Shown here piece after piece: positions 1-63,176 of a stretch of DNA of 63,176 bases; positions within the stretch are counted from its first letter, which is position 1; each line of letters opens with the position of its first letter. The notes under the pieces are model-generated. The model had not been told where the DNA came from and made no database searches. It saw only the letters and a list, made by a program, of their open reading frames with translations. The position numbers were made by a program, and so were the translations under genes. Source of the DNA: Candidatus Micrarchaeota archaeon (GTDB lineage Archaea > Micrarchaeota > Micrarchaeia > Anstonellales > Anstonellaceae); assembly GCA_026396415.1 (NCBI GenBank), contig JAPLWX010000004.1, positions 1-63,176 of the forward strand, in the 5' to 3' direction.

Positions 1-136
1 AAGTTTGCCTCAGAGCCTTCAGACACATCGTCACCGACGTGCCACCTACAATCTTGGCTATTGAATAAGGCTGGGTTACATCACCTCAATTCAAGCTGGA
101 CTTTAACCAGCTGGATTCATGACCTGCTGGGCGTGC
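1..136 (-). ncRNA. 5' portion (domain I) of a group IIC intron-like ribozyme, truncated by the window edge
   Basis: Minus strand reads GCACG-CCCAGCAGG...GGTTAAAGTCC...TAGCCAA...GGTG...TCTGAAGG...GGCAAAC. This is collinear with the remembered IIC domain I consensus (GUGYG-CCCGGCAUGG...GGUGAGAGUCC...UAGCC...GGUG...UCUGAAGG...GGCAAAC). The 5' pentamer is non-canonical. Confidence 0.65.
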
Positions 137-209
137 CGACGAAGAAACGCAACTTTTATACCCCCTAAAAAACGCGGGGCTTTTGACCTGCACAATGTCG
201 CGCCCGATT

Positions 210-1311
210 TCAGGAAGTCGCGGCAATTCCGATTTTTGGCTGCGCGAGCATGTTTTCGATTTCTTTTTCCACCTCGTGGCGCAGCCTGTATGTGTCCCCC
301 ATCATCGCATATCCCTGCCAGCCAGAGTTTGAGAGGAGTATCCTGCTTTGCTCGATTTCTCCTCGCGCGTATTTTGACCTGAAAAGCGCAAGCCTGCCAA
401 AAACCCTGCGCACGTTGCTTTTCTTCAGGATGCGGAAATGGTAGAATGCCCTGAAGCCGAGAAGCTGCACACCTGAATCAAGCGGAATTATTTTCGTCTT
501 GTCAGGATGGAGTTCTATCTTGAGGCTTTCGCGCAGGAAGGCGTCAATCTGCATTTGCCACTCTTCCAATTGCTTCCTGCTACGATGCAGTATTATGAAA
601 TCGTCAACATAGCGCAGATAATATTTTGCGCGCAGCTTGTGCTTCACAAAATAATCAAGCTCGGAAAGATAGACGTTTGCAAAAAATTGGCTTGTCAAAT
701 TCCCCAATGGCATTCCTTTGCCGGGCGTATCCGTTTTGTGATTTTCGAGGATGCGCGAGATGAGCCAGAGCAAGTCCTCGTCCTTTATCCTCCTGCGCAG
801 GATGGAAAGGAGAACTCTGTGGTCAACAGTTTCGAAATAATGCCGGATATCGGCTTTGAGCGCAAAGCCGACAATCGGATTTTGACTCTCTCTCTCTCTC
901 TCTGCTTATTGTCCTTCCATTTCCAGTCACTCTTCGCGTGAAGCAGCCGAATCTCTTCAAGGCGGCAAGCGTGCCCTTTCCCCTCCTGTTTGCGAAAGTG
1001 TCGCTGATGAAACGACATTCGAAGATTGGCGAGATTACGTTGCAGACTGCGTGATGGATTACCCTGTCGCGGAAGTGCGAGGCTGAGATTTTCCTTGTCT
1101 TCGGGTCGCGGATGGTGAAGGTTGTCAGCGGGTGCGGCTTGTAGGTGCGTGTGAGAAGTTCCCATTGGAGGGCGTAAAGGTTGTTGTTGAGGTTCTTTTC
1201 AAACTCGATGACATATTCCTTCTTTGTTTTGCCCGAGCTGGCGTTAAGGAAGGCATCGTAGAGATTGTCATAGTCGCAGACTTTGGCGAAGAGATTGCGG
1301 TAGGTTTTCAT
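210..1311 (-). pseudogene. DGR reverse transcriptase, frameshifted at an (AG)9 tract (possibly phase-variable OFF state)
   Basis: N-part from ATG 1311 (MKTYRNLF...RDPKTRKISASHFRDRVIHHA...GKGT). C-part is in another frame (GFALKADIRHYF...GMPLGNLTSQFFANVYL...YLRYVDDF). The frame switch lies at 886-903. The GxPxGxxxSQ motif is DGR-type. Confidence 0.92.
886..903 (-). repeat. (AG)9 dinucleotide microsatellite inside the RT gene
   Basis: Plus strand ctctctctctctctctct. (AG)10 or (AG)7 would restore one continuous RT frame. Confidence 0.95.
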
Positions 1312-1341
1312 GAGTGGAAATGCCCTGAAGCCACCAAGAGT

Positions 1342-1448
1342 CATTCCAAAACGGTTAGGCCTGTTGTTGTCGTTGACGTTGCCGAAGTTGACGTCGAACC
1401 TGTTGTTGTAGTTGCCGAGATCGTTGTTGTCGCCGCGGACGGCAGGAC
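1342..1448 (-). ncRNA. DGR template repeat (TR)
   Basis: 107 nt with 31 adenines and 11 AAC codons. Aligns to 1850-1959 with substitutions only at TR adenines. Lies 30 nt upstream of the RT start. Confidence 0.95.
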
Positions 1449-1560
1449 GGACCGTAGCCCACTCACGCAAAACTTCCACTGCGGCTTCAAACGTTCAGCC
1501 TGCGGGCAGCAGGCTTACCAGCTGTCGCCGCTGCATTTCATGGCCGGATAGAACCGCCCA

Positions 1561-1656
1561 CTTTTTGCTTGCGGCAAAAAGGGGCCCCTTTTTCGCCATG
1601 CGAAAAAGAGGGGCACTATGAGGGGGCGTGTGGCTCTGAAGTTGCCTTCAGGGCAT
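1561..1656. other. Hairpin cluster between the DGR target gene and TR
   Basis: CTTTTTGC-ttgcg-GCAAAAAG; GCCCC-TTTTTCGC-cat-GCGAAAAA-GA-GGGGC; CTGAAG-ttgc-CTTCAG. Confidence 0.6.
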
Positions 1657-1678
1657 GCGCTTATCCGCAGGAGGTGCT

Positions 1679-2560
1679 TTAAAGGCTTTTGGCAAGCTCG
1701 TTAATTTCGGCAACCTTCAGCTTCAGTTGGGCATCGGTCAGGTTGGGCAAGTCAACAAGCAGCTCGTTTATTTTTGCCTCTACATCTGCCTTGGTAACTT
1801 TTGCGCCAATCGCACTGGCTTCCCGCACAGGTGCGCCGTTTTCAGTTAACACCCCAAAACGGTAAGGCCTGACGTCGTCGAGGACGCCGAAGAGGACGTC
1901 GAACCTGACCCCGACGCTGAAGTAGCCGAGAACGTCGCCGACGCCGCGGACGGCAGGACCTGGCTTGTAGTAGTAAAGGCGACGTGTTTTTGTGGCATCA
2001 AAGGAACCTGCAATTTCCCCAAGAGGAGCGTTGAACTCCTGCTCAACATACCTCAGCTGACCGCTTTCGTACCTGCCATAGAAGAGGCGCAGGTTGGGAA
2101 GCGCGTTTTCAGGCACATGAATAGCATAGCTGTCTTTGCTTTTATCAACGATATTGTAGCCGTCCTCTATGACCGCGAAGGCGGGCTTTGTGAGGTCAAT
2201 TCCCATTTGCTTTGCCTGCGCTTCGGTAAAGAGGTAGAACCTGGTTGTTTCGCCCCTGAACTCTCCCTCCACATAGAACACGCCATTTTCTTTCTGGAGT
2301 TCGCCAAGAGGCACTATTTCCCCTTTGTGCATTGAGTTGGCGCCCATCAATCTTGACATGACCGGGTAAATTTCCCTCAGCACGTCTCTGTATTTTTGCC
2401 TTGTTTGCGGGTCAGTATAGACGAAATCGAGGTCCTTGTGCCTGATTATGTCCTTGTATTTCTGGAATGCGCCAGGCACGCGGATGCCACCCTGATTGTA
2501 GGACTCCCTGACCGTGAAGCTCTTGTTATTGGCTATGATAGTGCTACCGATAGTTGCCAT
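1679..2560 (-). CDS. DGR target (variable) protein, about 293 aa
   Basis: ATG 2560 (MATIGSTII) is preceded by a GAGGTG Shine-Dalgarno. The ORF contains the VR (PAVRG...RFDV...RPYRFGV) followed by a 56-aa helical tail. Confidence 0.88.
   Translation of the reverse strand: MATIGSTIIANNKSFTVRESYNQGGIRVPGAFQKYKDIIRHKDLDFVYTDPQTRQKYRDVLREIYPVMSRLMGANSMHKGEIVPLGELQKENGVFYVEGEFRGETTRFYLFTEAQAKQMGIDLTKPAFAVIEDGYNIVDKSKDSYAIHVPENALPNLRLFYGRYESGQLRYVEQEFNAPLGEIAGSFDATKTRRLYYYKPGPAVRGVGDVLGYFSVGVRFDVLFGVLDDVRPYRFGVLTENGAPVREASAIGAKVTKADVEAKINELLVDLPNLTDAQLKLKVAEINELAKSL
1850..1959 (-). repeat. DGR variable region (VR)
   Basis: 110 nt. 20 substitutions versus TR, all at TR adenines, plus one 6-nt insertion and one 3-nt deletion. 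Confidence 0.95.
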
Positions 2561-2749
2561 GATTACACCTCTTGGAAGAGTATCTGTAGCAAAGGGTTTA
2601 TAAAGGTTGTGGCAAGAAGAGGCGAGATGTGAGTGAGGCGTTGGCTTGCCAGCACCATTGCGCCTCAACACCCTGATTTTTGGAATGTGGTTCGTTGTTA
2701 CCGAATTCTGCATGAGCCATAATAAGACCCAGGACGGAATAATTATGGC

Positions 2750-2926
2750 ATGGAGGAAAGGAATGCCGCGTTTGATTTCCGCCTTGCCTGCCTGAGGGAC
2801 GCCATATTGGAAAATTGGATAGACCTGGAAGCCTTTGAGGCTGATGGAACACTCGTTATTCGGCTTAAGGATGGCATTACGGTAATCGAGCCGCAGAAAG
2901 AAAGAGAGTCCAAAAAACAGGAGTGA
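2750..2926 (+). CDS. Small hypothetical protein (58 aa, MEERNAAFDF...)
   Basis: Manually translated ORF below the track cutoff. Fills the gap between the target gene and the integrase. Confidence 0.35.
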   Translation: MEERNAAFDFRLACLRDAILENWIDLEAFEADGTLVIRLKDGITVIEPQKERESKKQE

Positions 2927-2936
2927 GCGCGCTCTT

Positions 2937-4214
2937 TCATTGTTCGCCCTTGAGCCTCCGCTGGGTCTGGCGAACCGTGATGTCTGCCAGCTTCCGCGCG
3001 AGGCTATCCATCTCCTTTTTCTGGGCTTCCTGCTTCTTTCCCATCTTCTCAATCTCGCTCTCCAGTTCCCCTATCCGCGTAATCTGCCTGTCGCTATCCA
3101 GCGGCTGCCCGCATTTTCCGCAGTAGTCAAGCCCCAATGGATTCTCAGCCTTGCACGCGCGGCACACGCGGTGCGTTTCTATTTTCTTCAGGGGCTCATC
3201 CTTGGCTTTCCCATGCACGTTGAGAATGGCGCGCTTCACCTGCTCGTCTGTAAGGTGAAGATAGGTACGAGGCATGTCGCTGCCGATTTCCCAGCCAAAA
3301 TACCTGCACAGTATCTGCTCAGTCATGCCTGGCTCGCCGCCAAGCTCGCTGGCGCGCGAATGCCGGAAGTTGTGCGGGTTGATTGGCTTGGTAAATTTTG
3401 GCAGGCCGTTCTTCTTGCGATGCTCGTTCAGGGCATCGCGGGCCTTGATTATCCGGTTGACAAACGATTGCCCGTCCATGGGCCTGCCGTTTGAAGGCCT
3501 TGCCCACAGGAGCGCGTCTTGTTTCTTGATTGGGTGCTCGTCAAGCCATCGCGCAAGGTACGTCTTGGCTTCAATGACAGTGATTCGGCGCTCCCCAGTC
3601 TTTCCGGCAGGGACTTTGATATCCACGCCCTCAGCAGTAAATGTCAGGTCGCCTTTCGTGAGCTGCCGCAATTCGCCCATCCTCATTCCAGAATCGAAAA
3701 GCGTGCAGATTACCGCCTTGTCAAGCGTATTGCCGAATTTGAGAAGCTCGCGCATCTCCGGGCGGGTTATCACTGGCTTTGCCACGCGCTTGTCCTTCAT
3801 GCTCGCCCCAAGCGCCATCATGTCCCTGATTTCCCAGGGTGCGCGCGCCATCGAGCCGTTTTTGAAGTGCTGGAAGCAATACGCGGAACCGAGCGTGCGG
3901 AGGCAGTCCTCCTTGCTTATGTGGGTGTAGTCATTGGCGTTTTTTATAGCCTGGACGGCCTCTTGCAGGGCTTTCTTGCTGCTAATCATCCCCAACAGGC
4001 TTTTCTTTGTGATGTTGTTTGCTATGCAGAGGTCGGTGCGGTATTTCTCCACCCTGCGGTCGCCAACCTTTACCCTCTTCTGGTATTGCGCCCATTTCGC
4101 AAACCTCAGGAAAAGCGCCTTGTCCTCGTTGGTCATCCACTTGCTTTTCCCTATCCGGCTTTTCCACTTCCCGGCATAGTTGTCCTCGGCAGTAATGAAC
4201 ATGCCATCACCCAT
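2937..4214 (-). CDS. Tyrosine recombinase/integrase with C-terminal zinc ribbon and coiled coil
   Basis: SGMRMGEL (R), GKTG (K), HNFRH (HxxR), FGW, RTYLH (Y); CRAC...CGKC. Lies directly downstream of a tRNA. Confidence 0.92.
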   Translation of the reverse strand: MGDGMFITAEDNYAGKWKSRIGKSKWMTNEDKALFLRFAKWAQYQKRVKVGDRRVEKYRTDLCIANNITKKSLLGMISSKKALQEAVQAIKNANDYTHISKEDCLRTLGSAYCFQHFKNGSMARAPWEIRDMMALGASMKDKRVAKPVITRPEMRELLKFGNTLDKAVICTLFDSGMRMGELRQLTKGDLTFTAEGVDIKVPAGKTGERRITVIEAKTYLARWLDEHPIKKQDALLWARPSNGRPMDGQSFVNRIIKARDALNEHRKKNGLPKFTKPINPHNFRHSRASELGGEPGMTEQILCRYFGWEIGSDMPRTYLHLTDEQVKRAILNVHGKAKDEPLKKIETHRVCRACKAENPLGLDYCGKCGQPLDSDRQITRIGELESEIEKMGKKQEAQKKEMDSLARKLADITVRQTQRRLKGEQ

Positions 4215-4289
4215 GCTTTATTGAAGATTAACTATAAAAAGTAGAGCGTTTGACGCCGTAGGCTCTCCAAAGTTATAAAAAAAAGAAAA

Positions 4290-4377
4290 CGCCGGGGGGG
4301 AGATTTGAACTCCCGAGTAGGTTTCCCCACAACAGGTTAGCAACCTGCCGCACTGGACCGGGCTATGCGACCCCAGC
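4290..4377 (-). tRNA. tRNA-Ser(GCT)
   Basis: GCTGGGG/CCCCGGC acceptor stem, GCAGG-TT-GCT-AA-CCTGT anticodon arm, long variable arm, GTTCAAATC T-loop, G discriminator, no encoded CCA. Confidence 0.95.
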
Positions 4378-4542
4378 ACGATCAAATCTCCGCAGAGATT
4401 TGGTCGGTATTTGTGAGCGAAGCTCACAAATCTGATGGCAAAGCCCGCGCACGGGCTTTGGCAACCCCTTTTAGGATGAAAGCAGGCTTTTATTCCTTTG
4501 CCGGATAATACCAAAAAGACGGCAGAAGCAAAAGGTGTGAAA

Positions 4543-4677
4543 ATGTACAACAACTACCTCTCATGCGAAGTTTGCGGCGCCGAGCTGACGCAGCTCAACC
4601 AGAAGCAGAAGCTCGACGGCGCAGGCTATACGCACAGCTATTGCGCGAAGTGCTATTCCGAAAAGTACCCCAAGTAA
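4543..4677 (+). CDS. Small zinc-finger protein (44 aa)
   Basis: MYNNYLSCEVCG...YCAKCYSEKYPK; two CxxC motifs; AGGTG Shine-Dalgarno upstream. Confidence 0.65.
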   Translation: MYNNYLSCEVCGAELTQLNQKQKLDGAGYTHSYCAKCYSEKYPK

Positions 4678-4690
4678 AGGCAGGCTTCAC

Positions 4691-5485
4691 ATGGGAAAAA
4701 AGTCAAAATCTCAAATTGCCGCCCCAGCTGCCCCAAAAAGCGTTGGCGGATGGATGGGGAGGATTTACGGCTTTGCCGAAAAATTCGAACATGCCGTGGA
4801 TGCCGCATCTGCGCCATTGCCATCCCAGGGAATCAAGCTCTGGCTCGCCGGCTTTTTCCGCCCGGAGGAGACCTATGAAAAGGTGGAGAAAACCGCCACA
4901 TTGGCCGGGCTTGCGGGAAACCTCCTTATCTTTTACTTCGCATATTCCCTCATATTCTTCCTTTTCATGCTAGTGCTTACCTCGTCGCTTTCAGAAGGGG
5001 ACTTGCTTTCCATGGGGCTCCAGAAAAGCCCTGACCTGGCGCAAGCCGCGCTGGGCTCGCTGGTCATAGGCCCGATTGCAAGCGCGCTTTCCGCACTGTT
5101 CGCGTTCGCATTGGTCTTCATATCTGCGCGCGTTTTGGGAGGAGACGGGACCTATGCCAAGCAGGCAAATTCAATGTCGCTTGTGCTCTGCGGCAGCAAC
5201 ATACTCCTCCTGGCATTCATGTGCGTGGCATTTGCCATTTTCATTCCATCGTTCCTATTGCGAGACTCTGCATTCGTAGGATCAATCGTTTCGATTGCGA
5301 CTCTGCTTGCAAGCTTGCCTTTGTTTTTGATGTGCCTGGCGATACTCGTATACACGATATATGCATATTACCTCGTGGCAAGGAAGGCGCACAATATTTC
5401 ATCATGGCGCGCGGCAGGCGCGATTGTGATTGCTGCTGCGCTCGTTGTGCTGCTGGATATTGCGCTCAACGCTGTTTTAGCCTGA
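4691..5485 (+). CDS. YIP1-family-like multi-pass membrane protein
   Basis: FFRPEETY motif, about 5 TM segments, ARVLGGDGTY, HNISSWRA. Confidence 0.75.
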   Translation: MGKKSKSQIAAPAAPKSVGGWMGRIYGFAEKFEHAVDAASAPLPSQGIKLWLAGFFRPEETYEKVEKTATLAGLAGNLLIFYFAYSLIFFLFMLVLTSSLSEGDLLSMGLQKSPDLAQAALGSLVIGPIASALSALFAFALVFISARVLGGDGTYAKQANSMSLVLCGSNILLLAFMCVAFAIFIPSFLLRDSAFVGSIVSIATLLASLPLFLMCLAILVYTIYAYYLVARKAHNISSWRAAGAIVIAAALVVLLDIALNAVLA

Positions 5486-5623
5486 GAAAACCGGTTTTTA
5501 CTTTCCTGCAAGAAAAGCATGCAGAAAAAATAAGCAAAACGTGGCACCGCACTGTCTGGTGAACCCGGCGCAGGGGCACCGGGCGTGCCATAATGATAGG
5601 ATAAGGGCGCAGCCAGAAATTGT

Positions 5624-5886
5624 GGCAGGATTTCCGGCGGGCCTTGGGGGGAACGCACAGTATCCGCACCGCTGCTCAGTCTTGTATCTTCCCAGCACGG
5701 GACAGAATGCGTAGGGCTGCTCCTTCCGGCCTGACCCGATTGGCACTATGAACCGTCCGGAAAGGCAAAACGTCGACGCTTAAGGCACGGGCTTATCCGC
5801 TCCCGTCCAAAACATCTCCGGACATTCGGCTTCGCCAAAGGGGATTTGCGATGAGGGAGGCCCCTACTCTCCCAGCCTATCCTGCC
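5624..5886 (-). ncRNA. ffs: Signal recognition particle (7S) RNA
   Basis: Helix 8 motif GGGTCAGGCCGGAAGGAGCAGCCC; 5' GGCAGGAT pairs with 3' ATCCTGCC; TTATATA box about 25 nt upstream. Confidence 0.88.
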
Positions 5887-5999
5887 GCTTGTTTTCCTGT
5901 AAGAAGTGGTATATAAGAGTACCTGTATTGAGAACCTTGCTCAGAAAGTAGTCGGTTTAAGCGACATTATGAGCAGACGACTTACTTTCTGAGCAGAAA

Positions 6000-6224
6000 T
6001 TAAATAAGCCACCACGGCGGCATTTTTTCTTGACGCAGGTGATAGAAATAATGTATGACAGCACTTATCCAAAAGATAAACGATATTGACTGAAGAAATG
6101 GGGGGAAAAACTCTTGAAAGTTTGCGGGAGTTATAAAACTAGCTGCGAGAAGTCCGAATGCAATTGTAGCTGCAAATCCCGCACGGTTTAGTTCGTGGGC
6201 TGCCACCTGTTCGTCGTTCATCAT
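6000..6224 (-). CDS. Small hypothetical membrane protein (cargo)
   Basis: 74-aa ORF with two hydrophobic segments. Confidence 0.45.
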   Translation of the reverse strand: MMNDEQVAAHELNRAGFAATIAFGLLAASFITPANFQEFFPPFLQSISFIFWISAVIHYFYHLRQEKMPPWWLI

Positions 6225-6286
6225 CCTTTTTTTAAGAAGGCAAAGCTTTTACAGCTTCTTGCCACCATTAGTGAAACGGTATTCAT

Positions 6287-6709
6287 ATGCACAAACCCAA
6301 ACCTCCTTCGTTCAAAATGCAGCATAGACGATATTGGGAACTTATGAAACTAAAGAAATGGCAATTATGGAAAGTTTATGAGAGTGGGTTATCTTTTGAT
6401 GAATCCGAACTGGAAAGCAAACTAAGGAAGGAAAATATGGCGGAATTTTTCGCCAAATATCTCTTAGACGAAGAGATTTCTATGCTAAGAAAAGCATTCA
6501 AAAAATATCCTCGAAAGTTAAAATGTTATCTTCACTCCGAGTTCAAAGCTCTCGTGACGAACCTCGGCCTGAAGGCCGAGGCTTCTGGAACAGAAGGGGG
6601 AGCCACGCGCCTCGGTGCTCCTCCACTGCCTGAAGGCAAGTGGCTCCCGCACCGAGGTTCGTCAGTGGATAAGAACGACAATATTGTGGGCTATGAACTT
6701 ACACAATAG
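6287..6709 (+). CDS. Hypothetical protein; 3' end runs into the transposase remnant and MITE
   Basis: ORF track only. The first ~75 aa look like a plausible charged protein; the remainder overlaps mobile sequence. Confidence 0.3.
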   Translation: MHKPKPPSFKMQHRRYWELMKLKKWQLWKVYESGLSFDESELESKLRKENMAEFFAKYLLDEEISMLRKAFKKYPRKLKCYLHSEFKALVTNLGLKAEASGTEGGATRLGAPPLPEGKWLPHRGSSVDKNDNIVGYELTQ

Positions 6710-7045
6710 CTCATTCTCCCTTGCCACCGCATTCCTGCTCCTCACCTTGTCCCCAAACTTGGCTTTTACCATGCTGTTCGTGCTTTCCACGTTGCTTCTC
6801 TTGTGGTAGTGCTGGTAAAACTCATCCTGATTTAGCTGGAAATACAGGAACATCTTGCGCCATATCCCCGTCCCTTTACTCTTTCCTGTGGCGTTGGACT
6901 TGAAAGGGATAAACGCCCGTCCTCCCACGTCCTTGACGACTTGGTAATTGTCCCTGCTTGAATATGCCTTGTCTGCGCTGACCTCCACCATATTGAAGCC
7001 TCCTTGTGCCGTTGCAGCCACCAATGGAGCGAATTGTGGGCTGTT
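6518..7045 (-). pseudogene. IS5-family (DDE) transposase C-terminal fragment, interrupted by a MITE
   Basis: SPQFAPLV...SADKAY...YHKRSNVESTNSMVKAKFG...HNIVVLIH, then after the insertion ESFELGVKITF*. The N-terminus is missing. Confidence 0.85.
6555..6665. mobile_element. About 111-bp IS200/IS605-type MITE
   Basis: Terminal 13-bp IR TGACGAACCTCGG/CCGAGGTTCGTCA; hairpins CCTCGGCC-TGAA-GGCCGAGG and CCACTGCC-TGAA-GGCAAGTGG. Removing it restores the transposase frame. Confidence 0.75.
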
Positions 7046-7279
7046 CTTAGAACGCCGTATATACTGAAACAGTGGGAATAATCTATACGGGGCTGCTCAC
7101 GAGAAAGGATAGGAGATGAAGAGCTGCTTGAGACAATCATCCCGATACCAGATAAGAAAATACAGGAAAAGATAATCTCAATTGCTGTTTCTAGCTCACA
7201 GAAAGCAAAAGGATTGATGAAAGAAAGCGAAGAATTAAAAGAAAAAGCAAAAGCCGTATTTTTACAAGAATTAACGTGA
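7034..7279 (+). pseudogene. Restriction-modification specificity (HsdS/type IIG-like) C-terminal fragment
   Basis: LWAVLRTPYILKQWE*SIRGCSRERI...IIPIPDKKIQEKI...; in-frame stop and no start codon. Confidence 0.55.
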
Positions 7280-7296
7280 GGCTATAAGCAACCGTT

Positions 7297-7629
7297 TTAC
7301 GCCTTTCGCCCTTTCCCTCCTCCAAACCACACATTAGGGAAGTTATCGCTTATCGTTTTGATTGGGCGCTGCTTGCGGATTTTCTCCCTCATTTTGCAAT
7401 CGGCAGCCGCAAACCTCATTATCTTCTTGCATAGGGCTTTACTGAGTTTAAGCTGTTTTAGCTCCCTGCCAAGCTGCTTTAGGTCTGCTGGCAGCTTCAC
7501 AACCACGTATGGGTCGCCTTTTGCCTTCCTTCTTTGTTCAAGCAAACGATGCTTCTCTGTCGGATTGCCAAGCGAGGTAAGAGCCGTTTTTGGCACTGAG
7601 ATATAGCGAAATTTAAACTTCGTTGCCAT
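7297..7629 (-). CDS. Hypothetical basic protein (cargo)
   Basis: 110-aa ORF with GGTGG Shine-Dalgarno and an AT-rich promoter-like sequence upstream. Confidence 0.55.
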   Translation of the reverse strand: MATKFKFRYISVPKTALTSLGNPTEKHRLLEQRRKAKGDPYVVVKLPADLKQLGRELKQLKLSKALCKKIMRFAAADCKMREKIRKQRPIKTISDNFPNVWFGGGKGRKA

Positions 7630-7820
7630 TCAGACCACCAGAGCTTACTTGGATAACCATGTTATAATATATTTCTGACAGAAATATTCGCAATGGAATA
7701 AATAGGCTGTTTTGGCAGATTAAGAGGTGTTTTTGGAACTTTCTGAGCAAGCCCCCGACTTTATGAGCAAAACCGACTTCCTGAGCAAGGCTTGTATTGA
7801 GAACCTTGCTCAGAAAGTCG

Positions 7821-8126
7821 CTATTTTTCCTCGTAAGCGAGTTTCGCCTGGCTCATTTTGTTTGCCTTTGCCTTTTCTTGTGCTTCTTCAATAATGTAAT
7901 CGTCATGGTCGGGAAAGGTTGAGAGATACAAAACCGCGCTTTTTAAACTCCCAATCTGCTTTAGAAGAGCCCTCTCAAAATGAGGAAGTTTTTTGCATTT
8001 ACTACACTCATAAGACGTAGTTCCATCACTACTCTCCTTTTTCCACGTTTTTAATTCATTTTCCTCGACTTCGAGATGACATAAATCACATGTCGGTTTA
8101 TTTTCCTCAATTTCTTCCTCCGATAC
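7821..8126 (-). CDS. Zinc-finger-containing hypothetical protein lacking a canonical start codon
   Basis: Open frame VSEEEIEENKPTCDLC...ECSKC...LAYEEK*. GGTGA Shine-Dalgarno is followed by GTA instead of ATG/GTG. Confidence 0.4.
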   Translation of the reverse strand, partial: VSEEEIEENKPTCDLCHLEVEENELKTWKKESSDGTTSYECSKCKKLPHFERALLKQIGSLKSAVLYLSTFPDHDDYIIEEAQEKAKANKMSQAKLAYEEK

Positions 8127-8295
8127 TTCTCACCATTTAAAAATATGGAAAAGGAGCTTTTTACAGGTTTAGGAATAGTCCATAAACCTTTATACAATTT
8201 TATGTATTTCTCCTCGAAGAACCAAAGAGGCTTCCTCTTACTTCGATATTATCTCGATAAAAAACAGACTTCTTACACCTTTTTGTTCGCTTTCG

Positions 8296-11037
8296 CTACC
8301 TGTATCTCAGGAAAGCCCCTATCCCATAAAAACTGCCAAGGAACTGCGCGCCCTCCGCGGTGTCGGGCGAGACCACGAAGATGTCGATGCCCTGCCTGTC
8401 TGCAAGTGAGATTAAATCGTCCACCAATGAGACTTCAGACTCCACCTTCACCGTGCCGCCGATTGCCTTTATTTTTTCTGCCAGGTCAAAGGGGGTTTTC
8501 GAGGTGACATACTGCGCCTCGAGAGTGGTGGTGTCCACAAGCTTTGCGCGCTTGTAGGCGACGCCTTCGGAAATCAGAAGCTCCTTTGCCTGCTTGGACT
8601 CGAGCGCTTTCCTTACTTCAGCCTCGCCGTATGTGGCAAGCCCGCCTGCCACCACTTCTTTTATGAACCTCTCGACAATCACGCGCTCGCGTATGGCCTG
8701 CTGCTCCGAGAGGATGTCGGTGGACTTTGCCATCACTTCCCGCACGCCGTATTCGTCTGTGTAGCCCGTGTCCACCACGCCCAGCACCTTTATCTGGTAG
8801 TTGAAAGGCGACATCTTGAAAAAATCGTCCTTTGCAGGCCCTGGCCCGCCGATTATCACGCCCTTCACGCTGTTGACAAAGTACTTGTCCATGTATTCGC
8901 CGATGCGCTTGTAGTAAAGCTCGATGGATTCCTCTATCAGCCGCTCGTACCTGCGCGCGCTGTTGTGCACGATGAAGCCGTTTGCCACGAAGTTGAATGC
9001 GTTTGGCACCGTCAAATCCACGTATTCGCGCTCGCCGGTGATTGGTATTTTTTCCGCCACGCGCGCAACCCCGATGTCGTTTGAGAGCCACTTTGCAAGC
9101 ACCTTTCGGGCAATCCCCTCTTTGCCAAGCGTGCGTGCGCGGGAAAGCAGCACGCCTTCGATATTCTTCCTGAATGCCGCCCGCCCGAGCGGTTTTTTGT
9201 TCCTGAAGAAATTGCTTGCCGCGTGGAAGTCGCTTGTGGAAAGCCCGAGCGAACGGGCAAATGCAAACACTTCCCTGCCGTCAACCGGCACCTGCTCCAC
9301 AAACTGCATCTTCACTTCCCTGTGCATGATATCCTGCAAAGCATCCGACTTGTCTTTCCTTGAAAAGCCTATTTCCGATGAAAAGATGGCCAATGAGGCG
9401 GAATCTGAAATGCTTGTGCACCACTGCGGGTTGCCAGCCACCGTCTTTTGCGAAAATGATGCGCGGATGCCGAAGCGCAGGAGAATGGACTGAACCTGGC
9501 GCATCATCTTTTCCGAGCGCATTGCGATTTCCACGCGCTTCCCGTGTAGGTAGCCCTCAGCATCGTAAAGCCCCGAGAGGAAGGCGGCCTGGACCTGGAG
9601 AGGGGAGCACTGTATCTGCACAGGCACGCATCTTTCGTCTGATGCCGCGAGGATTTGCGGCACTTCGCCTGCCACGAAATCCGCAAACTCCTTGCTGTAA
9701 ATGCGCAGTTCGTAATAGGGCTTCTTTGCAAACGAGCCTTTCTGCCCTGTCTTGTCCACCTTGCGGCAGACCGCAATTATCCCGACCGCGTCCAGCACCG
9801 CCCGGGAATATTTTTCAACCATCTGGTTGTAGCTTTCGTAAATTATTACCCTGTTCCCATCCAGCGTGCCGTCACCCGCTATTACTCCGAGAAGATAGGC
9901 AAGCCGCGGCGTGTAGGTGGCGGGAAGCTTAAGCGCAGGCGCTGCAAACTTCTTTTCGTCGAGCTTGAGGCCATAAAGTGCATACATCTGCCTGATCTTT
10001 CCAGCAGAAAGTGGAATTTCCCCCCGCTCCATCCTGCAGATTGCCATCTGCGTGATGCCGAGTTTTTTTGCCACTTTTGACTGCGGCCAGCCAAGCTCGC
10101 TTCTGCGGAAGCGCAGGCTTTCATATTCCCCCTCGTCAAGCGAAATTCTCGTTTCAGGCTTGTACCTGATTTCCACGTCTTTGCCATCGTGGTGGATTTT
10201 TTTGGCAACCAGCACCCTGTCGCCAATTTTCAGGTCTTTTGCATATGTTTCCCGCACGCCATTTTCCCCGATTGTGAAAAACCTGTGCCACGCCGTTGCA
10301 ACTATTTCCATTTTCGGCGCATGTGCCACTATTTTGTAGGCACTTTTGGAGCGAGTTTCAAACCGGTCTGAGCATTGCCAGTCGCCTATCGAAAATTCCG
10401 AGAGATCCGCTCCTTTCAGGTGCGAACCAGCGGCGACATCGCCCACTCTCGCAAGCGTGCCGTCTGACATCTGCACCATAGTATCGGGAGCAAGGCACTG
10501 CCCGCCTTTTCGTATTTTTGCATGCGCGGTGGAATTCAGGCGATGAAGTATGCGCGTGTTGGTGCCGCGAAGCTCGGCAAGCGTGCATTCGCGCCCGTCA
10601 AGGACTACGAGCCCGTATGAGTCCGTTACCTCCAATGTGCGCTCAAGGGGCTCCAGGAAAAAGCGCGAGTCGCATCGGTAAATCTGCACCATGATCGGCT
10701 CGGGAGGATAGATGGTGAAAAGCTCGATGACCACCTTTGCCGGGTTGTCAGATACATTGCCGCAGAAAATTGCAACTCCTGAGTGCGGAGCGACATTTCC
10801 GTAGCTTTTAAGATGATGCAAAATCCTCTCAAGCGCATCCACCACGTTCTTTCTCGTGCCTTTGCTTTTGATGTTGGTCGCCTGGCCTGCCTCGCCGCGC
10901 AGCTTGTTTGAGGTCTCATGTATTGCTTGCTCTGACGGAATGTACACTGAAATAAGCTCGGTGCCTGAGCCTTTCATTGCCTTGAGGTGCGCAAGCTGCT
11001 TTTTCAGCTCGTACTTGAGTTTTGTCTTTTCTTCCAT
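8296..11037 (-). CDS. prf1: Peptide chain release factor aRF1 with intein
   Basis: GTELISVYIP, NIKS, YRCD, KGGQ|intein|SARRYER. Confidence 0.96.
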   Translation of the reverse strand: MEEKTKLKYELKKQLAHLKAMKGSGTELISVYIPSEQAIHETSNKLRGEAGQATNIKSKGTRKNVVDALERILHHLKSYGNVAPHSGVAIFCGNVSDNPAKVVIELFTIYPPEPIMVQIYRCDSRFFLEPLERTLEVTDSYGLVVLDGRECTLAELRGTNTRILHRLNSTAHAKIRKGGQCLAPDTMVQMSDGTLARVGDVAAGSHLKGADLSEFSIGDWQCSDRFETRSKSAYKIVAHAPKMEIVATAWHRFFTIGENGVRETYAKDLKIGDRVLVAKKIHHDGKDVEIRYKPETRISLDEGEYESLRFRRSELGWPQSKVAKKLGITQMAICRMERGEIPLSAGKIRQMYALYGLKLDEKKFAAPALKLPATYTPRLAYLLGVIAGDGTLDGNRVIIYESYNQMVEKYSRAVLDAVGIIAVCRKVDKTGQKGSFAKKPYYELRIYSKEFADFVAGEVPQILAASDERCVPVQIQCSPLQVQAAFLSGLYDAEGYLHGKRVEIAMRSEKMMRQVQSILLRFGIRASFSQKTVAGNPQWCTSISDSASLAIFSSEIGFSRKDKSDALQDIMHREVKMQFVEQVPVDGREVFAFARSLGLSTSDFHAASNFFRNKKPLGRAAFRKNIEGVLLSRARTLGKEGIARKVLAKWLSNDIGVARVAEKIPITGEREYVDLTVPNAFNFVANGFIVHNSARRYERLIEESIELYYKRIGEYMDKYFVNSVKGVIIGGPGPAKDDFFKMSPFNYQIKVLGVVDTGYTDEYGVREVMAKSTDILSEQQAIRERVIVERFIKEVVAGGLATYGEAEVRKALESKQAKELLISEGVAYKRAKLVDTTTLEAQYVTSKTPFDLAEKIKAIGGTVKVESEVSLVDDLISLADRQGIDIFVVSPDTAEGAQFLGSFYGIGAFLRYR
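8962..10497 (-). mobile_element. Intein (512 aa) with XRE-HTH insertion and LAGLIDADG endonuclease
   Basis: Starts CLAPDT, ends FVANGFIVHN, +1 Ser; LLGVIAGDG and FLSGLYDAEG blocks. Confidence 0.93.
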
Positions 11038-11115
11038 GAGAATGACCTTCAGGGATTAAGCTAGAATCGAGGGGGAATAAAAAAGGGGCTGGTTGGGAAA
11101 CGCGCCCCGGGCAGG

Positions 11116-12294
11116 CTATGCAAGGCGCTTGCCATCCTTGTCCATGGGCACGAGCGAGACTTCGAATTCCTTGATGAAATAGCCCATGAGCGGATCGTTC
11201 ATTATGCGCTCCTGCATCTTCTCGGCCTCCTTCAGGTCCCTGCCCATCACAATCCAGGTGCGAAGGCCCAGGTGCTTCACCCCGTAGAAAAAGCCGGCGT
11301 TCTTGTACGGGCCGAACGTCTTGAAGTAATCCGGGACGTTCATGCTCCCGATTGCAAACACCTGCCCGACGTGGTATTGGTCCATGCCGAGGTAGTATTT
11401 TACCGCCAGCGCACGCGCCTGCTGTATTTCGGAATGGTAGAACATCCCTAAGGACGGGTTTTGCTTCTGGGTGTGCGAGTCGTCCTGCACCTGCCCGCTC
11501 TTTCTGACCCTGTCGTACACGAGGTCGAGGAAGGTGTTCAGGTGGGTGTTGCCGTCCACCCTGTAGTATTCGTTCGTGTGGTAATTCTTCACGCCCGCCG
11601 TCATCGTTATCTTGAGGTTCTCGAAAGTCGGGTCGGAATCGAGCGACCCTCGCAGCACCTTTTTCTGCTCGTATGCATGGGTGCAGAGGTTCACTATGCT
11701 TTTCACCCAGTTGCCCGCGATTGTCCCGTTGTGGCCGTAAGCCTGCTTCATCAATTTCTCGACATCCTCCTCGGTCTCGATTCTAAGCTGGTGGCGCTTG
11801 CCCCGCAGGCCGTATTCGAGCACTGCCCGCTTGGAAAGCAGCATGCCCTCCATTTCCAGCGCGACTTCCTGCGCGTGGAGCATGCCGCAGTTGAACGGCG
11901 CGTCTTCCACTTCGATGTCATGGTAGCTCCTTGTAGAGTGGAGACGGCCCTTTTTCAGCATCACGTTGCCGTGCGCGGTCAGGTGCACGAAAATGTCGAT
12001 GGGAATCCCTGATTTGTAATACGGGAAATACTCGCGCATCTTGTCCTGGATGTGGGCCTTTATCTCGTCTATGATGCCCGGGGTCACAAAGGTGCCGGCG
12101 ACAGACATCCTCTGGAAGTCGACCAGCGTCCCCTCTTTCAGCTCCGCCTCGCGCTGCTCGTCGAGCGCGGTATAGAATGCTTCGGACACGTCCCTTGCGT
12201 CCGCGCAGCCCACCACTATGTGGAGCTCTATCTTCTTGATGTTGCCCGGGGGCTTTTTGATGCCGCCCTCGGCTTGCGCTGCGTTGTTTTCCAT
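11116..12294 (-). CDS. Beta-carbonic-anhydrase-like protein (paralog 1)
   Basis: GCADAR (CxDxR), AHG...NCG; degenerate second repeat YGVKHLGLRTWIVMG; AGGTGA Shine-Dalgarno before ATG 12294. Confidence 0.6.
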   Translation of the reverse strand: MENNAAQAEGGIKKPPGNIKKIELHIVVGCADARDVSEAFYTALDEQREAELKEGTLVDFQRMSVAGTFVTPGIIDEIKAHIQDKMREYFPYYKSGIPIDIFVHLTAHGNVMLKKGRLHSTRSYHDIEVEDAPFNCGMLHAQEVALEMEGMLLSKRAVLEYGLRGKRHQLRIETEEDVEKLMKQAYGHNGTIAGNWVKSIVNLCTHAYEQKKVLRGSLDSDPTFENLKITMTAGVKNYHTNEYYRVDGNTHLNTFLDLVYDRVRKSGQVQDDSHTQKQNPSLGMFYHSEIQQARALAVKYYLGMDQYHVGQVFAIGSMNVPDYFKTFGPYKNAGFFYGVKHLGLRTWIVMGRDLKEAEKMQERIMNDPLMGYFIKEFEVSLVPMDKDGKRLA

Positions 12295-12455
12295 CAGCTC
12301 ACCTTTTTCCCAATCCGCCTGCCCACACAGATATGCCATTTATCCCTGAAAAGGATTAAAAATGAAGCGCGCACCAGTCCATCAGCATGGCACCATTTAT
12401 ATAGTTTTCTTTAATGATGTTAATCACTCAAACCTTAGAACATACGGTGGCGAAT

Positions 12456-14435
12456 ATGACATTGGAAATTATTTCCTTAAATGCGCTGCCAATTTCCATC
12501 GCTTTTTTCCTGTTCGGTGCGCTCCTGCCGCTCGCCTTTTCAGCAAAACCCAAGTTAAGCTCGAAGCTTGGCTTTGGCTTTGCGATATTGGGCAGCCTCT
12601 TCGCACTGGCGGCAGGGGTCATGGCCATTTTAGGGGCAGGCACAGGGGCCTTCACCCTGGCATCGTTTGAATATGTCGGCTCGCTCTCGATAAGCATGGA
12701 CGCGCTCTCGGGATTTTTCGTCTCTTTCATCGCCTTTGTCGGCATTGCAGTTTCCATCTACTCGCTGAGCTACACCGCGGAGTATATCAAGAAAGGATAC
12801 AGCATTGCGCGCTTCGGATTTTTCTATAACATTTTTCTCCTGTCCATGATCCTGGTGGTATCTGCGCAAAATGCGCTCCTCTTCCTAATCATCTGGGAAA
12901 TCATGGCGATAAGCTCATACTTCCTGGTGACTTATGAGCACAAGGAGGAAAGCGTGCAGTCTGCCGGTTTTATCTATCTTCTTATTGCCCACATAGGCGC
13001 TGCTGCACTGGCAGTCATGTTCCTGGCGCTAGCGTCAGGGTCAGGCTCCATGGACTTTGCCTCGTTCCACCAGGCATCCTATCCGCCCTTCCTTGCAAGC
13101 GCAATTTTCATGCTTGCGCTTTTCGGGTTTGGCTCCAAGTGCGGAATAATCCCGCTGCATGTCTGGCTGCCCCTCGCGCATCCGCAGGCGCCAAGCAACA
13201 TTTCGGCACTGATGTCCGGGGTGATGCTCAAGACCGCCATATACGGGCTTGTGCGCGTCCTTTTTGATTTCCTGGGCGTTGCCAATGGCGCCGAGCTTTG
13301 GTGGGGCTTGCTGATTCTTGCGCTTGGGATGATTTCCTCAATATTCGGAGTGCTTTACTCCCTCCTGGAGCACGACATCAAGCGGTTGCTTGCGTACCAC
13401 AGCATAGAGAACATAGGGATCATATTCATCGGCATTGGCGCCGCGTTGCTTTTCTCATGGGCGCACCAGCCGGCACTTGCCGCGCTTGCGCTTTTTGCAG
13501 CGCTTTACCATACCCTTAACCATGCGCTTTTCAAGAGCCTGCTATTCCTGGGGGCAGGAAGCATCATCCACGCAACGCATGAGAGGAACATAGATGAGAT
13601 GGGGGGCCTTGCCAAATACATGCCATTCACGGCAGTGTTGTTTTTCCTGGGCGCGGCATCCATTGCGGCGATTCCGCCGTTAAACGGGTTCGCAAGCGAA
13701 GTGCTGACTTTCCAGGCGCTCCTCGCTGGCATTGAGCCAGGGGTGCAAACTTTCAATTTCACCTCGCTCGTGCTCGCAATTGCCGTTCTTGCCCTTGCCC
13801 TGACAAGCGCGCTGGCGGTAGGCGCATTCGTCAAGGCATTCGGGATACCGTTCCTCGGGCAACCACGCTCAAAACACGCCGAACACCCTCACGAGGCGCC
13901 CAAAACCATGCTCCTGGGCATGGCACTTCTCGCAGTTGGCTGCATCGCGGCGGGAATCTTCCCATCGCTTCTCGCGCAGGCGTCATCAGGCATGCTGGAA
14001 AGCCTGCATTTCGCCGGGGCGTCAAACGCCATTGTCCCATCAGCTGAGGCGCTGCCCAATGCCGTGGTCCTGCTCTTGCTCCTGGCAGGCTCGGCCCTGA
14101 TTATCTGGCTCCTAACGCTTTCCTCAAAGAAAAAGCACAACCATGTTGGCGAGACATGGGGATGCGGCTTCCCAAACGGCACGCCGCACATGCAGTATTC
14201 CGCAGCGGGATTTGCCATGCCGGTCACCAAGGCGCTTGACGCGTGGCTTAACCCGCTGGAAAGCGCATCTGCTTACGGCCCTGCCCTGTTTGACAAGTAT
14301 ATATACGCCCCGATTTCGAATGCATTCCAGTTCGTTGCGCCGCACTCGGCGATATTCAATACAGGCAGGCTGAATGATTACCTGATGTACCTGATATTGA
14401 CGCTTGCCATAGTATTGGCATATGCAATTTTGTGA
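12456..14435 (+). CDS. hyfB: HyfB/NuoL-like proton-translocating antiporter subunit
   Basis: WEIMAISSYFLV, PLHVWLPLAHPQAPSNISALMSG, KRLLAYHSIENIG, NHALFKSLLFL, PPLNGFASE, TWGCG. Confidence 0.9.
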   Translation: MTLEIISLNALPISIAFFLFGALLPLAFSAKPKLSSKLGFGFAILGSLFALAAGVMAILGAGTGAFTLASFEYVGSLSISMDALSGFFVSFIAFVGIAVSIYSLSYTAEYIKKGYSIARFGFFYNIFLLSMILVVSAQNALLFLIIWEIMAISSYFLVTYEHKEESVQSAGFIYLLIAHIGAAALAVMFLALASGSGSMDFASFHQASYPPFLASAIFMLALFGFGSKCGIIPLHVWLPLAHPQAPSNISALMSGVMLKTAIYGLVRVLFDFLGVANGAELWWGLLILALGMISSIFGVLYSLLEHDIKRLLAYHSIENIGIIFIGIGAALLFSWAHQPALAALALFAALYHTLNHALFKSLLFLGAGSIIHATHERNIDEMGGLAKYMPFTAVLFFLGAASIAAIPPLNGFASEVLTFQALLAGIEPGVQTFNFTSLVLAIAVLALALTSALAVGAFVKAFGIPFLGQPRSKHAEHPHEAPKTMLLGMALLAVGCIAAGIFPSLLAQASSGMLESLHFAGASNAIVPSAEALPNAVVLLLLLAGSALIIWLLTLSSKKKHNHVGETWGCGFPNGTPHMQYSAAGFAMPVTKALDAWLNPLESASAYGPALFDKYIYAPISNAFQFVAPHSAIFNTGRLNDYLMYLILTLAIVLAYAIL

Positions 14436-14440
14436 TTGAT

Positions 14441-16081
14441 ATGCTTGAAATTCTTTTCACCCTTATCCTGGCAATAGCGCAGGTTGCATTCGTTCTCTTG
14501 GCAGCCCCGCTTTTGATCGGCATCATGCGCAAGGTCAAGGCGCGCTTCCAGGGGAGGGTTGGAAGCCCCCTCATCCAGCCGTACATTGACCTTCAGAAGC
14601 TGTTCTCCAAAGGCACCGCCAAAAGCGCAGTGACTTCGTTCATATTTGCAATCGCCCCGGTGGTTGGCTTCGTGTCGATCGCCATAGCCGCATTGATGCT
14701 TCCAATCCTCTCCTCATCGCCGTTATTGACCGGAGGCATCATCGTTTTCATTTATCTTTTTTCAATCGGCAGGTTCCTGACCGCGCTTTCGGGCCTCGAT
14801 GCCGGCAGCGCATTTGGAGGCATGGGCTCAAGCCGAGAGATGCTGTATTCCATTTTCATCGAGCCTGCGCTGTTTTGCATTATCCTTCTCATAGCCACAT
14901 CAGGCAGCTTAAGCATTGCCCCCCTCGCGCCAGACACGGCATCCTGGCAGGCCTCGATCTCCACCCCGGCCTACTGGCTCATCGCCATCGCATTGTTCAT
15001 AGCGATACTTGCCGAAACAGGAAGGCTTCCGTTCGACAATCCGGCAACGCATTTGGAACTGACCATGGTCCATGAAGCGATGATACTTGAAAATTCCGGG
15101 CCAAATCTTGCGCTTATAGAGTGGGCAAATGCAATCAAGATATTCCTGTTCTTCTCCCTTATGGGCATCCTTCTGATGCCAGGGGACATCCAAGCAAGCC
15201 TGCTCTGGCCGGCAATCCTCCTGGCGTTTTGCGTGGCGTTGGGAATATTTGTGGCGGCAGTCGAGAGCATCAGCGTCAAGGTGCGGCTGTTCAAGGTCTC
15301 CGAGCTTCTTATATTTTCCATCCTGCTTGCGCTCCTGGCATTCCTGACGCGCATCTTCGCTGTCAAGCCTGAGAGCGGGATGCAATCAGTCCTGGCGCTT
15401 GCCATGCTCCTCGCCGCAATCTATTCCATATTCAGCCTCACCTTCCGTGACCGCATCAAGCTTTACATAATACAGAGCATTTGCCTTGTCCTCATCCTTC
15501 TCCAAATTACCCTCATTGACGGCGCAGAAGGCATGAACTACCTGTTCCTGCTGACCATTGCCATCTTCAAGATTGCCGTCATCCCGTTTGTCCTGTACAA
15601 CAGCATGTCGTATGGCATGCAGCTCATGCCGCTGCAGTTTTATCTCCGGTTCGGGAAAGCCAGGAAAAAATTCAAATTGGACCTGGAAGCCGACCCTCTT
15701 TTCATGACCGCGCCAATGACGACTTCCCGCGCGCTTGTCTATGCAGGCGTCCTAGTCGCGCTGTCTTTCGCAGTCTCGTCGGTCCTGGGCGGCACCACAA
15801 TCATGCTGCCCATGGCAGTCTCGCTCATCCTCATCGGCATGCTCATCATCGCATCCAAGACCCACCTGCTCCTGCAGCTGCTTGGCTTCCTGATGATGGA
15901 AAACGGGGTCGTGCTCCTCCCATATGCCCTGCACATCAACATGCCATTCATTGGCGAATTGGTCACCCTGTTCGACCTGGTGATCCTGGTGAGGATCACA
16001 TTGCTCCTGTCATTCAAGATGAAGGAAACCCATGGCACGCTGGACACCAAGAAGCTCGTCGAACTGGTGGAAAAAAGGTGA
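14441..16081 (+). CDS. Fused HyfC(NuoH-like)-HyfE membrane subunit
   Basis: RKVKARFQGRVG, GSSREM, ETGRLPFDNPATHLELTMVHEAMILE (HyfC); C-terminal half with YIIQS and GFLMMENG (HyfE). Confidence 0.85.
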   Translation: MLEILFTLILAIAQVAFVLLAAPLLIGIMRKVKARFQGRVGSPLIQPYIDLQKLFSKGTAKSAVTSFIFAIAPVVGFVSIAIAALMLPILSSSPLLTGGIIVFIYLFSIGRFLTALSGLDAGSAFGGMGSSREMLYSIFIEPALFCIILLIATSGSLSIAPLAPDTASWQASISTPAYWLIAIALFIAILAETGRLPFDNPATHLELTMVHEAMILENSGPNLALIEWANAIKIFLFFSLMGILLMPGDIQASLLWPAILLAFCVALGIFVAAVESISVKVRLFKVSELLIFSILLALLAFLTRIFAVKPESGMQSVLALAMLLAAIYSIFSLTFRDRIKLYIIQSICLVLILLQITLIDGAEGMNYLFLLTIAIFKIAVIPFVLYNSMSYGMQLMPLQFYLRFGKARKKFKLDLEADPLFMTAPMTTSRALVYAGVLVALSFAVSSVLGGTTIMLPMAVSLILIGMLIIASKTHLLLQLLGFLMMENGVVLLPYALHINMPFIGELVTLFDLVILVRITLLLSFKMKETHGTLDTKKLVELVEKR

Positions 16082-16085
16082 AAAT

Positions 16086-17549
16086 ATGCTTGAACTTATC
16101 ATCCTCCCTCCGCTTATAGCCGGGGTTCTTGCATTTGTATTCCACCGCAGCCCGCGCCAGGTCGAAGCCATTGCAGTCGCCGGCGCAATCCTTGCAGCCT
16201 TCTTCGCATTGCTTTCGGTAAATGCCTTCCTCGGGCCGGAAGTCGGCTTCCGCGATTTCTATGGGGTATTCTATATGGATGCTGTCTCCGGGCTTTTCAC
16301 AGTGCTTACCGCAGTGGTCGCCTGCTTTATCTTCCTTTATTCAGTCGGCTACATCCGCCACGAAGTGAAGGAGAACATTGTGGAGAGGGACCAGATCGGG
16401 CTTTATTACGGGCTGCTCTCCTTCTTTTTGGCAGCCATGCTTGCCGCCACGCTGGCAACCCATCCGGTTGTGATGTGGGCCGCCATAGAGGCGACCACGC
16501 TGGCGTCGGTGTTCCTGATAAGCTTCTACCAGAACTCAAGCGCAATCGAAGCCGCCTGGAAATTCTTCATCATCAATTCGGTGGGAATCCTTCTGGCGCT
16601 TGCCGGCATACTGTTCCTTCTGTTTGCCCTTCTTCCGGCCGGCTCTACATCGGGCGGGGATTGGGACAGCCTTATGATAGTCAAGGAAGGGGCCAACCTG
16701 CTCTTCCTCAAAATAGCATTCGCATTCATCCTCGTCGGCTTCGGGACCAAGGTCGGCCTGGTCCCGCTCCACGTCTGGCTCCCAGATGCGCACAGCCAGG
16801 CGCCCACGCCGGTCAGCGCCATCCTCTCGGGCCTGCTGCTCAATATCGCATTCTATGGGATTGTGAGGACATACCAGGTCGTGGCGCCTTATGACTCCAT
16901 GGTCTCGTTTGCATCCGGCCTCCTAATCGGCTTTGGCCTCCTGTCGCTTGCCATTGGCTCGCTCCGCATCTATTTCCAGCACAACATCAAGCGCATGCTT
17001 GCGTATTCCAGCGTGGAAAACATGGGAATTGTCACGCTCGCATTTGGCCTGGGCGGCCCGCTCGGAATCGCCGCCGCCCTGTTCCACATGGTCAGCCATT
17101 CCCTTGCCAAGCCTTTGGCATTTTTTGGAAGCGGAATAATCGCATTTGCATTCAAGACCAAGGAAATGCCATTCATCCGGGGCGCGGCGCAAATCATTCC
17201 GCTGGTTGCCATCCCGTTTGTTTTCATTGCCGCGGGCCTGGCAGGCAGCCCACCGTTCGGAACCTTCCTCTCGGAATTAGGAGTGCTGGCAGTTTCCCTG
17301 TCAACCAGCCAGATGCTGATTGCCGCCCTATTCATAATTTTCACCACCATTGCATTCGCCAGCCTGCTCTACCGCGTTTCCGCCATGAGCTTTGGCTCCA
17401 CGCCGGAAGGCATATCCGCTTTTTCGCCTTCCCTCACCATGATGGTTTCATTTGTGGCATTGCTGGCACTCACGGTGTACATGGGCATACTGCCCCCTCC
17501 CCAATTCATGCATCTCTTGGAACTGGCAGTGCACGCTATCATAGGTTGA
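16086..17549 (+). CDS. hyfF: HyfF-like antiporter subunit
   Basis: WAAIEATTLAS, EAAWK, GFGTKVGLVPLHVWLPDAHSQAPTPVSA, KRMLAYSSVENMG. Confidence 0.9.
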   Translation: MLELIILPPLIAGVLAFVFHRSPRQVEAIAVAGAILAAFFALLSVNAFLGPEVGFRDFYGVFYMDAVSGLFTVLTAVVACFIFLYSVGYIRHEVKENIVERDQIGLYYGLLSFFLAAMLAATLATHPVVMWAAIEATTLASVFLISFYQNSSAIEAAWKFFIINSVGILLALAGILFLLFALLPAGSTSGGDWDSLMIVKEGANLLFLKIAFAFILVGFGTKVGLVPLHVWLPDAHSQAPTPVSAILSGLLLNIAFYGIVRTYQVVAPYDSMVSFASGLLIGFGLLSLAIGSLRIYFQHNIKRMLAYSSVENMGIVTLAFGLGGPLGIAAALFHMVSHSLAKPLAFFGSGIIAFAFKTKEMPFIRGAAQIIPLVAIPFVFIAAGLAGSPPFGTFLSELGVLAVSLSTSQMLIAALFIIFTTIAFASLLYRVSAMSFGSTPEGISAFSPSLTMMVSFVALLALTVYMGILPPPQFMHLLELAVHAIIG

Positions 17550-17553
17550 TGAT

Positions 17554-19131
17554 ATGGACGGACAAACAAAACAATTCATCCGCGCCCTCGAATCTTCAGT
17601 CAGGGCCGGGAGCTTGAATGACTCGTCTGAGAAAGGAGGCTGCCTTTTCTTTCGCGTGCTTCCAAAATACCTGATCCCGGTTTGCCGCGCCTGCATGTCA
17701 AATGGGGCGGTTTTTGATTCTGCATTTGTCTCGTCAGCCGACCAGGGCAGGGGGGAGTTCAATGTTTACTATCTCTTCCAGGTTGCAGCCATCCACCGCA
17801 TGGTTGCAGTCACGTCCAGGGGCAGCGCGTTTGACGCCCTTTCCGAAACGGTCAATGCGGCATTATGGGACGAGCGAAAAATCCAGGACCTTACAGGCTT
17901 GCGCCTGGCAGGCATCCCGGATTCCCGCCCCCTCCTGTTCCACCCTGAAAGCGGCTTCCCTGCAACCCACCCCATTGGCGGGATGCCATTCAAGCGCCCC
18001 AAAAACAATGCATACCCCATGATAGGCACCGGCGTGGAGGGGGAATTCGAGGTCGCAGTGGGCCCGGTGCACGCAGGCATAATCGAGCCAGGGCACTTCA
18101 GGTTCCACGTCTTGGGGGAAAAAATAAACAAGATGGAAGTGAGGATGTTTTACCTGCATCGCGGCATTGAAAAGGCGGCAGAAGGCAAGCAGGCAGATGG
18201 CATACTGCCTTTAATAGAGCAGATTTCCGGCGATGAAGCAATCGCCAACTCAGTCGCCTACTGCTCTGCAGTGGAGCAAGCCCTTAAAATACAGGTCCCG
18301 AAGCGCGCAGAGGCCATCCGCGCAATCTGCATGGAGCTGGAGCGCATTTACAGCCATCTTGCAGACCTGGGGGGCATGGCGACCGATGTCGGTTTCACTT
18401 TGCCTGCCTCACGCTTCGCGGTTTTGCGGGAAGACGCCATGAGGCTCAATGCAGAGGTTTCCAAAAGCCGCTTCCTGCACAATCAATGCATCGTGGGAGG
18501 CGTGAGAGCTGACCTTGATTCAGTCAAGACGGCAAAAATCGCAGGCACGCTTGGGCAGATGCTTTATGCGCTTGAGGAGCTGGAGCGCATGGTGTTCACC
18601 TCTTCAACTTTCCTGGACAGGGCATTCCAGGCAGGCACTGTGTCTCGGGGAATTGCCAGGGACCTGTCGCTTGTCGGCCCGCCTGCCCGCGCATGCGGCA
18701 TCCACTCTGACCTGCGGAGAGTGCTTCCGTATTCCGCTTATGCCCAAACCGCAATCAACGAGTCGATTGAAAAGGAAGGAGGGGACGTCCTATCCCGCTT
18801 TCGGGTCAAGCTTGCAGAAATCAATGAGTCTGCCAGGCTGATTTTGCTGCTTGTTTCCAATATGCCACCCGGTACCCTGTGCGATAAGCCATCCGCGCCA
18901 AAGAAGCGCACGGAAGCGGCAGTTGGTGTCGGCTGGGCAGAATCCCCGCGCGGCAGCTGCACCATCCTTGTGGAAATATCCCAAAATGGAGCCATCAAGC
19001 GCCTTGCCTGCCGCTCGGCGTCATTTAGGAACTGGCGTGCGCTTGAAAAAGCAGTGGAAGGCAACATAGTCCCGGATTTCCCTCTCATCAACAAGAGTTT
19101 CAACCTGTCCTATGCAGGGACTGACATGTGA
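17554..19131 (+). CDS. HyfG/NuoCD-like (Ehr) large subunit without NiFe-binding cysteines
   Basis: VGPVHAGIIEPGHFRF, HRGIEK, ELERIYSHL, ESPRG, VPDFPLINKSFNLSY; both CxxC motifs are absent. Confidence 0.9.
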   Translation: MDGQTKQFIRALESSVRAGSLNDSSEKGGCLFFRVLPKYLIPVCRACMSNGAVFDSAFVSSADQGRGEFNVYYLFQVAAIHRMVAVTSRGSAFDALSETVNAALWDERKIQDLTGLRLAGIPDSRPLLFHPESGFPATHPIGGMPFKRPKNNAYPMIGTGVEGEFEVAVGPVHAGIIEPGHFRFHVLGEKINKMEVRMFYLHRGIEKAAEGKQADGILPLIEQISGDEAIANSVAYCSAVEQALKIQVPKRAEAIRAICMELERIYSHLADLGGMATDVGFTLPASRFAVLREDAMRLNAEVSKSRFLHNQCIVGGVRADLDSVKTAKIAGTLGQMLYALEELERMVFTSSTFLDRAFQAGTVSRGIARDLSLVGPPARACGIHSDLRRVLPYSAYAQTAINESIEKEGGDVLSRFRVKLAEINESARLILLLVSNMPPGTLCDKPSAPKKRTEAAVGVGWAESPRGSCTILVEISQNGAIKRLACRSASFRNWRALEKAVEGNIVPDFPLINKSFNLSYAGTDM

Positions 19132-19140
19132 GGAATTGAT

Positions 19141-19692
19141 ATGCTGCTTGAAAACCTTCGTTTCATATTCGACCGCCGCTATACAGACACGTTGTCCTCA
19201 AAATCGGACGACCCTGCGGTGCGGGAAGTCGTGCAACTTCTCAAGCAGAGGGGGCGCTCGCCCTTCGCGCGCTCCATCCATGTCCGCATGGTGGACGCGG
19301 GCTCGCCAAACGACGTGGAACTTGAGGAAGGGCTCATGATGTCGCCCCGCGTGGACGCCGAGCGTTTCGGGGTGCATTTTGTCGCGTCCCCAAGGCACGC
19401 AGACGTTCTTTTGGTGACAGGGCCCGTTGCAAAAAACATGCACATTGCGCTTATCAAAACATACGAGGCAATGGCAGAGCCGCGCGCGGTTGTTGCCGCA
19501 GGCGACGGCGCCTGCCTTGGCTGGGAGGGAAAGGCAAACTACGCGCTTGCGGAAGGAACGGGCAAAGTGCAGGACGTGCTCCATGTTGACGTGGCGGTGC
19601 CTGGCAATCCGCCCACGCCATACCAGCTGCTGGCAGGCATGCTAAAGGCAGGCGCGGCGCTTGCGAAAAAGAGCGAGGAGCACAGAAAGTAG
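19141..19692 (+). CDS. HyfI/NuoB-like small subunit lacking the four Fe-S cysteines
   Basis: DAGSPNDVELE, ERFGVHFVASPRHADVLLVTGPV, AGDGA, VPGNPPTP. Confidence 0.9.
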   Translation: MLLENLRFIFDRRYTDTLSSKSDDPAVREVVQLLKQRGRSPFARSIHVRMVDAGSPNDVELEEGLMMSPRVDAERFGVHFVASPRHADVLLVTGPVAKNMHIALIKTYEAMAEPRAVVAAGDGACLGWEGKANYALAEGTGKVQDVLHVDVAVPGNPPTPYQLLAGMLKAGAALAKKSEEHRK

Positions 19693-19732
19693 AAGGCTTC
19701 TTGGAAGAACTGAGTTAGCGCCTGACACCACT

Positions 19733-20992
19733 CTACTTAATGATATGTTTGTTGGTGTCTTTTATACCATTCTGCAGCCTTGCCATGCCAGCCGCGTTGC
19801 GCAGGTGCGCCGGGGCGATAAGAGCGCCGTTTTCGTCTTTGTAAGAGAGCGGCAACTTGATGTCAAACCATTTGGTGAAGCGGTTGCCCAATGGATCACT
19901 CATTATCCTCGTGTGAGCCATGTCTGCCTGGCGCGCTGTATTGCACATGATTGGCCAGAAATCCAGCCCTAGGTGCTTTATTCCGTAATAATATGCCCCC
20001 ACCTGGTATGCGCCAAGCGGCCGCCTGTGCTGGTCAAGTGAGGCGCTTCCGACTGCAAAGACCTGGTTTGCGGCGTATTGGTCGCCTATGTAATATTCAG
20101 CTGCGGATTTCCTTGCATCCGGAAAATCGGTCATATGGAAACAGCCTATGAGCGGGCTCTGCTTGGCAATCCGGTGTTCATCATCCCTGGGCTTGCCATT
20201 TCCCCTGATTGTTTCATAAACTTCATCCAAGAGGGTGCGGTACTTGTTCCCGTCCACCCTGAGGTATTCGTTGGTGGCGTAATTCTGGATGCCCGCGGTG
20301 ATATGTATGCCCAGATGGCGCAGGACAGGATCGCAGTCGAATGCTGTCCGAAGTTTTTCCTTCTGGTTGTGGGCGTGTATGCTCAAGTCGTAAATGGGCT
20401 TTATCCAGTCCACGATCGAGCCTTCCCTGAAGTTGTAGAAAATCGCCAGGAATTGCTTTATCTTTTCCGGAGAGTTGATCCGGATGCTCTCGCGCACCGA
20501 ATTCTTGAGCGTGAGCAGGGGCTTCCGTTCAAGAAGCTCTTGCTCGATTTCCTTTGCCACAATGTGCGCGCTCATCATGCCGCAATTGATGATCGAATTT
20601 GGGACGACCTCGATGTCGTGCATGCTGTGCCTGCCGCGGTTGGCTTCGTCCTTCAGATGCGCATCGCCATGGGTGTTGACATGGATAAAAAACTCGATTT
20701 TCACTCCTTTCTTGTCGTATTCGTAAAACTGGTTGAGCTTCTGGAAAATTTTCGACTTGATTTCGGCAACGGTGCTTCTTGTCGCAAACGTTCCGGCGAC
20801 TGACAGGCGCTCGACTTCCACGATGATTCCTTTTGCGCGGTAATCCTTCGTCGCCTTATCCATTGCATTGAAGTATGCTTCGGAAATGTCCCGCGCATCG
20901 GAACAGCCAAGGATTATGTGGATCTGGATTTCCCGCACATCTTTCTCGACCGTGGAAATGTTGGAGGCTTGTGACTTTGGTTCATCCATCAT
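19733..20992 (-). CDS. Beta-carbonic-anhydrase-like protein (paralog 2)
   Basis: GCSDAR, THG...NCG, YYGIKHLGL; collinear similarity to 11116-12294. Confidence 0.6.
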   Translation of the reverse strand: MMDEPKSQASNISTVEKDVREIQIHIILGCSDARDISEAYFNAMDKATKDYRAKGIIVEVERLSVAGTFATRSTVAEIKSKIFQKLNQFYEYDKKGVKIEFFIHVNTHGDAHLKDEANRGRHSMHDIEVVPNSIINCGMMSAHIVAKEIEQELLERKPLLTLKNSVRESIRINSPEKIKQFLAIFYNFREGSIVDWIKPIYDLSIHAHNQKEKLRTAFDCDPVLRHLGIHITAGIQNYATNEYLRVDGNKYRTLLDEVYETIRGNGKPRDDEHRIAKQSPLIGCFHMTDFPDARKSAAEYYIGDQYAANQVFAVGSASLDQHRRPLGAYQVGAYYYGIKHLGLDFWPIMCNTARQADMAHTRIMSDPLGNRFTKWFDIKLPLSYKDENGALIAPAHLRNAAGMARLQNGIKDTNKHIIK

Positions 20993-21100
20993 ATCCGCAC
21001 CCCTATCGTTTTTTCTAAGCGCGTATCTTTTTTATCTGTTGTATTTAATTAACAAAAGGGTATTTAAAGCCAGCAGTTTACCTCGATGAGATTCATTGCC

Positions 21101-22873
21101 CTACCAGTCTTCCGCCTTGTTTCTACCCATCCTCTGAAACACCACGAGCGCAAGCATGAGCACGCACCCCAGGAGCGTGAGGCTTGCCATTGCCTGCTGG
21201 TAAGGGACGATGTCCTCGATTGGAATGGCGCCCTGGGAGTATGCCTTGCTATCCTTTGCAACAATGCCTGTTTTCCCATTGGCAAATGCCGCATCTATCT
21301 CGCGCGAGGAGGCGTCAAGCGCTGAAGAGTAGGAAAGTATGCGGTATGCGTCCGACGCTGATGCGAGCTTCTCCTTTGACGCCGCGTCCAGGTAAACCCC
21401 CTGGCCGAAATATATCCTGCCCCAAAGCGAGGTGCGCGTGCCGTTTGCGAGCGCGATGTTTGCGCTTGTGAAGTTCTTGCCGCCCTCCTCGTCCGCGGCC
21501 GCCTGCATGGACCTCGCATATGTCGCCTCGTATATGGCGGCACCGTATGCGCCCTGGTCAAAAGCGCCATGCCCTTTCTGGAGGTGGTCGAGCGAATCGG
21601 CATTCAGGAAAGAGGATGAGTTGATCGCGCCTTCGGCCTCCGACAGGCGCTTGTCCGCGAGCCCCTCAAGCGCAGGCTCGTCTATGGGCGTGCCGCCAAT
21701 GTCGCCAGCCTGCGCCGCAAGCTCGCGGGAGATGCCGCACCAGCCATATGCCAAAAGCAAGTCGCGCAGGGTGGAATATGCTTCCCTGTCGGAGCGCGCG
21801 GATACTGTGTCATTGAGCTTGCTTTGCGCCCAGAGCCTGCGCAGGTCGGCCCCGATTGCCCAGTGGATATTTTCATTGGTCTTTGCCGGGATGGGAAGGG
21901 TGGCAAGGCAGCCTGAGACATCCTCGATGCTGCCGTTTATGTCCACTTCCTTCCCGCCAATCGAGAGGAATTCCGCATCCACTGAAAGGAGGAACGCCGA
22001 GTTTGCGGCCGTGAACGGGTAGCCCATCGATATCTGCCTGCGGTACTTTGACAGCTCGCTTGAGAAATATTCCGCCGATGCGTTGGCAGGGGCGCCCAGC
22101 CCGCCAGATTCCGCAAGCGCACCCGCCACCTTGCTGCCAAGCGCATCCACCAGGCGGGTGGCAACCATGGAAAATCGCGCGGTGCCGGCATCATATTGCA
22201 GGCTTGGCAGGCCGGAGGGCATTGCGTCGCTTTTGGGGGTGAAATCAAACGTGAAGTTTTCGGAATGCGGGGAATACAAAATGCGCTCAGCCTCGGAGAA
22301 GTTCGTCACTTCGATGGCGCGAAAGCCGCCCTTCGAGGAAACAGAGGAGAGCAGCAGGGCCTCGCTGAATTGCATTTTGGGCACGAGGATGTATTTCGCG
22401 CCGCTGTCCTTGGCAGCAAGCGCCTTCTCGATGATGCCGCCCACCTCGCCGACATCCCCTGCCTGGGAGATGGTGCCTGTCATCACCACGTCGTCCCTTA
22501 TCGTCCTGTTGGTAAGCGCCGCCTTTACCGCAATGGACATCGCCCCGCCGGCTGATGGGCCGTCTATCCTGTCGCCCCCGAAGTCGCCGCGCATGGAAAA
22601 GAAGACGTCGCAGCCATTGCGCGGCACATCCGACTGGGAGAATGCGTAATCGGCCGCAGCCTGCTCCGACTCCTGCGTGGAAAAGCCTATCCTCGGGTTT
22701 ATCGAGGTGTATATGGTGCCGTTGCCGGGCCTTGTCTCCACGTGCAATGTGAATATTCCCCCCTGGTTCTCGCTCACCACCGCAGCCATGGAAATCTCGC
22801 GGGATTCCGAGGGGCAGATGGCAAATGCTAGGGAAGAGAGTATAATGAAGGCAATCAAGGCACGGCGGAACAT
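21101..22873 (-). CDS. Secreted/membrane-anchored Lon-like (S16) serine protease
   Basis: Signal peptide, DGPSAG, MTGTI...VGGIIEK Ser-Lys dyad, C-terminal TM. Confidence 0.88.
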   Translation of the reverse strand: MFRRALIAFIILSSLAFAICPSESREISMAAVVSENQGGIFTLHVETRPGNGTIYTSINPRIGFSTQESEQAAADYAFSQSDVPRNGCDVFFSMRGDFGGDRIDGPSAGGAMSIAVKAALTNRTIRDDVVMTGTISQAGDVGEVGGIIEKALAAKDSGAKYILVPKMQFSEALLLSSVSSKGGFRAIEVTNFSEAERILYSPHSENFTFDFTPKSDAMPSGLPSLQYDAGTARFSMVATRLVDALGSKVAGALAESGGLGAPANASAEYFSSELSKYRRQISMGYPFTAANSAFLLSVDAEFLSIGGKEVDINGSIEDVSGCLATLPIPAKTNENIHWAIGADLRRLWAQSKLNDTVSARSDREAYSTLRDLLLAYGWCGISRELAAQAGDIGGTPIDEPALEGLADKRLSEAEGAINSSSFLNADSLDHLQKGHGAFDQGAYGAAIYEATYARSMQAAADEEGGKNFTSANIALANGTRTSLWGRIYFGQGVYLDAASKEKLASASDAYRILSYSSALDASSREIDAAFANGKTGIVAKDSKAYSQGAIPIEDIVPYQQAMASLTLLGCVLMLALVVFQRMGRNKAEDW

Positions 22874-22919
22874 AGCATCACGACGTATGAAATCCCAAGG
22901 GAAAGCCTATAAAAGCAGC

Positions 22920-23978
22920 CTATACCTGGCCCAGTAGCTCCTTGTGTGCCTCGAAGTATTTTCGCGAGGGCGCAAGCATTTCCGCAAGCGCGGATGCCGT
23001 TGCGTTCTTCAGGTCCATGGGGTGCAGCCTGCCAGCCACGTATGCGTCGCGAAGCTCGGCATACGCCGCGAACTCCGTATCGCCGCCGAACTTTGCAGGG
23101 CGCGTTATTTTCAGGGGCGCACCATTGCGCATGAGGAACACTTCGCACATCTCAAGCACAGGGTTGCTCTCCGCAGCCTTCTCAGGGCAGTAGGCGGATT
23201 TAACCTTGCGCGCGATTTCCGCCTCGGAATCATGTATGAATATGCACGAGTCGGGCTTGCTCTTGCTCATTTTTGACGAGATTGCAAGGTCGTCCGCGGC
23301 GTTCTCCTCGAAGCCCATCTTCTGCGGCCCCTGCAGGCCCATGAGGAGCGAGTGGTGCAGCGCCACTGCCTTCTTTCTCTTGTGCTTTTCCGCAGCCTCG
23401 CGCGCGAGCATGTGGACCTTGCGCTGGTCCATGCCTGCGTGCGCAATGTCGACGTCGAGCATGAAAATGTCAGCCACCTGCATGGCAGGGTAGAGAACGG
23501 ACGCGCAGTCCATCGCCTCCTTCTGAGTCCTGCCCATTATCGTCGTGCAGCGCAGCATCCTCTGCATGGTGGTGTCCTTTGAAATGCGCAGCACGTCGCG
23601 CCAATAATCCGCGCCGTACGCCTCGCTTGCAAGGACATAGTTCACCTTGTCCTCAGTGAGGCCAAGGGAGAGGAACGCGCTCTTGAAGTACCCGCGCGCG
23701 ACAGACTGTATCTTTTCCAGGTCGCCGCCAAGCTTTCCGTTTATCCAGGCATGGTAGTCTGCAAGGAAAATGGTGGGCTTGATGCCTGCAGAGATGAAAT
23801 CCTTGAGCAAAAGCGAGGTGAGCAGCCCGCTCCCGAGGTGCACTTTTCCGGATATCTCAAACCCGATGTAGTGCTTTGGGTGCTCGTTTGTCTCGAATAG
23901 CGACTTCAGCTCATCGCGCGTCACCACTTCGGCAATCGGCGCGCGGCAGACAAGGTCGATTTTGCTGTCTATGTCCAT
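22920..23978 (-). CDS. tyrS: Tyrosine--tRNA ligase
   Basis: YIGFEISGKVHLG, YPAMQVAD, GMDQRKVH, KMSKS, LHPMDLK. Confidence 0.96.
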   Translation of the reverse strand: MDIDSKIDLVCRAPIAEVVTRDELKSLFETNEHPKHYIGFEISGKVHLGSGLLTSLLLKDFISAGIKPTIFLADYHAWINGKLGGDLEKIQSVARGYFKSAFLSLGLTEDKVNYVLASEAYGADYWRDVLRISKDTTMQRMLRCTTIMGRTQKEAMDCASVLYPAMQVADIFMLDVDIAHAGMDQRKVHMLAREAAEKHKRKKAVALHHSLLMGLQGPQKMGFEENAADDLAISSKMSKSKPDSCIFIHDSEAEIARKVKSAYCPEKAAESNPVLEMCEVFLMRNGAPLKITRPAKFGGDTEFAAYAELRDAYVAGRLHPMDLKNATASALAEMLAPSRKYFEAHKELLGQV

Positions 23979-24028
23979 GGCAGAGATGGGCGGAAGAAGG
24001 ATTAAAACGGTTTGTCTCGAAAGGCGCG

Positions 24029-26107
24029 CTAGCGCAGGTTGGGCTTGGAACCGCATTCCTCTGACTTTTGCAGCGCTTCTTGCGCCTTGCCCTTATCATG
24101 CCTTTCCTTGTGGATATCGGCAGCCATCTTGTAATTGACAGATGCATGCACAAACTTGCCCATGGCGGCATAGGTTTCCGCCCGCTGGAAATACGCATCT
24201 GCGTTCTTGGAGCTGCAAGCGATTGCAGCCGAGAAGTCCGCCAATGCTGCGCCATATTGCTTTAGGGAATATTGGGCAAGCCCGCGCCCATAATATGCCT
24301 CCGGATTGCCAGGAGCCTCCTTTATTGCCATGGAAAAATTATTCTTCGCTGGCTTGAAGTCCTTCGTCCCAATCAGCGCAAAGCCGCAGCCAATGCAAGC
24401 CTCGGCGTACTGGGCTGCTGAGATGTTCTTATAGGAGTCAGACTGGGGGTCTTTGTAGTCCATGGTAACCTGCGAATATGCACGGTGTGCCTCTTTGTAG
24501 TTCTTTTGCAGGTAATAGCATTTGCCAGCCATCATGGCGGCTTCAATGTTCTCATACATTGCTGCGCTGAAATGCTTCGCAGCGAGGTCGTATCTTTTCA
24601 TCTGGTAAAGCGCGCGCCCGCAGCCCACCTGCGCCTTGGCATTGTAATTCTCGGCATCCAGCGCCTTGAGGTAATAGATTGCAGCCTTGGCGGGCCTGCC
24701 CGCTGACATGAACATCTCCGCGCACTTGATGTATTCATCTACCGCGCGGGTGGAGTATCTTTCTTTGGCAACCTTTTCATAGTCCGCGGCAGCCAAGTCA
24801 TATTTTTTAAGCGCGGCATACGCATCGGCCCTGCTTTCATAGATGGAGTAAATGAGGAAGTTGTCCTTGTCAGCCGCCAATGCCTTGGTAAAATCGCCTA
24901 TCGCTTCGTTGTATTTCCCGATTTTGGCTAGTTCTTTCCCCCGGTTCTCAAACAGTGCGCTGGTAAAGCCTGCGGAATTGGACTTGCCTGCCTCAGCCAG
25001 CTTGATTGCGGCGTTGAAATATTCGATTGCCAGGTCGTGCTTGTTTTGCCTTGAGTACAGGTATGCAAAATCCGACTTGACGCCAATGTTGTTTAGGCTG
25101 AGCTTGTCCGCCCTATGGTAGTCAGCTATGGCAAGGTCGTAGTTCCCAAGGCCCCCATACGCTTCCCCGCGCGAAAGATACACGTCCCATACATTGGGAT
25201 AAGCCTCTATGAACTTGCCAAACTCCTCGACTGCCAGGTTATATTTTTTGTCTGTGGAATACGCTTTTCCGCTGAAAAGATAGGCGATTTTCGGGGAAAA
25301 TGGCAGAAGCACGCCAGCCGTCTTGTATTTATCCTCCACAGCAAAGGATTCGTAATATACAGTGGTGGAGACCTCCATTGTGCGCACGTCCCCGGTTGTT
25401 TCTATGTAGAGGGAGTGCGTCCCGACATTGAGAATTGCGTGCCCTGGAAGATAGACTATGTTAGTCTCGATGCCTAATTTTGCCAGCACATCCGCAATTG
25501 CATACGCGCTGGTATCGCAGTCAATGAACCTGCCGGTGCCCACTGCCTTTATCTCCCCGTCCTTGATGAAGACATCGTAGGAAACGCCAGCGCCCTTCTT
25601 CTTCACATGCCCACCTGCCTTGATGGCCGCAAGGTCGGCAGATGAGAGCTCAAAGATTTTCGTTTCATCAGACATGAACTTGCTGGCTTGCGAAGGGATG
25701 TTGAAGCGGAATTCGGCCTTCCTGTCCTTGTCAAAGGCCTCTGATAAGAATACGGTCTCAGAATAGGTGCAGTTGCTCCAAAAGCAGGATGAGACGTCTT
25801 TCCATATGCTGAGAAAGTCGCGGTTGTCATAATCAGGCGACATGCCAAGCCGGCGCCAATCATCTTTCATTCGCACCAATTTGTTATCGTGGACCAGCGC
25901 GTTATAGCAAGTGCTTACAAAATCCTGGTAATGCCGCTTTATCTCGTTGATTTTTGCCTGCGGAAGCCCGCGCGCCTTGCCTTCTATCTCAATCATTTCG
26001 CAGCCGGCCCATCCGTGCCGCTCAGCCATGAAGCCGCCCTTGCGATGCTGCTCGGGCGCCCCTGTTTGCGCGGGTTGGTAGGCTTGCTTCACCTGGAAAA
26101 GAAGCAT
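24029..26107 (-). CDS. Transglutaminase-like domain plus TPR-repeat protein
   Basis: DCDT...PGHA...IETT putative Cys-His-Glu triad; many TPR repeats (AYYGRGLA, AIADY). Confidence 0.75.
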   Translation of the reverse strand: MLLFQVKQAYQPAQTGAPEQHRKGGFMAERHGWAGCEMIEIEGKARGLPQAKINEIKRHYQDFVSTCYNALVHDNKLVRMKDDWRRLGMSPDYDNRDFLSIWKDVSSCFWSNCTYSETVFLSEAFDKDRKAEFRFNIPSQASKFMSDETKIFELSSADLAAIKAGGHVKKKGAGVSYDVFIKDGEIKAVGTGRFIDCDTSAYAIADVLAKLGIETNIVYLPGHAILNVGTHSLYIETTGDVRTMEVSTTVYYESFAVEDKYKTAGVLLPFSPKIAYLFSGKAYSTDKKYNLAVEEFGKFIEAYPNVWDVYLSRGEAYGGLGNYDLAIADYHRADKLSLNNIGVKSDFAYLYSRQNKHDLAIEYFNAAIKLAEAGKSNSAGFTSALFENRGKELAKIGKYNEAIGDFTKALAADKDNFLIYSIYESRADAYAALKKYDLAAADYEKVAKERYSTRAVDEYIKCAEMFMSAGRPAKAAIYYLKALDAENYNAKAQVGCGRALYQMKRYDLAAKHFSAAMYENIEAAMMAGKCYYLQKNYKEAHRAYSQVTMDYKDPQSDSYKNISAAQYAEACIGCGFALIGTKDFKPAKNNFSMAIKEAPGNPEAYYGRGLAQYSLKQYGAALADFSAAIACSSKNADAYFQRAETYAAMGKFVHASVNYKMAADIHKERHDKGKAQEALQKSEECGSKPNLR

Positions 26108-26115
26108 AAGCCCGC

Positions 26116-26727
26116 CTATCCCAGCCTGCAGCTCTGGTTGAAGCTTTCGTCAATCGTTATTTCCGCGTGGTTCTGGAAGAACTTCGTGGAGGGCGCGCCT
26201 GCGCGCACAATGATGTAGGGCGTTCCGCCAAGCTTTTTTTGCACAGTGTCATATGTGAGGATGCTGCTTCCGTTGGACGCGGAATTCGCGGATATGCAGC
26301 CGTTGTCGTCGCACGCGTACGTTGTGATTGTTTTTGGGCCGAACAGCCTGCCGCCCGCAATGTCCACCCCGCACTGGAACACCAGCCTTGATTGCTCCTG
26401 GGCAGTTCCGCGTGCATCCATGAATATCGAGACGTTGCCTGCGCCAAGCACACGCCCGACAAACGTGTCCATGTCGGATGGCGCGTCGGGAGGGGGCATG
26501 AAGAAAACGACGTATGCCGCAAGCGCGACTGCCGCAGCCGCAAGCAGGGCAAAGCCGGCCTGCCGTTCGCGCTCGGCGAGCTTGATGGAAGGGAAGCCCC
26601 CCGTGCCGGAAGCTGCAGGCAAATCCTTCTTTTCGCCCTTGCCTGATGCAGCTGGGGCGGGCTTGCCAGCCAGCGCCTCTCTTTCAGCCTTGCCGGGGAG
26701 GATGGTTTTCTTGTTTTCCTTTTTCAT
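26116..26727 (-). CDS. Hypothetical single-pass membrane protein
   Basis: One TM segment and a Cys-containing extracellular part. Confidence 0.7.
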   Translation of the reverse strand: MKKENKKTILPGKAEREALAGKPAPAASGKGEKKDLPAASGTGGFPSIKLAERERQAGFALLAAAAVALAAYVVFFMPPPDAPSDMDTFVGRVLGAGNVSIFMDARGTAQEQSRLVFQCGVDIAGGRLFGPKTITTYACDDNGCISANSASNGSSILTYDTVQKKLGGTPYIIVRAGAPSTKFFQNHAEITIDESFNQSCRLG

Positions 26728-26742
26728 TTGAAACCCTCATTT

Positions 26743-28848
26743 TCAGCCAAGCACGTTCGCTATGTCACACATGGGCTTTTCGCCGTAATAGGCTTCGTTG
26801 CCCTTCACTATCGCCTGTTTCGTCACCACGGTCGTGAATGCTGGCACGGCGTTCTCCGCTGCATACTGCAGGTCGAACACCGGAACATCGGGGATGCTGT
26901 CAAGGCATGCCGAGGAGGAAAGGCCGGTCGTCACGGAGTAGGCGGTGTTTGTGGAATTTGCCGTGGAATTCACCGGAAGGAACCGCGTGCATGAATTCCC
27001 GTTTATGTAGTACTTCGCCGATGCCTTGTTGAGCGCCTTGGCCTGCATTGCCACCTGGTCTGCGCAGGCGCGCATGCCGGTGATTGCCGAGCTTGAGGCT
27101 CCGCTCTCCTCCACGATTATTGCCACCCTGCCGGATGCCTGGACGGTTCCCATGAAATCGGTGAATGATGCGAACTTCTCAGTGCTCATCACGATTGAAT
27201 AGAAGCCCACCGAGCCAACGAGAAGCAGGAAGGTGAAGCCAAGCAGCGTGAGCACCCAGCCTGAAATCAGCAGCTTGCTTCGGAAAAAGTGCCTGAAGTG
27301 GTAGAAAACCGCGGCGAAGATTATCACAGCGATTGCAAGGATGGAGAGGTCGACTGCAGCCACCACGAGGGGCGGCACGAACTTTGCAAAGCTCTGCCTC
27401 GTCTTGAAGGAGACAGGCATTATGCTGCTTGCAAGGGACATTGCCCCGTCCACCGTGGCGCGCGAGAATGCGTTCCCAAAGCCAAATACCGATTCCTGCG
27501 CGCTTGCCGAGGCATCGGCATATGTTTTTGCCTGGGATGAGAGGTTGTCGAACTTGCCTGCAAGCGCAATGTACTGCGCCGAAGTCATCGGGGGCGTGAG
27601 CTGCGCCTCGAGCTTGTTCTCCTGCCCGGCAAGCGCGTTGTACGAGTCGATGGATGTCTTTGAAAGCCTGTTCACGCGCCACTGCGCGATGAGCACATTG
27701 TCCCCTGCGCTGTCCTCGGAGTTCTCCGCTTTCATATATGCCGACGTGGAATTGTTCAGCATCCCCGCAAGCGCCCTGCCGGATGTCGCGTATGATGAGA
27801 GCGCCGTGTCGAAGCCCGTGAAGTTGCGCTTGGAAAGCTGCATCTCAAGCTCGTCGCCCCTGGCAATGAAATTGTCGGCGACCGAGACAAAATTTGCGTC
27901 GGAAACAAGCGCCTTTGCCTCCACCGCCTGCGCCTTCAGCCCCCCGTATTGCGCCTTTGCCGCGTCGTACTTGGGGGCGAGCACCAATGCCTGCTCCTCC
28001 CCGGCAAGGTAAGCCGTCCTCTCCTGCGTTGAAATCGCGAGCTTGTCTATCGTGGTGCCAAGCAGGACCAGCGGCGCCACCTTTTCCTCAAGCGCGGCGA
28101 CCTTTGCCCTGCCGGATGTGAGGGATGCATAGTCGAAGTGCGCCTCCGGGCAGATGCCCAGGCAATCGCTGCACGAAGTCGTCTCAGGGAAGCGCAGCTT
28201 GCTCTTCATCACCTCGTCGGCGCCGGCTTTCATGGCAACGAAAGCGTCGTCAATCGAGCCAAGCGAGGCTGCGGCTGTCGATGCCGAGAAAGCGGAGTAT
28301 GCTGCCGAGAACTTTGCATACGCATCGTTGAGCTTGTCTATGCTTTTCTTGTAGGCAAGGATGTCCGTGCCAAGAATGTCGATCATGCAGCCGTCCGAGC
28401 CGGTTATGGTGCAGACAAGCTGGGCGGTCTGCATGCAGGTGGAGAGGTCGTTGCATGGCTTGTAGGAAAGGAAGGTGCCGCCGGTGTAGCACGTCTTTTC
28501 CACAGGCCCGTATCTTGACTTGTAGTTCCTGCTTGCATTGAACGCGTCGGCATACCCCTTGAGCGCCGCCATGTCCGAGGCTGACGGGTAATAGGTGTCC
28601 GTGTAGTATTTTGTGAGAATGGAGCTTATCTGCCCCTTGTCCGAGACTATCAGGTCGTTTTGCACCAGGAGGGTTTCCACGCCGTTGACCTTGACAAGCT
28701 TTGCGGTGCCATTCGCCGATGCAAAGCTCGCGATGGCGACCCCCGACGCGTTCTCGCCCGGGTAAAGGTAGGGCGCCATGGAAAACTCGGCGAACGAGTA
28801 TGAGCAGAGCAGCGCCAGAACGGCAAGCATAACGGAAATGAACCTCAT
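26743..28848 (-). CDS. Large secreted/membrane hypothetical protein (Cys-rich, helical)
   Basis: Signal peptide MRFISVML after a GGGGT Shine-Dalgarno; two C-terminal-half TMs. Confidence 0.75.
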   Translation of the reverse strand: MRFISVMLAVLALLCSYSFAEFSMAPYLYPGENASGVAIASFASANGTAKLVKVNGVETLLVQNDLIVSDKGQISSILTKYYTDTYYPSASDMAALKGYADAFNASRNYKSRYGPVEKTCYTGGTFLSYKPCNDLSTCMQTAQLVCTITGSDGCMIDILGTDILAYKKSIDKLNDAYAKFSAAYSAFSASTAAASLGSIDDAFVAMKAGADEVMKSKLRFPETTSCSDCLGICPEAHFDYASLTSGRAKVAALEEKVAPLVLLGTTIDKLAISTQERTAYLAGEEQALVLAPKYDAAKAQYGGLKAQAVEAKALVSDANFVSVADNFIARGDELEMQLSKRNFTGFDTALSSYATSGRALAGMLNNSTSAYMKAENSEDSAGDNVLIAQWRVNRLSKTSIDSYNALAGQENKLEAQLTPPMTSAQYIALAGKFDNLSSQAKTYADASASAQESVFGFGNAFSRATVDGAMSLASSIMPVSFKTRQSFAKFVPPLVVAAVDLSILAIAVIIFAAVFYHFRHFFRSKLLISGWVLTLLGFTFLLLVGSVGFYSIVMSTEKFASFTDFMGTVQASGRVAIIVEESGASSSAITGMRACADQVAMQAKALNKASAKYYINGNSCTRFLPVNSTANSTNTAYSVTTGLSSSACLDSIPDVPVFDLQYAAENAVPAFTTVVTKQAIVKGNEAYYGEKPMCDIANVLG

Positions 28849-29169
28849 CGCAATTACCCCCTTTGCGCGCATTTTGCGGCAGCCCTTTGCGGCTGCCTTG
28901 GTCGCTGTCATGCGCGGCATTCCATTCTGCCCGCCACAGTTTATATATGTTATAGCAACTTGCACGACGCCAAAGGCGGGCCTTGGGCTAATAGGGTTTG
29001 CGCTGCAAGGACAAATTTCCAGAGAAATTTGTCTGCATTTGTAAATTATCAAATTTACAAATATAAGGACAAAGCTTCGCAAAGCTTTGTCCGCATTGTA
29101 AATGACATGCCCGCAGGCATAGAATTTACATTACTATAAAAAAGGGAAAGAAAAAATATCGGGGACTGG

Positions 29170-29820
29170 CTATTGGGACCTTGTGATGCTCACGATCGAC
29201 TCATAGGGAATCAGCACAATGCCGCCCATTTCCATTGAGTTCAGCTTGATTCCGCCCGTGTCCTTGTCCCCTATCTCAAGTATCTTGCCCCCGACCGAGA
29301 TGTTCTTGCCTTTCTCATCCGGTGTGACAATGGTCACGGTCATCCCAACGTAAACCTTCACCATGGCGCTTACCTTGTCATCGGTTTCCCCGCCTTTGAA
29401 AGTGAATACTGCCTTGTCAAACGTGCTCTCCACATTCTTCACTATCCTTGGCTTCACGCTGCCGTCTTCGTAAAACACGACGACTTGGTCCCCCTTCACT
29501 ATTTTTTGATTGACTTGTATGTTTTTCATATCCCTGCCGTGGTTTCCAAGCACTTTTAGCCCGCCTTTCTTCGGAACAATCTTGAGCGTGGAGTCCCGCG
29601 GCAATTCGGTGAGTATTGGAAGCCTGGCGTTCGTGCTCGGCTGGAAACTTATTTCCACGCCAGCAGGAATGGTGATATTGGTTTTTGAATAAGTCTTCTG
29701 CGACACAGCCACTATGATGCCGACTGCAAGGGGCGCCAGCCCAAGCACTTTCCAAGGCCTGGCCCGGTTATTCTTGTTTAATACGATGGACTTGACGGCT
29801 TTATTCATATAATACCCCAT
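29170..29820 (-). CDS. Hypothetical membrane-anchored protein
   Basis: 216-aa ORF with N-terminal TM. Confidence 0.6.
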   Translation of the reverse strand: MGYYMNKAVKSIVLNKNNRARPWKVLGLAPLAVGIIVAVSQKTYSKTNITIPAGVEISFQPSTNARLPILTELPRDSTLKIVPKKGGLKVLGNHGRDMKNIQVNQKIVKGDQVVVFYEDGSVKPRIVKNVESTFDKAVFTFKGGETDDKVSAMVKVYVGMTVTIVTPDEKGKNISVGGKILEIGDKDTGGIKLNSMEMGGIVLIPYESIVSITRSQ

Positions 29821-29954
29821 ACATCATTTCTTATAACATCTATTTTTAAACCTTCTGTTTGGCTTCCGCTAAGGAGAGCGAATGGCGGGCGCAACAACGC
29901 TCGCGCTAGGAAAATAAAATCCTGAAATGCGGCTGTTTTGCAGCCGCACCCAGT

Positions 29955-29996
29955 TAAAAAGAAAAAAGGGGGGACGGGAGCGCAAATGCGCTCCCG
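29955..29996 (-). terminator. Hairpin plus T-tract terminator of the S-layer gene
   Basis: CGGGAGCGCA-tt-TGCGCTCCCG followed by T-runs on the minus strand. Confidence 0.6.
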
Positions 29997-30007
29997 GATT
30001 GATTGGC

Positions 30008-32776
30008 TTACTGCCTCTTCACACCAGCGATGAACTGGTCTGCTGCAGTCATTGTGTCCTGCGCGGTCTGCCCGGCAACCACTATCTTGTTGCCGATTTC
30101 CTTGACCACCACGTTGTCAACGTTGAAGTCAACGTTGGCGTCCTTGAGCGCCTCGGCGGTCACTGTGTTGACCACTGGGCCTCCGACTGTGATGGCCACT
30201 CCGCTCACCGCCTCGCTGTCAAGCATGACCATGCTTGATGTCAGCGTGTAGGGCTGGGACACCTGGACCGATGCTGCGTTGGCAGGGCTGATCACCGCGT
30301 TCACGCCAGTGGAGTCCACTGTGCATGCCGGAGTTCCGCCAATGCCAAGCACTGAGCAGCTTCCAGTTGTTGCGTCGATTGCAGCGACCTTGACGGTCAC
30401 GCCGCCGAACACCTTGCTCTCGCCCACGCCCATCACATACTGGTCAGCTGATGCTGATGCCGAGGATGTGTCTGCGTATGCGAACTGGAAGGTTGGCTCC
30501 GCCACCATCTTCGCCACCATGAGGCTTGCGTCAGATGTTCCCACTGAGAGAACCTTGCTGCCGCGCTCAGTCACGAGGGTTGGCTCGTAGGACGTAATCA
30601 CCCTCATCGGGTAGTCTGCACCGCCGTCAAGTCCCTTGTACCAGACCTGCTGCGTGGATGAGTCCTCTGCCTTGAACCTCACGGACTGGTACGAGGCGTT
30701 CTGGATGAACGGAACGTACGTGTAGACCGCGGTGTTGCTGCTCGTGTCGAGCTTGCCTGCGTCTTCTGCAAGCACGATGTTTCCCTGGGCCGTCCCAAGG
30801 GTAGCCGGCGGGGCTGCTGTCGTGAAGAAGATTCTGCCCTGCGCCGCGCTGTTCGCACCGGCTGTGTCAAACTTTATGTAGCTGGTGTCTGCTGCAGCGT
30901 ACGTAAGCACGTTCCAGTTCCAGCAGTTCCTTCCAGACACCTGGTAGAATACCACTGGGGCGTTCGTTTGGGAGAAGTTCTGGACGAGAGTTGCAACAGA
31001 CTTGTTGGCTAGGGTGCCAATAAATGTGCCAAAAAGCCCAGTGCTTAAGTTGTATGCATTGCTCGGGTCCACTCTTATCTTCTCCAGAAGGTAGCCGTCA
31101 AGCCCGCCGCCTGTGCCTCCGAGGAGCTGCTGGCCGCTCGTCTTTATCTCGATGAGCTTGCCAGTGAAGTACGCGTCCCCGTCGGACGAGTCAGAGCATG
31201 CCTTGTCGCCTGCAGTCGTTGCAATCCTCATTGAGTCGGATGACAGGCCGCTGTATGTCAGGGGCACATAGTCATCGCTCGTGAGGCCAACGCCCTGGTA
31301 GGTCACCTTGAAAGTCGGGGTGCTCTGGAGGAAGTTCACAACGTCCCCGGCCTTTGTCTTGTCTGAGAAGCCGTCGACATTGTAGACCACGATTTCGCGC
31401 AGCGAGTCTGCCTTGGTGGATGATGTGCCACCGCTGTAGTCCTTGTTCTTCCACAGGAGGTCTACCTTGAAGTACTGGTCAACGTCAGTGCCAGACACGA
31501 GGTTGTACCTTGAGCCGCTCTTGAGGGTTATCTCGTCGGTGAACACCGCCATCTCGGCCCACTTTGCATTGAGGGTGAAACCGGGCGCTGTGTTGTAGAC
31601 GTGAATCTTCACCTGGTTGGATGTTCCGCTCTGGGTGAAGGTGTACGTCGTTCCGACTGACACCTGGACTTGGCCGACCACCGCATCATTGGCATCGAGG
31701 ATGTCCAAGATTGCAGGGTGCGTGTTTTCACCACCGGTTGCGACTGAAATGTCCGACAGCCTTACCTTGAAGGTGCCTGCGTCAAGCTCGCCTCCGACAT
31801 TGATGATGCCGTACTTGGCTTCCTTGGCAAGCTTTATCTGTCCGCCTTCAACCACGCTCACGGAACTTGCGTCTGTGGCGGATGGGTCCTTCATTTCGCT
31901 GATGACCCATTCCGAGCCCATGAACTTAATCTTGACGCGGTGCCTGTCGGTCATGTCGTTGCCAGTGCTAGAGCAAGACGTCCAGTCATCAGATGTGTTG
32001 GATGCGAGGCCGCCTGTGCAGACCGGGATGCCGTAGTCATTGCCCGTGAACTTCACGCTGTAGGCCATGGCGCTGTACTTGTTGACGTCTATGCCCCTCA
32101 CGCTCGAAGACGAGTCGTACTGGACTGCGTTCTTGTTTGAGCCTACCCAGAAGCTCTGCTCTTCAGTGTATGAAGAGGATGTCGCCTGGTCGTCGGTCAC
32201 AGCGTAGTCCGCAAACCCGGTGAACTGGCCTGAGCCTATCCTGTAAAGGAGCCTGCCCTTGTCGCCGGTGTCAACAATGCGCAGTGGCGAGGTTGTCACG
32301 CCGCTCGTGTCTGTTGACGCAAATGTCGAGTTGTACATGTCCTCGGACTTGCTGTAGTTGCGGTTTTCAAGCGTCCTGTCGATTGTGTCCGTGATGAGCG
32401 TCTTGAAGGTGTGCGTTCCCGAAACCGTTCCCGGAAGGGTGACTTCGAGGGTTACCTTCTTGCTGCTCTCCACTATCGAGCATGCGCCTGCGCCGCTCAC
32501 GCCGGACCCAACTGTGCAGGTCGGCGTCCCGCTCACTGATGCAGTGAGCGTCGAGCTCTTGTAGGCCTCGTTTGCTATCTTCGCGGCGATGTTGGCTGCT
32601 GCCACACCGTCGGAGATCATAGCCTTTGTGCCGACATAAATCTTCACTGTCGGCTGTCCGCTCTGGTCCACAAGCTGCGTGCTGCCATATGTCACTTCTG
32701 CGGCAACCGCTGCTGCGCCAAAGAGGACAGCTGCGCCGGCAAAGGCCGCTATCTTCTTCACGTTTATTCCTTTCAT
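30008..32776 (-). CDS. S-layer protein
   Basis: MKGINVKKIAA signal; VGTKAMISDGVAAANIAA N-terminal and VGGPVVN...IVVAG...DT C-terminal motifs of Methanococcales/Thermococcales-type S-layer; strong codon bias. Confidence 0.88.
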   Translation of the reverse strand: MKGINVKKIAAFAGAAVLFGAAAVAAEVTYGSTQLVDQSGQPTVKIYVGTKAMISDGVAAANIAAKIANEAYKSSTLTASVSGTPTCTVGSGVSGAGACSIVESSKKVTLEVTLPGTVSGTHTFKTLITDTIDRTLENRNYSKSEDMYNSTFASTDTSGVTTSPLRIVDTGDKGRLLYRIGSGQFTGFADYAVTDDQATSSSYTEEQSFWVGSNKNAVQYDSSSSVRGIDVNKYSAMAYSVKFTGNDYGIPVCTGGLASNTSDDWTSCSSTGNDMTDRHRVKIKFMGSEWVISEMKDPSATDASSVSVVEGGQIKLAKEAKYGIINVGGELDAGTFKVRLSDISVATGGENTHPAILDILDANDAVVGQVQVSVGTTYTFTQSGTSNQVKIHVYNTAPGFTLNAKWAEMAVFTDEITLKSGSRYNLVSGTDVDQYFKVDLLWKNKDYSGGTSSTKADSLREIVVYNVDGFSDKTKAGDVVNFLQSTPTFKVTYQGVGLTSDDYVPLTYSGLSSDSMRIATTAGDKACSDSSDGDAYFTGKLIEIKTSGQQLLGGTGGGLDGYLLEKIRVDPSNAYNLSTGLFGTFIGTLANKSVATLVQNFSQTNAPVVFYQVSGRNCWNWNVLTYAAADTSYIKFDTAGANSAAQGRIFFTTAAPPATLGTAQGNIVLAEDAGKLDTSSNTAVYTYVPFIQNASYQSVRFKAEDSSTQQVWYKGLDGGADYPMRVITSYEPTLVTERGSKVLSVGTSDASLMVAKMVAEPTFQFAYADTSSASASADQYVMGVGESKVFGGVTVKVAAIDATTGSCSVLGIGGTPACTVDSTGVNAVISPANAASVQVSQPYTLTSSMVMLDSEAVSGVAITVGGPVVNTVTAEALKDANVDFNVDNVVVKEIGNKIVVAGQTAQDTMTAADQFIAGVKRQ

Positions 32777-33202
32777 TTTTTCACCTCAAATGTCGTCTTT
32801 CAGGGCATGGTACGATATTTATCGACGACATTGAATTTTTTGCCCTGTACAATTCATTTTTCATACCCTACCCTCATGGCGCGGGTCAGGCGCCCTTCAC
32901 AGGGAGACGGTATTGGTCTCTTTAGCTAGGTTTATAAATTCTTCTCAGTTCCTTAAAAAAGTTTTTATAAAAAAAATGTTAAGCTTCGTCAATACACGTT
33001 TAAATCAACATCTAACTGACGAAGTTTGGTTGTTCAAAAAGGAAGTATACGATATATCTCCCTTTCCTGCAAGTTCAAACGCACTGAAACAACTTTCCAA
33101 TGCAATGGACTGGAAACCAATTGCTAAAGGCTGCAGACAACAGGTATTCTGCAGAATTTATAATAGCTTGCCCGTCAGGCGATGCACGCCTGAATGCGAA
33201 TA

Positions 33203-34150
33203 AGAACATCTATTCAAACGCTTTTTTCAAAAGCGGATCGGTGATTTCGTAATCCTTCGCCTTGTCGATGAATTCGACCGAAGGCGCCCCGCTGCAAGCA
33301 GCGGGGTATCATCGCCATTCGGTCGAAATATTGCCAACTTCGCTCCGCTGCAAGCAGCGGAGTATCGCTCAGTTGGCAATGAACTCGTGGCTGGAAAGCG
33401 TGTTGAGGTAATCGGCGAGCTGGCTGTCAGACACCTTAAACCCGAGCTTGCGCTCAAGCGCGGCTTTTACCTGCGACCACGAGCGCGCGCCGGTGGCAAT
33501 TGCATTCATTATAGCGGCGTATTTCTTTTTTGCCTTTTTTGACGAAAGGAAACGTTCAACTTCACTGCGCGTGAGAAGGACACCTTGGCGCACAGCCTCG
33601 GCCAGCGCTTTTTGGTGCGCCATGCCGCGCCTTTGCCAGCCATAGAGAGTGAGCCAGCCTATTATCCCGCCAAGATTGCCGATTGCATCGGATATTTCTT
33701 CATCGGTTATGCGGGCGCCTGCGCCTTTGGCTCCAAGCCTGAGGAAACTTCGCCCCTCCCTCGGATTAGGCGTGTTGTCCGGACCGTTTCAATCGCGCGC
33801 CCGAAAAGAGGGCTGTCTGCATCGTCCCTGCCAAGGAACCTATGCAAAAGCCCTTGCCTCCGAGCCTGAAACAAGGAGCTTGATGCCCTTCTCGTTGTCG
33901 TAGAGATAGGCGAGGAAGCCGGCAAGCCCGAACTGGGAAAGCGCCTGTGCCTCGCCTATCGCCAAAATGAAGTGCTTGCCCTTCAATTGCGATGTGATTT
34001 CATCCTGGCTTCCAAACTCAAGCCGCGCGCCAAGCTCCACCGCCGAAAGCTTCACCCCGCCAAGCGCGCCTGATGCCCCTATGGAAAGTTTTTTGAAAAA
34101 ATCTGCCTTCCCCTCCACCGCCCTGCAAACATATTCCATCAGGTGCAAGC
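33203..34150 (-). pseudogene. Degraded archaeal ATPase (AAA plus winged helix)
   Basis: Fragments in several frames: ILAIGEAQ (decayed Walker B), LLVSGSE, SWSQVK...LADYLNTL, YEITDPLL. Confidence 0.7.
33273..33380. repeat. Paired REP-like palindromes inserted in the ATPase pseudogene
   Basis: Two nested hairpins with core CCGCTGC-AA-GCAGCGG(G/A)GTATC. Confidence 0.7.
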
Positions 34151-34155
34151 GCAAG

Positions 34156-37100
34156 CTACTTCCTCTCTCCATATTCCTGCGTGAAGGAAACATACTCCTT
34201 CAGGTCCTTGCCTGTGATGGAGGGCCGCCTGGTGCCAACCACATCAAGCACCGAGTCCGTTGTCACATCGGTTGGCTTGCCCTTCAGCTTTTGGCGGACC
34301 AGCTCCATTTTCACTTCCTGGCAGATGGAGGCGATGTCCGCGCCTGAGAAGCCGTCGGTTGCCGCTGCAAGCCTGTCCAGGTTCACGTTCTTGAGGAACT
34401 TGGCAAGCCCGAGCGCAAACACCTGCTTCCTTGCAGGGACGTCGGGCGGGGGTATGTATAATATCTTGTCAAACCTGCCAGGGCGCAGGATTGCCGCGTC
34501 AAGCGCAAATGGCTTGTTCGTGGCGCCCACTATCATCACATTCTTCAGCTCCTTCACTCCGTCCAGTTCCTGGAGGAGCTCGGTGAGTATGCCGCCGCGG
34601 TACTCGTCGCGGCTGGGGGCAAGCGCCTCTATCTCGTCAATGAATACAAGGGCAGGCGCGCTCTCCCGCGCGCGGTTGAAGACCTCCTTCACGTAGGCGG
34701 ATGGCGTCTTGTCGCGGCTTTTCATGAGCTCGGAGCCGGAAATGGTAAGGAAATTGGCATTGAGCTCGTTTGCAGCCGCCTTCACTATCATGGTCTTTCC
34801 GCAGCCAGGCGGGCCATAAAGCAGCAGCCCCTTGCTTGGCTTGACATCCATCTCTTTCATGAGGTCCTCATGCAGGAGCGGGATTTCAATGGACTCGAGA
34901 AGCACGCGGCGAACCTCGGAAAGCCCTGCCACATCCTCCCAGCGCACGCCCTTTTCCTCGGGTTTTTTCTCCACTGCATCGCTCCTCCGCTCGAAGTCCA
35001 TGCGGAAGCGCTCGTAGTTCTCAAGGGAATCGAGCGAGTTTGACGGCTTGACGCGCTTTATTATGTTTGTAAGGTGCGCCATGGAGATTTTGACCACCGT
35101 TTGCGCACTCATTGCCTCGCGCGCAGCGAGCCGCGACGCCTCGGTCACGATGTTTTTTATGTCCGCGCCAGAATAGCGCTCCGTGATTGCGGCAAGCCTG
35201 CCATAGTCTATGTCATCGGAAGAGGGCAGTTTCCTGAGGTTGACCTTGAAAATCGCCGCTCGCGCATCCTTGTCCGGCAGGTGCATGTATATTATCTTGT
35301 CAAACCTGCCCGGGCGCATGAGCGCAGGGTCGAGCTGGTCGGGCAGGTTGGTGGCGCCCACGAATATCACTGGCTTTTTCGAATTGGGGGTAAACCCGTC
35401 CAGCTCCTGCAGGAGCACGCTCATCACGCGCGGGGCAACATCATCGCTTGTGTAGGAATCGCGCTTCTTGCCGATTGAGTCTATTTCATCGAAGAACAGC
35501 AGGAAGGGCGCGCCCTTGCGGGCGATTGAGAATACCTCGGACAGGTTCTTTTCCGAGTTGTGCGCGAAAATCCCGCCAAAGCCGCCTGCGAAATTTTGGC
35601 ACGGCTCGACTGAAATGTCAAAGACGAATTCCTCATCCGCAACGCGCGTTATCCCCTCCACACGGTCCCAATGGAGGTCGTTTGAAACTGCTGAATATGC
35701 GGCATCGTCGCCGGCTTCGGCGGCAAGCGAGGAGAGCATGCCTGCCCCTATTGTGGCGCAGTTGCAATGGTTTGGCGCATGCTGGGAAACAAAGCCCCCC
35801 ATTGCGCCGCTTATCGGTATCTGCCTGCCGCGGTGCCAGTTGCCGCGCGAGGCGCATCTCTCAAGCCGCCCCTGTTTTTCAGCGAATGTGAAGCCTATGC
35901 GGCATGCAAATGCACGCAGTTGCTCGCCTGCCATGCATATCCTGTGCGCGGGCAGCCCGTGCTTTTCAGTCTTGCTATACACGGTGGCGACGATTCCGAA
36001 TCGCAGCAGAAGGTAAAGGAGCTGGTCCGCAAGCTGCCCACTCACCGTGCCGGCCTCAATGGTGCCAAAGCCCTTCTGGTTGGCATAAATACTTCCGTCG
36101 CCGGAGAAATAGCCGCGCAGGAAAGAGGAAAGGTTGCGCTCGGACAGGTTGAATGCGATTGCAGGCGCTTTCTTCTTCACAGCGCCATCATCCAGCCCGA
36201 GGCAGTGGCGCATCAGCACATAAAGCGCACGCGAGCCTATGTAGATGTCGCGGCCATGGCACTCCTTGGCGCTTGCGCTGCCACCGGCATCAGAGCTGCC
36301 ATCGGAGCCCGCGCTGCCATTTGTGCCGGCGCTGTTTTTCTTTTTGTAGATTGTGGCGCTGCCGAAAAGCCTTTGGCAGAGTTGCGACACCTGTGCAACC
36401 TCTTTGTCGGAAGTGCTTATCCTGACGGTGTGCCCTGCGTTGTAGCTTCCCTCGGCAACCCAAAGGCCTAGGAAAAGCGCAAAATCCTCATTTATTGCAA
36501 TTTCCCCGGCAAGCCCGTTCTTCCCGGCAAAAACCTCCACGCCTGCCGCATCAAACTCCACGCCAGCCTCTTCCATAAGGCGGAGGAAGCGGCCCGCGCG
36601 CACGCCTATGTTTTGCCGCAGCACCTGCTTGAGGTACGCAGTGCGCCTGATGCCAAGGATTGCGCATGCTTTCTTTTCTCCCAGCGCAGCCACCGCATTT
36701 TCAAGAAGCAGCCGCGCACCCCTCACCTTCAGCCTGAAATCATTTTCGCGCAGCAGGCGCAGGAACTCCAGCTTTTCCACAGGCAATGAGGGCGCGGGAA
36801 TTCTGGATGGGATTGCGATATGCGAAACGCCTGCGACAAGCTCGGACGTCTTCACGCTTTTCACGGTGTAGCCGTCCAGCGTGAAAAGCGAGTGGTAGCC
36901 TGTGACTCTGATGCGCCTGCCGGTGCGCGTGCGCACCTCGTAAATTGGGGAGGTGCATTTGTGCTTCATGTGCCCGCAGATATCCGCAAACACCGCCTTG
37001 CCATTTGCGTCAAACGAAAGCACTTTCGCGCGCATTTTCCCTTCCACCACCTTTCCGATTTCCTCAAGCCGGATGCGCCCCCCTTCCATGATGGTTATTT

Positions 37101-38439
37101 TTTCATCGTAGGGAAGGCTTTCCCCATACCATTGGGACAGCAGGTCCGAGCATTTCACATAGCGGAAACCGATGTCAAGCTCGTTTGCAAGCGCGCGCAT
37201 GAGCATGGTCTTTCCGGTTCCAGGCGGGCCGAAGAGAAGCACGCCCTTGGGCGGCTTGATGTTGTAGGCATAGGCGAACTCCGGCTTTTTCAGGGGGGTG
37301 ACGATGGCTTCGCGCAGCTCCCCCTTGACATCCTCATAGCCGCCCACCTGCTCAAGCGTGTCAGTGCCCGCATCCGAAAGCGAGGCGTCGCCGAACTTGG
37401 AAAATGCCTTCTGCTTCTGGCCCCGCTCCACTATCTTCTCGCGGGAAAGAGAAATGCCGTAGTGCTCCATTGCCGCGATGGCGCCGACCGATATTGCGCA
37501 GTAGACAAAGCCCATGGGCTCGACAGGATTCTTGAATGCCGGGGCAAGCAGGAAGTTCGTTATTGGCACGAGGAAAAGCGCGGATGATGCAATTGTCTGC
37601 TTGTACTTGTGGTTTATCTGCGCGGGAATCATGGCAACTGCAAAAAGCGCAACCGCCCATACCACTAGCTGGGCGAGCGCAAAGTCGGAGGCCAATAGCT
37701 TGATTGCATCGCCTGCAATCTTTTCAAGCGCCGGGGAGACAGGGCCAATTGACTTGCTAAAATCGAAAAGGGAAGCGAGCGAGCCTGCCGCGGCAGGCAC
37801 AATCTCCCCGATTTCCGCAGCGGGCTGCGCATTGTTCTGAAGCTCTGCCATGGCAGGCCCGTAGATGGCCTCGTAGTCATTCGAGATTGTGATGAACGAT
37901 GAGGTGGGGAGCAGCCAGATTGCCGAGAGCAGCAGGACAATGAAAATCGCAGGCAGGGAGACTGTGAAGCTGCTGCGGGAGCCGAAGCGCAGGGCGGCAA
38001 CGGCAAGCAGCAGGAACAGGAAGCCCGACACCATGGAGAATGGGAAGGGCGCGAAAGGGGCGAGCATGGCGATTTCAAGGAAGGAAATCACGCTCCAGTG
38101 CTCGAACGCCTCGAAAAGCGTGATTGCGATTGCAAGCGTGAACACCCAGGCGAGCACAGGCGCCTGGTAGGCAACTGCAGGGAGCGCGAAGAACATGCCG
38201 GCTATGGTTCCTCCGGGAGGGAACTTGTATGCAATCGCGCCCGAGAGCGCGGCAAGCGCGAATGATATGTATATCGGGTAGAACGGGAACGGGAGGAGGA
38301 GGAAAAGCGTGCCCAATGCGACAAGGAGCGCGTCGCCTATGTTGTCGTCCGTGCGCAGCATCTGCACCATGGCAAGCATGCGCTGCTTGCCCATGCTGCC
38401 TGTTGCAACAGACTGCTGCCCTGGAACTGCCCCGCCCAT
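34156..38439 (-). CDS. Membrane-anchored double-AAA (Cdc48/VCP-like) ATPase with intein
   Basis: Multi-TM N-terminus; GPPGTGKT/FFDEID/RPGRFD and GPPGCGKT/FIDEIE/RPGRFD. Confidence 0.92.
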   Translation of the reverse strand: MGGAVPGQQSVATGSMGKQRMLAMVQMLRTDDNIGDALLVALGTLFLLLPFPFYPIYISFALAALSGAIAYKFPPGGTIAGMFFALPAVAYQAPVLAWVFTLAIAITLFEAFEHWSVISFLEIAMLAPFAPFPFSMVSGFLFLLLAVAALRFGSRSSFTVSLPAIFIVLLLSAIWLLPTSSFITISNDYEAIYGPAMAELQNNAQPAAEIGEIVPAAAGSLASLFDFSKSIGPVSPALEKIAGDAIKLLASDFALAQLVVWAVALFAVAMIPAQINHKYKQTIASSALFLVPITNFLLAPAFKNPVEPMGFVYCAISVGAIAAMEHYGISLSREKIVERGQKQKAFSKFGDASLSDAGTDTLEQVGGYEDVKGELREAIVTPLKKPEFAYAYNIKPPKGVLLFGPPGTGKTMLMRALANELDIGFRYVKCSDLLSQWYGESLPYDEKITIMEGGRIRLEEIGKVVEGKMRAKVLSFDANGKAVFADICGHMKHKCTSPIYEVRTRTGRRIRVTGYHSLFTLDGYTVKSVKTSELVAGVSHIAIPSRIPAPSLPVEKLEFLRLLRENDFRLKVRGARLLLENAVAALGEKKACAILGIRRTAYLKQVLRQNIGVRAGRFLRLMEEAGVEFDAAGVEVFAGKNGLAGEIAINEDFALFLGLWVAEGSYNAGHTVRISTSDKEVAQVSQLCQRLFGSATIYKKKNSAGTNGSAGSDGSSDAGGSASAKECHGRDIYIGSRALYVLMRHCLGLDDGAVKKKAPAIAFNLSERNLSSFLRGYFSGDGSIYANQKGFGTIEAGTVSGQLADQLLYLLLRFGIVATVYSKTEKHGLPAHRICMAGEQLRAFACRIGFTFAEKQGRLERCASRGNWHRGRQIPISGAMGGFVSQHAPNHCNCATIGAGMLSSLAAEAGDDAAYSAVSNDLHWDRVEGITRVADEEFVFDISVEPCQNFAGGFGGIFAHNSEKNLSEVFSIARKGAPFLLFFDEIDSIGKKRDSYTSDDVAPRVMSVLLQELDGFTPNSKKPVIFVGATNLPDQLDPALMRPGRFDKIIYMHLPDKDARAAIFKVNLRKLPSSDDIDYGRLAAITERYSGADIKNIVTEASRLAAREAMSAQTVVKISMAHLTNIIKRVKPSNSLDSLENYERFRMDFERRSDAVEKKPEEKGVRWEDVAGLSEVRRVLLESIEIPLLHEDLMKEMDVKPSKGLLLYGPPGCGKTMIVKAAANELNANFLTISGSELMKSRDKTPSAYVKEVFNRARESAPALVFIDEIEALAPSRDEYRGGILTELLQELDGVKELKNVMIVGATNKPFALDAAILRPGRFDKILYIPPPDVPARKQVFALGLAKFLKNVNLDRLAAATDGFSGADIASICQEVKMELVRQKLKGKPTDVTTDSVLDVVGTRRPSITGKDLKEYVSFTQEYGERK
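35557..37119 (-). mobile_element. Intein (521 aa) with LAGLIDADG endonuclease
   Basis: WYGE|SLPYDE...GGIFAHN|SEKN; TGYHSLF block B; FLGLWVAEG and FLRGYFSGDG. Confidence 0.92.
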
Positions 38440-38567
38440 GCGCCATAAATCGGGAAAGAGAATTATATATGTATATGAATGTAGGCACCCGAAACTGAGT
38501 TATTAGTGGTCTAGAATGTTACCTAATGGTTTATAAACTGTTGCATCAACATAGAGAACGTGATAGA

Positions 38568-39599
38568 ATGAAACATAAAACGGTTATAACCTCTGACACA
38601 GGCCAAGTCGTAAAAGAGAGAGAGAAATTCACCGCATTTACGCTCATGGGTCAGAATATTTGCGATGTGTTCAGGAATAAGGATAAGATGCTTATTGTTG
38701 CCACTTCAAAAGGGGACACTGAGAAAATCAAAAGGGCGCTCAAAAAAGGCGCCGACCATGAAGCGACAATAGAACGTCAAAAATTTGTAATCAAGAAGAT
38801 TCCATGGAACCTCACGTATAAAACTCCATTAGAGGTGGCTGTTGAAAATGGCCAACTTCAAACCATGAAGATTCTAATTGAAGCAGGCGCTAATGTTAAT
38901 AGTGCGCGGCAGAATACTCCGCTAACTCTGGCTATGGCACAAAATAATCTGGATGCAGTGAAGCTCTTGATTGAATCTGGCGCAGGGGTTGACAGTAGAG
39001 ACACTTCGCGACGGACTGCTCTAATGTTTGCAGCACAGAAGGGAAATCAAGATGCCGTCAGATATCTGATTGATAATGGTGCCGACGTTAACGCGAAAGA
39101 CGACACTGGGCCTGTTCTATTATATGCCAATGCCGAAATCACGAAGATTTTGATAGAAGCTGGCGCTGACGTTAATGCGGGGGATTGGAGAGACCAGCGA
39201 ACAATACTTATTCATGCTGCATATGACAGAGATGTTGAGAAAATGAGGCTTTTGATTGCTGCCGGGGCGAATGTTAATGCCATGAGCACAAGTGGTGAAA
39301 CTGCACTGTCACGGGCTGTGAGTTATCATCAAGATAGCCCTGTTGAAGTTGTAAAGCTCCTGATTGCCAACGGGGCTGGATTGGAGATACGTGATAAGAA
39401 CGGAATTACTGCTTTGATGTATGCTGGTATGAATGGCCAGATAGATTCTGTAAAGCTGTTGATTGAAGCTGGCGCAGACGTTAATGCGAAAGACAGCTAC
39501 GGTCAAACAGTGATAAAGGTCATTAGAGAATATGCTGGGATGTTATTTGGCGACCCGAGGGAAATCATTGCGCTTCTCAGGCAAAACGGAGCAGAATAG
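38568..39599 (+). CDS. Ankyrin-repeat protein
   Basis: Repeated TPL/TALM...LLIEAGADVNA units; visibly AT-richer than the flanking genes. Confidence 0.92.
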   Translation: MKHKTVITSDTGQVVKEREKFTAFTLMGQNICDVFRNKDKMLIVATSKGDTEKIKRALKKGADHEATIERQKFVIKKIPWNLTYKTPLEVAVENGQLQTMKILIEAGANVNSARQNTPLTLAMAQNNLDAVKLLIESGAGVDSRDTSRRTALMFAAQKGNQDAVRYLIDNGADVNAKDDTGPVLLYANAEITKILIEAGADVNAGDWRDQRTILIHAAYDRDVEKMRLLIAAGANVNAMSTSGETALSRAVSYHQDSPVEVVKLLIANGAGLEIRDKNGITALMYAGMNGQIDSVKLLIEAGADVNAKDSYGQTVIKVIREYAGMLFGDPREIIALLRQNGAE

Positions 39600-39626
39600 T
39601 AAGGATTGTCAAGTTATCCGCGGCAA

Positions 39627-42320
39627 TCAGCGCGCTATCTCCTTCAGGTACGCGCTTACCGCCTCCTTGATGGGCAGGAGCAGTATGTTCCTGTTGTTCA
39701 CCTCCATCTTGAGCGCGACCGCCAGCTTGGAGGGCGAGTTGAGCGCGAGGCGGAAGTCCTCCGCCTCCTCGGGCGTCTTGAACACGATTATGGTGTGCCC
39801 CCGAGGCACGGTGGCAAGCGCGCGGTGGGTGACGCGCTCGCGCGGCTCCTCCATTATGTGGAAGTAGATGTCCTCATTGCCCGATACCGCCTTCACGTCG
39901 CATTCTGGCATGGCGTCGATTTTTGAGAATTTCACCGCATTGTTAACGAACACGTTGCGGAGTATCCTGTATATCATGAGGTAGCGGGTGGAATGCCCGC
40001 TCTCCTTTTCCCACGCCGTCTTGCCCCAGTAGTCAAGCTCGTCCTTGACAGAGCCCTCCTCGCGGAGCTTGGAAAGCACGCGCTCCAGGTTGAAGTCGCC
40101 AATCAATATCGGCTTGCCGTTGTAGGTGAGCTTCCGAAAGCCGCCTTTCAGCTCCTCCGCGCGAAGCGGCATCCACTTCCACGAGTAGCCTGCGTTGATA
40201 TTGTCGAAAATCTCAAGCACGGTCTCGCGCTTGACGGGTATCTTCACCGTATTTAACGGGGGGAAGTCCGGGATGTCAAGCCCGTAGCGCAGCACCTCGG
40301 GGCGGCGAAGGACCGTTCCCACGCCGAAAACCAGGAGCGAAAGCACGCCGAGGAACACCACAGTAGGATTGTCCCAGAGGTTCTTGCGCGCAAAGTATTC
40401 AGCCTCAAAGTCCTTGCTCCACCTTCCTGCCGAGAAGGTGAATTTGTGCTTGCCAGCGGCAATCTTCCCGGCATAGGAATAAGTGAGCTGCGTGTCGCTT
40501 CCGCTCCGGGCAAGCGTTGGCGGCGAGTACTGCCGCTCGCCGGCCTTGTCCATTGCCACCGACAGGGATTGCGGGCTGACCGGCCTGCCGCCTGCCGAGA
40601 TCGTGAAATTGAATTTCCCGTTCACCCAGTCCGCCCATGGGAGGCTGATATCAAGGTCCGTCACGGTGAGCATGGTGGCGGCATAAACCTTGCCCTGCGG
40701 GTCGATTATCTCGAGCACATAGTTCCCGGGCTCTGCATCCACCTGGAAATCCACGGATTTTTCTATTGTGGGGTTGGTAAGCCCAAGCTCGAACTCGGAG
40801 CGCTGGAGCTCCACCCCGTCCTTGTACATGCCCACAAAGAGCTTGACGGGCGTAGGGTCGGATTCCTTGAGGGCAAGGTTGAGGCGCGTCTTCACCCCCG
40901 AAAGGTAGAACGGCACTGTTTGCGGGTCGCGGGGGTAGATCTCCCCTTTTTGGGCCTTGTCGATTTGGAAGACCGAGAATGTGCGCAACGGCACGCCATT
41001 CGCATCCGTAGCTTTCGTGGAAAGGCGCACAAATGCGGAATCATCCGGGAAAGACGAGGTGTAAAGCGAGACCGGCTCCTTTTCCGAAGTGGAATTTGTG
41101 CTGGCCTCTGCAGAGGCGATTGGGCTGAGCCAGCGCTCCTCGTAAATGAGCCTTGAGACATCTGCAACTGCTTTCTCATAGCCTTGCGAGTCGGAATCGG
41201 TCACCCACCCTCCGTCCAGGAACTGCGGGATGAAAAGCATGGTGCCCTTGCCCAGGCGCACGGTTGAGACAGAGCCATAGAGCATGCCCTGGGAGGACAT
41301 GTTGGACGCGCCCCTGCCAGGGGTTGCCGTGTACTGCGCATCATAAAGCATGAAGCCATCGCTTGATTCCAGGCTGCCTTTCACGAATGAGATGCCGCTG
41401 TTTTCCACCTTCACAGTGCTTCCCGATTTGTCAAGCGCAAGCGTGTCAAACGGCATGCCTATGTAGGCGATGCCCACTCCCCGTGACAGCAGGGATTTGA
41501 AGTTTGAGCCCTCATCGCCGGCAAGGAGCTCAAGCGGGAAGTAGCCGGTTGGCACGACCAAAAGCGCTCCGTCCGGAAGGGATGGGAGCGACTCCAGCCC
41601 GATTTCATTCACGGATATGCCCTGGCTGGAAAGCTGCTCAGCAAGCCCGGTGCGGAAAAGGGGGTAAGTATCCGCGCTTTCCCGCGCGTGGTCGAGCAGG
41701 AACACCTGGGTGAGCGGCATTTCGCGGAAAAGATTGGCTGAAAAGTTCGCCCTGGTGACATTTTCCGATTCAAAGCTGATGAGAAAATATGCAAGGCGGG
41801 AAGGATTCCCGGCCTGCCCTACCGAGAGGATGCTGCTCTGCTGAAGCGAAGAGGAATACGTGCCGATGAAGCCGGGCGGGGCGGCGGATGCCGGGACGCC
41901 GCCTTGCGGGCCGCCGTACATGACCATGAGAACCGCTATGCTGAGGAAGAAAAGCAGGAAGAGCGCAACTGTGATTTTCACCGCGATGCCAAGCGAGCCT
42001 GAAGGCTTGGCAGGTGATGCGGATGGCTGCCCGGGAGCCATCGATGGCTGGCCAGCAGGGGCGGGCGCAGATGAAGCGCCGCCGGCCTCCGAACCCCCTG
42101 CTAGCGGCTTTCTTGCCTTGAGGAATGATTGGATGCCGTCCCTTATGCCCTCTGCCGGGGTCTCGGCTTTTTTCTTCACCGCAAAGCTCCTTGTTGCGGC
42201 GAATTTTTTTCTCACGTCGAAGACGTACGCTTTTTTTGAGATTTTGAGCTTGAGGCTGCGCTCGGGGGCATTTGATGCGGGCGCGCCAATGCTGCCTGAT
42301 GCACCCTTGTTTTCTGCCAT
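39627..42320 (-). CDS. Large two-TM membrane protein with extracellular beta-rich domain
   Basis: 897-aa ORF with two TMs; co-oriented in the ATPase operon. Confidence 0.8.
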   Translation of the reverse strand: MAENKGASGSIGAPASNAPERSLKLKISKKAYVFDVRKKFAATRSFAVKKKAETPAEGIRDGIQSFLKARKPLAGGSEAGGASSAPAPAGQPSMAPGQPSASPAKPSGSLGIAVKITVALFLLFFLSIAVLMVMYGGPQGGVPASAAPPGFIGTYSSSLQQSSILSVGQAGNPSRLAYFLISFESENVTRANFSANLFREMPLTQVFLLDHARESADTYPLFRTGLAEQLSSQGISVNEIGLESLPSLPDGALLVVPTGYFPLELLAGDEGSNFKSLLSRGVGIAYIGMPFDTLALDKSGSTVKVENSGISFVKGSLESSDGFMLYDAQYTATPGRGASNMSSQGMLYGSVSTVRLGKGTMLFIPQFLDGGWVTDSDSQGYEKAVADVSRLIYEERWLSPIASAEASTNSTSEKEPVSLYTSSFPDDSAFVRLSTKATDANGVPLRTFSVFQIDKAQKGEIYPRDPQTVPFYLSGVKTRLNLALKESDPTPVKLFVGMYKDGVELQRSEFELGLTNPTIEKSVDFQVDAEPGNYVLEIIDPQGKVYAATMLTVTDLDISLPWADWVNGKFNFTISAGGRPVSPQSLSVAMDKAGERQYSPPTLARSGSDTQLTYSYAGKIAAGKHKFTFSAGRWSKDFEAEYFARKNLWDNPTVVFLGVLSLLVFGVGTVLRRPEVLRYGLDIPDFPPLNTVKIPVKRETVLEIFDNINAGYSWKWMPLRAEELKGGFRKLTYNGKPILIGDFNLERVLSKLREEGSVKDELDYWGKTAWEKESGHSTRYLMIYRILRNVFVNNAVKFSKIDAMPECDVKAVSGNEDIYFHIMEEPRERVTHRALATVPRGHTIIVFKTPEEAEDFRLALNSPSKLAVALKMEVNNRNILLLPIKEAVSAYLKEIAR

Positions 42321-42344
42321 GTAGATACCTTTGCCGAAAAAGGG

Positions 42345-43127
42345 CTACCCTTTCGATTCTATGTAGCCCTCTGTCACGAGCTTGTTCAGCATCTGCTCCA
42401 CGCGGTTCTCCGGGACGTTGTAGACCTTCGAGAAGTCCGCGATGTTTATCTCGCCCTTGTGCTCCGAGAGCCACTCCTGTATCTTGAGCGCAAGCACGGG
42501 GTCGGAGAACGTCTCAAGCGAGCGGAGCTTGAGCGTGAGCTCGTCGTTCTTGTTTTTCAGCTCGAAGTTCTCCTTGGAAAGCGACGTGCTTTTGTCGTTT
42601 GCATCGCGCAGTTTTTTCTGCATGGACGCTGATTCGGATTTTTGGCTGTCATACATCCCAAAGAGCTTGTCATACTCGACAGACGAGTACTCGGTCATGT
42701 CGGAAACCGCAGCCTCGAGAAGCTGGTAGATGTCCTGCATTTTCACGGCATAGCAGTCTTCGGTGATTGTGAGCAGGTTGAGGAAATGGCGCAGCACCTC
42801 GATTCTCCGCCTTTTCGGGCTGGTGTTCGGCATGCAGGTGTATTTTGCCTCGATGGAGCCTGGAAGGAAGGAGACCACGGAGAACAGGAACGGGTTTTTC
42901 TGGATGTCGCGGGACTCCACATTGAGGACGAGCAGCGCATCCTTGTCCGTGCTCATCTCAAGAAAGGAAAGCTCTGACAGGCGCTGGGAAATGTCGGCAG
43001 GCGTTTTCACCCTTTTTGCCGCAATGCGAAAGCCGCTCACAGTGGGCACGGTGGGCATTGACGCGGCTGCTGGCGATGAGGGCGTGGCGCCCCGTGAAGT
43101 GGTTTGCGGAGTGTTCGGCAATGCCAT
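42345..43127 (-). CDS. Coiled-coil protein with C-terminal winged helix
   Basis: Heptad region; GEINIADFSKVYNVPENRVEQMLNKLVTEGYI. Confidence 0.75.
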   Translation of the reverse strand: MALPNTPQTTSRGATPSSPAAASMPTVPTVSGFRIAAKRVKTPADISQRLSELSFLEMSTDKDALLVLNVESRDIQKNPFLFSVVSFLPGSIEAKYTCMPNTSPKRRRIEVLRHFLNLLTITEDCYAVKMQDIYQLLEAAVSDMTEYSSVEYDKLFGMYDSQKSESASMQKKLRDANDKSTSLSKENFELKNKNDELTLKLRSLETFSDPVLALKIQEWLSEHKGEINIADFSKVYNVPENRVEQMLNKLVTEGYIESKG

Positions 43128-43141
43128 GGCAAAACCCTAAC

Positions 43142-43666
43142 TCACTTTTTTTTCTTCCCAGGATTCGGCTTTTTCATCGCTTTTTTGCCTGCCGCTTTTT
43201 TCCATCTCTTCCTTATCCTGTGGAAAGCGTTGCCCACATTCCTCTCAATCTTGTCAAGCTTCTGCATCTTTGACGGCTTGGAGGGCACGGTAGCGGAAGC
43301 AGCCTTTGCCGCCCCTGCCTCAAGCGCGGGCGTGTGAGATGTGAGGACGGGCATGAACACCAGGATGGCGGCAAAAAGCAGGCCCACCAGCACGGCATAG
43401 GCGGAAAAGCCCGTTGTGAACACAGGCAGGAAGACCAGGAGGACCAGCACAATGCCCGCAACCACCATGTACACCGCAAGGTTGCGCTCATACGCCTGCC
43501 TTTTCTTCCTGTGGGCTTCCAGGTCATTTTCACAGACCACAAGCTCGTTGTTCTTCGCAATGCGGAGATACCGCTTGGCCCGCCTTATGGAGCGTATGAC
43601 CGCGTCGTCGGCAACCGCATGCCCCTGCTTCACTTCCTGACTGCATATTATGCAAACCTTCGCCAT
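43142..43666 (-). CDS. Two-TM protein with N-terminal CxxC
   Basis: MAKVCIIC...VVCE; GGTGG Shine-Dalgarno. Confidence 0.7.
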   Translation of the reverse strand: MAKVCIICSQEVKQGHAVADDAVIRSIRRAKRYLRIAKNNELVVCENDLEAHRKKRQAYERNLAVYMVVAGIVLVLLVFLPVFTTGFSAYAVLVGLLFAAILVFMPVLTSHTPALEAGAAKAASATVPSKPSKMQKLDKIERNVGNAFHRIRKRWKKAAGKKAMKKPNPGKKKK

Positions 43667-43682
43667 TTTTACCACCTTTTGA

Positions 43683-43979
43683 CTATGCCAGCACCACCTG
43701 CGTTATCTCACGGTTGCTCACCCCCAGGCGGGTGAAATCGGCCTTGGAAAAAACATTGATGAGCGTGCTTTCGTCCACGCCGATGTCATGGAGGAACGCG
43801 GAAACCTCCGCCCTCTGCACGCCGTAGCGCTCAAGCATTATCACGAAGGAAATGACGTCTATGTGCCTGTTGTTCTTGTCGAACACCGATGTGATGTCAG
43901 CCACGCGGAGCTCATCCAGCCTGAATGCGCGCAGCCGGCGCCTCAGTTCGTCTTTCGGGAAGAAAAGTGTCCGTGCCAT
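43683..43979 (-). CDS. Small protein homologous to the C-terminal domain of the adjacent ATPase
   Basis: KDELRRRLRAF...ISFVIMLERYGV...INVFSKAD versus KDELKKKLRAY...ASFVVLLTRYGI...VNVLAKAD. Confidence 0.75.
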   Translation of the reverse strand: MARTLFFPKDELRRRLRAFRLDELRVADITSVFDKNNRHIDVISFVIMLERYGVQRAEVSAFLHDIGVDESTLINVFSKADFTRLGVSNREITQVVLA

Positions 43980-44027
43980 GCCAATCCATCCTTTCATTGC
44001 CCGGGATTGCCGCCCGGGCGATTGCAT

Positions 44028-45644
44028 TCATCCGCTCTCTGGGTTGATGTTGCCCTTCTGAGAGGGCGCCTGCGCGTTTGATATGAATTCCGTTATGTCG
44101 TCGTCGCCAAGCTCCATCTCAAGCTCGTCCGCCTTGGCAAGCACATTGACGACCGTGCTGTCCTCGAGCCCGAGCTCCTTGAGGAAATTGCCGATGTTGC
44201 CCCTTGCAATGCCATAGCGCGTGAGGAGCACCACGAACGAGGCGATTTCCATGCGCCTGCCCTTCTTGGAGAAAAGCGCGACCACCTCGTCGGACTGCTC
44301 CTCGTTCATGCCATATGCGCGCAGCTTCTTCTTCAGCTCGTCCTTCTCGAACGAAGTCGAGCGCGCCACGCCCTCCATGGACATTTCCTCGCGGGTGAGC
44401 ACCCCTTCCATGTCGAGGAAGAACTCCTGCATGGGCTCCTCGCCCTCTATCTTGTCCAGCATGAAAGTCTCCGAGAAGTCCGCGGTGGTCTGGAACGCCA
44501 TGTTGACCGCTGCCTGCCCCACGCCAAGCTTTGCAATCTCGGCGCGCATGTAGTTCGAGAAGTTCAGCGTGGACTGCAGGTAGTCCAGGTAGCGCTCGAA
44601 CTTGACGCGCAGTATGAACGTGGTGCCCACGTTGGAGAAGATAGCCTCGGAAATGTCCGTCGGGTTCTGGGACGCGACGATGAGGCCGAACTGGTATTTC
44701 CTGCCCTCGCGCACAATCATGACGGCGTCCGAGTTGTCGTCCTTGGCTATCTTCCACGCCTCGTCCAGCACCACCAGGAGCTTGAGGCCCTTGGTGGAGG
44801 ACCAGCCCTCCTCGCGCATCTTCTCCTTGAGGAACTGCAGCATGGAAAGCGCGGCGAGGCCTCGGAATGTTTCATCCGGCAATCCTGACAGGTCAAGGTC
44901 CACCATTCCCGCGCGCGTGAGCTTCTCCAGGTCGATTGTGGACTGCTGGGCGAAGAAGTCCTCGCCCTCGCGCGTGAACTGCCTGAGGCGGTAAATCGCA
45001 TTCTCAAGCTCCGCGGGGAACTCGTAGGAGCCTGCCTCGCTCATCTCCTCCAAAAGCTTCTGCACGTCCTTGAGCGTGGGCGGCATGAGTGCCTTTCCCA
45101 GCCCGTCCACCTGGAGCTTGGAGTTGAGCTTGAATTTCGCGTTCACATACGACTTTTCAATCGCAAGCTCGGTGAGCCTGCGCTGCTCGGGGTAGCGGCT
45201 GATGTCGGTGAGGATGTCAAGCGTGCGCATTATCTGCTTTATCCTGTCGTTGGGCTTCATGCCCGCGACGTCAAGGAGGTTGATGGAGGAGCCCTTGCCA
45301 AGCGAGATGACCTTGCCGCCTGTCTGCTTCACCCAGTCCTTGTATTCCCCTGCCCAGTCGATGATGAACGAGTTGGTGCCCCAGACGAACGACGCGCGCG
45401 TGAGGAACGTCTTGACAAAATACGACTTTCCAGAGCCTGTAATCCCCACTATCGCGATGTGCGGGTTGGTGGTTTTCTGGAATGTCCAGTAGAACGGGAC
45501 GTGGAAGATTTTCGTCCTGCCTATGAAGATTGCGTTCGTGGGGTCTGCCATGAGCACCTCCTCGGGCGGCTCAGGGGGGCGCACGAAGAAGTTCCTTCTC
45601 GCCAGGTCGGTGTTGTCAAGCCCTGATATTTGCAGTCTTCCCAT
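44028..45644 (-). CDS. VirB4/HerA-like P-loop ATPase
   Basis: NPHIAIVGITGSGKS, IIDWAGEY, VVLDEAW, REGRKY, ASQNPTD. Confidence 0.9.
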   Translation of the reverse strand: MGRLQISGLDNTDLARRNFFVRPPEPPEEVLMADPTNAIFIGRTKIFHVPFYWTFQKTTNPHIAIVGITGSGKSYFVKTFLTRASFVWGTNSFIIDWAGEYKDWVKQTGGKVISLGKGSSINLLDVAGMKPNDRIKQIMRTLDILTDISRYPEQRRLTELAIEKSYVNAKFKLNSKLQVDGLGKALMPPTLKDVQKLLEEMSEAGSYEFPAELENAIYRLRQFTREGEDFFAQQSTIDLEKLTRAGMVDLDLSGLPDETFRGLAALSMLQFLKEKMREEGWSSTKGLKLLVVLDEAWKIAKDDNSDAVMIVREGRKYQFGLIVASQNPTDISEAIFSNVGTTFILRVKFERYLDYLQSTLNFSNYMRAEIAKLGVGQAAVNMAFQTTADFSETFMLDKIEGEEPMQEFFLDMEGVLTREEMSMEGVARSTSFEKDELKKKLRAYGMNEEQSDEVVALFSKKGRRMEIASFVVLLTRYGIARGNIGNFLKELGLEDSTVVNVLAKADELEMELGDDDITEFISNAQAPSQKGNINPESG

Positions 45645-45700
45645 GGAAATCACTTACCCAAGCCGCGCCAAGATAGCGCGGCTGCACGCTGCATCGCCAT

Positions 45701-45808
45701 CGCCTGCTGCCATGCGCAATCAGGCGCCTTCTCCGCCTGCCGCCATGCGCCAAATCACCATGCGCAATCAGGCGCCGTCTCCGCCCGCTGCCATGCGCAA
45801 TCAGGCGC
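45701..45808. repeat. Intergenic imperfect tandem repeat (about 33-bp unit)
   Basis: CCATGCGCAATCAGGCGC occurs three times, plus a partial copy. Confidence 0.8.
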
Positions 45809-45825
45809 GTTCCCCATTGCCACTT

Positions 45826-46635
45826 CTAAATCACAGACTGCACAAGCTCGGAGGGGGTGGGCGGAATCATCACTTCCCATTGGAAGCACCGCAGCATCTC
45901 ATCGCCGTTGAGCAGGTCGACTTGGACGTTGAGCGCGTTTGAGATAGTGGCGCGAAGCTCGTTTGCCTGCGAAGAGGCCGCTGCGGCGGCGGCTTCCTTG
46001 CTCACGCCCACGGCGGTCGTCATGATGTAGGAGACCAGCCCCATGGGCTTGATGCCGCGCGTGAGCTTGTTTATCTGGTTTTCCCACATCGCGACTTCCT
46101 TCTCATACCTGTCCATCCTGAGCACGTCCGGGTCTGGCTTGTCGCGCTCGCGCGCAAGCCGCAATTGCGCCTCGGCGTGCTTGGTCTCTATCCTGCTCCT
46201 GTGGTCCGAGATATCCTTTATGTACACCATGATTGCGAATTTCGTGACGTATTTCACCGATGATATCGCGCGCTCGAAGTATTCCGAATAGACGATGTTT
46301 TCCTCCGTCGATTTTTCGGCAGCCGACTCGTAAATCCTCACGCCCAAGTACTTTGACGCATAATACACGCCGCCCACGTTCTTCAGGACCACGTCGTTCG
46401 ACGCCGGCACCTCGAAACCGCCCTCCATGAGCTGGACGACATTGGCGCGCTGGAGCATGAGTGGCACCAGCACGTAGCCGTACTTGTAGAATGCCACCGC
46501 GCCTATTGCCCCGACAAGGCAGAGCACGCCGGAAATTATCGCGATTATGCCGTTTGACGCGCCCACGAAGGAGCCCATCGCGCCCACAAGCGCCATTGCC
46601 GCCGCCCCGTATGAAAAATATTTTACATCCACCAT
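45826..46635 (-). CDS. Membrane protein upstream of the VirB4-like ATPase
   Basis: Two N-terminal TMs and a coiled coil. Confidence 0.75.
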   Translation of the reverse strand: MVDVKYFSYGAAAMALVGAMGSFVGASNGIIAIISGVLCLVGAIGAVAFYKYGYVLVPLMLQRANVVQLMEGGFEVPASNDVVLKNVGGVYYASKYLGVRIYESAAEKSTEENIVYSEYFERAISSVKYVTKFAIMVYIKDISDHRSRIETKHAEAQLRLARERDKPDPDVLRMDRYEKEVAMWENQINKLTRGIKPMGLVSYIMTTAVGVSKEAAAAAASSQANELRATISNALNVQVDLLNGDEMLRCFQWEVMIPPTPSELVQSVI

Positions 46636-46794
46636 GCACTCACGCGCTTAATTCTCCAAGCTTCCTTATAAGGCTTGCGAAAGGCTCCGAGGGCTATCCG
46701 AGGAGCGGTTTGCAAAAGAGGGCAGGCGCGCAGCGAGGGCTGGCAAAAATGGCTTCTGCATCAAAGAGGCACTTTCGCGCGCCAGGCAAGCCCC

Positions 46795-47373
46795 TTAGGC
46801 TTGCGCGCGCTTTGCGCGCATCTTTTCAAGAACTTCGGGCGTTAGCTTGGAGAGATCTGCTGGAAAATCCACACCGAAGCACCTGTATATGATGATGAGA
46901 ATGTCTCTTCTAAAGAAGAAGTTGTCTCTCGCAGCATCTGTTTCGCGCTGCCCATTGGTTAACCTTCGGTCAATTTCTGCCATATACTTGTAGCCCTTTT
47001 TCCCATGCATCTTTACCTCAGACTCAAATATCTCGGTCGCCGAGATGTGCCACGTTCTCCCGCTCTCGTTCATCCCAAACGCCCACCTTAGTTCCAGCTC
47101 ATTGCACTCTTTTGTGAAATCCAGGACAGCAACAATCGCGTTGTCCTTTGCCTTTGACAAATCGCAGGGCAATGTTATTGAGAGCTGGTGTTCCTTTGCT
47201 TTTCTTTCAATGTGCTCGAGCAGCGGGACGAGGAATAACGCCGTTGCCAATAAAGGCCTGCCTTCCCTGACAAGCTTGCGGAACTCTCCCGGATTTTCAA
47301 TGAGTTTTTGCCCTGGCCGTTCGGCAACCTGAGGCTGCGCTGGCAGCCTTTTCGTGAGCGAGAGTAAACGCAT
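46795..47373 (-). CDS. Hypothetical protein
   Basis: 192-aa ORF filling the intergenic space. Confidence 0.55.
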   Translation of the reverse strand: MRLLSLTKRLPAQPQVAERPGQKLIENPGEFRKLVREGRPLLATALFLVPLLEHIERKAKEHQLSITLPCDLSKAKDNAIVAVLDFTKECNELELRWAFGMNESGRTWHISATEIFESEVKMHGKKGYKYMAEIDRRLTNGQRETDAARDNFFFRRDILIIIYRCFGVDFPADLSKLTPEVLEKMRAKRAQA

Positions 47374-47406
47374 GATGATAAACAGCCGGAAAAAGAATAA
47401 AATACC

Positions 47407-48543
47407 CTACTCCAGCAGCCGCCTGTAAAGCCCCACCAGCCGCTCTGTGAGGCGCGGGATGGAATGCTCAAGCGCGGTCCGACGCGCGCCGGCTGCGAGC
47501 CACTTTTTCTCATCAATGCACATGAGCAGCTTTTCCGCGCAGTCCTCCTCGTCCTCGAAAAAGAGATGGCCGTTCTTCCCCTCGCGCACCAGCTCCTCCA
47601 TTGCGGTGCCTTCCAGCACTGCAGCAGGCTTGCCGCACGCGAACGCCTCCAGGAGGGTGAGGCCCTGCGTCTCGAACTTTGAGGTGAAAACGAACGCGTC
47701 GGCGGCATTGTAGTAGTCGATGAGCTTTTCCTTTGCAAGGATGAATCCCGTGAAGTGGAACTTGCGCGCAACATCCATGCGCGCAGCCTCGAGCTTGAGA
47801 TGGTCAAGGTAAGGCCCCTTGCCCACGATGAGGAATTTCACGCGCGGGTCGCGCACCTTTTTTGCCGCGCGCAATATGAAATCATAGTTTTTCTCCTTCA
47901 CCACCCTGCCCACTGAAAGCACCAGCTTGTCCGCCTTGCCATACCCAAGCTCGCGCCTCACTTGCGCTCCGCCTGATGGCTTTGGCTTGAAGCGGAGGGT
48001 ATCCACAGGCGAGGGCAGTACCTCGGACTCAATGCCATGGCGCGCCAGGCGCGCTTTTGTGTGCCGGGATGGCGCAGTCACCAGGTCATAGTGCGAGTAC
48101 AGCCATTTCAGGTACGACCAGGCAATGTCCTTGCCAAACGCCTGCACCTGCCTGTTCTTGGAGAGATAGTGCACGCCGTCAGGCACCATGGTCTCCATGG
48201 ACGCCATGCATGGCAGGCGGCAGCGCCGTGCAAAGCTGTATGCAGCCACGCCCATGGACATCATTGCCTTGGAGTGCACCAGCTGTATCTTGTGCCTCTG
48301 CGCAGTCTTTGCGGAGATGGAGTATGGGAAAAGCACGGCGCGGTACTCGGGGTAGGGGGGGAATTTCACGGCTGAAAACCTGAGGACCTCGTCGCCGGGC
48401 GCGTCCTTGTAGCCTGGCGCGTCAGGCGCGAACACCGCCCACTTGTGTCCCGCGGCCTCAAGCCCGCGCCTGTAGGCGAGAATGGAGCTGACCACGCCGT
48501 CGGTGTTTGGCAGGTAGCTGTCCGTGAAGAGCGCGGCTTTCAT
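47407..48543 (-). CDS. Glycosyltransferase family 4
   Basis: FTDSYLPNTDGV, VGRVVKEKN, ETQGLTLLEAFACGKP. Confidence 0.93.
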   Translation of the reverse strand: MKAALFTDSYLPNTDGVVSSILAYRRGLEAAGHKWAVFAPDAPGYKDAPGDEVLRFSAVKFPPYPEYRAVLFPYSISAKTAQRHKIQLVHSKAMMSMGVAAYSFARRCRLPCMASMETMVPDGVHYLSKNRQVQAFGKDIAWSYLKWLYSHYDLVTAPSRHTKARLARHGIESEVLPSPVDTLRFKPKPSGGAQVRRELGYGKADKLVLSVGRVVKEKNYDFILRAAKKVRDPRVKFLIVGKGPYLDHLKLEAARMDVARKFHFTGFILAKEKLIDYYNAADAFVFTSKFETQGLTLLEAFACGKPAAVLEGTAMEELVREGKNGHLFFEDEEDCAEKLLMCIDEKKWLAAGARRTALEHSIPRLTERLVGLYRRLLE

Positions 48544-48664
48544 AAGTGATAAAAACGCATCTGCCTCTTAAAAACCGTTGCCCTGCCGGGAAGGATGGCG
48601 GGTAGTAGACATAAACATACATTTTTAAACACTTATCCCAATAATGCATACATAAGATGATCAA

Positions 48665-49645
48665 ATGAACATGATTCAGCCAAACCAGCTTAGCCGCATT
48701 GCAATCGGAAAGGGAGGGGACCTCATAGTGGCAGGCATTGCCAAAATCACCCAGAAACACCCTTTATATGACAGGCTCGCAACGCCGCATTACCTGAATG
48801 AGAAGGCTCTTGCCAGCGCGGAGCTTTTTGATTCCAGGTTCGGGGCAGACCCCAGGTACGGGGAATTATTCACTGAAAAATATGCAGTCGCGGTTGAAAA
48901 GGCGGCACTCAAGATATGGGAAAGATTCCCAAGCATTACACCGGGCATGGGGATGAATTCTGCCATCCTGGACACGATTCGCGACTGGTTCGGCACAGGC
49001 ACAGAAAACCTGTGGAAAAACAGGAACCTGGAATATCTTGCGCTGTTCGACGTCTATTCGCGCCTGGGGGCAACGCCAACGCTTTCATTGGGCCGGAATT
49101 TCGACCTGCAGCTGGAAGTTGGCGGCAATGAATATGCCTATGATGACGATAAGGCGGCGTATGAGGGCAAACCGCGCGAGAAGCGCGCTTCGGCCAAGAC
49201 CCCTGCGCAGGCATGCAGCCTGGTGCACCTGATTTTGGGGGACGAGGCGGAGGGACGGGCAAAAGAGGGGGATAAGAAATATGAGCCCCGGGTCTGGAAA
49301 GGGGCGATGGCAGACGCAATCAAGCATTACGAGGAAGCGGTGGCGTTGGACATCGGAAGCGCGCTTGCAATCGACTGCCTTTCGGACGCATATGCCAAAA
49401 CGAGGCAGTTTTGCAAGGCATCGGACCTTTGGATGAGGGCATTTGAGGCTGCGCAAAACATATCTACCAAGGATGCATATGCCCTGGTATGGTCTGACAT
49501 CGCAATCCACTCGAATGATGCCAAGAGGATGATTGGCGCGCTTCGCGCAATCGAGGAATTTTGTTCATCCAGCAAGCAGTGCGAGAATGCCGGGAAGGCC
49601 GCAGGCGAGCTTCGCGCGGCTTTAGCAGATGCGCTCGGATCGTGA
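48665..49645 (+). CDS. Hypothetical protein with TPR-like C-terminus
   Basis: AIKHYEEAVALD...LSDAY. Confidence 0.6.
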   Translation: MNMIQPNQLSRIAIGKGGDLIVAGIAKITQKHPLYDRLATPHYLNEKALASAELFDSRFGADPRYGELFTEKYAVAVEKAALKIWERFPSITPGMGMNSAILDTIRDWFGTGTENLWKNRNLEYLALFDVYSRLGATPTLSLGRNFDLQLEVGGNEYAYDDDKAAYEGKPREKRASAKTPAQACSLVHLILGDEAEGRAKEGDKKYEPRVWKGAMADAIKHYEEAVALDIGSALAIDCLSDAYAKTRQFCKASDLWMRAFEAAQNISTKDAYALVWSDIAIHSNDAKRMIGALRAIEEFCSSSKQCENAGKAAGELRAALADALGS

Positions 49646-49689
49646 GGCGGGAAGGAAGACTTAAAAACCGTTCGCTTTATACAAAAGCC

Positions 49690-49805
49690 TGTCAGCGGTC
49701 ATAGGAGAGGGGAAACACCCGAACCCATTCCGAACTCGGAAGTTAAGCCCTCTTACGATGTTGCCTGTACTGCGCTATGCGCGGGAACGCGCATTGCTGC
49801 TGACA
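49690..49805 (+). rRNA. rrf: 5S rRNA (stand-alone)
   Basis: GCGGTCATAG...GAAACACCCGAACCCATTCCGAACTCGGAAGTTAAGCC; TGTCAGCGG/CTGCTGACA terminal helix. Confidence 0.95.
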
Positions 49806-50052
49806 CAACAAACAAATCTCAGCGAGAGCTGGATTTGTTTGGCAGCGCAAGAGCGCTCAATCTACAAATCCGAGCGCAAGCGAGGATTTGGAGAGCAGCG
49901 TGCGAGGACGCACGCTCAACTCATAAAAATTAGCGGAAGCGCCGTCCCAGCAAGCAGGATGGGAGCGCTTCGCGCATTTTCCCGGAGCAAGCGCCGGGCG
50001 CATGTGGCGTGCGCCAACTACAATTATAAATTTGACAACCGATTTCCCAGCC

Positions 50053-51633
50053 ATGAACATTGGCGACATCGTGACCGCTGGCGCAAGCAGGCTCAAGCCA
50101 AAGGACGAGGTCTGGAAGTACAAGAAGTACATCTGCCGCGCGAAAATCCTCGACCTCACCGCAGGCGGGAAAATCGTGGTGCTGAACGAGCAGGAAGCGC
50201 ACGAGAACGACTTGTACGCGTCGCACCGCGTGGTGCTTTCCTGCGGGAAGAAACAGGAGGTCGCAATCATCGACCTCTCGCACGATTTGGTCTCGCGCGG
50301 GGAGATAATGCTTTTTTCCGAGGTCCTCTCGGAGTTTGACGCAAAGGAGGGCGACCAGATAGAGATAATGCACATGCAGCGCCCGGCATCCATCGAATAC
50401 ATAAAGAAGAAGATGGACGGCGGGGAGCTGGCGGAGAAGGAAATGGACATCGTGATGACGGAGCTCATGCAGAACCGCCTGTCCGAGGCCGAGCTTTCAT
50501 CCTTCATAACCTCCATGTACATCCGCGGCCTCACGCAGGACGAGGTGGTGGGCCTGACAAACAGCGTGGTGGCGTCAGGCCAGACGCTGCAGCTCGGGCG
50601 CTCGCCAATCTGCGACAAGCACTGCGTCGGGGGCGTGGCAGGCAACAGGACGACCATGGTGGTGGTGCCCATAATCGCAGCCTCAGGGCTTTACATCCCG
50701 AAAACGTCAAGCCGCTCGATTACATCCGCAGCGGGGACTGCGGACACCATGGAGACGCTGTGCTCTGTCTCGCTGCCTATTGACGACATGCGCGAAGTGG
50801 TCCAGAAATCAAAAGGCTGCGTGGTCTGGGGAGGGGCGCTCCGCCTCGCATCCGCGGACGACAAGCTCATAAAAATCCGGAACCCCCTCTCGCTCGACCC
50901 CGAAGGCGTCATGCTCGCATCCATACTTGCGAAGAAGAAAAGCGTGGGCGCGGAGTACGTGGTGATAGACATCCCGATTGGCAGGGGCGTGAAGCTTGCG
51001 AACCAGGCTGAAGCGAAAAAACTTGCAGACCAGTTCATATCAATAGGCAAGCGCCTCGGCATGAAAATCGAGGTGCTCATAACGGACGGGAGCGAGCCCA
51101 TCGGCGTGGGCATCGGCCCGGCCCTTGAGTGCGCTGATGTCATATCCGTCCTGAACAACACAGGCCCGACAGACCTGCGCGAAAAGTCCTGCAGGCTGGC
51201 AGGCGAGATACTCGAGATGACGGGCAAGGTGAAGAAGGGCAGCGGCTTTGACACCGCCGAAAGCGTGCTGAATTCCGGGAAGGCGATTGCCAAGTTCCAG
51301 GAAATCGTGGAGCTGCAGGGCGGGAAGAAAGGAATCAAGCTGTCGGACGTCCCGGTGGCAAAGCAAAGGCACATTGTGGTTGCCGAGGCAGATGGGCGCG
51401 TGTTCCACATCGACAACAGGATGCTTTCCAAGATAGCGCGCGCGGCAGGCGCGCCCAACGACAAGGTTGCGGGAGTCAAGCTGCTTTGCGAGAGGGGCGA
51501 CAAGGTGAGGAAGGGCGACCCGCTGTTTGAGATACACTCCGATTCCGAGACCAAGCTCGACTTTGCCGTCAAGGCGCTTGAGGGATGGGAGGGCGTGGAG
51601 CTGGAGAAGAGCGTGCTTTCCAGGGTCGGCTGA
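50053..51633 (+). CDS. AMP phosphorylase (thymidine phosphorylase family)
   Basis: DKHCVGGVAGNRTT, PKTSSRSITSAAGTAD, SILAKKKS. Confidence 0.92.
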   Translation: MNIGDIVTAGASRLKPKDEVWKYKKYICRAKILDLTAGGKIVVLNEQEAHENDLYASHRVVLSCGKKQEVAIIDLSHDLVSRGEIMLFSEVLSEFDAKEGDQIEIMHMQRPASIEYIKKKMDGGELAEKEMDIVMTELMQNRLSEAELSSFITSMYIRGLTQDEVVGLTNSVVASGQTLQLGRSPICDKHCVGGVAGNRTTMVVVPIIAASGLYIPKTSSRSITSAAGTADTMETLCSVSLPIDDMREVVQKSKGCVVWGGALRLASADDKLIKIRNPLSLDPEGVMLASILAKKKSVGAEYVVIDIPIGRGVKLANQAEAKKLADQFISIGKRLGMKIEVLITDGSEPIGVGIGPALECADVISVLNNTGPTDLREKSCRLAGEILEMTGKVKKGSGFDTAESVLNSGKAIAKFQEIVELQGGKKGIKLSDVPVAKQRHIVVAEADGRVFHIDNRMLSKIARAAGAPNDKVAGVKLLCERGDKVRKGDPLFEIHSDSETKLDFAVKALEGWEGVELEKSVLSRVG

Positions 51634-51734
51634 CCTGTGCGCTGCGAACGCCTGGCAGGCGTTTCTTAGTGTGATAGAAAGAGTAAAGATAGGTTTAAAT
51701 ACCCTTCTATCCATATTATGGCAAATGTGGCAAA

Positions 51735-52079
51735 ATGACGATGCAAAAACCAATAGACATCATATCAACTCAAAAGAAGAATAACGCTATCGTTGAGGTT
51801 AATGGCCAGCGCTATCTGGTCGGCATGCTGAATGGCAAATACACTGGTTACGACGGCTACCCGGGCACGCCCATCTACAAGGTAAGGGAAGCCGCAGGTT
51901 ATTCCAAAATATTTCAAAAAAAGATAAACGAACGGGAAACGCTATTGTTTGTTAGAAGGAACGATGAAAGGATAGAGAGAGAGCCAGGCAACCGACAAGG
52001 CCCGCCCATGACACCTATGCAATCTGCGAAATGGTGCCTGCCATCTTCAAGCAGAAGATTCTGGATAAGGCGAACATGA
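51735..52079 (+). CDS. Hypothetical protein (possibly truncated)
   Basis: ORF only. Confidence 0.35.
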   Translation: MTMQKPIDIISTQKKNNAIVEVNGQRYLVGMLNGKYTGYDGYPGTPIYKVREAAGYSKIFQKKINERETLLFVRRNDERIEREPGNRQGPPMTPMQSAKWCLPSSSRRFWIRRT

Positions 52080-52341
52080 ATAAATCGCTGCCCGAATCAG
52101 CCAAGAACGTGCAGGAAGAGCCTCCGATGCAGTAGCCCTTTTTTTCTTTATGCTCTCCTGGCGGAAGCGCCTGCGCGCGGGCAAAGCGCAAAAAACCGCG
52201 GGCATGGGCAGCGCTTTTATAAAACTTTTCCACCCTAACGCCGTTGCCAAAAACAAGGTTAGCGCGCGCGAGGGCGGCACTGCATCAGTAATATAATCCT
52301 GCGTCTGCTAATTTTGGCAAGGCATCCTGGACGGTAATCAT

Positions 52342-53448
52342 ATGGGGCTTGACAACATCGAGGCGCACATCCCCGAGGGGATAATCGTTTCTCCTGAGGA
52401 CGCGGAGCTTTTGAAATTCATCGAGCAGTCACGGCCGAAAATCTACGTGGTGGGCGCCGGCGGATCGGGCTGCAACACCATGAGCAGGATGCACGATGTC
52501 CGCATCGAGGGCATCAAGCTTGTTGCCATGAACACCGACGTGCAGCACCTTGTGAAGATGGGCGCGGACAAGAAGATATTGCTTGGCAAGAAGACCACGC
52601 GCGGCATGGGCGCAGGCTCGAACCCTTCGGTGGGCGAGGCGGCGGCAAAGGAGTCGGCCGAGGAGATAAAGGCGTCGATTGCGGACGCCATGATGGTATT
52701 CATCACATGCGGGCTTGGAGGGGGCACAGGGACGGGAAGCGCACCCATCATCGCAGAGCAGGCAAAGGCGGCAGGGGCGCTCACCATCGCGGTTGTCACG
52801 CTCCCGTTCGCATCCGAGGGGAAGGTAAGGATGCAAAACGCGCTTGAAGGCCTGAACAAGCTCCGCAAGCACGCGGACACAGTCATTGTCATCCCGAACG
52901 ACAAGCTCCTCTCAATCGTGCCCGACCTGCCCCTCAACACGGCATTCAAGGTAAGCGACGAGGTGCTTGCCGGAGCAGTGAAGGGAATTGCCGAGCTTGT
53001 GACAAAGGCTGGCTTGGTCAACTTGGACTTTGCCGACCTTAGGACCATCCTGTCAAGCGCAGGCTGCGCGGTGGTCGGCATAGGCGAGGCATCTGTGGAG
53101 GCGAAGCCCGACCAGCGCGCGCTGATTGCAGTGGATACGGCGATGAACTCGCCGCTTTTGGACGTGGACATTTCAACCGCGAACCGCGCGCTCATCAACG
53201 TGGTGGGCGGGGAGGACATGACATTGCGCGAGGCCGAGCTTATCGTTTCCGAGGTTTCAAAGCGGATCGACCCGTCCTCGCACATCATCTGGGGCGCGCG
53301 CGTGGAGAAGAATGCAAAGAAGAGCTCGGTGCGCGTGCTTTGCGTGCTTGCAGGCGCAAAGTTCCCGCAGTACGAATTGGCAAGCGCGGCGATGAACGCA
53401 GGCGCGAGGGCGGAGGATGCCGAGCTTGACTTGGACCTGCTCGGATAA
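52342..53448 (+). CDS. ftsZ: Cell division protein FtsZ
   Basis: VVGAGGSGCN, GLGGGTGTG, NLDFAD. Confidence 0.97.
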   Translation: MGLDNIEAHIPEGIIVSPEDAELLKFIEQSRPKIYVVGAGGSGCNTMSRMHDVRIEGIKLVAMNTDVQHLVKMGADKKILLGKKTTRGMGAGSNPSVGEAAAKESAEEIKASIADAMMVFITCGLGGGTGTGSAPIIAEQAKAAGALTIAVVTLPFASEGKVRMQNALEGLNKLRKHADTVIVIPNDKLLSIVPDLPLNTAFKVSDEVLAGAVKGIAELVTKAGLVNLDFADLRTILSSAGCAVVGIGEASVEAKPDQRALIAVDTAMNSPLLDVDISTANRALINVVGGEDMTLREAELIVSEVSKRIDPSSHIIWGARVEKNAKKSSVRVLCVLAGAKFPQYELASAAMNAGARAEDAELDLDLLG

Positions 53449-53477
53449 ATGTCGCTGATGCGGAAAAGGTGGATATT

Positions 53478-53642
53478 ATGTTTGACATTGCAGGATGGGT
53501 GAAGCAGGCGATGCGCGTGATGAATGTTGCCACGCGCCCGAGGCAGAAGGAGTTCGAGAGGATAATCAAAGTCACAGGCATTGGCATGATAGCCGTGGGC
53601 CTCATTGGCGTGATACTTTCGTTCGTGGTGAACCTGGTCTAG
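53478..53642 (+). CDS. secE: Protein translocase subunit SecE/Sec61-gamma
   Basis: RVMNVATRPRQKEF...GIGMIAVGLIG; conserved ftsZ-secE-spt5 order. Confidence 0.9.
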   Translation: MFDIAGWVKQAMRVMNVATRPRQKEFERIIKVTGIGMIAVGLIGVILSFVVNLV

Positions 53643-53676
53643 CGTTTGCAACTGAAAGGAATGGTTGGGTGGAAAA

Positions 53677-54138
53677 ATGATATATGTTTACAAGATAACG
53701 GTCGGCCAGGAGAAAATCGTGCTTGACATGCTCTACAAGAAGATAAAGAAGGAAGGGCTGAAGATTCCCGCCATTGCCTATTTCGAGGACCTCAAGGGCT
53801 ACCTGATTGTGGAGGGGGAGGACGAGGTCTCTGTCCGCCAGGCAGGATTGCGCATCCCGCACATAAAAGGCGTGCTTGACCGCCCCATGGGAATCAAGGA
53901 CATCGAGGGCATGATAGAGGCCGCGAAGCCGGCGGTGCTTTCCATTTCCAAAGGCGACGTGGTGGAGCTGGTCTCAGGCCCGTTCAAGGGCGAGAAGGCG
54001 CGCGTGATAAGGATAGACACCAACAAGGACGAGGTGACCGTGGAGCTCACCGAGGTCGCGGTGCCAATCCCGGTCACCATCAAGGCGAACACCATCAAGG
54101 TGTTCCAGAAGGCGTCTGACGCAGCCAATGCGTCGTGA
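53677..54138 (+). CDS. spt5: Transcription elongation factor Spt5 (NusG)
   Basis: TVGQE, KGYLIVE, KOW motif GDVVELVSGPFKG. Confidence 0.95.
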   Translation: MIYVYKITVGQEKIVLDMLYKKIKKEGLKIPAIAYFEDLKGYLIVEGEDEVSVRQAGLRIPHIKGVLDRPMGIKDIEGMIEAAKPAVLSISKGDVVELVSGPFKGEKARVIRIDTNKDEVTVELTEVAVPIPVTIKANTIKVFQKASDAANAS

Positions 54139-54142
54139 TGGC

Positions 54143-54697
54143 ATGCCAAAAAAAGTTTTGCCAAATGTTGACGTTAGATTTGTCGAGGTGGTCCAACCTT
54201 CGCACCTTAGAGGCTTCACTGCGCAAGATTTCATGGACTTCATCAACCCTTTTGCAGGCGAGAAAGCATACATCCGAATAAGGAAGAAGAAGACCATTGC
54301 CCAGGAAAGGAAATGGCTCGCTGGAATAAAGGCAGATATAAAGAAAGGGAACCATGTGCGCGTGCTGCTCGTGGCAGGGGGCCGCCTGGCAGGCGTGTGC
54401 GACGCGAATAGGAAGAGTACGGAATGCGAATCAGGCAACGTGCATTTCGGGCTTGCAGTGTCGAAAAAATACCGCGGGCGCGGGCTTGGCGAGCTTCTTT
54501 TGAGGAAGTGCATAGCGCTTGCGAGGAAAAAACTCAAGCCGCACCGCATGTGGATAGAGTACGTTGATGGAAATAAGCCTGCTGCTAGGCTCTACCGCAA
54601 GCTCGGGTTTGCGAAATGTGGCAGGCGGAATGAATACGTAAACCATTATGGCAAGTGGCACGACGATGTGCTGATGGTGTATAAGGGAAAAAAATAG
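54143..54697 (+). CDS. GNAT acetyltransferase
   Basis: YRGRGLG, NKPAARLYRKLGF. Confidence 0.88.
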   Translation: MPKKVLPNVDVRFVEVVQPSHLRGFTAQDFMDFINPFAGEKAYIRIRKKKTIAQERKWLAGIKADIKKGNHVRVLLVAGGRLAGVCDANRKSTECESGNVHFGLAVSKKYRGRGLGELLLRKCIALARKKLKPHRMWIEYVDGNKPAARLYRKLGFAKCGRRNEYVNHYGKWHDDVLMVYKGKK

Positions 54698-56320
54698 CTA
54701 CTTCTTCTTCGCAACGAACTTCCTGTAAGCGAAAAACCCGAGCGCGCAGAGCGCCACAAGCGCGAGAATGGGAATAAGGAAGTTGTCCCCGCCCGTGCCT
54801 ATGATTACGAATGGGACGGGCTCGTAGCCGGGCTTTTCTATCGAGATCGGCACGCTGCCGCTTTTGCCAAGCACCACGGAGAACGGGCTGTCGCCATCCT
54901 CCTTCACGCCCCCGACCGAAAGCGCCACGCCGGTAAGCTCCACGCCCCGGCTGTCGCGCGCGGATATCGTGATTGTCTCGTTAATGCCTGCCTCGGAGGG
55001 GGCCAGGACGGACATTTTCTGGAGGGGCACGGACTGCCCCTTCACAAGCGTGATGGAGGAATAATCGGCTGATTGCTGCTTCCCGGACAAGTCGGTGACA
55101 CGGCATTCCACGCGGTATGCGCCGAAAGGCTGGCCTGTGAAATCCACCTTTGCACGCCAGTCTTCCAAGCCGTTCGCAGGCTGCCAGTTCCCGCCCTCAA
55201 GGCGGACCTCCACATCCTGCACGCCGGAATCGGAATATGCCGTACCATCAACGTCGATTGGCCAGTCGCCCACTGACGCGCCGTTCCTGGGCCAGGAAAA
55301 GCTGCACATGGGGGACGGGGAAAGGGAATAGAATTTGCCCATGCTTGTGCCAAAGAAAAGATTGTCGCCCTTCCCGGCTGCGCTTCCAGGCCTGCCGCCT
55401 GCTGAAAATGACCAGACAATCTCCCCGCTGATGGCATCAAGCCCGTAGATGTTCCCGTCGTTTGAGCCGAATGACACCTGCTGCCCGCCCTTGCCTGAAA
55501 AGAGCACAGGCTCGGACCAAATCCCCTCGCCAGTCTTGTACTTGAAGCGCAGCTTGCCGGAGTCGGTTATAGAATAAAAGTAACCGTCGTTTGAGCCAAA
55601 GAATATCGAATCGCCAAAGCGCACGGGAGTGGACTGCACCCAGCCGCCGGTCTGGAAATACCAGCGCTGGCGGCCCGAAACCGCGTCAAACGAGTAAAGC
55701 CTGCCATCCGTGGCGCCAAAATAGATGCTGCCTTCGTATTCCAGGGGCATCGAGAGGAATGAATCCTCGGCAGGCACGGCAAAATTCTGCGCGCCGTTCT
55801 TCGCGGCAATGGAGTAAAGCAGCCTGCCCGATGTGAAATAGACCGTGTCGCCGAATGCGCCTATCGGCCCGGCCGGCCCTGGAAGCGAGACGTTCCAGAC
55901 GGAAACGCCTGCCTGCGAGTATGCCCGGACGCCGTCGGGCAGTGAAACGTAAACATTGCCCGAATCGCCTGCGAGGTAAAGCGGGGCTGACGGGAGATGC
56001 ACCACCGCACCTTCCTTGCCGGTTGCGGAAAGGAATGAGAGCCTTCCGCTTTGGCTTGCCACTGCGATTGTATCCGGGGAAACCTTCACCGCAGGCACGG
56101 ATATGCGCTCGTCGGCATCGTATGCCCAGGAAATGGATCCTCGGTCTGCCGAGAATTCATATGCTTTCCCCTCATATGTGGAAAAGACGACCTTGTCGGA
56201 AACCAGGAGCGGCTTGCCGATTATTGCGCCCTGCGCAGTATAGCTCCACTGCACCGATGCAAATGAAACTGAAGAGAGAATGAGAAAAAGAAGGAAAATA
56301 GCTGGTGCAGTGCTCTTCAT
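54698..56320 (-). CDS. PQQ-repeat beta-propeller surface protein
   Basis: Signal peptide, repeated FGSNDG/W-x-F motifs, Ig-like domain, C-terminal TM. Confidence 0.85.
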   Translation of the reverse strand: MKSTAPAIFLLFLILSSVSFASVQWSYTAQGAIIGKPLLVSDKVVFSTYEGKAYEFSADRGSISWAYDADERISVPAVKVSPDTIAVASQSGRLSFLSATGKEGAVVHLPSAPLYLAGDSGNVYVSLPDGVRAYSQAGVSVWNVSLPGPAGPIGAFGDTVYFTSGRLLYSIAAKNGAQNFAVPAEDSFLSMPLEYEGSIYFGATDGRLYSFDAVSGRQRWYFQTGGWVQSTPVRFGDSIFFGSNDGYFYSITDSGKLRFKYKTGEGIWSEPVLFSGKGGQQVSFGSNDGNIYGLDAISGEIVWSFSAGGRPGSAAGKGDNLFFGTSMGKFYSLSPSPMCSFSWPRNGASVGDWPIDVDGTAYSDSGVQDVEVRLEGGNWQPANGLEDWRAKVDFTGQPFGAYRVECRVTDLSGKQQSADYSSITLVKGQSVPLQKMSVLAPSEAGINETITISARDSRGVELTGVALSVGGVKEDGDSPFSVVLGKSGSVPISIEKPGYEPVPFVIIGTGGDNFLIPILALVALCALGFFAYRKFVAKKK

Positions 56321-56431
56321 TTGATTACCGCACCTGACTGCGCGAAAAGAATATTTAAACGAGTGCCCCATCAGGGGTTTAGGGCGCAAGCGGGAAATGA
56401 GAATCAGCCGATTCGAGCCGATGCTCCGACT

Positions 56432-56920
56432 CTAGCCTGCGAGCTGGGAATCGTGCTTCCCGGCCTTGACTTCCTCGATGACCTTGCGCGCGTCTTGCCC
56501 CTCGACGGTTATCCCGAGCGAGACGCACGTGCCAAGCACCTCGTTCACGCCGTTCTTGAGGTTCCTGACAAGCGAGCCGTTGGTCTTCATCCTGGCGACT
56601 TTGACCGCCTGCTCGAACTGGAGGTTGCCGACCACTTTGGGGTCGTCCGCTCCGCCCTTCTTTCCCTTTTCCACGCCGGCCTCCTTCTTGAGGAGCTCGC
56701 CTGTGGACGGGCTGCCCACTTCTATGACGAACGTCTTGGCGTTCTTGTCCACCACCACTTTCACAGGCACCTTAAGGCCTGCAAACGGGGCGGTTTTCTT
56801 GTTTATCTCGTCGATTATCCCGTTTATGTTCACGCCCAGGGGGCCCAATGCCGGGCCCAGCGGCGGGCCTGCGTTCGCGCGCCCTCCTTCGACTATGGCA
56901 GGAATTGTAACTTTCGTCAT
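56432..56920 (-). CDS. rpl11: 50S ribosomal protein L11
   Basis: GGRANAGPPLGPALGPLGVN, GTCVSLG. Confidence 0.96.
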   Translation of the reverse strand: MTKVTIPAIVEGGRANAGPPLGPALGPLGVNINGIIDEINKKTAPFAGLKVPVKVVVDKNAKTFVIEVGSPSTGELLKKEAGVEKGKKGGADDPKVVGNLQFEQAVKVARMKTNGSLVRNLKNGVNEVLGTCVSLGITVEGQDARKVIEEVKAGKHDSQLAG

Positions 56921-57009
56921 ACAGTATCACCTTTAAGCGTCATTCGCGAAGGCGATATGAGGGCACATTATTTTAAATGGTTGCCTTGGGGCGTTTTTTG
57001 CGCTGCGCC

Positions 57010-58188
57010 TCACTTTGCGCCCTGCACATAGATGCCAATTATGTTCATCAGCTTGGCATACATGTTGCCGCTCGTGTCAGCCATCGAGTTTACGATGTCG
57101 GATGCCTGCTTGTCCGTTATCGTTGTTTTTGCAGTGGCTGTTGATGGCGACGGGTTTTCCACAGATGTGCCCGGCGCGGTTGCGGTTGGAACTGGCTTGG
57201 TTCCGGTGCTGGCGGTTGTTGCCGAGACAGGCTTGGTTCCTACAGCGCCAGGCAGCACGGCAATTGGCGGGGTGATTGCCACTGGCTTGGTCTCGCTGGC
57301 GGCAGGCGGCGCGGTTGTTGTTTGCTGCACCGCGGTGATTGCTGGCGTGATTGCCACTATTTTAGTAGTCGCTGGAGCCGTCCTGTTCGTGGTGTTGGTG
57401 CTGATGGCTGCGCCGTCGGGGCGCGCGGTTGTCTTGTTCGTGGTGTTGGTGCTGATGGCTGCGCCGGCGGGGCGCATTGTGGACCTGTTCGTGTTGTGCT
57501 TTGCCGCCGTCCTGTTCGTGGTGTTGGTGCTGATGGCTGCGCCGGCGGGGCGCATTGTGGACCTGTTCGTGTTGTTTGTTGAATTGTAGGCCGGCAGGGC
57601 GGAGGGCTTTGCCGCCGTCCTGTTCGTGGTGTTGGTGCTGATGGCTGCGCCGGCGGGGCGCGCGGTTGTCTTGTTCGTGGTGTTGGTGCTGATGGCTGCG
57701 CCGGCGGGGCGCGCGGTTGTCTTGTTCGTGACGTTGGTGTAATTATATCGAATCGCGCCCGGCATGTAGATGCCCAGGGTGTTCATCACCTCGGCATACA
57801 TGTTGCCGCTCGTATCGGCCATCGAGCTCAAGGTGTCGGATGCCTGGCCCGGAGCCATTGCGGGGGCAGCCATCTTGCTTGTGCTGTTGGAGCTGCCGCC
57901 CTGGCTGGCGCACGCGCCGTTGGAGCAGGAGAATACGCAGACTGCGTTGAGGCTGGAGATGCAGCTGCCTGAGCCGTTCATGCTTTGCGCGCACAGGTAT
58001 TCCGTCAGGTTCCTGCCAGTGCAAAAGTCCGTCCGCGAAACGGTCGCATTCGAGCCGCACATGGTGCCAGTGGCTGTCCCGCGGGCAAAAATGTTCACGC
58101 CCCCGTCGCTGTCATTGCAGAAGGCGGCCAGTGGCGAAAGCGCCATTGCCAGAATCATTGCCATGCCAAGCCACTTCATCCAAACCAC
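57010..58188 (-). CDS. Secreted Thr/Asn-rich repeat (mucin-like) protein
   Basis: Signal peptide, Cys-rich CNDSDGG domain, 17-aa repeats. Confidence 0.8.
   Translation of the reverse strand: MVWMKWLGMAMILAMALSPLAAFCNDSDGGVNIFARGTATGTMCGSNATVSRTDFCTGRNLTEYLCAQSMNGSGSCISSLNAVCVFSCSNGACASQGGSSNSTSKMAAPAMAPGQASDTLSSMADTSGNMYAEVMNTLGIYMPGAIRYNYTNVTNKTTARPAGAAISTNTTNKTTARPAGAAISTNTTNRTAAKPSALPAYNSTNNTNRSTMRPAGAAISTNTTNRTAAKHNTNRSTMRPAGAAISTNTTNKTTARPDGAAISTNTTNRTAPATTKIVAITPAITAVQQTTTAPPAASETKPVAITPPIAVLPGAVGTKPVSATTASTGTKPVPTATAPGTSVENPSPSTATAKTTITDKQASDIVNSMADTSGNMYAKLMNIIGIYVQGAK
57378..57730 (-). repeat. Coding tandem repeat, 51-bp unit (RPAGAAISTNTTNKTTA), 5 copies
   Basis: Near-identical DNA units GTTCGTGGTGTTGGTGCTGATGGCTGCGCCG. 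Confidence 0.9.
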
Positions 58189-58251
58189 CCCTATTCAATT
58201 CCCTCTTCATTTTTTTGTTGCATTGTAATTTCGATGCCTGCGGGCATCTCA

Positions 58252-58851
58252 TTACAATGCTGAAAAAGTTGTCTGCAACTTTTTCATTGCATAAACTATA
58301 TAAGCGGTGTGCGTCAGGCCCGTGTTTTCCGGCCGCACGCCGGATGCGCGCACCAGGTAGTCGCGCACCATTGCCTCCGTCATCTGCGGCTGCCCGAACC
58401 CGGCAGCCTCGCACGCTTCGAAAAAGCGGCGCGCCTGCTCGACATGGGGAAGATAGCCGAAAACCATGCCGCCGGCGCGCAGCGCGGCATGCGCGTGCGC
58501 CACCGCCTTGTCAGAGTCGGCCAAATCAAGGGTTACCAAGTCCACCTCGCGCTCCTCGATTCCCTCAAGCACGTTTGCGCGCTTAATCGTTAGCGTTCCC
58601 TCCACGCCCGCCCGCTTCGCATTCTTTTCCGCAAGCTCCGCAAATTCTTCGCGCCACTCGTAGCTCGTGACTTTTTTCGCGACGTTCGCAAGCGAGATGG
58701 CAAGCCAGCCCGAGCCTGCGCCCGCATCAACCACGACTGAGTTTTTGCCGACGCCCGAATAGGCGAGTATGACGCCAATGTCCTTGGGAAGCACGACCTG
58801 CGGGCCGCGCTTGCACCTCTTCAATATTTCCGGAAAATGCACAAAAACCAC
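58252..58851 (-). CDS. trmI: tRNA (adenine-N1)-methyltransferase TrmI-like
   Basis: RGPQVVLPKD, DAGAGSG, LDL, HTAY. Confidence 0.85.
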   Translation of the reverse strand: MVFVHFPEILKRCKRGPQVVLPKDIGVILAYSGVGKNSVVVDAGAGSGWLAISLANVAKKVTSYEWREEFAELAEKNAKRAGVEGTLTIKRANVLEGIEEREVDLVTLDLADSDKAVAHAHAALRAGGMVFGYLPHVEQARRFFEACEAAGFGQPQMTEAMVRDYLVRASGVRPENTGLTHTAYIVYAMKKLQTTFSAL

Positions 58852-58857
58852 AACTCC

Positions 58858-59277
58858 TTATTTGTTCAGTTTCGAGGCAAGCTTTGCGTCGGAAATGGCA
58901 AGTATGCGCGCGGCAAGGATTGCCGCGTTCTTGCCATTGCCAATCCCTACTGTGGCAACCGGCACGCCCGCCGGCATCTGCATCATTGAGAGAAGCGCGT
59001 CCAGCCCGGAAAGCGCAACATCCACCGGGACGCCGATTACCGGCTTTTTCGTCTTGCTTGCGATAACGCCTGGAAGCGCGGCAGACAAGCCTGCGATGCC
59101 AATGAACACTTTTGCATCGCTCCCCTTGATTATCTTGTCAAGCAAGCCAGGCTGCCTGTGCGCGGAAGCCACCTTTATCTCGTGGCTTACGCCAAGCTCA
59201 GTAAGCGCATCAGCTGCCTTTTTCGCAACTTGCATGTCGGATTCGCTTCCTACCAATATTAGCACGTCCGCCATCAT
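58858..59277 (-). CDS. purE: AIR carboxylase/N5-CAIR mutase PurE
   Basis: [35 protein letters not shown]. Confidence 0.95.
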
Positions 59278-59289
59278 ATCACCTTGTGT

Positions 59290-59538
59290 TCAATCGTAAA
59301 CATCTTTCCTGTGGCCGATTTTCGCTATCAGCACTTCATTTTGGACAATCGAATAAATGACCCTGAATTTGCCAACGTGGACCCGTTTCTTGTTTTTCAG
59401 TAGGTTGGAGAGCGACTCGCCCAGTTCTGGATGCTGACCTAGTTTTTCTATTCTCTTGAGAAGCGGAACTTGGACAGATTTGTCAAGTTTCCTTATGAAA
59501 TCCTTTGCGTCCTCCGAATATGATATTTTACAGCTCAT
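59290..59538 (-). CDS. RelE/ParE-family toxin
   Basis: RVHVGKFRVIY...IGHRKDVY. Confidence 0.85.
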   Translation of the reverse strand: MSCKISYSEDAKDFIRKLDKSVQVPLLKRIEKLGQHPELGESLSNLLKNKKRVHVGKFRVIYSIVQNEVLIAKIGHRKDVYD

Positions 59539-59758
59539 TTTCAAGCCCCAGTTCCTTGATAAGCTGCCTGTGCGATGTTGTCCTTCCTTTCTTGTGCTCC
59601 TTTTCCGCTTTTGAAATGGCACGCAGGTCGTCGAGGAACTCGGCTTCATCTATTTTCTGCTCTATTGCCTTGCGCGCTATTTCACTCCATTTGTATTCGG
59701 AGTGCTCCTGCATCCTCGCATGCAGGATTTCTGGGATGGAAAGCGTTATGTTTGCCAT
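59528..59758 (-). CDS. Antitoxin (RHH-like)
   Basis: MANITLSIPE...KWSEIARKAI; overlaps the toxin start. Confidence 0.8.
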   Translation of the reverse strand: MANITLSIPEILHARMQEHSEYKWSEIARKAIEQKIDEAEFLDDLRAISKAEKEHKKGRTTSHRQLIKELGLENEL

Positions 59759-59810
59759 TTTCTCACCTATTTGCATTGTGTGGGCGCACATATTTATTTG
59801 TTTGCACGAG

Positions 59811-60689
59811 CTAGTAAGGGAATTTCTTCCCTGTCAGCCTTTCATAGCATTCCACGTATTTTTCGGTTGTTTTCTTCATCACTTCGGCCGGAAGGCGGGG
59901 CGCAGGCGGCATTTTGTCCCAGCCCGTGGTTTCCAGGTAGTCGCGCACGAACTGCTTGTCATACGAGGGAGGGGAAACTCCCTCCCTGTAGGAATCGGCA
60001 GGCCAGTAGCGGCTGGAGTCAGGAGTGAGCACCTCGTCCGCGAGTATTATTTTGCCATCGGCATCCGCGCCAAACTCGAATTTTGTGTCTGCGAGGATTA
60101 TGCCGCGCGCCTTTGCATAATCTGCCGCCGCGGAATAGATGCGCAACGACAGGCCGCGCACTGCATGGTATGTTTCCTTGCCGACAAGCGCCGCGCCTTC
60201 CTTCTCTCCGATGTTTTCGTCGTGCCCCTTTTCCGCCTTTGTGGAGGGCGTGAATATGGGCTGCGGGAGCCTGGAGGCGTTTTTCAGGCCAGCGGGCAGC
60301 GGCATGCCGCAGATTGCGCCTGTTTTCTGGTAGTCCTTCCAGCCCGAGCCTGCCATGTAGCCGCGCACCACGCACTCAAGCGGGATTATCCTCACTTTCT
60401 TCACCGTCATGCACCTGCCTTCCAGGTAGGATGGCAGGCCGTCCGGCACTGACGTGGAGATAAGATGGTTGTCCACTATCCCTTTCAGGCGCCCGAACCA
60501 GAAAAGGGACATTTGCGTAAGCACGCGCCCTTTCTTTTCAATCCCGTCCGGGAAAACAACGTCGAATGCTGAAAGCCTGTCCGACGCAACCATGAAAAGG
60601 CTGCCATCCGGAAGCTCGTACGTGTCGCGCACTTTCCCTCGCGAAAAGGGCTTCAGCTTCAAGTCTGTTTTAGTGATAACTTCATCCAT
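59811..60689 (-). CDS. purC: SAICAR synthase
   Basis: RGKVRD, DRLSAFD, ECVVRGY, ADTKFEFG, DEVLTPDSSR. Confidence 0.96.
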   Translation of the reverse strand: MDEVITKTDLKLKPFSRGKVRDTYELPDGSLFMVASDRLSAFDVVFPDGIEKKGRVLTQMSLFWFGRLKGIVDNHLISTSVPDGLPSYLEGRCMTVKKVRIIPLECVVRGYMAGSGWKDYQKTGAICGMPLPAGLKNASRLPQPIFTPSTKAEKGHDENIGEKEGAALVGKETYHAVRGLSLRIYSAAADYAKARGIILADTKFEFGADADGKIILADEVLTPDSSRYWPADSYREGVSPPSYDKQFVRDYLETTGWDKMPPAPRLPAEVMKKTTEKYVECYERLTGKKFPY

Positions 60690-60740
60690 TCTTCCACCAA
60701 AATGGATTGGGAATGGAGATTTATAAAAGCAATGCGAAAC

Positions 60741-62057
60741 TCACTGCTGCGGAACCATTGGCGGCGCGAGCGGCGGAGGGGGGATTTCGCCTCCCTTTTT
60801 CTTGTTGAAATAATAGATTGCCGCAAAGGCAGACACTGCAAGCACCGCTATGCCCACAAATATGCCCTCGTTGGGAATGGAAGGCATGGAAGGCATCGAT
60901 GCCCCTGGCGAGCTTGTGTTTGCAGCACCAGGCGCGCCCCCGCCAAGCGAAACCACATAGTCGCCATGCCCAACAGCGGTGTTGCCTTCCTTGTCAGAGA
61001 CGCTGATTGTGTACTTCACAAGGGTGCCGGCTGGCTGTGCCGGGATTTTTGCCTCGAAGCTGTTGTAGCCTATTGCATAGACTGAAAGCGCGTTTTGCAC
61101 CCCTGCAACCTCATACGAGACAGAAACCGCGTCAATCCCGCTAGCCTCCGGCCCGACATCCTCCACGAAGAAGCGTATCATGCCTACCCCGGATGACGAA
61201 AGCGCGGAGTATTGGTCTTTTATTGATGGCTTGCTGAGGTCAAAAGTGACTTCCAAGGAGGGGCTGGCCTGCAGGTTTGGCTGTACGCGTTTTATGCCCT
61301 GCCCGTATGTCACTATGACCTGCGGGGAGTTGATGGTGATGTTCTCAAAATGAGCCATCCCGTCGCTGTCTGTTTCGGAGCCAGCGCCATTCACTTCCAC
61401 ATTTGCGGATAGCGGGTGGCGCCTGTCATCCTGCACATGGACATCGAGTTTGTAGTAACTGAGCATGACGTCAATCGATTGGTCGCCTGTCGAATTGGCA
61501 ATCGCGAGCGGGATGTTTTTCACCAGGTCGTTCCGCTCCACCTTGAGGGCGTAGTTGCCCGGGGGAAGGGCAAAAAATGTGCTGCCGGACGAGTCAGTCG
61601 GCTTTGTTGCCCTGCCCACCGTTGCGTTTGCCTGCAGCGGATGGCCATTTTGGTCAAACACGCGCACGAGTGCAATGTACGACTCGACTTGCATCGTGTA
61701 TATCCTGTTCTCCCCATCCACGGCAATGAGCGAAGCCGAGTCCAGCTGGTCCCCATATTTCACATACAGCGTGTATGAATATTCAGTTTCGCTGTCAATT
61801 GATTCATAGTTGGTGAATAGCATGCCTGCGTACCCATGCGAATCGGTAAGCTTTGGCTTGGTCTCGATATTTCCTTTCACGGAGTTTAACTCGTAATCAA
61901 CATAGACCTGCGCGCCCTCGACCGGGCGAAGGAAATTGTCAAAGACCTGGACAGTGAGGTTTTCAGTGTATTTTGCCCAGGGAGCGCCTGTTAGCACCAG
62001 CACTCCCGCGGCAAGCAAAAGGAAAAACGCTGAAAGCCTCATGGCTGCATTTGGCAA
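60741..62057 (-). CDS. Surface protein with beta-sandwich (carboxypeptidase-regulatory-like) repeats
   Basis: Signal peptide, repeated V-D...P..A.V...TDS.G units, C-terminal TM and proline tail. Confidence 0.75.
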   Translation of the reverse strand: MPNAAMRLSAFFLLLAAGVLVLTGAPWAKYTENLTVQVFDNFLRPVEGAQVYVDYELNSVKGNIETKPKLTDSHGYAGMLFTNYESIDSETEYSYTLYVKYGDQLDSASLIAVDGENRIYTMQVESYIALVRVFDQNGHPLQANATVGRATKPTDSSGSTFFALPPGNYALKVERNDLVKNIPLAIANSTGDQSIDVMLSYYKLDVHVQDDRRHPLSANVEVNGAGSETDSDGMAHFENITINSPQVIVTYGQGIKRVQPNLQASPSLEVTFDLSKPSIKDQYSALSSSGVGMIRFFVEDVGPEASGIDAVSVSYEVAGVQNALSVYAIGYNSFEAKIPAQPAGTLVKYTISVSDKEGNTAVGHGDYVVSLGGGAPGAANTSSPGASMPSMPSIPNEGIFVGIAVLAVSAFAAIYYFNKKKGGEIPPPPLAPPMVPQQ

Positions 62058-62140
62058 ACAAAGATTTTTATAGCTCGCATGTTAAAATGGGCATGCCATG
62101 TGTCAAGGCAGCCAAAAGCAGATGGCAATCGGGGGTTTTT

Positions 62141-62653
62141 ATGACGTTTGCAAACAAGGGGCAAGGCGCTACACAGTCGAATCGCGATTCGACTTATCGC
62201 ACTTGCCGCGGGCAAGGTGCGACCGAATACCTGGTCCTTCTCGCGGTTGTGCTGATCATCGCGCTCGTGGCAATCATGCTCCTGGGGTACTTCCCGGGAA
62301 TGGCAACTGACGCAAAAATCACGCAGAGCCAGGCATACTGGAGGGGCCAGGCAACCCCGTTTGCAATCACGGAGAGCGAGATAAACTCGACCGGCTATGG
62401 GAGCTTCATGCTGCAGAACATGGAGGCGGCGGGGCCGTTCACAGTCACCTCGTTCCAGGTGGGCAACTACTACAACAACTCAACCAACGCATCGTTTTCT
62501 GCAGGAGAAAGCAAGGCTTTGGTAGTATCAGGCATGGGCAGCCACCCGGGCGGAAGCGTCTATGATTTGAACGTGACGATTTCCTACACCAAGCCAAGCG
62601 GGGCCCCGGACACGCAGTACGGGACCAAGAACATCGTGGGCAAATACGCCTGA
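62141..62653 (+). CDS. Type IV pilin-like protein (class III signal peptide)
   Basis: RG|QGATEYLVLLAVVLIIALVA. Confidence 0.88.
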   Translation: MTFANKGQGATQSNRDSTYRTCRGQGATEYLVLLAVVLIIALVAIMLLGYFPGMATDAKITQSQAYWRGQATPFAITESEINSTGYGSFMLQNMEAAGPFTVTSFQVGNYYNNSTNASFSAGESKALVVSGMGSHPGGSVYDLNVTISYTKPSGAPDTQYGTKNIVGKYA

Positions 62654-62782
62654 TTGCCATTTTTTGATTTTTTCTCAAGCTTTAACTGGAGCTGGCTGGG
62701 AATATTTATATAATCATGCTGGGAATTAAAGTGTCTGCACAGGAAACAGATGTTGGATGCATGTTCCTATCGGAGCGGTTTT

Positions 62783-63139
62783 ATGGGATGGATTCATGGG
62801 CAGGGCGCAACAGAGTATCTTGTTCTCCTAGCGGTTGTATTGATTGTTGCGCTGGTATCGGTTGCGCTTCTCGGGTTCTTCCCGGGGATGGCATCTGATG
62901 CCAGGATTACGCAGAGCCAGACGTACTGGAGAGGCCAGGCAAAGCCGTTTGCGATAATGGACGCATCCGTGGGTGCAAATACGACGACCCTGAGCGTGCA
63001 CAACCGGGAAGCAACCGGGCCATACAACATGACAGGCATAACCATAAACGGCGTGGCAGGCACAATAACGGGCACAAGCGTGCTCTTTGCGGCAGGCCAG
63101 GCACAGACCTGTCTTTCCTTAAAGTTGGGTAGCAGGTAA
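62783..63139 (+). CDS. Second pilin paralog, C-terminally truncated
   Basis: HG|QGATEYLVLLAVVLIVALV; similarity to pilin 1 stops near 63108. Confidence 0.75.
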   Translation: MGWIHGQGATEYLVLLAVVLIVALVSVALLGFFPGMASDARITQSQTYWRGQAKPFAIMDASVGANTTTLSVHNREATGPYNMTGITINGVAGTITGTSVLFAAGQAQTCLSLKLGSR

Positions 63140-63176
63140 GCAACAGTCTGCTCCGACGGCAGACAAGATTTTCTCC

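Follow-up and report, generated by a model that had tools for sequence, protein, structure and literature searches.

The locus and its setting

The window considered here, 63,176 nucleotides of a contig assigned to Candidatus Micrarchaeota, comes from a tiny freshwater archaeon. Positions 210-2560 hold, on the minus strand, a diversity-generating retroelement (DGR) that belongs to the DPANN/Nanoarchaeota type; its host is Micrarchaeota-like. Read along that strand, the element begins with the target gene (1679-2560), an open reading frame of 293 amino acids with the VR (1850-1959) in its 3' part. It continues with an RT-16 RNA motif (Rfam RF03019; 1449-1653), the TR (1342-1448) and, directly downstream of the TR, a reverse transcriptase (RT) gene divided into an N-terminal half (904-1311) and a C-terminal half (210-885) by a tract of nine AG units (886-903; (CT)9 on the plus strand). 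The contig ends 210 nt beyond the RT. The first-pass annotation had read the region as a DGR with the order target-spacer-TR-RT on one strand and both readings are supported: the hallmarks of a DGR that were tested, in the TR and VR, the position of the VR and the placement of the TR and RT, were all found, and all components lie on the minus strand. Taken simply as a DGR, the locus adds one more ordinary member to an archaeal type that has already been described.

The same annotation had proposed a search of the genome with the TR for remote VRs. Using pieces of the TR with A read as N, and allowing up to three other mismatches, only the known VR was recovered from the 52 contigs. There is no ORF for Avd between the target gene and the RT, and PF05635 had no match in the genome, which is 92% complete; Avd is not universal among DGRs. 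Upstream of the target gene lies a tyrosine integrase with a C-terminal zinc ribbon (2937-4214, minus strand), identified by matches to Pfam Phage_integrase (E 1.8e-15) and to a PHROG integrase, and beyond it a tRNA-Ser (GCU) (4289-4378, minus strand) that is the likely integration site. An element integrated at this tRNA gene probably carries the DGR as cargo; the assembly yielded no second att copy matching the tRNA-Ser end.

Template and variable repeats

The TR is 107 nt long and contains 31 adenines and 11 AAC codons, the latter in frame as the first-pass annotation had counted them, while the VR is 110 nt long. In a gapped alignment of 104 columns, 29 of which are TR adenines, there are 20 substitutions and every one falls at a TR adenine (P = 7.8e-15 for random placement). 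Nine are A>T, nine A>G and two A>C, and 19 of the 20 are at codon positions 1-2 in the frame of the target. The formal alignment thus confirms what had been claimed for these two minus-strand repeats, i.e. their coordinates and their 20 adenine-only substitutions, with no mismatch outside the TR adenines. The earlier account of the substitutions overlooked two in-frame indels beside AAC codons. The VR carries six additional bases (1910-1915), which can be read as a second copy of an AAC-AGG unit altered only at A, and it lacks one AAC of the TR (1379-1381).

An IMH-like TGGGGT (1856-1851) stands at the 3' end of the VR and an IMH* TGGAAT (1348-1343) at that of the TR, a combination that is fixed in all ten related TR/VR pairs. 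Because the difference involved, AA at TR 1345-1344 against GG at VR 1853-1852, is identical in those ten pairs, two of the 20 substitutions are the IMH*/IMH difference and not fresh mutagenesis. Differences in length between TR and VR recur among the relatives (-3 in C31 and L014, -12 in L015 and -15 in L020/L021) and, together with the +6/-3 of this copy, all are in frame and lie within AAC runs. Within this clade indels were found in six of ten pairs, five of them distinct. BHB introns in the TR do not explain the length differences, which come in units of 3-15 nt.

The target gene

The target protein consists of a C-type-lectin-like body, an internal VR (approximately residues 201-237 of 293) and a two-helix tail of about 56 amino acids. 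It is poorly represented in databases, with only 21 representative clusters of homologues at E<=1e-3 among 1.84 billion, no match in Pfam, NCBIfam or PHROGs and nothing usable against the PDB whether a single sequence or a profile was used. An early AF2 model based on 11 sequences was unusable (pLDDT 45.4), whereas a model from an alignment of 27 sequences had a mean pLDDT of 91.2 and a pTM of 0.80. The top structural match of the latter was 5ioo_B, the Nanoarchaeota variable protein AvpA, which has a C-type lectin fold (Z 7.2, rmsd 4.2, 157 residues aligned). It was followed by many C-type lectin domains at Z 5.2-6.9, which dominate the list of matches. A Foldseek search of the PDB with the same model gave no match at E<=0.001. 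As Z is below 8 and Foldseek was empty at that threshold, the model gives moderate, not strong, support for a C-type lectin fold, and the target is best described, with moderate confidence, as an orphan with a predicted AvpA-like C-type-lectin fold.

A conserved 5' leader or promoter block (2561-2631, minus strand) precedes the target gene, with TTTATAA and, before the ATG, GAGGTG, both boxes being assigned by eye. Blocks that are 83-86% identical to it lie upstream of target-like genes on three other contigs of the genome (C31, C44 and C16).

A frame break in the reverse transcriptase gene

The RT carries the motifs GMPLGNLTSQ and YVDD, both in its C-terminal half. DGR RTs have [LIV]GxxxSQ in place of the QGxxxSP of group II introns; the genome's own group II intron RT, on contig C52, has QGGVISP and is 27% identical to the DGR RT. 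The N-terminal half matches residues 3-127 of PDB 8ub7 (E 2.2e-22) and the C-terminal half residues 135-320 (E 7.7e-21), the latter also matching Pfam RVT_1 (E 1.1e-10). We take 8ub7 to be the RT of Bordetella phage BPP-1. There is in addition a match to PHROG 1423 (E 1e-116). All matches in NCBIfam, which has no DGR model, were below their cut-offs. A search of a collection of genome contigs returned only one distant bacterial RT (38% identity). Among viral relatives the best is 58% identical and the others 33-39%, and these identities lend no support to a viral origin.

The first-pass annotation was right to call a DGR-type RT from its motifs, but it overlooked that the gene is not intact. 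The N-terminal half begins at an ATG at 1311, and its frame reads through the AG tract and stops at 825-823; the C-terminal half, which ends with a stop codon at 212-210, is in the +1 frame relative to it. A further ATG in the TR (1344-1342) is in frame with the RT, and the database homologues P0002, P0006, P0008 and P0011 begin at the equivalent ATG. The tract falls in a loop that tolerates changes of length and immediately precedes the conserved LKADIRHYF block. Because (AG)9 puts the two halves in different frames, the RT gene of this copy is OFF at the DNA level. A tract of (AG)10 or (AG)7, i.e. one unit more or two units fewer, would rejoin them. The intact reading frame that is absent here is present in a paralogue on contig C31, which has (AG)10 and matches 8ub7 from end to end (E 2.8e-44).

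Dinucleotide tracts are error-prone, and two metagenome contigs (L016 and L017) start at the tract while in one run (X6) a contig ends inside it, so it could be argued that the frameshift is an assembly or sequencing error in low-complexity sequence and that the RT is truly intact. At this locus, however, (AG)9 was recovered with no gaps in independent contig assemblies from four of four runs and two studies, at depths of ~7-22, and the same pattern is seen in assemblies from many sources. An artefact is accordingly regarded as highly improbable.

The RNA motif and the condition of this copy

The RT-16 motif of this copy scores 55.1 bits against a gathering threshold of 50, and the match covers the full model (1-158) with one large insertion of ~51 nt. 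At its 3' end the motif directly adjoins the TR, and RT-16 likewise ends at the start of the TR in the related loci compared (L010, L015 and L018). RT-16 is above the gathering threshold in 19 of 20 related loci and reaches 81.8 bits in the C31 paralogue; the score of this copy is the third lowest of the 21 RT-16 matches scored. The insertion corresponds to a palindromic REP/MITE-like repeat (1554-1612), with no strand assigned, of which there are ten more partial copies on C25, C9, C31, C38, C51, C46 and C50. A TTTAAA (1678-1683, minus strand), 27 nt upstream of the start of RT-16 and overlapping the target stop, is a possible archaeal TATA box for a transcript of RT-16, TR and RT, as read from the sequence only.

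This copy, being OFF, may also be decaying or weakened by the repeat in RT-16 and, given the insertion and the low score, it may be dying rather than resting. If that were extended to the whole group, the RT would have been killed by slippage in a fragile repeat, a small repeat would have landed in RT-16 and the out-of-frame relatives described below would be independent recent deaths. The insertion speaks for such a decay, as does the VR, which at this locus is identical in contigs from all four runs (contigs only, with the source sample possibly among the runs). So do remnants of the element elsewhere in the genome, in the form of RT 3' fragments on C29 and C44, and the related loci L008 and L009, in which the tract is a short (AG)3 and the match contains a stop. 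Against this the target ORF and the TR are intact here, and when the related RTs are considered decay is on the whole an unlikely explanation.

Repeat tracts in related reverse transcriptases

A repeat at the same loop of the RT occurs in lineages throughout one order, being (AG)5-12, G8-22 or C9-12 according to lineage. Among the related RTs with such a repeat 27 of 33 are out of frame and six of 33 in frame, while all six without a repeat are intact; these tallies include kin that are not independent, so that the sample size is overstated. The out-of-frame fraction exceeds the two thirds that tract lengths drawn at random would give, an excess that fits a gene that is mostly off but fits recoding too. 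Across the order this one loop holds three kinds of repeat, each kept pure, and repeat-free RTs are never broken; both points also argue against decay.

Two pairs of wild contigs are near-identical but differ by one AG unit in the RT. The C31 paralogue ((AG)10, in frame) and the metagenome contig L010 ((AG)9, out of frame) have 25 differences over 2261 nt, of which 11 are in the body of the target, 13 in the VR, none in the spacer and RT-16, none in the TR and one, the AG unit, in the RT. L014 ((AG)6, in frame) and L019 ((AG)7, out of frame) have 15 differences over 2141 nt, of which the AG unit accounts for one and the VR for the other 14. In both pairs the VRs have been rewritten, a sign of recent activity, and the RTs differ in the tract and are otherwise identical, which is not what decay would lead one to expect. 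L011, with (AG)11, and L018, with (AG)9, belong to the same lineage. Tract-length differences with both frame states were seen in these two pairs, while this locus has (AG)9 and one VR sequence throughout, the comparison being of contigs of the four runs and not of reads. Searches gave no in-frame sibling for the RT of this locus, and the relatives nearest to it are at dS of at least 0.6.

The out-of-frame copies are also well preserved. No stops occur within either half in any of the ten out-of-frame copies with an AG tract, the set to which this check was confined, with 17 order-level loci left out. Pairs in which both members are OFF have dN/dS of 0.01-0.27 in both halves wherever dS is unsaturated. 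Both halves of the RT are thus under purifying selection, and the absence of other lesions in all ten copies together with the low dN/dS again counts against decay. Separately, several of the order-level RT matches carry internal stops.

The same preservation is open to a different interpretation, in which the out-of-frame state is decoded. Every tract length would then allow a little full-length RT to be made, and the tract would hold RT at a low dose rather than switch it off. It would be expected on this basis that the out-of-frame copies, though the majority, should be intact and under purifying selection, since they would still be making RT. A two-base slip of the ribosome on an AG repeat would re-pair perfectly (AGA to AGA, GAG to GAG), as would a slip of one on poly-G or poly-C, and RNA polymerase may slip too. 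Long homopolymers are classic slippage substrates, and tracts of up to G22 are present. Two-base slippage on AG repeats is, however, a postulated mechanism. Restoration of the frame, moreover, needs +1 in some related RTs and -1 in others (15 against 12), so that no single directional signal is conserved, and a single programmed frameshift direction as the sole explanation is ruled out. Recoding also does not need the tract to change length in the DNA between otherwise identical genes, as it does. On balance recoding is considered quite unlikely.

A proposed repeat-gated hypermutator

The explanation that best accounts for the observations overall, and which is considered probable, is a DPANN-type DGR whose (AG)n tract acts as a slipped-strand on/off contingency switch for hypermutation. 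There is judged to be somewhat better than an even chance of the broader proposition, namely that across a whole order of DPANN archaea a hypermutable repeat at a permissive loop of the RT flips the frame on the time scale of VR rewriting, a stochastic heritable switch thereby gating the hypermutator.

If the element works as the Bordetella phage DGR does, transcription would give an RNA that joins the RT-16 scaffold to the TR and to the RT message, and the RT would copy the TR into cDNA, misreading adenines. The cDNA would then replace the VR in the lectin-fold target gene, with TGGGGT in the VR as against TGGAAT in the TR keeping the transfer one-way. Slippage on AAC runs would lead to in-frame indels. 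The gain or loss of AG units at replication would turn the RT, and hence targeted hypermutation, on or off heritably and reversibly, and the outcome would be a two-tier population in which most cells have a fixed receptor and a minority is exploring.

An uncontrolled RT would risk off-target damage and the loss of a working receptor variant. If the switch is real, DGR activity has a regulator built into the element itself, and archaea offer a clear example of contingency-locus logic. A stochastic heritable switch of the RT would also explain how small symbiotic archaea can hold a good variant and yet be able to change, and it would connect contingency repeats with retro-mutagenesis, both of them classic routes to localized hypermutation. 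There is a consequence for annotation, in that many RTs of DPANN DGRs will be annotated as pseudogenes or as a pair of fragments when the genes are probably just at rest. The literature searched contained no account of a repeat switch in a DGR RT.

Comparison with known systems

DGRs of groundwater DPANN are reportedly the subject of work by Paul et al. in 2017. The closest known counterparts of the present locus are the Nanoarchaeota-related DGRs of DUSEL4, for which the IMH is TGGGGT and the IMH* TGGAAT (Paul et al. 2015, PMC4372165). The locus shares with them this identical pair as well as an orphan target, the arrangement of target, TR and RT on one strand and a DPANN host. Their variable protein AvpA is described as having a C-type lectin fold and a helical tail of 46 amino acids (Paul et al. 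2015, PMC4372165; Handa et al. 2016, PMC5006420). In the present target, too, the VR is internal and a helical tail of ~56 amino acids comes after it, and AvpA (5ioo) is the target's best structural match. The DUSEL4 systems differ in having a GRA-loop hairpin in the target gene, which was not detected here: DNA folds of ~80-90 nt after the VR, sought as a hairpin or cruciform, gave z of -1.12 for this copy and 0.04 for C31, no better than shuffles. There is also no candidate ORF between target and RT here, and the RT has a frame-breaking (AG)n tract of which the portions consulted of PMC4372165 and PMC5006420 make no mention for DUSEL4.

In-frame indels in AAC runs are shared with the DGRs surveyed by Wu et al. 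(2018, PMC5758913), who reported differences in TR/VR length in 25 of 372 DGRs (7%), 14 of the 25 being multiples of 3, and found 74% of indels to adjoin AAC, ascribing them to RT slippage. Indels are far more frequent in the small clade studied here (6/10 pairs as against 7%).

The DGR of Bordetella phage BPP-1 (mtd-avd-TR-brt), the prototype for the mechanism, resembles the present one in its adenine-specific transfer from TR to VR, its AAC-rich TR, its lectin-fold target and the asymmetry of IMH and IMH*. The RTs are homologous over their full length if 8ub7 is taken to be the BPP-1 chain. It is unlike the archaeal system in that the latter has no Avd, has a structured RNA (RT-16) 5' of the TR rather than 3', resides in an archaeal host and has an RT that appears to be gated by a repeat.

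Simple-sequence contingency loci are exemplified by the CT repeats in outer-membrane protein genes of Helicobacter pylori and the poly-G tracts of Campylobacter, and homopolymeric tracts in prokaryotic genes are said to have been treated by Orsi et al. in 2010. The RT tract has much in common with such loci. It lies within a gene, its unit is not a multiple of 3 and its length sets the frame of the RT; that length varies between near-identical strains, both frame states occur in nature and the gene is otherwise conserved. The differences are that the hosts are archaea and that the gene proposed to be gated is the engine of a targeted mutation system instead of a surface antigen or a restriction enzyme.

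Cassette organization and adenine mutagenesis

The cassette lies on the minus strand and its coordinates, running from 2560 down to 210, agree with the order target-spacer-TR-RT on one strand given in the first-pass annotation. The target ORF (293 aa; 2560-1679) comes first and carries the variable repeat (VR; 1959-1850) near its 3' end, with ~56 codons after it. A 230-nt spacer lies between the target and the template repeat (TR; 1448-1342), and the RT gene (start 1311, stop 210) is last. The target gene has a leader/promoter block (2553-2631) containing TTTATAA and GAGGTG, which is 83-86% conserved 5' of otherwise unrelated target-like genes on contigs C31, C44 and C16 of the same genome. 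A minus-strand ATG at 1342-1344 lies within IMH*, the motif at the TR 3' end, in frame with the RT and 11 codons 5' of MKTYRN; it is created by the AA of TGGAATG, the AA that sets TR apart from VR. Because several database homologues are annotated with an RT start at the equivalent ATG, the RT may start at a codon that overlaps the TR end.

Ungapped comparison of TR with VR falls into two offsets, 511 and 508, and gapped alignment resolves the pair into three blocks separated by two in-frame indels. VR carries six extra bases (1910-1915), readable as a duplicated AAC-AGG unit altered only at adenines, and one AAC of TR (1379-1381) is absent from it. The 104 aligned columns include 29 TR adenines and 20 substitutions, all 20 at adenines (P = 7.8e-15 under random placement) and 19 in codon positions 1-2, with the final two 'substitutions' (TR GGAATG vs VR GGGGTG) being constant across 10/10 related pairs. 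The original counts, 20 substitutions all at TR adenines and 11 AAC codons in TR, are thus correct over the gapped alignment and the DGR interpretation is supported. Indels were found in 6/10 related pairs (5 distinct), every one a multiple of three. Wu et al. (2018, PMC5758913) reported indels in 25/372 DGRs, 74% of them adjoining AAC, and indels beside AAC runs are therefore a described DGR property that is frequent in the relatives of this locus.

A dinucleotide repeat in the RT gene

The RT said to follow TR has the expected LGNLTSQ and YVDD motifs, but does not form a single ORF. Its N half (1311-904) reads into an (AG)9 tract (886-903) and meets a stop 26 codons later; the +1 frame holds the C half (885-210), which has both motifs. 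Joining the halves takes the gain of one AG unit or the loss of two. The (AG)9 was recovered without gaps in independent contig assemblies from four runs of two studies, the source sample possibly being among the runs, and is no assembly slip. The main addition to the DGR identification is a probably repeat-gated RT, out of frame in this copy.

A second complete DGR on C31 (3851-6111; locus L001) is 85% identical to that in the window. Its RT is intact, with (AG)10 at the position of the (AG)9, and its VR has 16 changes, adenine-only, and a 3-nt deletion; the two targets are only 24% identical. A Dam-like methyltransferase and a possible restriction enzyme adjoin it. C29 (20400-20642) and C44 (1194-2347) hold what is left of decayed members of this DGR family, as RT 3' pieces of 80 and 58 codons; on C44, one piece and a copy of the target-gene leader are ~900 nt apart. 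The window copy may be decaying toward this state: its RT-16, the RNA motif in the spacer, is interrupted by a palindromic repeat adding 51 nt, and its VR is unchanged in contigs of 4/4 runs. No in-frame sibling of its RT was found. The palindromic element (1554-1612) is REP/MITE-like, with nested hairpins around GGGGCCCC, and has ten more partial copies on C25, C9, C31, C38, C51, C46 and C50.

Repeats in related RTs

The RT survey covered 15 metagenome loci and, from the 176 genomes of the order, the RT matches of the 37 that have one; RTs were classified only where both halves were on the contig, and seven partial loci were dropped. A simple repeat, (AG)5-12, G8-22 or C9-12, was found at one RT loop in 33 RTs, poly-G or poly-C replacing (AG)n in other lineages (loci L122-L138); one of the 33, L129, has an assembly N between two G-runs. 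The reading frame is kept in six of the 33 and broken in 27, always at the repeat; some require a +1 shift to restore it and others a -1 shift. RTs with no repeat are intact (6/6), and L008 and L009 have a short (AG)3 plus a stop. None of the 10 out-of-frame AG-tract copies, the set checked for other lesions, has a stop within either half; some of the order-level RT matches contain stops. Among all pairs of these 10, both halves give dN/dS of 0.01-0.27 wherever dS is not saturated.

Over 2261 nt, the C31 locus is separated from metagenome contig L010 by 25 differences: 13 lie in VR and 11 in the target body, RT-16 and TR have none, and the sole RT difference is an AG unit, (AG)10 vs (AG)9. Across 2141 nt, metagenome contigs L014 and L019 show 15 differences, one of them an AG unit (6 vs 7) and the other 14 all in VR. 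The tract therefore changes as fast as VR is rewritten, and outpaces any point substitution in the RT. From these comparisons, which are between contigs and not within one population, the natural reading is that the tract would act as a slipped-strand contingency switch gating hypermutation. The out-of-frame excess, 27/33 vs two thirds, would also fit recoding that decodes the out-of-frame state: a ribosome that slips by two bases on an AG repeat, or by one base on a homopolymer, should re-pair perfectly. A full-text literature search, with supplements and Paul et al. 2017 outside its scope, turned up no account of a DGR RT switched by a repeat.

Genomic setting

The window is an entire contig of a 1.74 Mb genome in 52 contigs that is 92% complete. 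Its gene content is archaeal (eRF1, Cdc48-like ATPase, S-layer protein, class III signal peptide), and the closest named relatives of the DGR proteins are from Micrarchaeota and other DPANN archaea. The eRF1 and Cdc48-like AAA ATPase genes (8296-11037 and 34156-38439) each have an intein with a LAGLIDADG homing endonuclease. A six-gene cluster (12414-19692) of Mrp/complex-I-like membrane subunits and a NiFe-hydrogenase-like large subunit can be classed as an Mbh/Ech-like group 4 hydrogenase; its presence is notable because the relatives of this genome are small DPANN archaea. A DDE transposase fragment, the C-terminal part only, lies at 6662-7024.

A tyrosine integrase (4214-2937, minus strand) and a tRNA-Ser (4378-4289, minus strand) adjoin the target gene on the side away from the RT, which makes it probable that the cassette travels as cargo of an integrated element. 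This element's other boundary is out of view, as a 141-nt repeat (1-141) closes the contig; the repeat is terminal also in seven other contigs (C31, C18, C27, C23, C21, C7 and C13). The assembly break, 70-100 nt beyond the DGR RT stop, is probably due to a multi-copy intron. The minus strand of 1-141 has a weak Rfam match to group II intron D1-D4 (18 bits, E 0.72, far below gathering), and a group II intron RT is present on C52.

Comparison with known DGRs

The RT halves match residues 3-127 and 135-320 of solved chain 8ub7, which we take to be the Bordetella phage DGR RT, and the intact C31 RT matches it end to end (E 2.8e-44). The spacer is Rfam motif RT-16, scoring 55.1 bits in the window (gathering score 50) and 81.8 bits on C31; it exceeds threshold in 19/20 related loci, and its 3' end is the TR 5' end in L010, L015 and L018, the loci with coordinates compared. 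Both the repeat at the RT loop and the link of RT-16 to DPANN DGRs hold for the source genome and its order. Neither the cassette nor the genome yielded an Avd gene.

The target has no sequence match in Pfam, NCBIfam, PHROG or PDB and is matched by only 21 representative clusters among 1.84 billion proteins. Its fold was predicted confidently with a 27-sequence alignment (pLDDT 91.2). The best structural match of the model was 5ioo_B (Z 7.2, rmsd 4.2, 157 residues), which is AvpA, a Nanoarchaeota variable protein of C-type lectin fold; many C-type lectin domains and a Thermus DGR variable protein came further down the list. A C-type lectin fold is probable, not proven, since Z is below 8 and a Foldseek search with the model gave no match.

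Together the RT match, the IMH/IMH* pair, RT-16 and the AvpA-like target place this locus, as a DGR, in a known archaeal type. The difference between its TR and VR ends reproduces the TGGAAT (IMH*) and TGGGGT (IMH) motifs that Paul et al. (2015, PMC4372165) give for the DUSEL4 Nanoarchaeota DGRs, and in AvpA as described by Handa et al. (2016, PMC5006420) a helical tail comes after an internal VR, as in the target here.

Follow-up and report, generated by a model that had tools for sequence, protein, structure and literature searches.

A split RT gene in a DGR cassette

Positions 210-2560 of the window, which is the whole stretch of DNA analysed (63,176 nucleotides, the entire contig C14 of a 1.74-Mb genome in 52 contigs), hold a DGR cassette on the minus strand, in the order target gene with VR, RT-16 RNA, TR and reverse transcriptase (RT). 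Along its whole length, the SSU rRNA of the genome fits the archaeal model, the database names of relatives are Micrarchaeota (DPANN), and the host is probably a small archaeon of the DPANN or Micrarchaeota. In window coordinates, the features of the cassette are:

1679-2560, minus strand: target gene, 293 aa
1850-1959, minus strand: VR, inside the target ORF (1679-2560) and close to its 3' end
1449-1653, minus strand: RT-16 RNA motif (Rfam RF03019), abutting the TR on its 5' side
1342-1448, minus strand: TR
823-1344, minus strand: 5' part of the RT (frame A), with its start at ATG 1344 or ATG 1311
886-903, minus strand (coding): (AG)9 simple sequence repeat that breaks the frame, (CT)9 on the plus strand
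210-905, minus strand: 3' part of the RT (frame B), open from 905, with its stop at 212-210

The RT is encoded in two frames that part company at the (AG)9 tract, between motif 1 (GKGT) and motif 2 (LKADI). Frame A reads ...GKGTLAALKRFGCFTRRVTGNGRTISRERERESKSDCRL...*, includes motif 1 (RRGKGT) and ends at a stop at 825-823, 20 codons past the tract; the upstream of its two possible starts, ATG 1344, lies within the 3' end of the TR and corresponds to the start in P0121 and P0008, relatives of the type found in a second, paralogous cassette on contig C31. Frame B, which is +1 relative to frame A, reads AERERESQNPIVGFALKADIRHYF...YVDD... and includes LKADI, GKGMPLGNLTSQ and YVDD. The Pfam family RVT_1 matches this 3' part (E 1.3e-14), as it does the C31 paralogue. 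Addition of 2 nt, giving (AG)10, or loss of 4 nt, giving (AG)7, fuses the two frames into 367 codons counted from 1311, for a restored RT of 367-378 aa depending on the start. No other lesion was found in the RT of the window: each half is an open frame, no RT motif is missing, and the cassette retains an intact RT-16 RNA, TR and VR. The continuous RT reading frame that marks an active DGR is interrupted at 886-903 in the window and is present in C31.

The remainder of the cassette identifies it as a true DGR, with a VR that underwent mutagenesis in the past. The TR and VR differ by 21 mismatches at TR adenines and by 5 at other bases, all of the latter in flanking columns, and the VR carries a 6-nt insertion and a 3-nt deletion relative to the TR, both multiples of 3. 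The nearest solved relative of the RT is the DGR RT 8ub7, by sequence (E 3.4e-62) and by Foldseek (E 1.2e-14). The initial annotation of this DNA had described an RT split at (AG)9 into two otherwise intact frames in the loop before LKADI, had predicted that one unit more or two fewer would give a continuous RT of ~367 aa, and had read the mutated VR as a sign of past RT activity; re-reading of the frames, the arithmetic of their offset and the adenine-specific divergence of the VR bore out these points.

The RT-16 motif scored 55.1 bits in the window (E 8e-07; gathering score 50), and 81.8 bits in the C31 cassette. A hairpin element of ~58 nt lies inside the RT-16 match at 1554-1612 and recurs at 85-95% identity on at least six other contigs; one contig of run X6 skips 1555-1612, a presence/absence polymorphism. 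This element may account for the lower RT-16 score in the window (55 bits versus 82). The 293-aa target protein had no family match in Pfam or NCBIfam, and identical copies on record are limited to NCBI and Logan. The target proteins of both cassettes are singletons in clustering at 90% identity, so the clusters are uninformative about VR diversity.

Logan contigs from four runs in two studies match the window across the tract, showing 0 differences and 0 gaps, and cover 112-1300 in X1-X3 and 512-1486 in X6 at a depth of about 9-22. (AG)9 was the only length seen at the window locus, both in the four run assemblies and in proteins P0250 and P0004 from NCBI and Logan, and the VR was likewise identical across the contigs of the four runs; these read data are contigs, in which minority tract lengths and VR variants collapse. 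A search of metagenome contigs for the two flanks of the window's tract, separated by a variable gap, gave 0 matches.

The tract and its counterpart in a paralogous cassette

The repeat is exceptional in its own genome. The window contains a single match to (AG)9 at up to 1 mismatch, which is the tract itself, such a match was absent from 100 of 100 dinucleotide-preserving shuffles of the window, and no other dinucleotide tract of at least 6 units occurs in the window. Across the 1.74-Mb genome, only two dinucleotide tracts reach at least 7 units, the (AG)9 at 886-903 and a (CT)10 at 4511-4530 of C31, and both fall in DGR RT loops. The C31 tract sits in the same RT loop, where it is in frame as (AG)10. 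The genome also has G/C runs of 9-11 nt elsewhere (C15:20027, C21:2483, C26:34890), none of which is an obvious intragenic frame switch.

The DGR on C31 is complete, with an RT of 366-377 aa reading ...IIQREREREPLPNSIVGFALKADI... and its own TR and VR, which differ by 17 adenine mismatches. The two loci share 78.7% identity across 1319 nt; the 5' part of the window RT matches residues 1-142 of the C31 RT at 85% identity, and the 3' part matches residues 138-362 at 83%. Two orphan 3' RT fragments also occur in this genome, at C29:20391-20642 (92%) and C44:1192-1374 (75% identity to the end of the C31 RT), and these fragments are remnants of further cassettes.

Selection, loop structure and repair genes

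Both halves of the split gene carry the signature of purifying selection. Comparison of the window with C31 gave dN/dS values of 0.079 (5' part) and 0.129 (3' part) at a dS of about 0.94, implying that for most of its history the window RT has evolved under constraint. In the three pairs with unsaturated dS in which both members are out of frame, dN/dS was 0.06-0.16 in both halves, which indicates that the split genes are maintained.

Alignment with the solved DGR RT 8ub7 shows the repeat-bearing loop as an insertion of 17 residues. In a structure model of the RT, residues 143-171, including the peptide encoded by the tract, are unstructured (pLDDT <50); the model is modest (mean pLDDT 69.9) and was used for loop disorder alone. 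On both counts the loop looks tolerant of length changes. The genome, which is 92% complete, contains no match to the MutS, MutL or NucS families, and the instability of repeats should therefore be high.

Tract length variants in public protein sets

Homologues were drawn from a set of 5.8 billion proteins, with the best 120 retained for each RT half, and their tract lengths are inferred from peptides, not DNA. Among the best 120 homologues of the window 3' half, 34 are at least 320 aa long and 81 are shorter than 260 aa; among the best 120 of the 5' half, 60 end just past RERE, GGG or PPP peptides.

Length polymorphism appears among near-identical relatives. In the 131 residues that precede the tract, the C31 RT, with (AG)10 in frame, shows 0 differences from P0121, with (AG)12, and P0241, with (AG)8, and a single difference from P0244, with (AG)11. 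P0242, P0247 and P0248 share all 131 pre-tract residues and have three tract lengths. The same holds for relatives at 85% identity to the window 5' half, P0122 with (AG)11 and P0251 with (AG)8 (0/131 differences), as well as for the full-length P0020 (361 aa) and the split P0140 (0/131 pre-tract differences). A single 90% cluster mixes 368-aa forms (P0262, P0265) with split forms (P0002, P0260, P0266). Alleles in the public sets differ by up to 4 units, and from these peptides the tract appears to be the fastest-changing part of the RT gene, visiting all three frames.

Five relatives at 81-86% identity (P0001, P0002, P0003, P0006 and P0007) read AERERES in the downstream frame, as does the window, implying the same inferred tract length and the same OFF frame. 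A length shared with five relatives is odd for a freely drifting tract, and could reflect a preferred resting length or a rescue at the RNA level. No full-length allele above 83% identity to the window 3' half occurs among the best 120 matches listed (proteins of up to 405 aa).

In RT sub-lineages that have no repeat in this first loop (P0188, P0197, P0209, P0212, P0214, P0217 and others), 5' fragments end after GGGG, THTHTHTHTHTH or RERERE. The stretch that separates the LWLI helix from the GKGMPLGNLTSQ motif is a second loop, and it is there that these fragments end, marking a putative second repeat hotspot in DGR RTs.

Loop repeats across the order

Among 176 genomes of the order that were searched, 37 had RT matches at E <=1e-30, most of them in two pieces with a junction near residue 150. 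A loop repeat of at least 8 nt between GKGT and LKADI was present in 33 of the 38 RT loci that could be parsed, with the following frame states:

Repeat-bearing, out of frame +1: 15/33
Repeat-bearing, out of frame +2: 12/33
Repeat-bearing, in frame: 6/33
Without a repeat: 5/38, all in frame

One of the out-of-frame rows, G160, has an N gap in the tract between G9 and G11. The tally leaves aside G149 (C63/C105) and G110, where contigs break at the tract, along with G031:C8 (5'-truncated), a fragment on G031:C29, two distant RTs (37-38% identity) and the C29 and C44 remnants described above. In G149, the end of contig C63, together with C105, and in G110 the start of contig C26 lie within or beside the RT poly-G tract. 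The RT copy on G031:C8 has lost its 5' end as far as the repeat loop, immediately ahead of ALKADI, and is preceded by unrelated sequence.

The position of the repeat is conserved and its kind differs: G8-22, C8-12, (AG)5-12 and (AC)4-6 all occur in the loop. Shifts in both directions are represented, the window needing +1 unit and the (AG)7 of G033 needing -1 unit to restore the frame. In a quick tree of 33 RT 3' halves, which omits rows missed by the motif filter (e.g., G006), repeat type changed at least 11 times and frame state at least 7 times. In five relatives, G/C runs of at least 9 nt number 1-4 per genome, and the RT run is always among them. With the N-gap locus excluded, 26 of 32 repeat-bearing loci are out of frame; against the neutral expectation of 2/3 the binomial P is 0.054 for rows that are related to one another, and the out-of-frame state is not clearly in excess over neutral drift.

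Single-protein searches of genome contigs and of viral contigs each returned one distant relative (38% and 31% identity, respectively), with a short loop that has no repeat. An alignment search of metagenomes found 574 relatives, of which the best 80 were taken; this ranking favours uninterrupted matches and is unfit for ON/OFF proportions. Of these 80, 34 were parsed and 33 were usable (L086 was mis-parsed from an upstream anchor site), all in frame, and tracts of at least 8 nt occurred only in L045, (AG)6, L078, G8, and L080, A8.

A candidate contingency switch on a mutator

Contingency loci in which simple sequence repeats drive phase variation are known in Campylobacter, Neisseria, Haemophilus and Helicobacter. 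The RT locus shares several traits with such bacterial loci: an intragenic poly-G/C or dinucleotide repeat at which the gain or loss of units shifts the frame, a gene that is intact on either side, and a scarcity of long repeats elsewhere in the genome. Length polymorphism on identical backgrounds, another such trait, is seen in the C31 paralogue and in relatives. The locus differs from the bacterial ones in that the host is a small-genome archaeon, in which switching within populations would be predicted from the sequences, and in that the gated gene is a targeted mutator enzyme, whereas the bacterial examples are usually surface or restriction-modification genes.

We therefore interpret (AG)9 as a slipped-strand contingency switch that gates hypermutation through the RT and that is OFF in this cassette, with a probability of roughly 0.7. 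A lineage-specific loop between RT motifs 1 and 2 hosts a simple sequence repeat, and slipped-strand mispairing at replication, the putative cause of the length changes, would add or remove repeat units. Each unit change would move the catalytic two-thirds of the RT into or out of frame, and would thereby toggle adenine mutagenesis of the VR in a heritable and stochastic manner. The (AG)9, one unit short of the in-frame length, would leave the window cassette OFF, and the (AG)10 would leave the C31 cassette ON. OFF alleles would halt mutagenesis and in this way lock in a VR, and switching would be expected to be reversible within a lineage. The uniform VR in the four runs fits an OFF cassette, if weakly.

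The phase-variable ON/OFF state had been proposed in the initial annotation, with a survey of related DGR RTs for repeats among its suggested checks and, as an outcome that would point to a simple pseudogene, an invariant tract whose homologues have no repeat there. Simple repeats do occur at the same loop in homologues, and otherwise identical sequences differ in repeat length, with in-frame and both out-of-frame forms represented. The proposal is supported by both sets of observations, which come from relatives; for the window locus itself, switching is what they would predict.

Recoding at the RNA level offers a different account of the same repeat. Here the out-of-frame gene would be the working state, and a low amount of full-length RT would be made through RNA polymerase slippage or ribosomal frameshifting; the tract would then tune the dose of RT without switching it off, an arrangement that could coexist with switching at the DNA level. 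The G/C runs of 9-22 nt, and an 18-nt dinucleotide repeat, which is longer than an RNA-DNA hybrid, could in principle realign during transcription. Purifying selection on both halves of out-of-frame genes, the out-of-frame majority (27/33) and the inferred length and frame that the window has in common with five diverged relatives also fit such recoding. A programmed frameshift would, however, hold one fixed frame, whereas +1, +2 and in-frame states are found here even on identical backgrounds, and the repeated changes of repeat type on the tree (at least 11 among 33 RTs) show that neither a slippery site nor a stimulator is conserved. The differences in length are, moreover, present in DNA assemblies. 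A programmed frameshift in one direction is ruled out by the occurrence of both shift directions, a classical programmed frameshift is unlikely since neither frames nor repeat types are conserved, and we regard recoding in general as improbable, though leaky transcriptional slippage may still contribute.

Less probable again is a plain pseudogene, in which the RT was killed by a one-unit deletion, the repeat serves no function and the cassette is in decay. The single tract length at the locus and the invariant VR in the four run assemblies would suit this explanation, and dead RTs do exist, both in this genome (the C29 and C44 fragments) and in relatives, where G031:C8 and G089:C4 are truncated and G131:C7 is decayed. 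Against it, no second lesion is found in the RT or the cassette, dN/dS against the intact C31 paralogue is 0.08-0.13, and 27 loci in many genera are broken at the same loop with intact halves, unlike random decay. A sequencing or assembly artefact at a low-complexity tract, which the initial annotation had named as a possible refutation, is very improbable: repeats are error-prone and in some relatives (G149, G110, G160) the contigs are broken or contain N at the tract, but contigs assembled from four runs in two studies all agree on (AG)9 at a depth of 9-22, its 18 nt are shorter than a read, and alleles in the public sets vary by up to 4 units.

The contingency switch on the RT can be set beside known retroelements and mutators. 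The cassette resembles the DGR of the Bordetella phage BPP-1 type (PDB 8ub7 series) in RT sequence and fold and in a TR and VR with adenine-specific mismatches; it differs from the BPP-1-type RT 8ub7 in possessing the repeat-bearing 17-residue loop, which is absent there, and, compared with that type of DGR, it has an RT-16 RNA upstream of the TR and no evident avd-like gene. DGRs of DPANN and Nanoarchaeota (PMC4372165; survey in PMC5758913) are likewise archaeal and share the order target, TR, RT. The main texts of these two papers contain nothing on a frameshifted or repeat-broken RT gene, and their lone mention of a frameshift concerns TR/VR indels. Similarly, the literature searched holds no description of repeats in DGR RT genes, its scope being exclusive of supplements and of the 2017 survey of DGRs in candidate phyla and DPANN. 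The coding homopolymers of MSH6 and MSH3, in the available portion of PMC11250277, provide a parallel in that a slippery repeat in a gene for mutation rate makes mutability switchable; that case, unlike ours, concerns a genome-wide mutator in eukaryotic tumour evolution. What would be new here is phase variation by simple sequence repeats, itself a known process, acting on a targeted mutator.

For a large clade of archaeal DGRs, we lean slightly towards the view that the repeat-gated RT is a built-in and long-kept design, with an insertion loop dedicated to a hypermutable repeat that switches type. Given no recognisable mismatch repair, such a design would give rare stochastic bursts of mutagenesis and otherwise a locked state, and cassettes would switch independently, as in this genome, where one appears ON and one OFF.

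DGRs are, to our knowledge, the only known natural systems for targeted protein hypermutation in prokaryotes, and the control of their activity is largely unknown. A heritable, stochastic switch of the RT would, if true, explain the broken-looking DGR RTs of small-genome archaea, the presence of a VR that is stable in one population and diverse in another, and the means by which a cell is spared constant mutation of a variant that is already successful. VR diversity in metagenomes should then be predictable from tract length, and functional DGRs would be missing from the counts of pipelines that filter out frameshifted RTs.

Surroundings of the cassette

A tyrosine integrase (window 2937-4378; Phage_integrase, E 1.8e-15) with a C-terminal zinc ribbon lies beside a tRNA-Ser and adjoins the DGR, and the cassette may be carried on an integrated element. 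On the other side, positions 1-141 of the window show a weak Rfam match to a model of group II intron D1-D4 (18 bits, E 0.8), and the first 135-144 nt recur at 98.6-100% identity at the ends of contigs C31, C18, C27, C23, C21, C7 and C13; this segment is likely to be a multi-copy element, at which the assembly breaks a short way downstream of the RT. Far from the cassette, at 57382-57739, the window also contains a tandem array with periods of 51 nt and 78 nt and up to 4.4 copies.

Follow-up and report, generated by a model that had tools for sequence, protein, structure and literature searches.

A metal-ligand-free Ehr-type membrane complex of a Micrarchaeon and its carbonic-anhydrase-fold neighbours

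A five-gene operon of a Candidatus Micrarchaeota genome specifies a complex of Ehr type, which descends from the group 4 membrane hydrogenases and is related to complex I. No cysteine is left at any of the eight canonical metal-ligand positions of this complex, and strong purifying selection acts on all five genes. The operon lies on contig JAPLWX010000004.1 (assembly GCA_026396415.1), of which the whole stretch of 63,176 nucleotides was analyzed (hereafter the window). There is no recognizable electron path because the NiFe site, the proximal [4Fe-4S] cluster, and the ferredoxin-like subunit have all been lost, and the complex very probably performs no canonical electron transfer. The operon is flanked on both sides by genes for proteins with a predicted β-carbonic anhydrase (β-CA) fold, and we give about an even chance to the reading that the complex moves ions without redox activity and is probably coupled to the conversion of CO2 and bicarbonate.

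All five ORFs of the operon gave Pfam and/or NCBIfam matches (Table 1). For the NuoL-like subunit, the top NCBIfam model was hydrogenase 4 subunit B, with a score of 659.6 bits, slightly below its cut-off of 667; translation of this subunit probably starts at M15 (position 12456), and a stop codon is found 5' of this methionine in two orthologues. The listed start of the NuoM-like subunit is probably also too early, with M19 (position 16086) as the true start. In the second gene, residues 319-545 were matched by the NCBIfam model for the hydrogenase 4 membrane subunit. When the NuoM-like subunit was aligned with MbhH (6cfw_H, E 2e-31), the TM5 Glu, the TM7 Lys, and the HxxxHxxxK motif were found to be retained, and the TM12 site was Glu. 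The same motifs were read directly from the NuoL-like subunit (WEIMAISSY, GFGSKCG..PLHVWLP, HALFK, and PPLNGFASE). The five-gene order is identical in 13 of 13 Micrarchaeota loci and is also syntenic with the nearest non-archaeal loci, L015 and L016, both of Ehr type.

Table 1. Features of the operon, its altered ligand motifs, and the flanking genes (positions in the window)
Feature	Position	Strand	Remarks
Five-gene Ehr-type operon	12414-19692	+	Candidatus Micrarchaeota genome
EhrA-like antiporter-type subunit (NuoL/HyfB-like), 673 aa	12414..14435	+	PF00361, E 3.7e-50
NuoH/HyfC-like (~1-310) and HyfE-like (~319-545) fusion, 549 aa	14432..16081	+	PF00146, E 1.2e-36
EhrD-like antiporter-type subunit (NuoM/HyfF-like), 505 aa as listed	16032..17549	+	PF00361, E 2.2e-50
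Large subunit fused to NuoC-like domain, 525 aa	17554..19131	+	Pfam Complex1_30kDa, NiFeSe_Hases (N-terminal stretch), Complex1_49kDa
Large-subunit motif 1, EQISGD	18217-18234	+	replaces RxCGxC
Large-subunit motif 2, NKSFNLSY	19090-19113	+	replaces DPCxxC
Small subunit (NuoB/HycG/MbhJ fold), 183 aa	19141..19692	+	Pfam Oxidored_q6
Small-subunit sites 1 and 2, GSPNDV	19300-19317	+	stands for GSCNGC
Small-subunit site 3, GDGA	19501-19512	+	GDGAC = GDC[AG]C of nearest cysteine-bearing relatives
Small-subunit site 4, PGNPP	19600-19614	+	stands for PGCPP
Upstream flanking gene, family A1, 407 aa, soluble	11116..12339	-	divergent from operon; two-domain β-CA fold
Downstream flanking gene, family A1, 419 aa	19733..20992	-	convergent with operon; CSDAR at residue 30

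The same gene set (NuoL-, NuoH-, HyfE-, and NuoM-like subunits with a large and a small subunit) is found in Ehr complexes, whose large subunit likewise lacks both CxxC motifs and whose function is described as unknown in the parts of the literature compared (PMC6349859, PMC6147122, PMC7894505, PMC10284858, and PMC7304191). Unlike in the bacterial Ehr loci L015 and L016, where the NuoH-like and HyfE-like halves are two genes, these are fused here, and so are the NuoC-like domain and the large subunit. The small subunit of L015 keeps all four [4Fe-4S] cysteines, and that of L016 keeps them together with a fused 2x[4Fe-4S] domain; the Micrarchaeota operon has neither. By sequence, the best relatives with solved structures are the Escherichia coli formate hydrogenlyase/hydrogenase 4 (HycE/HycG, Hyf) and the Pyrococcus furiosus MBH, which share the subunit folds but possess a NiFe site, three [4Fe-4S] clusters, and a ferredoxin-like subunit. 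All of those ligands are gone here. The counterpart of HycF/MbhN/NuoI, a 2x[4Fe-4S] ferredoxin of NuoI/HyfH type, was found neither in the operon nor in the rest of the window, and the same was true of hydrogenase maturation genes, as an earlier reading of the sequence alone (hereafter the sequence-only reading) had stated for the operon. Ehr (Ech-related or energy-converting-hydrogenase-related) complexes were reportedly first named in Geobacter sulfurreducens, in work attributed to Coppi (2005) and Marreiros et al. (2013).

The sequence-only reading had also proposed that both hydrogenase-like ORFs are intact and have lost every canonical ligand, and both parts of that proposal were confirmed. 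A residue-by-residue alignment of the large subunit with E. coli HycE (7z0s_E, E 5.7e-61) paired E-Q-I-S-G-D-E-A-I-A-N with D-R-V-C-G-I-C-G-F-A-H, and F-N-L-S-Y-A-G-T-D with L-D-P-C-Y-S-C-T-D, so that S, E, S, and G occupy the positions of the four cysteines that ligate NiFe in group 4 [NiFe] hydrogenases. Both CxxC motifs are absent in all 15 Micrarchaeota orthologues, in which the replaced motifs are kept as E[QS][IV][SA]GD[ED]..AN and NKS[FL]N[LM][SA]YAG and 142 of the 525 positions are invariant. The large subunit has no C-terminal extension.

The small subunit was aligned with MbhJ (6cfw_J, E 4e-23) and HycG (7z0s_G, E 2e-20), and its residues at the four cysteine positions of the proximal/N2 [4Fe-4S] cluster are P56, V59, G123, and N156. 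The third position was assigned to G123 because the closest relatives with cysteines read GDC[AG]C where this protein reads GDGAC; HMMER alone pairs the query 'GAC' with the 'GAC' of MbhJ, a register in which Cys125 would be the third ligand. Cysteine is absent from all four positions throughout the 97 clade sequences (one sequence is cut short at each position). Position 56 is P in 65 and S in 31 (one cut short), positions 59 and 123 are V and G, respectively, in 96 (one cut short at each), and position 156 is N in 84, S in 11, R in one, and D in one. By contrast, all 24 of the next-best matches outside the clade carry cysteine at all four positions. Four clade small subunits, one of them a 145-aa fragment, have no cysteine at all. 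Of 96 clade members, 11 have V or I in place of Cys125, the cysteine in the GACLG that had been named as a possible escape ligand. Ligation by other residues, such as the invariant D58 and D122, is compatible with the sequences. E60 and E62 around the former cluster site are invariant as well. The AF2 model of the small subunit (pLDDT 83.9, lowest at residues 51-70) matched NuoB, PSST, HycG, and MbhJ structures with Z of 13.3-15.6 (VIA-align), and the NuoB fold is thus retained in the model despite the loss of the ligands. The genome contains SufB/D and can therefore make Fe-S clusters, which indicates that the loss is specific to this small subunit, the only NuoB-family gene in the genome.

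The loss of the small-subunit cluster had been called unusual. The loss itself is real, but it is not unique to this lineage: 19 further members of a set of 135 family representatives lack all four cysteines, and in a tree built from the small subunit only, the cysteine-less sequences fall in at least five clades. Other cysteine-less clades have Asp, Glu, or Ser among the residues at the ligand positions, for example DEDS, DDDS, and NEGD. Ehr complexes as such are already known. In the Ehr literature compared, to which Coppi 2005, Marreiros 2013, and Kadnikov 2020 do not belong, we found no mention of the loss of the small-subunit cluster, which suggests that it is not yet in print; the parts of that literature consulted likewise hold no mention of a carbonic anhydrase neighbour. 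A citing paper credits Kadnikov et al. (2020) with a 'group 4e hydrogenase' in a Micrarchaeon.

Selection on the operon was estimated as dN/dS (NG86, 10 close pairs per gene, dS 0.43-1.11). The median values were 0.144 for the NuoL-like subunit, 0.178 for the NuoH/HyfE fusion, 0.117 for the NuoM-like subunit, 0.195 for the NuoC/large-subunit fusion, and 0.097 for the small subunit, the lowest of the five. Values of 0.10-0.20 for all five genes show purifying and not relaxed selection and therefore no decay. Together with the constant gene order, they agree with the view of the sequence-only reading that the complex is maintained, and the absence of cysteine at all eight ligand positions supports its further claim that electrons cannot be transferred.

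The two flanking genes, which the sequence-only reading did not mention, are paralogues with 38-39% identity, and the A1 profile matched the product of the downstream gene with E 2.7e-152 (hmmsearch); they are the only family A1 copies in the genome. The AF2 model of the upstream product (pLDDT 88.9) had 1ddz_A as its top Foldseek match (E 6.8e-6), and VIA-align superposed the two with Z 18.8 and an rmsd of 3.2 over 264 aligned residues. All 50 VIA-align matches listed for this product are β-CA-fold proteins, and those to CsoSCA had Z of 14.4-15.3. Family A1 shares its two-domain architecture with the tandem or pseudo-dimeric β-CAs, namely the Porphyridium purpureum enzyme (1ddz) and CsoSCA (2fgy, 9g4t, and 8thm), over 257-264 aligned residues, and also has their Cys-Asp-Arg motif, but identity is only 9-12%. 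C45-x-D47-x-R49, H123, and C151 are invariant across 27 A1 members, with CxDxR in the N-terminal domain only; instead of the canonical HxxC, the invariant H123 and C151 stand 28 residues apart. Sequence profiles alone do not place the family: against E. coli Can, hhalign aligned only the 13-residue CxDxR stretch on the zinc-site motif (probability 7%), and Pfam searches of the 27 members at E up to 5 gave no consistent family, with PF00484 Pro_CA matching one member weakly (E 0.098). Pfam, including its DabA family (DUF2309 type), gave no significant match for the flanking proteins or the 27 members. The model thus suggests that family A1 has a β-CA fold and is a candidate carbonic anhydrase with putative catalysis. 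A peptidase of clan CD, using a His-Gly...Cys dyad, was another candidate, suggested by the weak caspase/Peptidase_C14 look-alikes (0.86-0.88) of the ESM Atlas homologue P0362; we rejected it on the listed VIA-align matches.

A CA-like gene adjoins the Ehr operon in 14 of 15 Micrarchaeota loci. These genes are of three types: A, defined by profile; B, defined by Pfam Pro_CA (32.4-46.3 bits against a cut-off of 25.7, in loci L005, L006, L007, L008, and L014); and C, defined by homology to B (hhalign probability 99.4%). Family A1 and type B showed no relation by hhalign (probability 2%). In five loci (L006, L007, L008, L009, and L014), the CA-like genes lie 3' of the small subunit on the same strand. 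Among 301 sampled genomes, 13 have an Ehr-type small subunit, and the operon has a CA-like gene beside it in 10 of them; searches with the three profiles found no such neighbour in genomes G148, G135, and G088 or at locus L013. The association is not obligatory in the other direction either, as 15 of 21 genomes with family A1 have no Ehr-type small subunit, and pairs of types B and C occur without an Ehr operon, for example in genomes G215, G245, and G144. No Ehr-like operon was found near the A1 homologues in 79 Bacteroidota-type loci, and family A1 is therefore not bound to Ehr. One of these loci, L092, contains a weak NuoH-like match (E 7e-6) and one SulP transporter; the other neighbours vary.

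The genome itself has no Pfam-detectable β-CA, and it encodes carbamoyl-phosphate synthase and PurE, which use bicarbonate or CO2; PurE abuts the Ehr operon in loci L006 and L012. An A-type ATPase, a PFOR-type gene, and four CPA-type Na+/H+ exchanger genes are also present. No other PF00361 gene, Mrp, other NuoB gene, NiFe large subunit, or bd-type terminal oxidase was found in the genome.

On these grounds we propose that the complex would translocate ions (H+ or Na+) with a peripheral arm that is no longer redox-active. The most likely coupling would be to CO2/bicarbonate interconversion by the neighbouring CA-like proteins, giving a vectorial carbonic anhydrase that is driven by, or feeds, the membrane ion gradient; the A-type ATPase of a fermentative cell would supply or use this gradient. 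Ligand loss combined with conservation, purifying selection, synteny, the retained charged residues, and the CA-fold neighbours all speak for the coupling model. Several observations weigh against it: the CA-like genes in the window lie on the opposite strand and so are not cotranscribed with the operon, A1 has neither the canonical HxxC spacing nor a significant Pro_CA match, the β-CA fold also houses COS and CS2 hydrolases, CA-like genes and Ehr operons each occur without the other, and the CA-like flanking proteins have no predicted membrane helix, unlike DabA2. Gene neighbourhood is the basis for a functional tie between the complex and the CA-like proteins, and we regard that tie as evenly poised between true and false.

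A precedent for such a working principle is DAB, in which, according to the part of the source consulted, a β-CA-like subunit is joined to a complex-I-type proton-conducting subunit (DAB2), no redox cofactor is present, and CO2 hydration is vectorial and driven by the membrane gradient (PMC13144422). The likeness to DabA/DabB, a β-CA-fold protein with a complex-I-type proton conductor, is one of principle and not of membership: the DAB pump contains a single PF00361-type subunit, and its DabA carries a membrane helix of its own, whereas here a five-gene Ehr complex with a peripheral arm has adjacent genes for CA-like proteins that lack both a Pfam match and a membrane helix, and their association is known from gene neighbourhood alone. 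The cyanobacterial NDH-1MS/MS' with CupA/CupB is another complex-I-type machine that carries a CO2-hydrating protein; redox chemistry with ferredoxin drives it, its Fe-S clusters are retained, and CupA does not have a β-CA fold. It is conceivable, though on balance we doubt it, that cofactor-free Ehr powers, at the membrane, a third kind of vectorial carbonic anhydrase that evolved independently of DAB and CupA-NDH-1, in which a hydrogenase/complex-I scaffold without metal centres would couple ion flow to docked β-CA-fold proteins.

The strongest competitor to this coupling is an Mrp-like antiporter for cations and protons, or a proton channel, that does no redox chemistry; its peripheral arm would be a structural cap or regulator, and the CA genes would share pH and ion homeostasis with the complex, uncoupled from it. 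Mrp antiporters also combine PF00361 subunits with the absence of redox cofactors, and the two PF00361 subunits here have intact charged residues; the lack of Mrp and of any other PF00361 gene in the genome, the opposite strand of the CA-like genes in the window, their occurrence without Ehr, and the three of 13 Ehr-bearing genomes without a CA-like neighbour fit this explanation as well. However, Mrp antiporters have no NuoB-, NuoC-, NuoD-, or NuoH-like subunits, and the peripheral subunits here are as constrained as the membrane ones, seemingly more than a cap needs, with the small subunit the most constrained of all. Simple antiport is already covered because the genome has its four ordinary Na+/H+ exchanger genes, and it would be difficult to account for a CA-like neighbour in 14 of 15 loci, with three types and various gene orders, without some functional tie. 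We therefore consider this explanation somewhat unlikely.

Coupling to CO2 chemistry would also fail if the flanking proteins were not carbonic anhydrases but COS/CS2 hydrolases or non-catalytic scaffolds, the complex being coupled to such chemistry or to none. COS hydrolase (3vqj) and CS2 hydrolase (3ten) are among the fold matches (Z 8.1-8.6), the N-terminal domain of type C lacks CxDxR, and family A1 fails Pfam Pro_CA. This explanation is improbable in our judgment: true carbonic anhydrases match far better than the other proteins listed (Z 14.4-18.8), type B passes Pro_CA and has both CxDxR and HxxCGA, and PurE lies beside the operon in two loci.

A retained redox function, with a cofactor bound by non-cysteine ligands (D58, D122, N156, and sometimes Cys125) or in the former NiFe pocket and an electron partner encoded elsewhere, would be in keeping with the invariant acidic residues around the former cluster site, the Asp/Glu/Ser ligand positions of the other cysteine-less clades, and the PFOR-type gene; a redox role for Ehr is also assumed in the parts of the literature consulted (PMC6349859, PMC10432482). 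We consider it very unlikely, given that none of the eight ligand positions holds a cysteine and some members contain no cysteine anywhere, that G123 and V59 cannot ligate a metal, and that neither a NuoI-like subunit in the operon nor a bd-type terminal oxidase was found. A decaying relic of a hydrogenase operon, en route to loss, might be suspected from the patchy distribution (two of 12 sampled genomes of the genus have the operon, G000 included), but it is refuted for practical purposes by the intact ORFs, the low dN/dS at dS 0.43-1.11, and the conservation of the replaced small-subunit motifs themselves across 97 sequences down to 56% identity.

Ehr complexes are reported from Geobacter, Nitrospira, ammonia-oxidizing archaea, CPR bacteria, and Methanomassiliicoccales; in the parts of the literature consulted, their function has been unknown since 2005, and they are still discussed as electron-transfer enzymes (PMC6349859, PMC10432482). 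A metal-ligand-free clade under strong selection means that at least some Ehr complexes need no electron transfer. As the cluster was lost at least five times in the family, Ehr complexes in general may conceivably serve inorganic-carbon or pH handling instead, although we hold this to be less likely than not. The conserved carbonic anhydrase neighbours provide a hypothesis for Ehr function that can be tested at the bench with assays reportedly used for DAB, with the flanking CA-fold genes as the candidate source of non-redox chemistry for the complex. The finding bears on how non-redox chemistry can drive complex-I-type coupling machinery, and on carbon and ion handling in large-genome, possibly less host-dependent DPANN archaea.

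Five closely packed ORFs on the forward strand (12414-19692) encode the products P0001 to P0005, which form a variant of the known Ehr kind of complex, and their order was conserved in 13 of the 13 Micrarchaeota loci fetched. In orthologues, stop codons lie upstream of M15 of P0001 and M19 of P0003, and these methionines are therefore probably the true starts. The source genome is 1.74 Mb in 52 contigs and 92% complete, with the window as one contig. The nearest public relatives were all labeled Candidatus Micrarchaeota or Micrarchaeia, and the genes near the operon are archaeal, including an intein-bearing gene for the peptide chain release factor aRF1. This insert is seemingly missing from the aRF1 orthologues of two other loci (L005 and L012), as judged by ORF size; elsewhere, intein-bearing neighbors of the Ehr operon encode Cdc6 in L009 and a T2SSE-type ATPase in L013.

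Coordinates of the features described in this part (window positions unless a fetched homologous locus, L0xx, is named; CA, carbonic anhydrase)
Feature	Location	Strand	Length	Description	Median dN/dS
P0001	12414-14435	+	673 aa	PF00361; best NCBIfam model, hydrogenase 4 subunit B	0.144
P0002	14432-16081	+	549 aa	fusion of NuoH-like and HyfE-like halves	0.178
P0003	16032-17549	+	505 aa	PF00361; HyfF-like	0.117
P0004	17554-19131	+	525 aa	fusion of NuoC-like and NuoD/large-subunit domains	0.195
P0005	19141-19692	+	183 aa	NuoB/small-subunit family	0.097
Upstream flanking gene	11116-12339	-		soluble; no Pfam match	
Downstream flanking gene	19733-20992	-		soluble; no Pfam match	
aRF1	8296-11037	-		split by intein with LAGLIDADG homing-endonuclease and HTH domains	
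Cdc48-type double AAA ATPase	34156-38439	-	1427 aa	intein carrying LAGLIDADG domain	
PurE	58861-59265	-		AIR carboxylase family; 39 kb from operon	
Short ORF near contig end	210-773	-		C-terminal part of reverse-transcriptase domain (RVT_1, E 1e-10)	
Type C	L005:10791-11990			CA-like	
Type C	L007:11041-12384			CA-like	
Type C	L009:6650-7861			CA-like	
Type C	L009:7968-9152			CA-like	
Type C	L012:10120-11271			CA-like	
Type C	L014:707-1942			CA-like	
Split type A gene	L008:9682-11050	+		downstream of Ehr operon; in two frames	
ORF directly downstream of Ehr operon	L011:9589-11811	-	740 aa	CDDGR at 411, HEGC at 455	
SulP-family anion transporter	L092:6167-7900	-		divergent from adjacent A1 homologue	
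A1 homologue	L092:7977-9194				

The sequence-only reading had claimed that both hydrogenase-like subunits lost every canonical metal ligand, and alignment with solved structures confirmed this. Against E. coli HycE (7z0s_E), P0004 carries S and E in place of the first pair of NiFe cysteines, and S and G in place of the last pair; these replacements were fixed across 15 orthologues, in which 142 of the 525 positions were invariant. In P0005, GSPNDV replaces GSCNGC and PGNPP replaces PGCPP. GDGAC matches GDC[AG]C of the nearest cysteine-bearing relatives; the third ligand site is therefore G123, and Cys125 corresponds to the second, optional cysteine of this motif. HMMER alone gave an alternative register, with Cys125 on a ligand of Pyrococcus furiosus MbhJ (6cfw_J). 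Cys125, the cysteine of GACLG proposed as a substitute ligand, is replaced by V or I in 11 of the 96 clade sequences spanning that site.

This clade was defined by a search of 5.8 billion proteins and comprises 97 sequences, counting the query. It is sharply set apart, with full-length members at 56-91% identity and 197-367 bits; other family members start at 146 bits, below one clade fragment at 151 bits. At the four ligand sites, the clade has P (65) or S (31) at 56, V (96) at 59, G (96) at 123, and N (84), S (11), R (1), or D (1) at 156, one sequence being too short at each of the first three. Four members, one of them a fragment, contain no cysteine anywhere, and the next-best 24 matches outside the clade all carry the four cysteines. 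The ligand loss is thus not due to chance. One clade member, P0049 (74% identical), bears the source label "formate hydrogenlyase [Thaumarchaeota archaeon]", which reflects either a binning error or transfer.

The genes are under strong selection. Across the five nearest loci, Nei-Gojobori analysis (10 pairwise comparisons for each gene, dS 0.43-1.11) gave median dN/dS values of 0.097-0.195, showing that the operon is maintained and not decaying. The AlphaFold model of P0005 (pLDDT 83.9, lowest at residues 51-70, just past the former ligand loop) retains the NuoB/PSST/HycG/MbhJ fold (Z 13.3-15.6, rmsd 2.0-3.2 Å). P0003, aligned to P. furiosus MbhH (6cfw_H), retains the glutamate and lysines of antiporter-type subunits, and direct reading of P0001 revealed the same motifs. 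Ligand loss together with low dN/dS supports the earlier proposal of a maintained complex that cannot transfer electrons.

Ehr complexes without NiFe ligands are already known from the parts consulted of PMC6349859, PMC6147122, PMC7894505, PMC10284858, PMC7304191, PMC4378227, and PMC10432482, and those parts make no mention of the small-subunit cluster. A literature search, whose scope excluded Coppi 2005, Marreiros 2013, and Kadnikov 2020, found no report of its loss. The two nearest bacterial Ehr loci encode small subunits with all four cysteines, one also with a fused 2x[4Fe-4S] domain. Cluster loss is nevertheless not unique to the Micrarchaeota lineage. Among the best 150 of 3,556 matches in a 1.84-billion-protein library, 135 rows, query included, span all four sites; 88 have four cysteines, 27 have one to three, and 20 have none (19 without the query). 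The last group consists of two rows from the Micrarchaeota clade (the query and P0037) and 18 from other lineages, those named being Chloroflexota and Dehalococcoidia, with patterns such as DAAD, NEGD, DEDS, DDDS, and DSSD at the ligand sites. A quick, weakly supported tree built from short sequences requires nine changes for the cysteine-less state by parsimony; the starred branches make at least five necessary.

The remainder of the window contains unrelated housekeeping genes and no gene for a redox partner. In the genome, no second NuoB gene, further PF00361 gene, further NiFe large subunit, Pfam β-CA (PF00484), or cytochrome bd oxidase was found; these absences are provisional because the genome is 92% complete. 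It encodes A and B subunits of an A-type ATPase (on a contig other than that of the operon), one PFOR-type protein, four Na+/H+ exchangers, PurE, carbamoyl-phosphate synthase, and SufB/D, so Fe-S cluster assembly is possible.

The two genes flanking the operon are paralogues (38-39% identity) of a family, A1 or type A, of 92 clusters from Micrarchaeota and Bacteroidota annotated as hypothetical throughout. Its invariant residues include G44, C45, D47, R49, D50, H119, H123, G124, N150, C151, and G152 (numbering of the upstream gene product). An AlphaFold model (pLDDT 88.9) resembles β-CAs: Foldseek matched the tandem enzyme 1ddz_A at E 6.8e-6, and VIA-align gave Z 18.8 (rmsd 3.2, 264 residues) to 1ddz_A and Z 14.4-15.3 to carboxysomal CsoSCA. 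Domains 36-267 and 283-407 each match single β-CA chains, and all 50 listed VIA-align rows have the β-CA fold. In hhalign, the CxDxR of the family lines up with the zinc-site motif in E. coli Can, the only stretch to align.

A type A profile detected copies adjoining the operon in 10 of the 15 Micrarchaeota loci; the window's genome has none elsewhere. Type B proteins (~400 aa; L005, L006, L007, L008, and L014), also encoded beside the operon, pass Pfam Pro_CA and have CxDxR and HxxCGA; type C proteins are homologous to type B (hhalign probability 99.4%, E 8.3e-22). Of the 15 loci, 14 have one or more genes of these three types beside the operon, the sole exception being L013, and in five loci CA-like genes lie downstream of the small-subunit gene in the same orientation. 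In both L006 and L012, PurE is immediately adjacent to the operon. Type C proteins have lost CxDxR from the Pro_CA-aligned domain, where GH..CGA is retained, and carry a new CxDxR within a stretch where type B shows an alignment gap; such proteins may serve as inactive partners, or their site may have been rebuilt. The split type A gene of L008 points to a frameshift or assembly error. The motif pair of the 740-aa ORF in L011 is that of canonical β-CAs, with no match to Pfam at E 1e-4 or to type A, B, or C profiles.

In 301 genomes sampled evenly from the phylum, any NuoB-type match occurred in 146 (counting unpublished G198 and G029, on which no other result depends) and an Ehr-type small subunit (E < 1e-45) in 13. 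In 10 of the 13 carriers, the latter has a CA-like gene of one of the three types directly beside it; none was found in G148, G135, or G088. The operon is patchily distributed: of the 12 genomes sampled from the window's genus, two have it (its own, G000, and G213). Genomes with the operon rank among the larger ones (1.0-1.7 Mb), against a usual size of 0.7-1.0 Mb in the two families sampled most densely. The converse fails, as CA-like genes occur without Ehr: it is missing from 15 of the 21 genomes with type A, and B and C pairs are also found alone. No CA-like gene lies in the flanking DNA examined of the two bacterial cluster-bearing loci. The 79 Bacteroidota-type loci have no nearby Ehr-like operon; a weak NuoH-like match was obtained in L092 alone, from an ORF ~1.5 kb downstream. 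This arrangement, with the SulP-family gene, was seen in one metagenome locus among 10 examined.

These results suggest that the complex would translocate ions with no transfer of electrons. In the peripheral arm, the region of the former active site would still matter because the subunits of that arm are among the most constrained. Most likely, the complex would be coupled to CO2/bicarbonate conversion by the neighboring CA-like proteins; from gene neighborhood, we give such functional coupling roughly even chances. According to PMC13144422, DAB2 has a β-CA-like subunit on a complex-I-type proton conduit and performs vectorial CO2 hydration under protonmotive force. It serves as the working analogue in pairing such a protein with such a conduit. 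The reaction could run toward gradient-driven bicarbonate trapping to feed carboxylations or toward proton-consuming dehydration serving pH control. The most valuable feature of the system is the conserved CA partnership, through which the long-standing question of Ehr function becomes testable.
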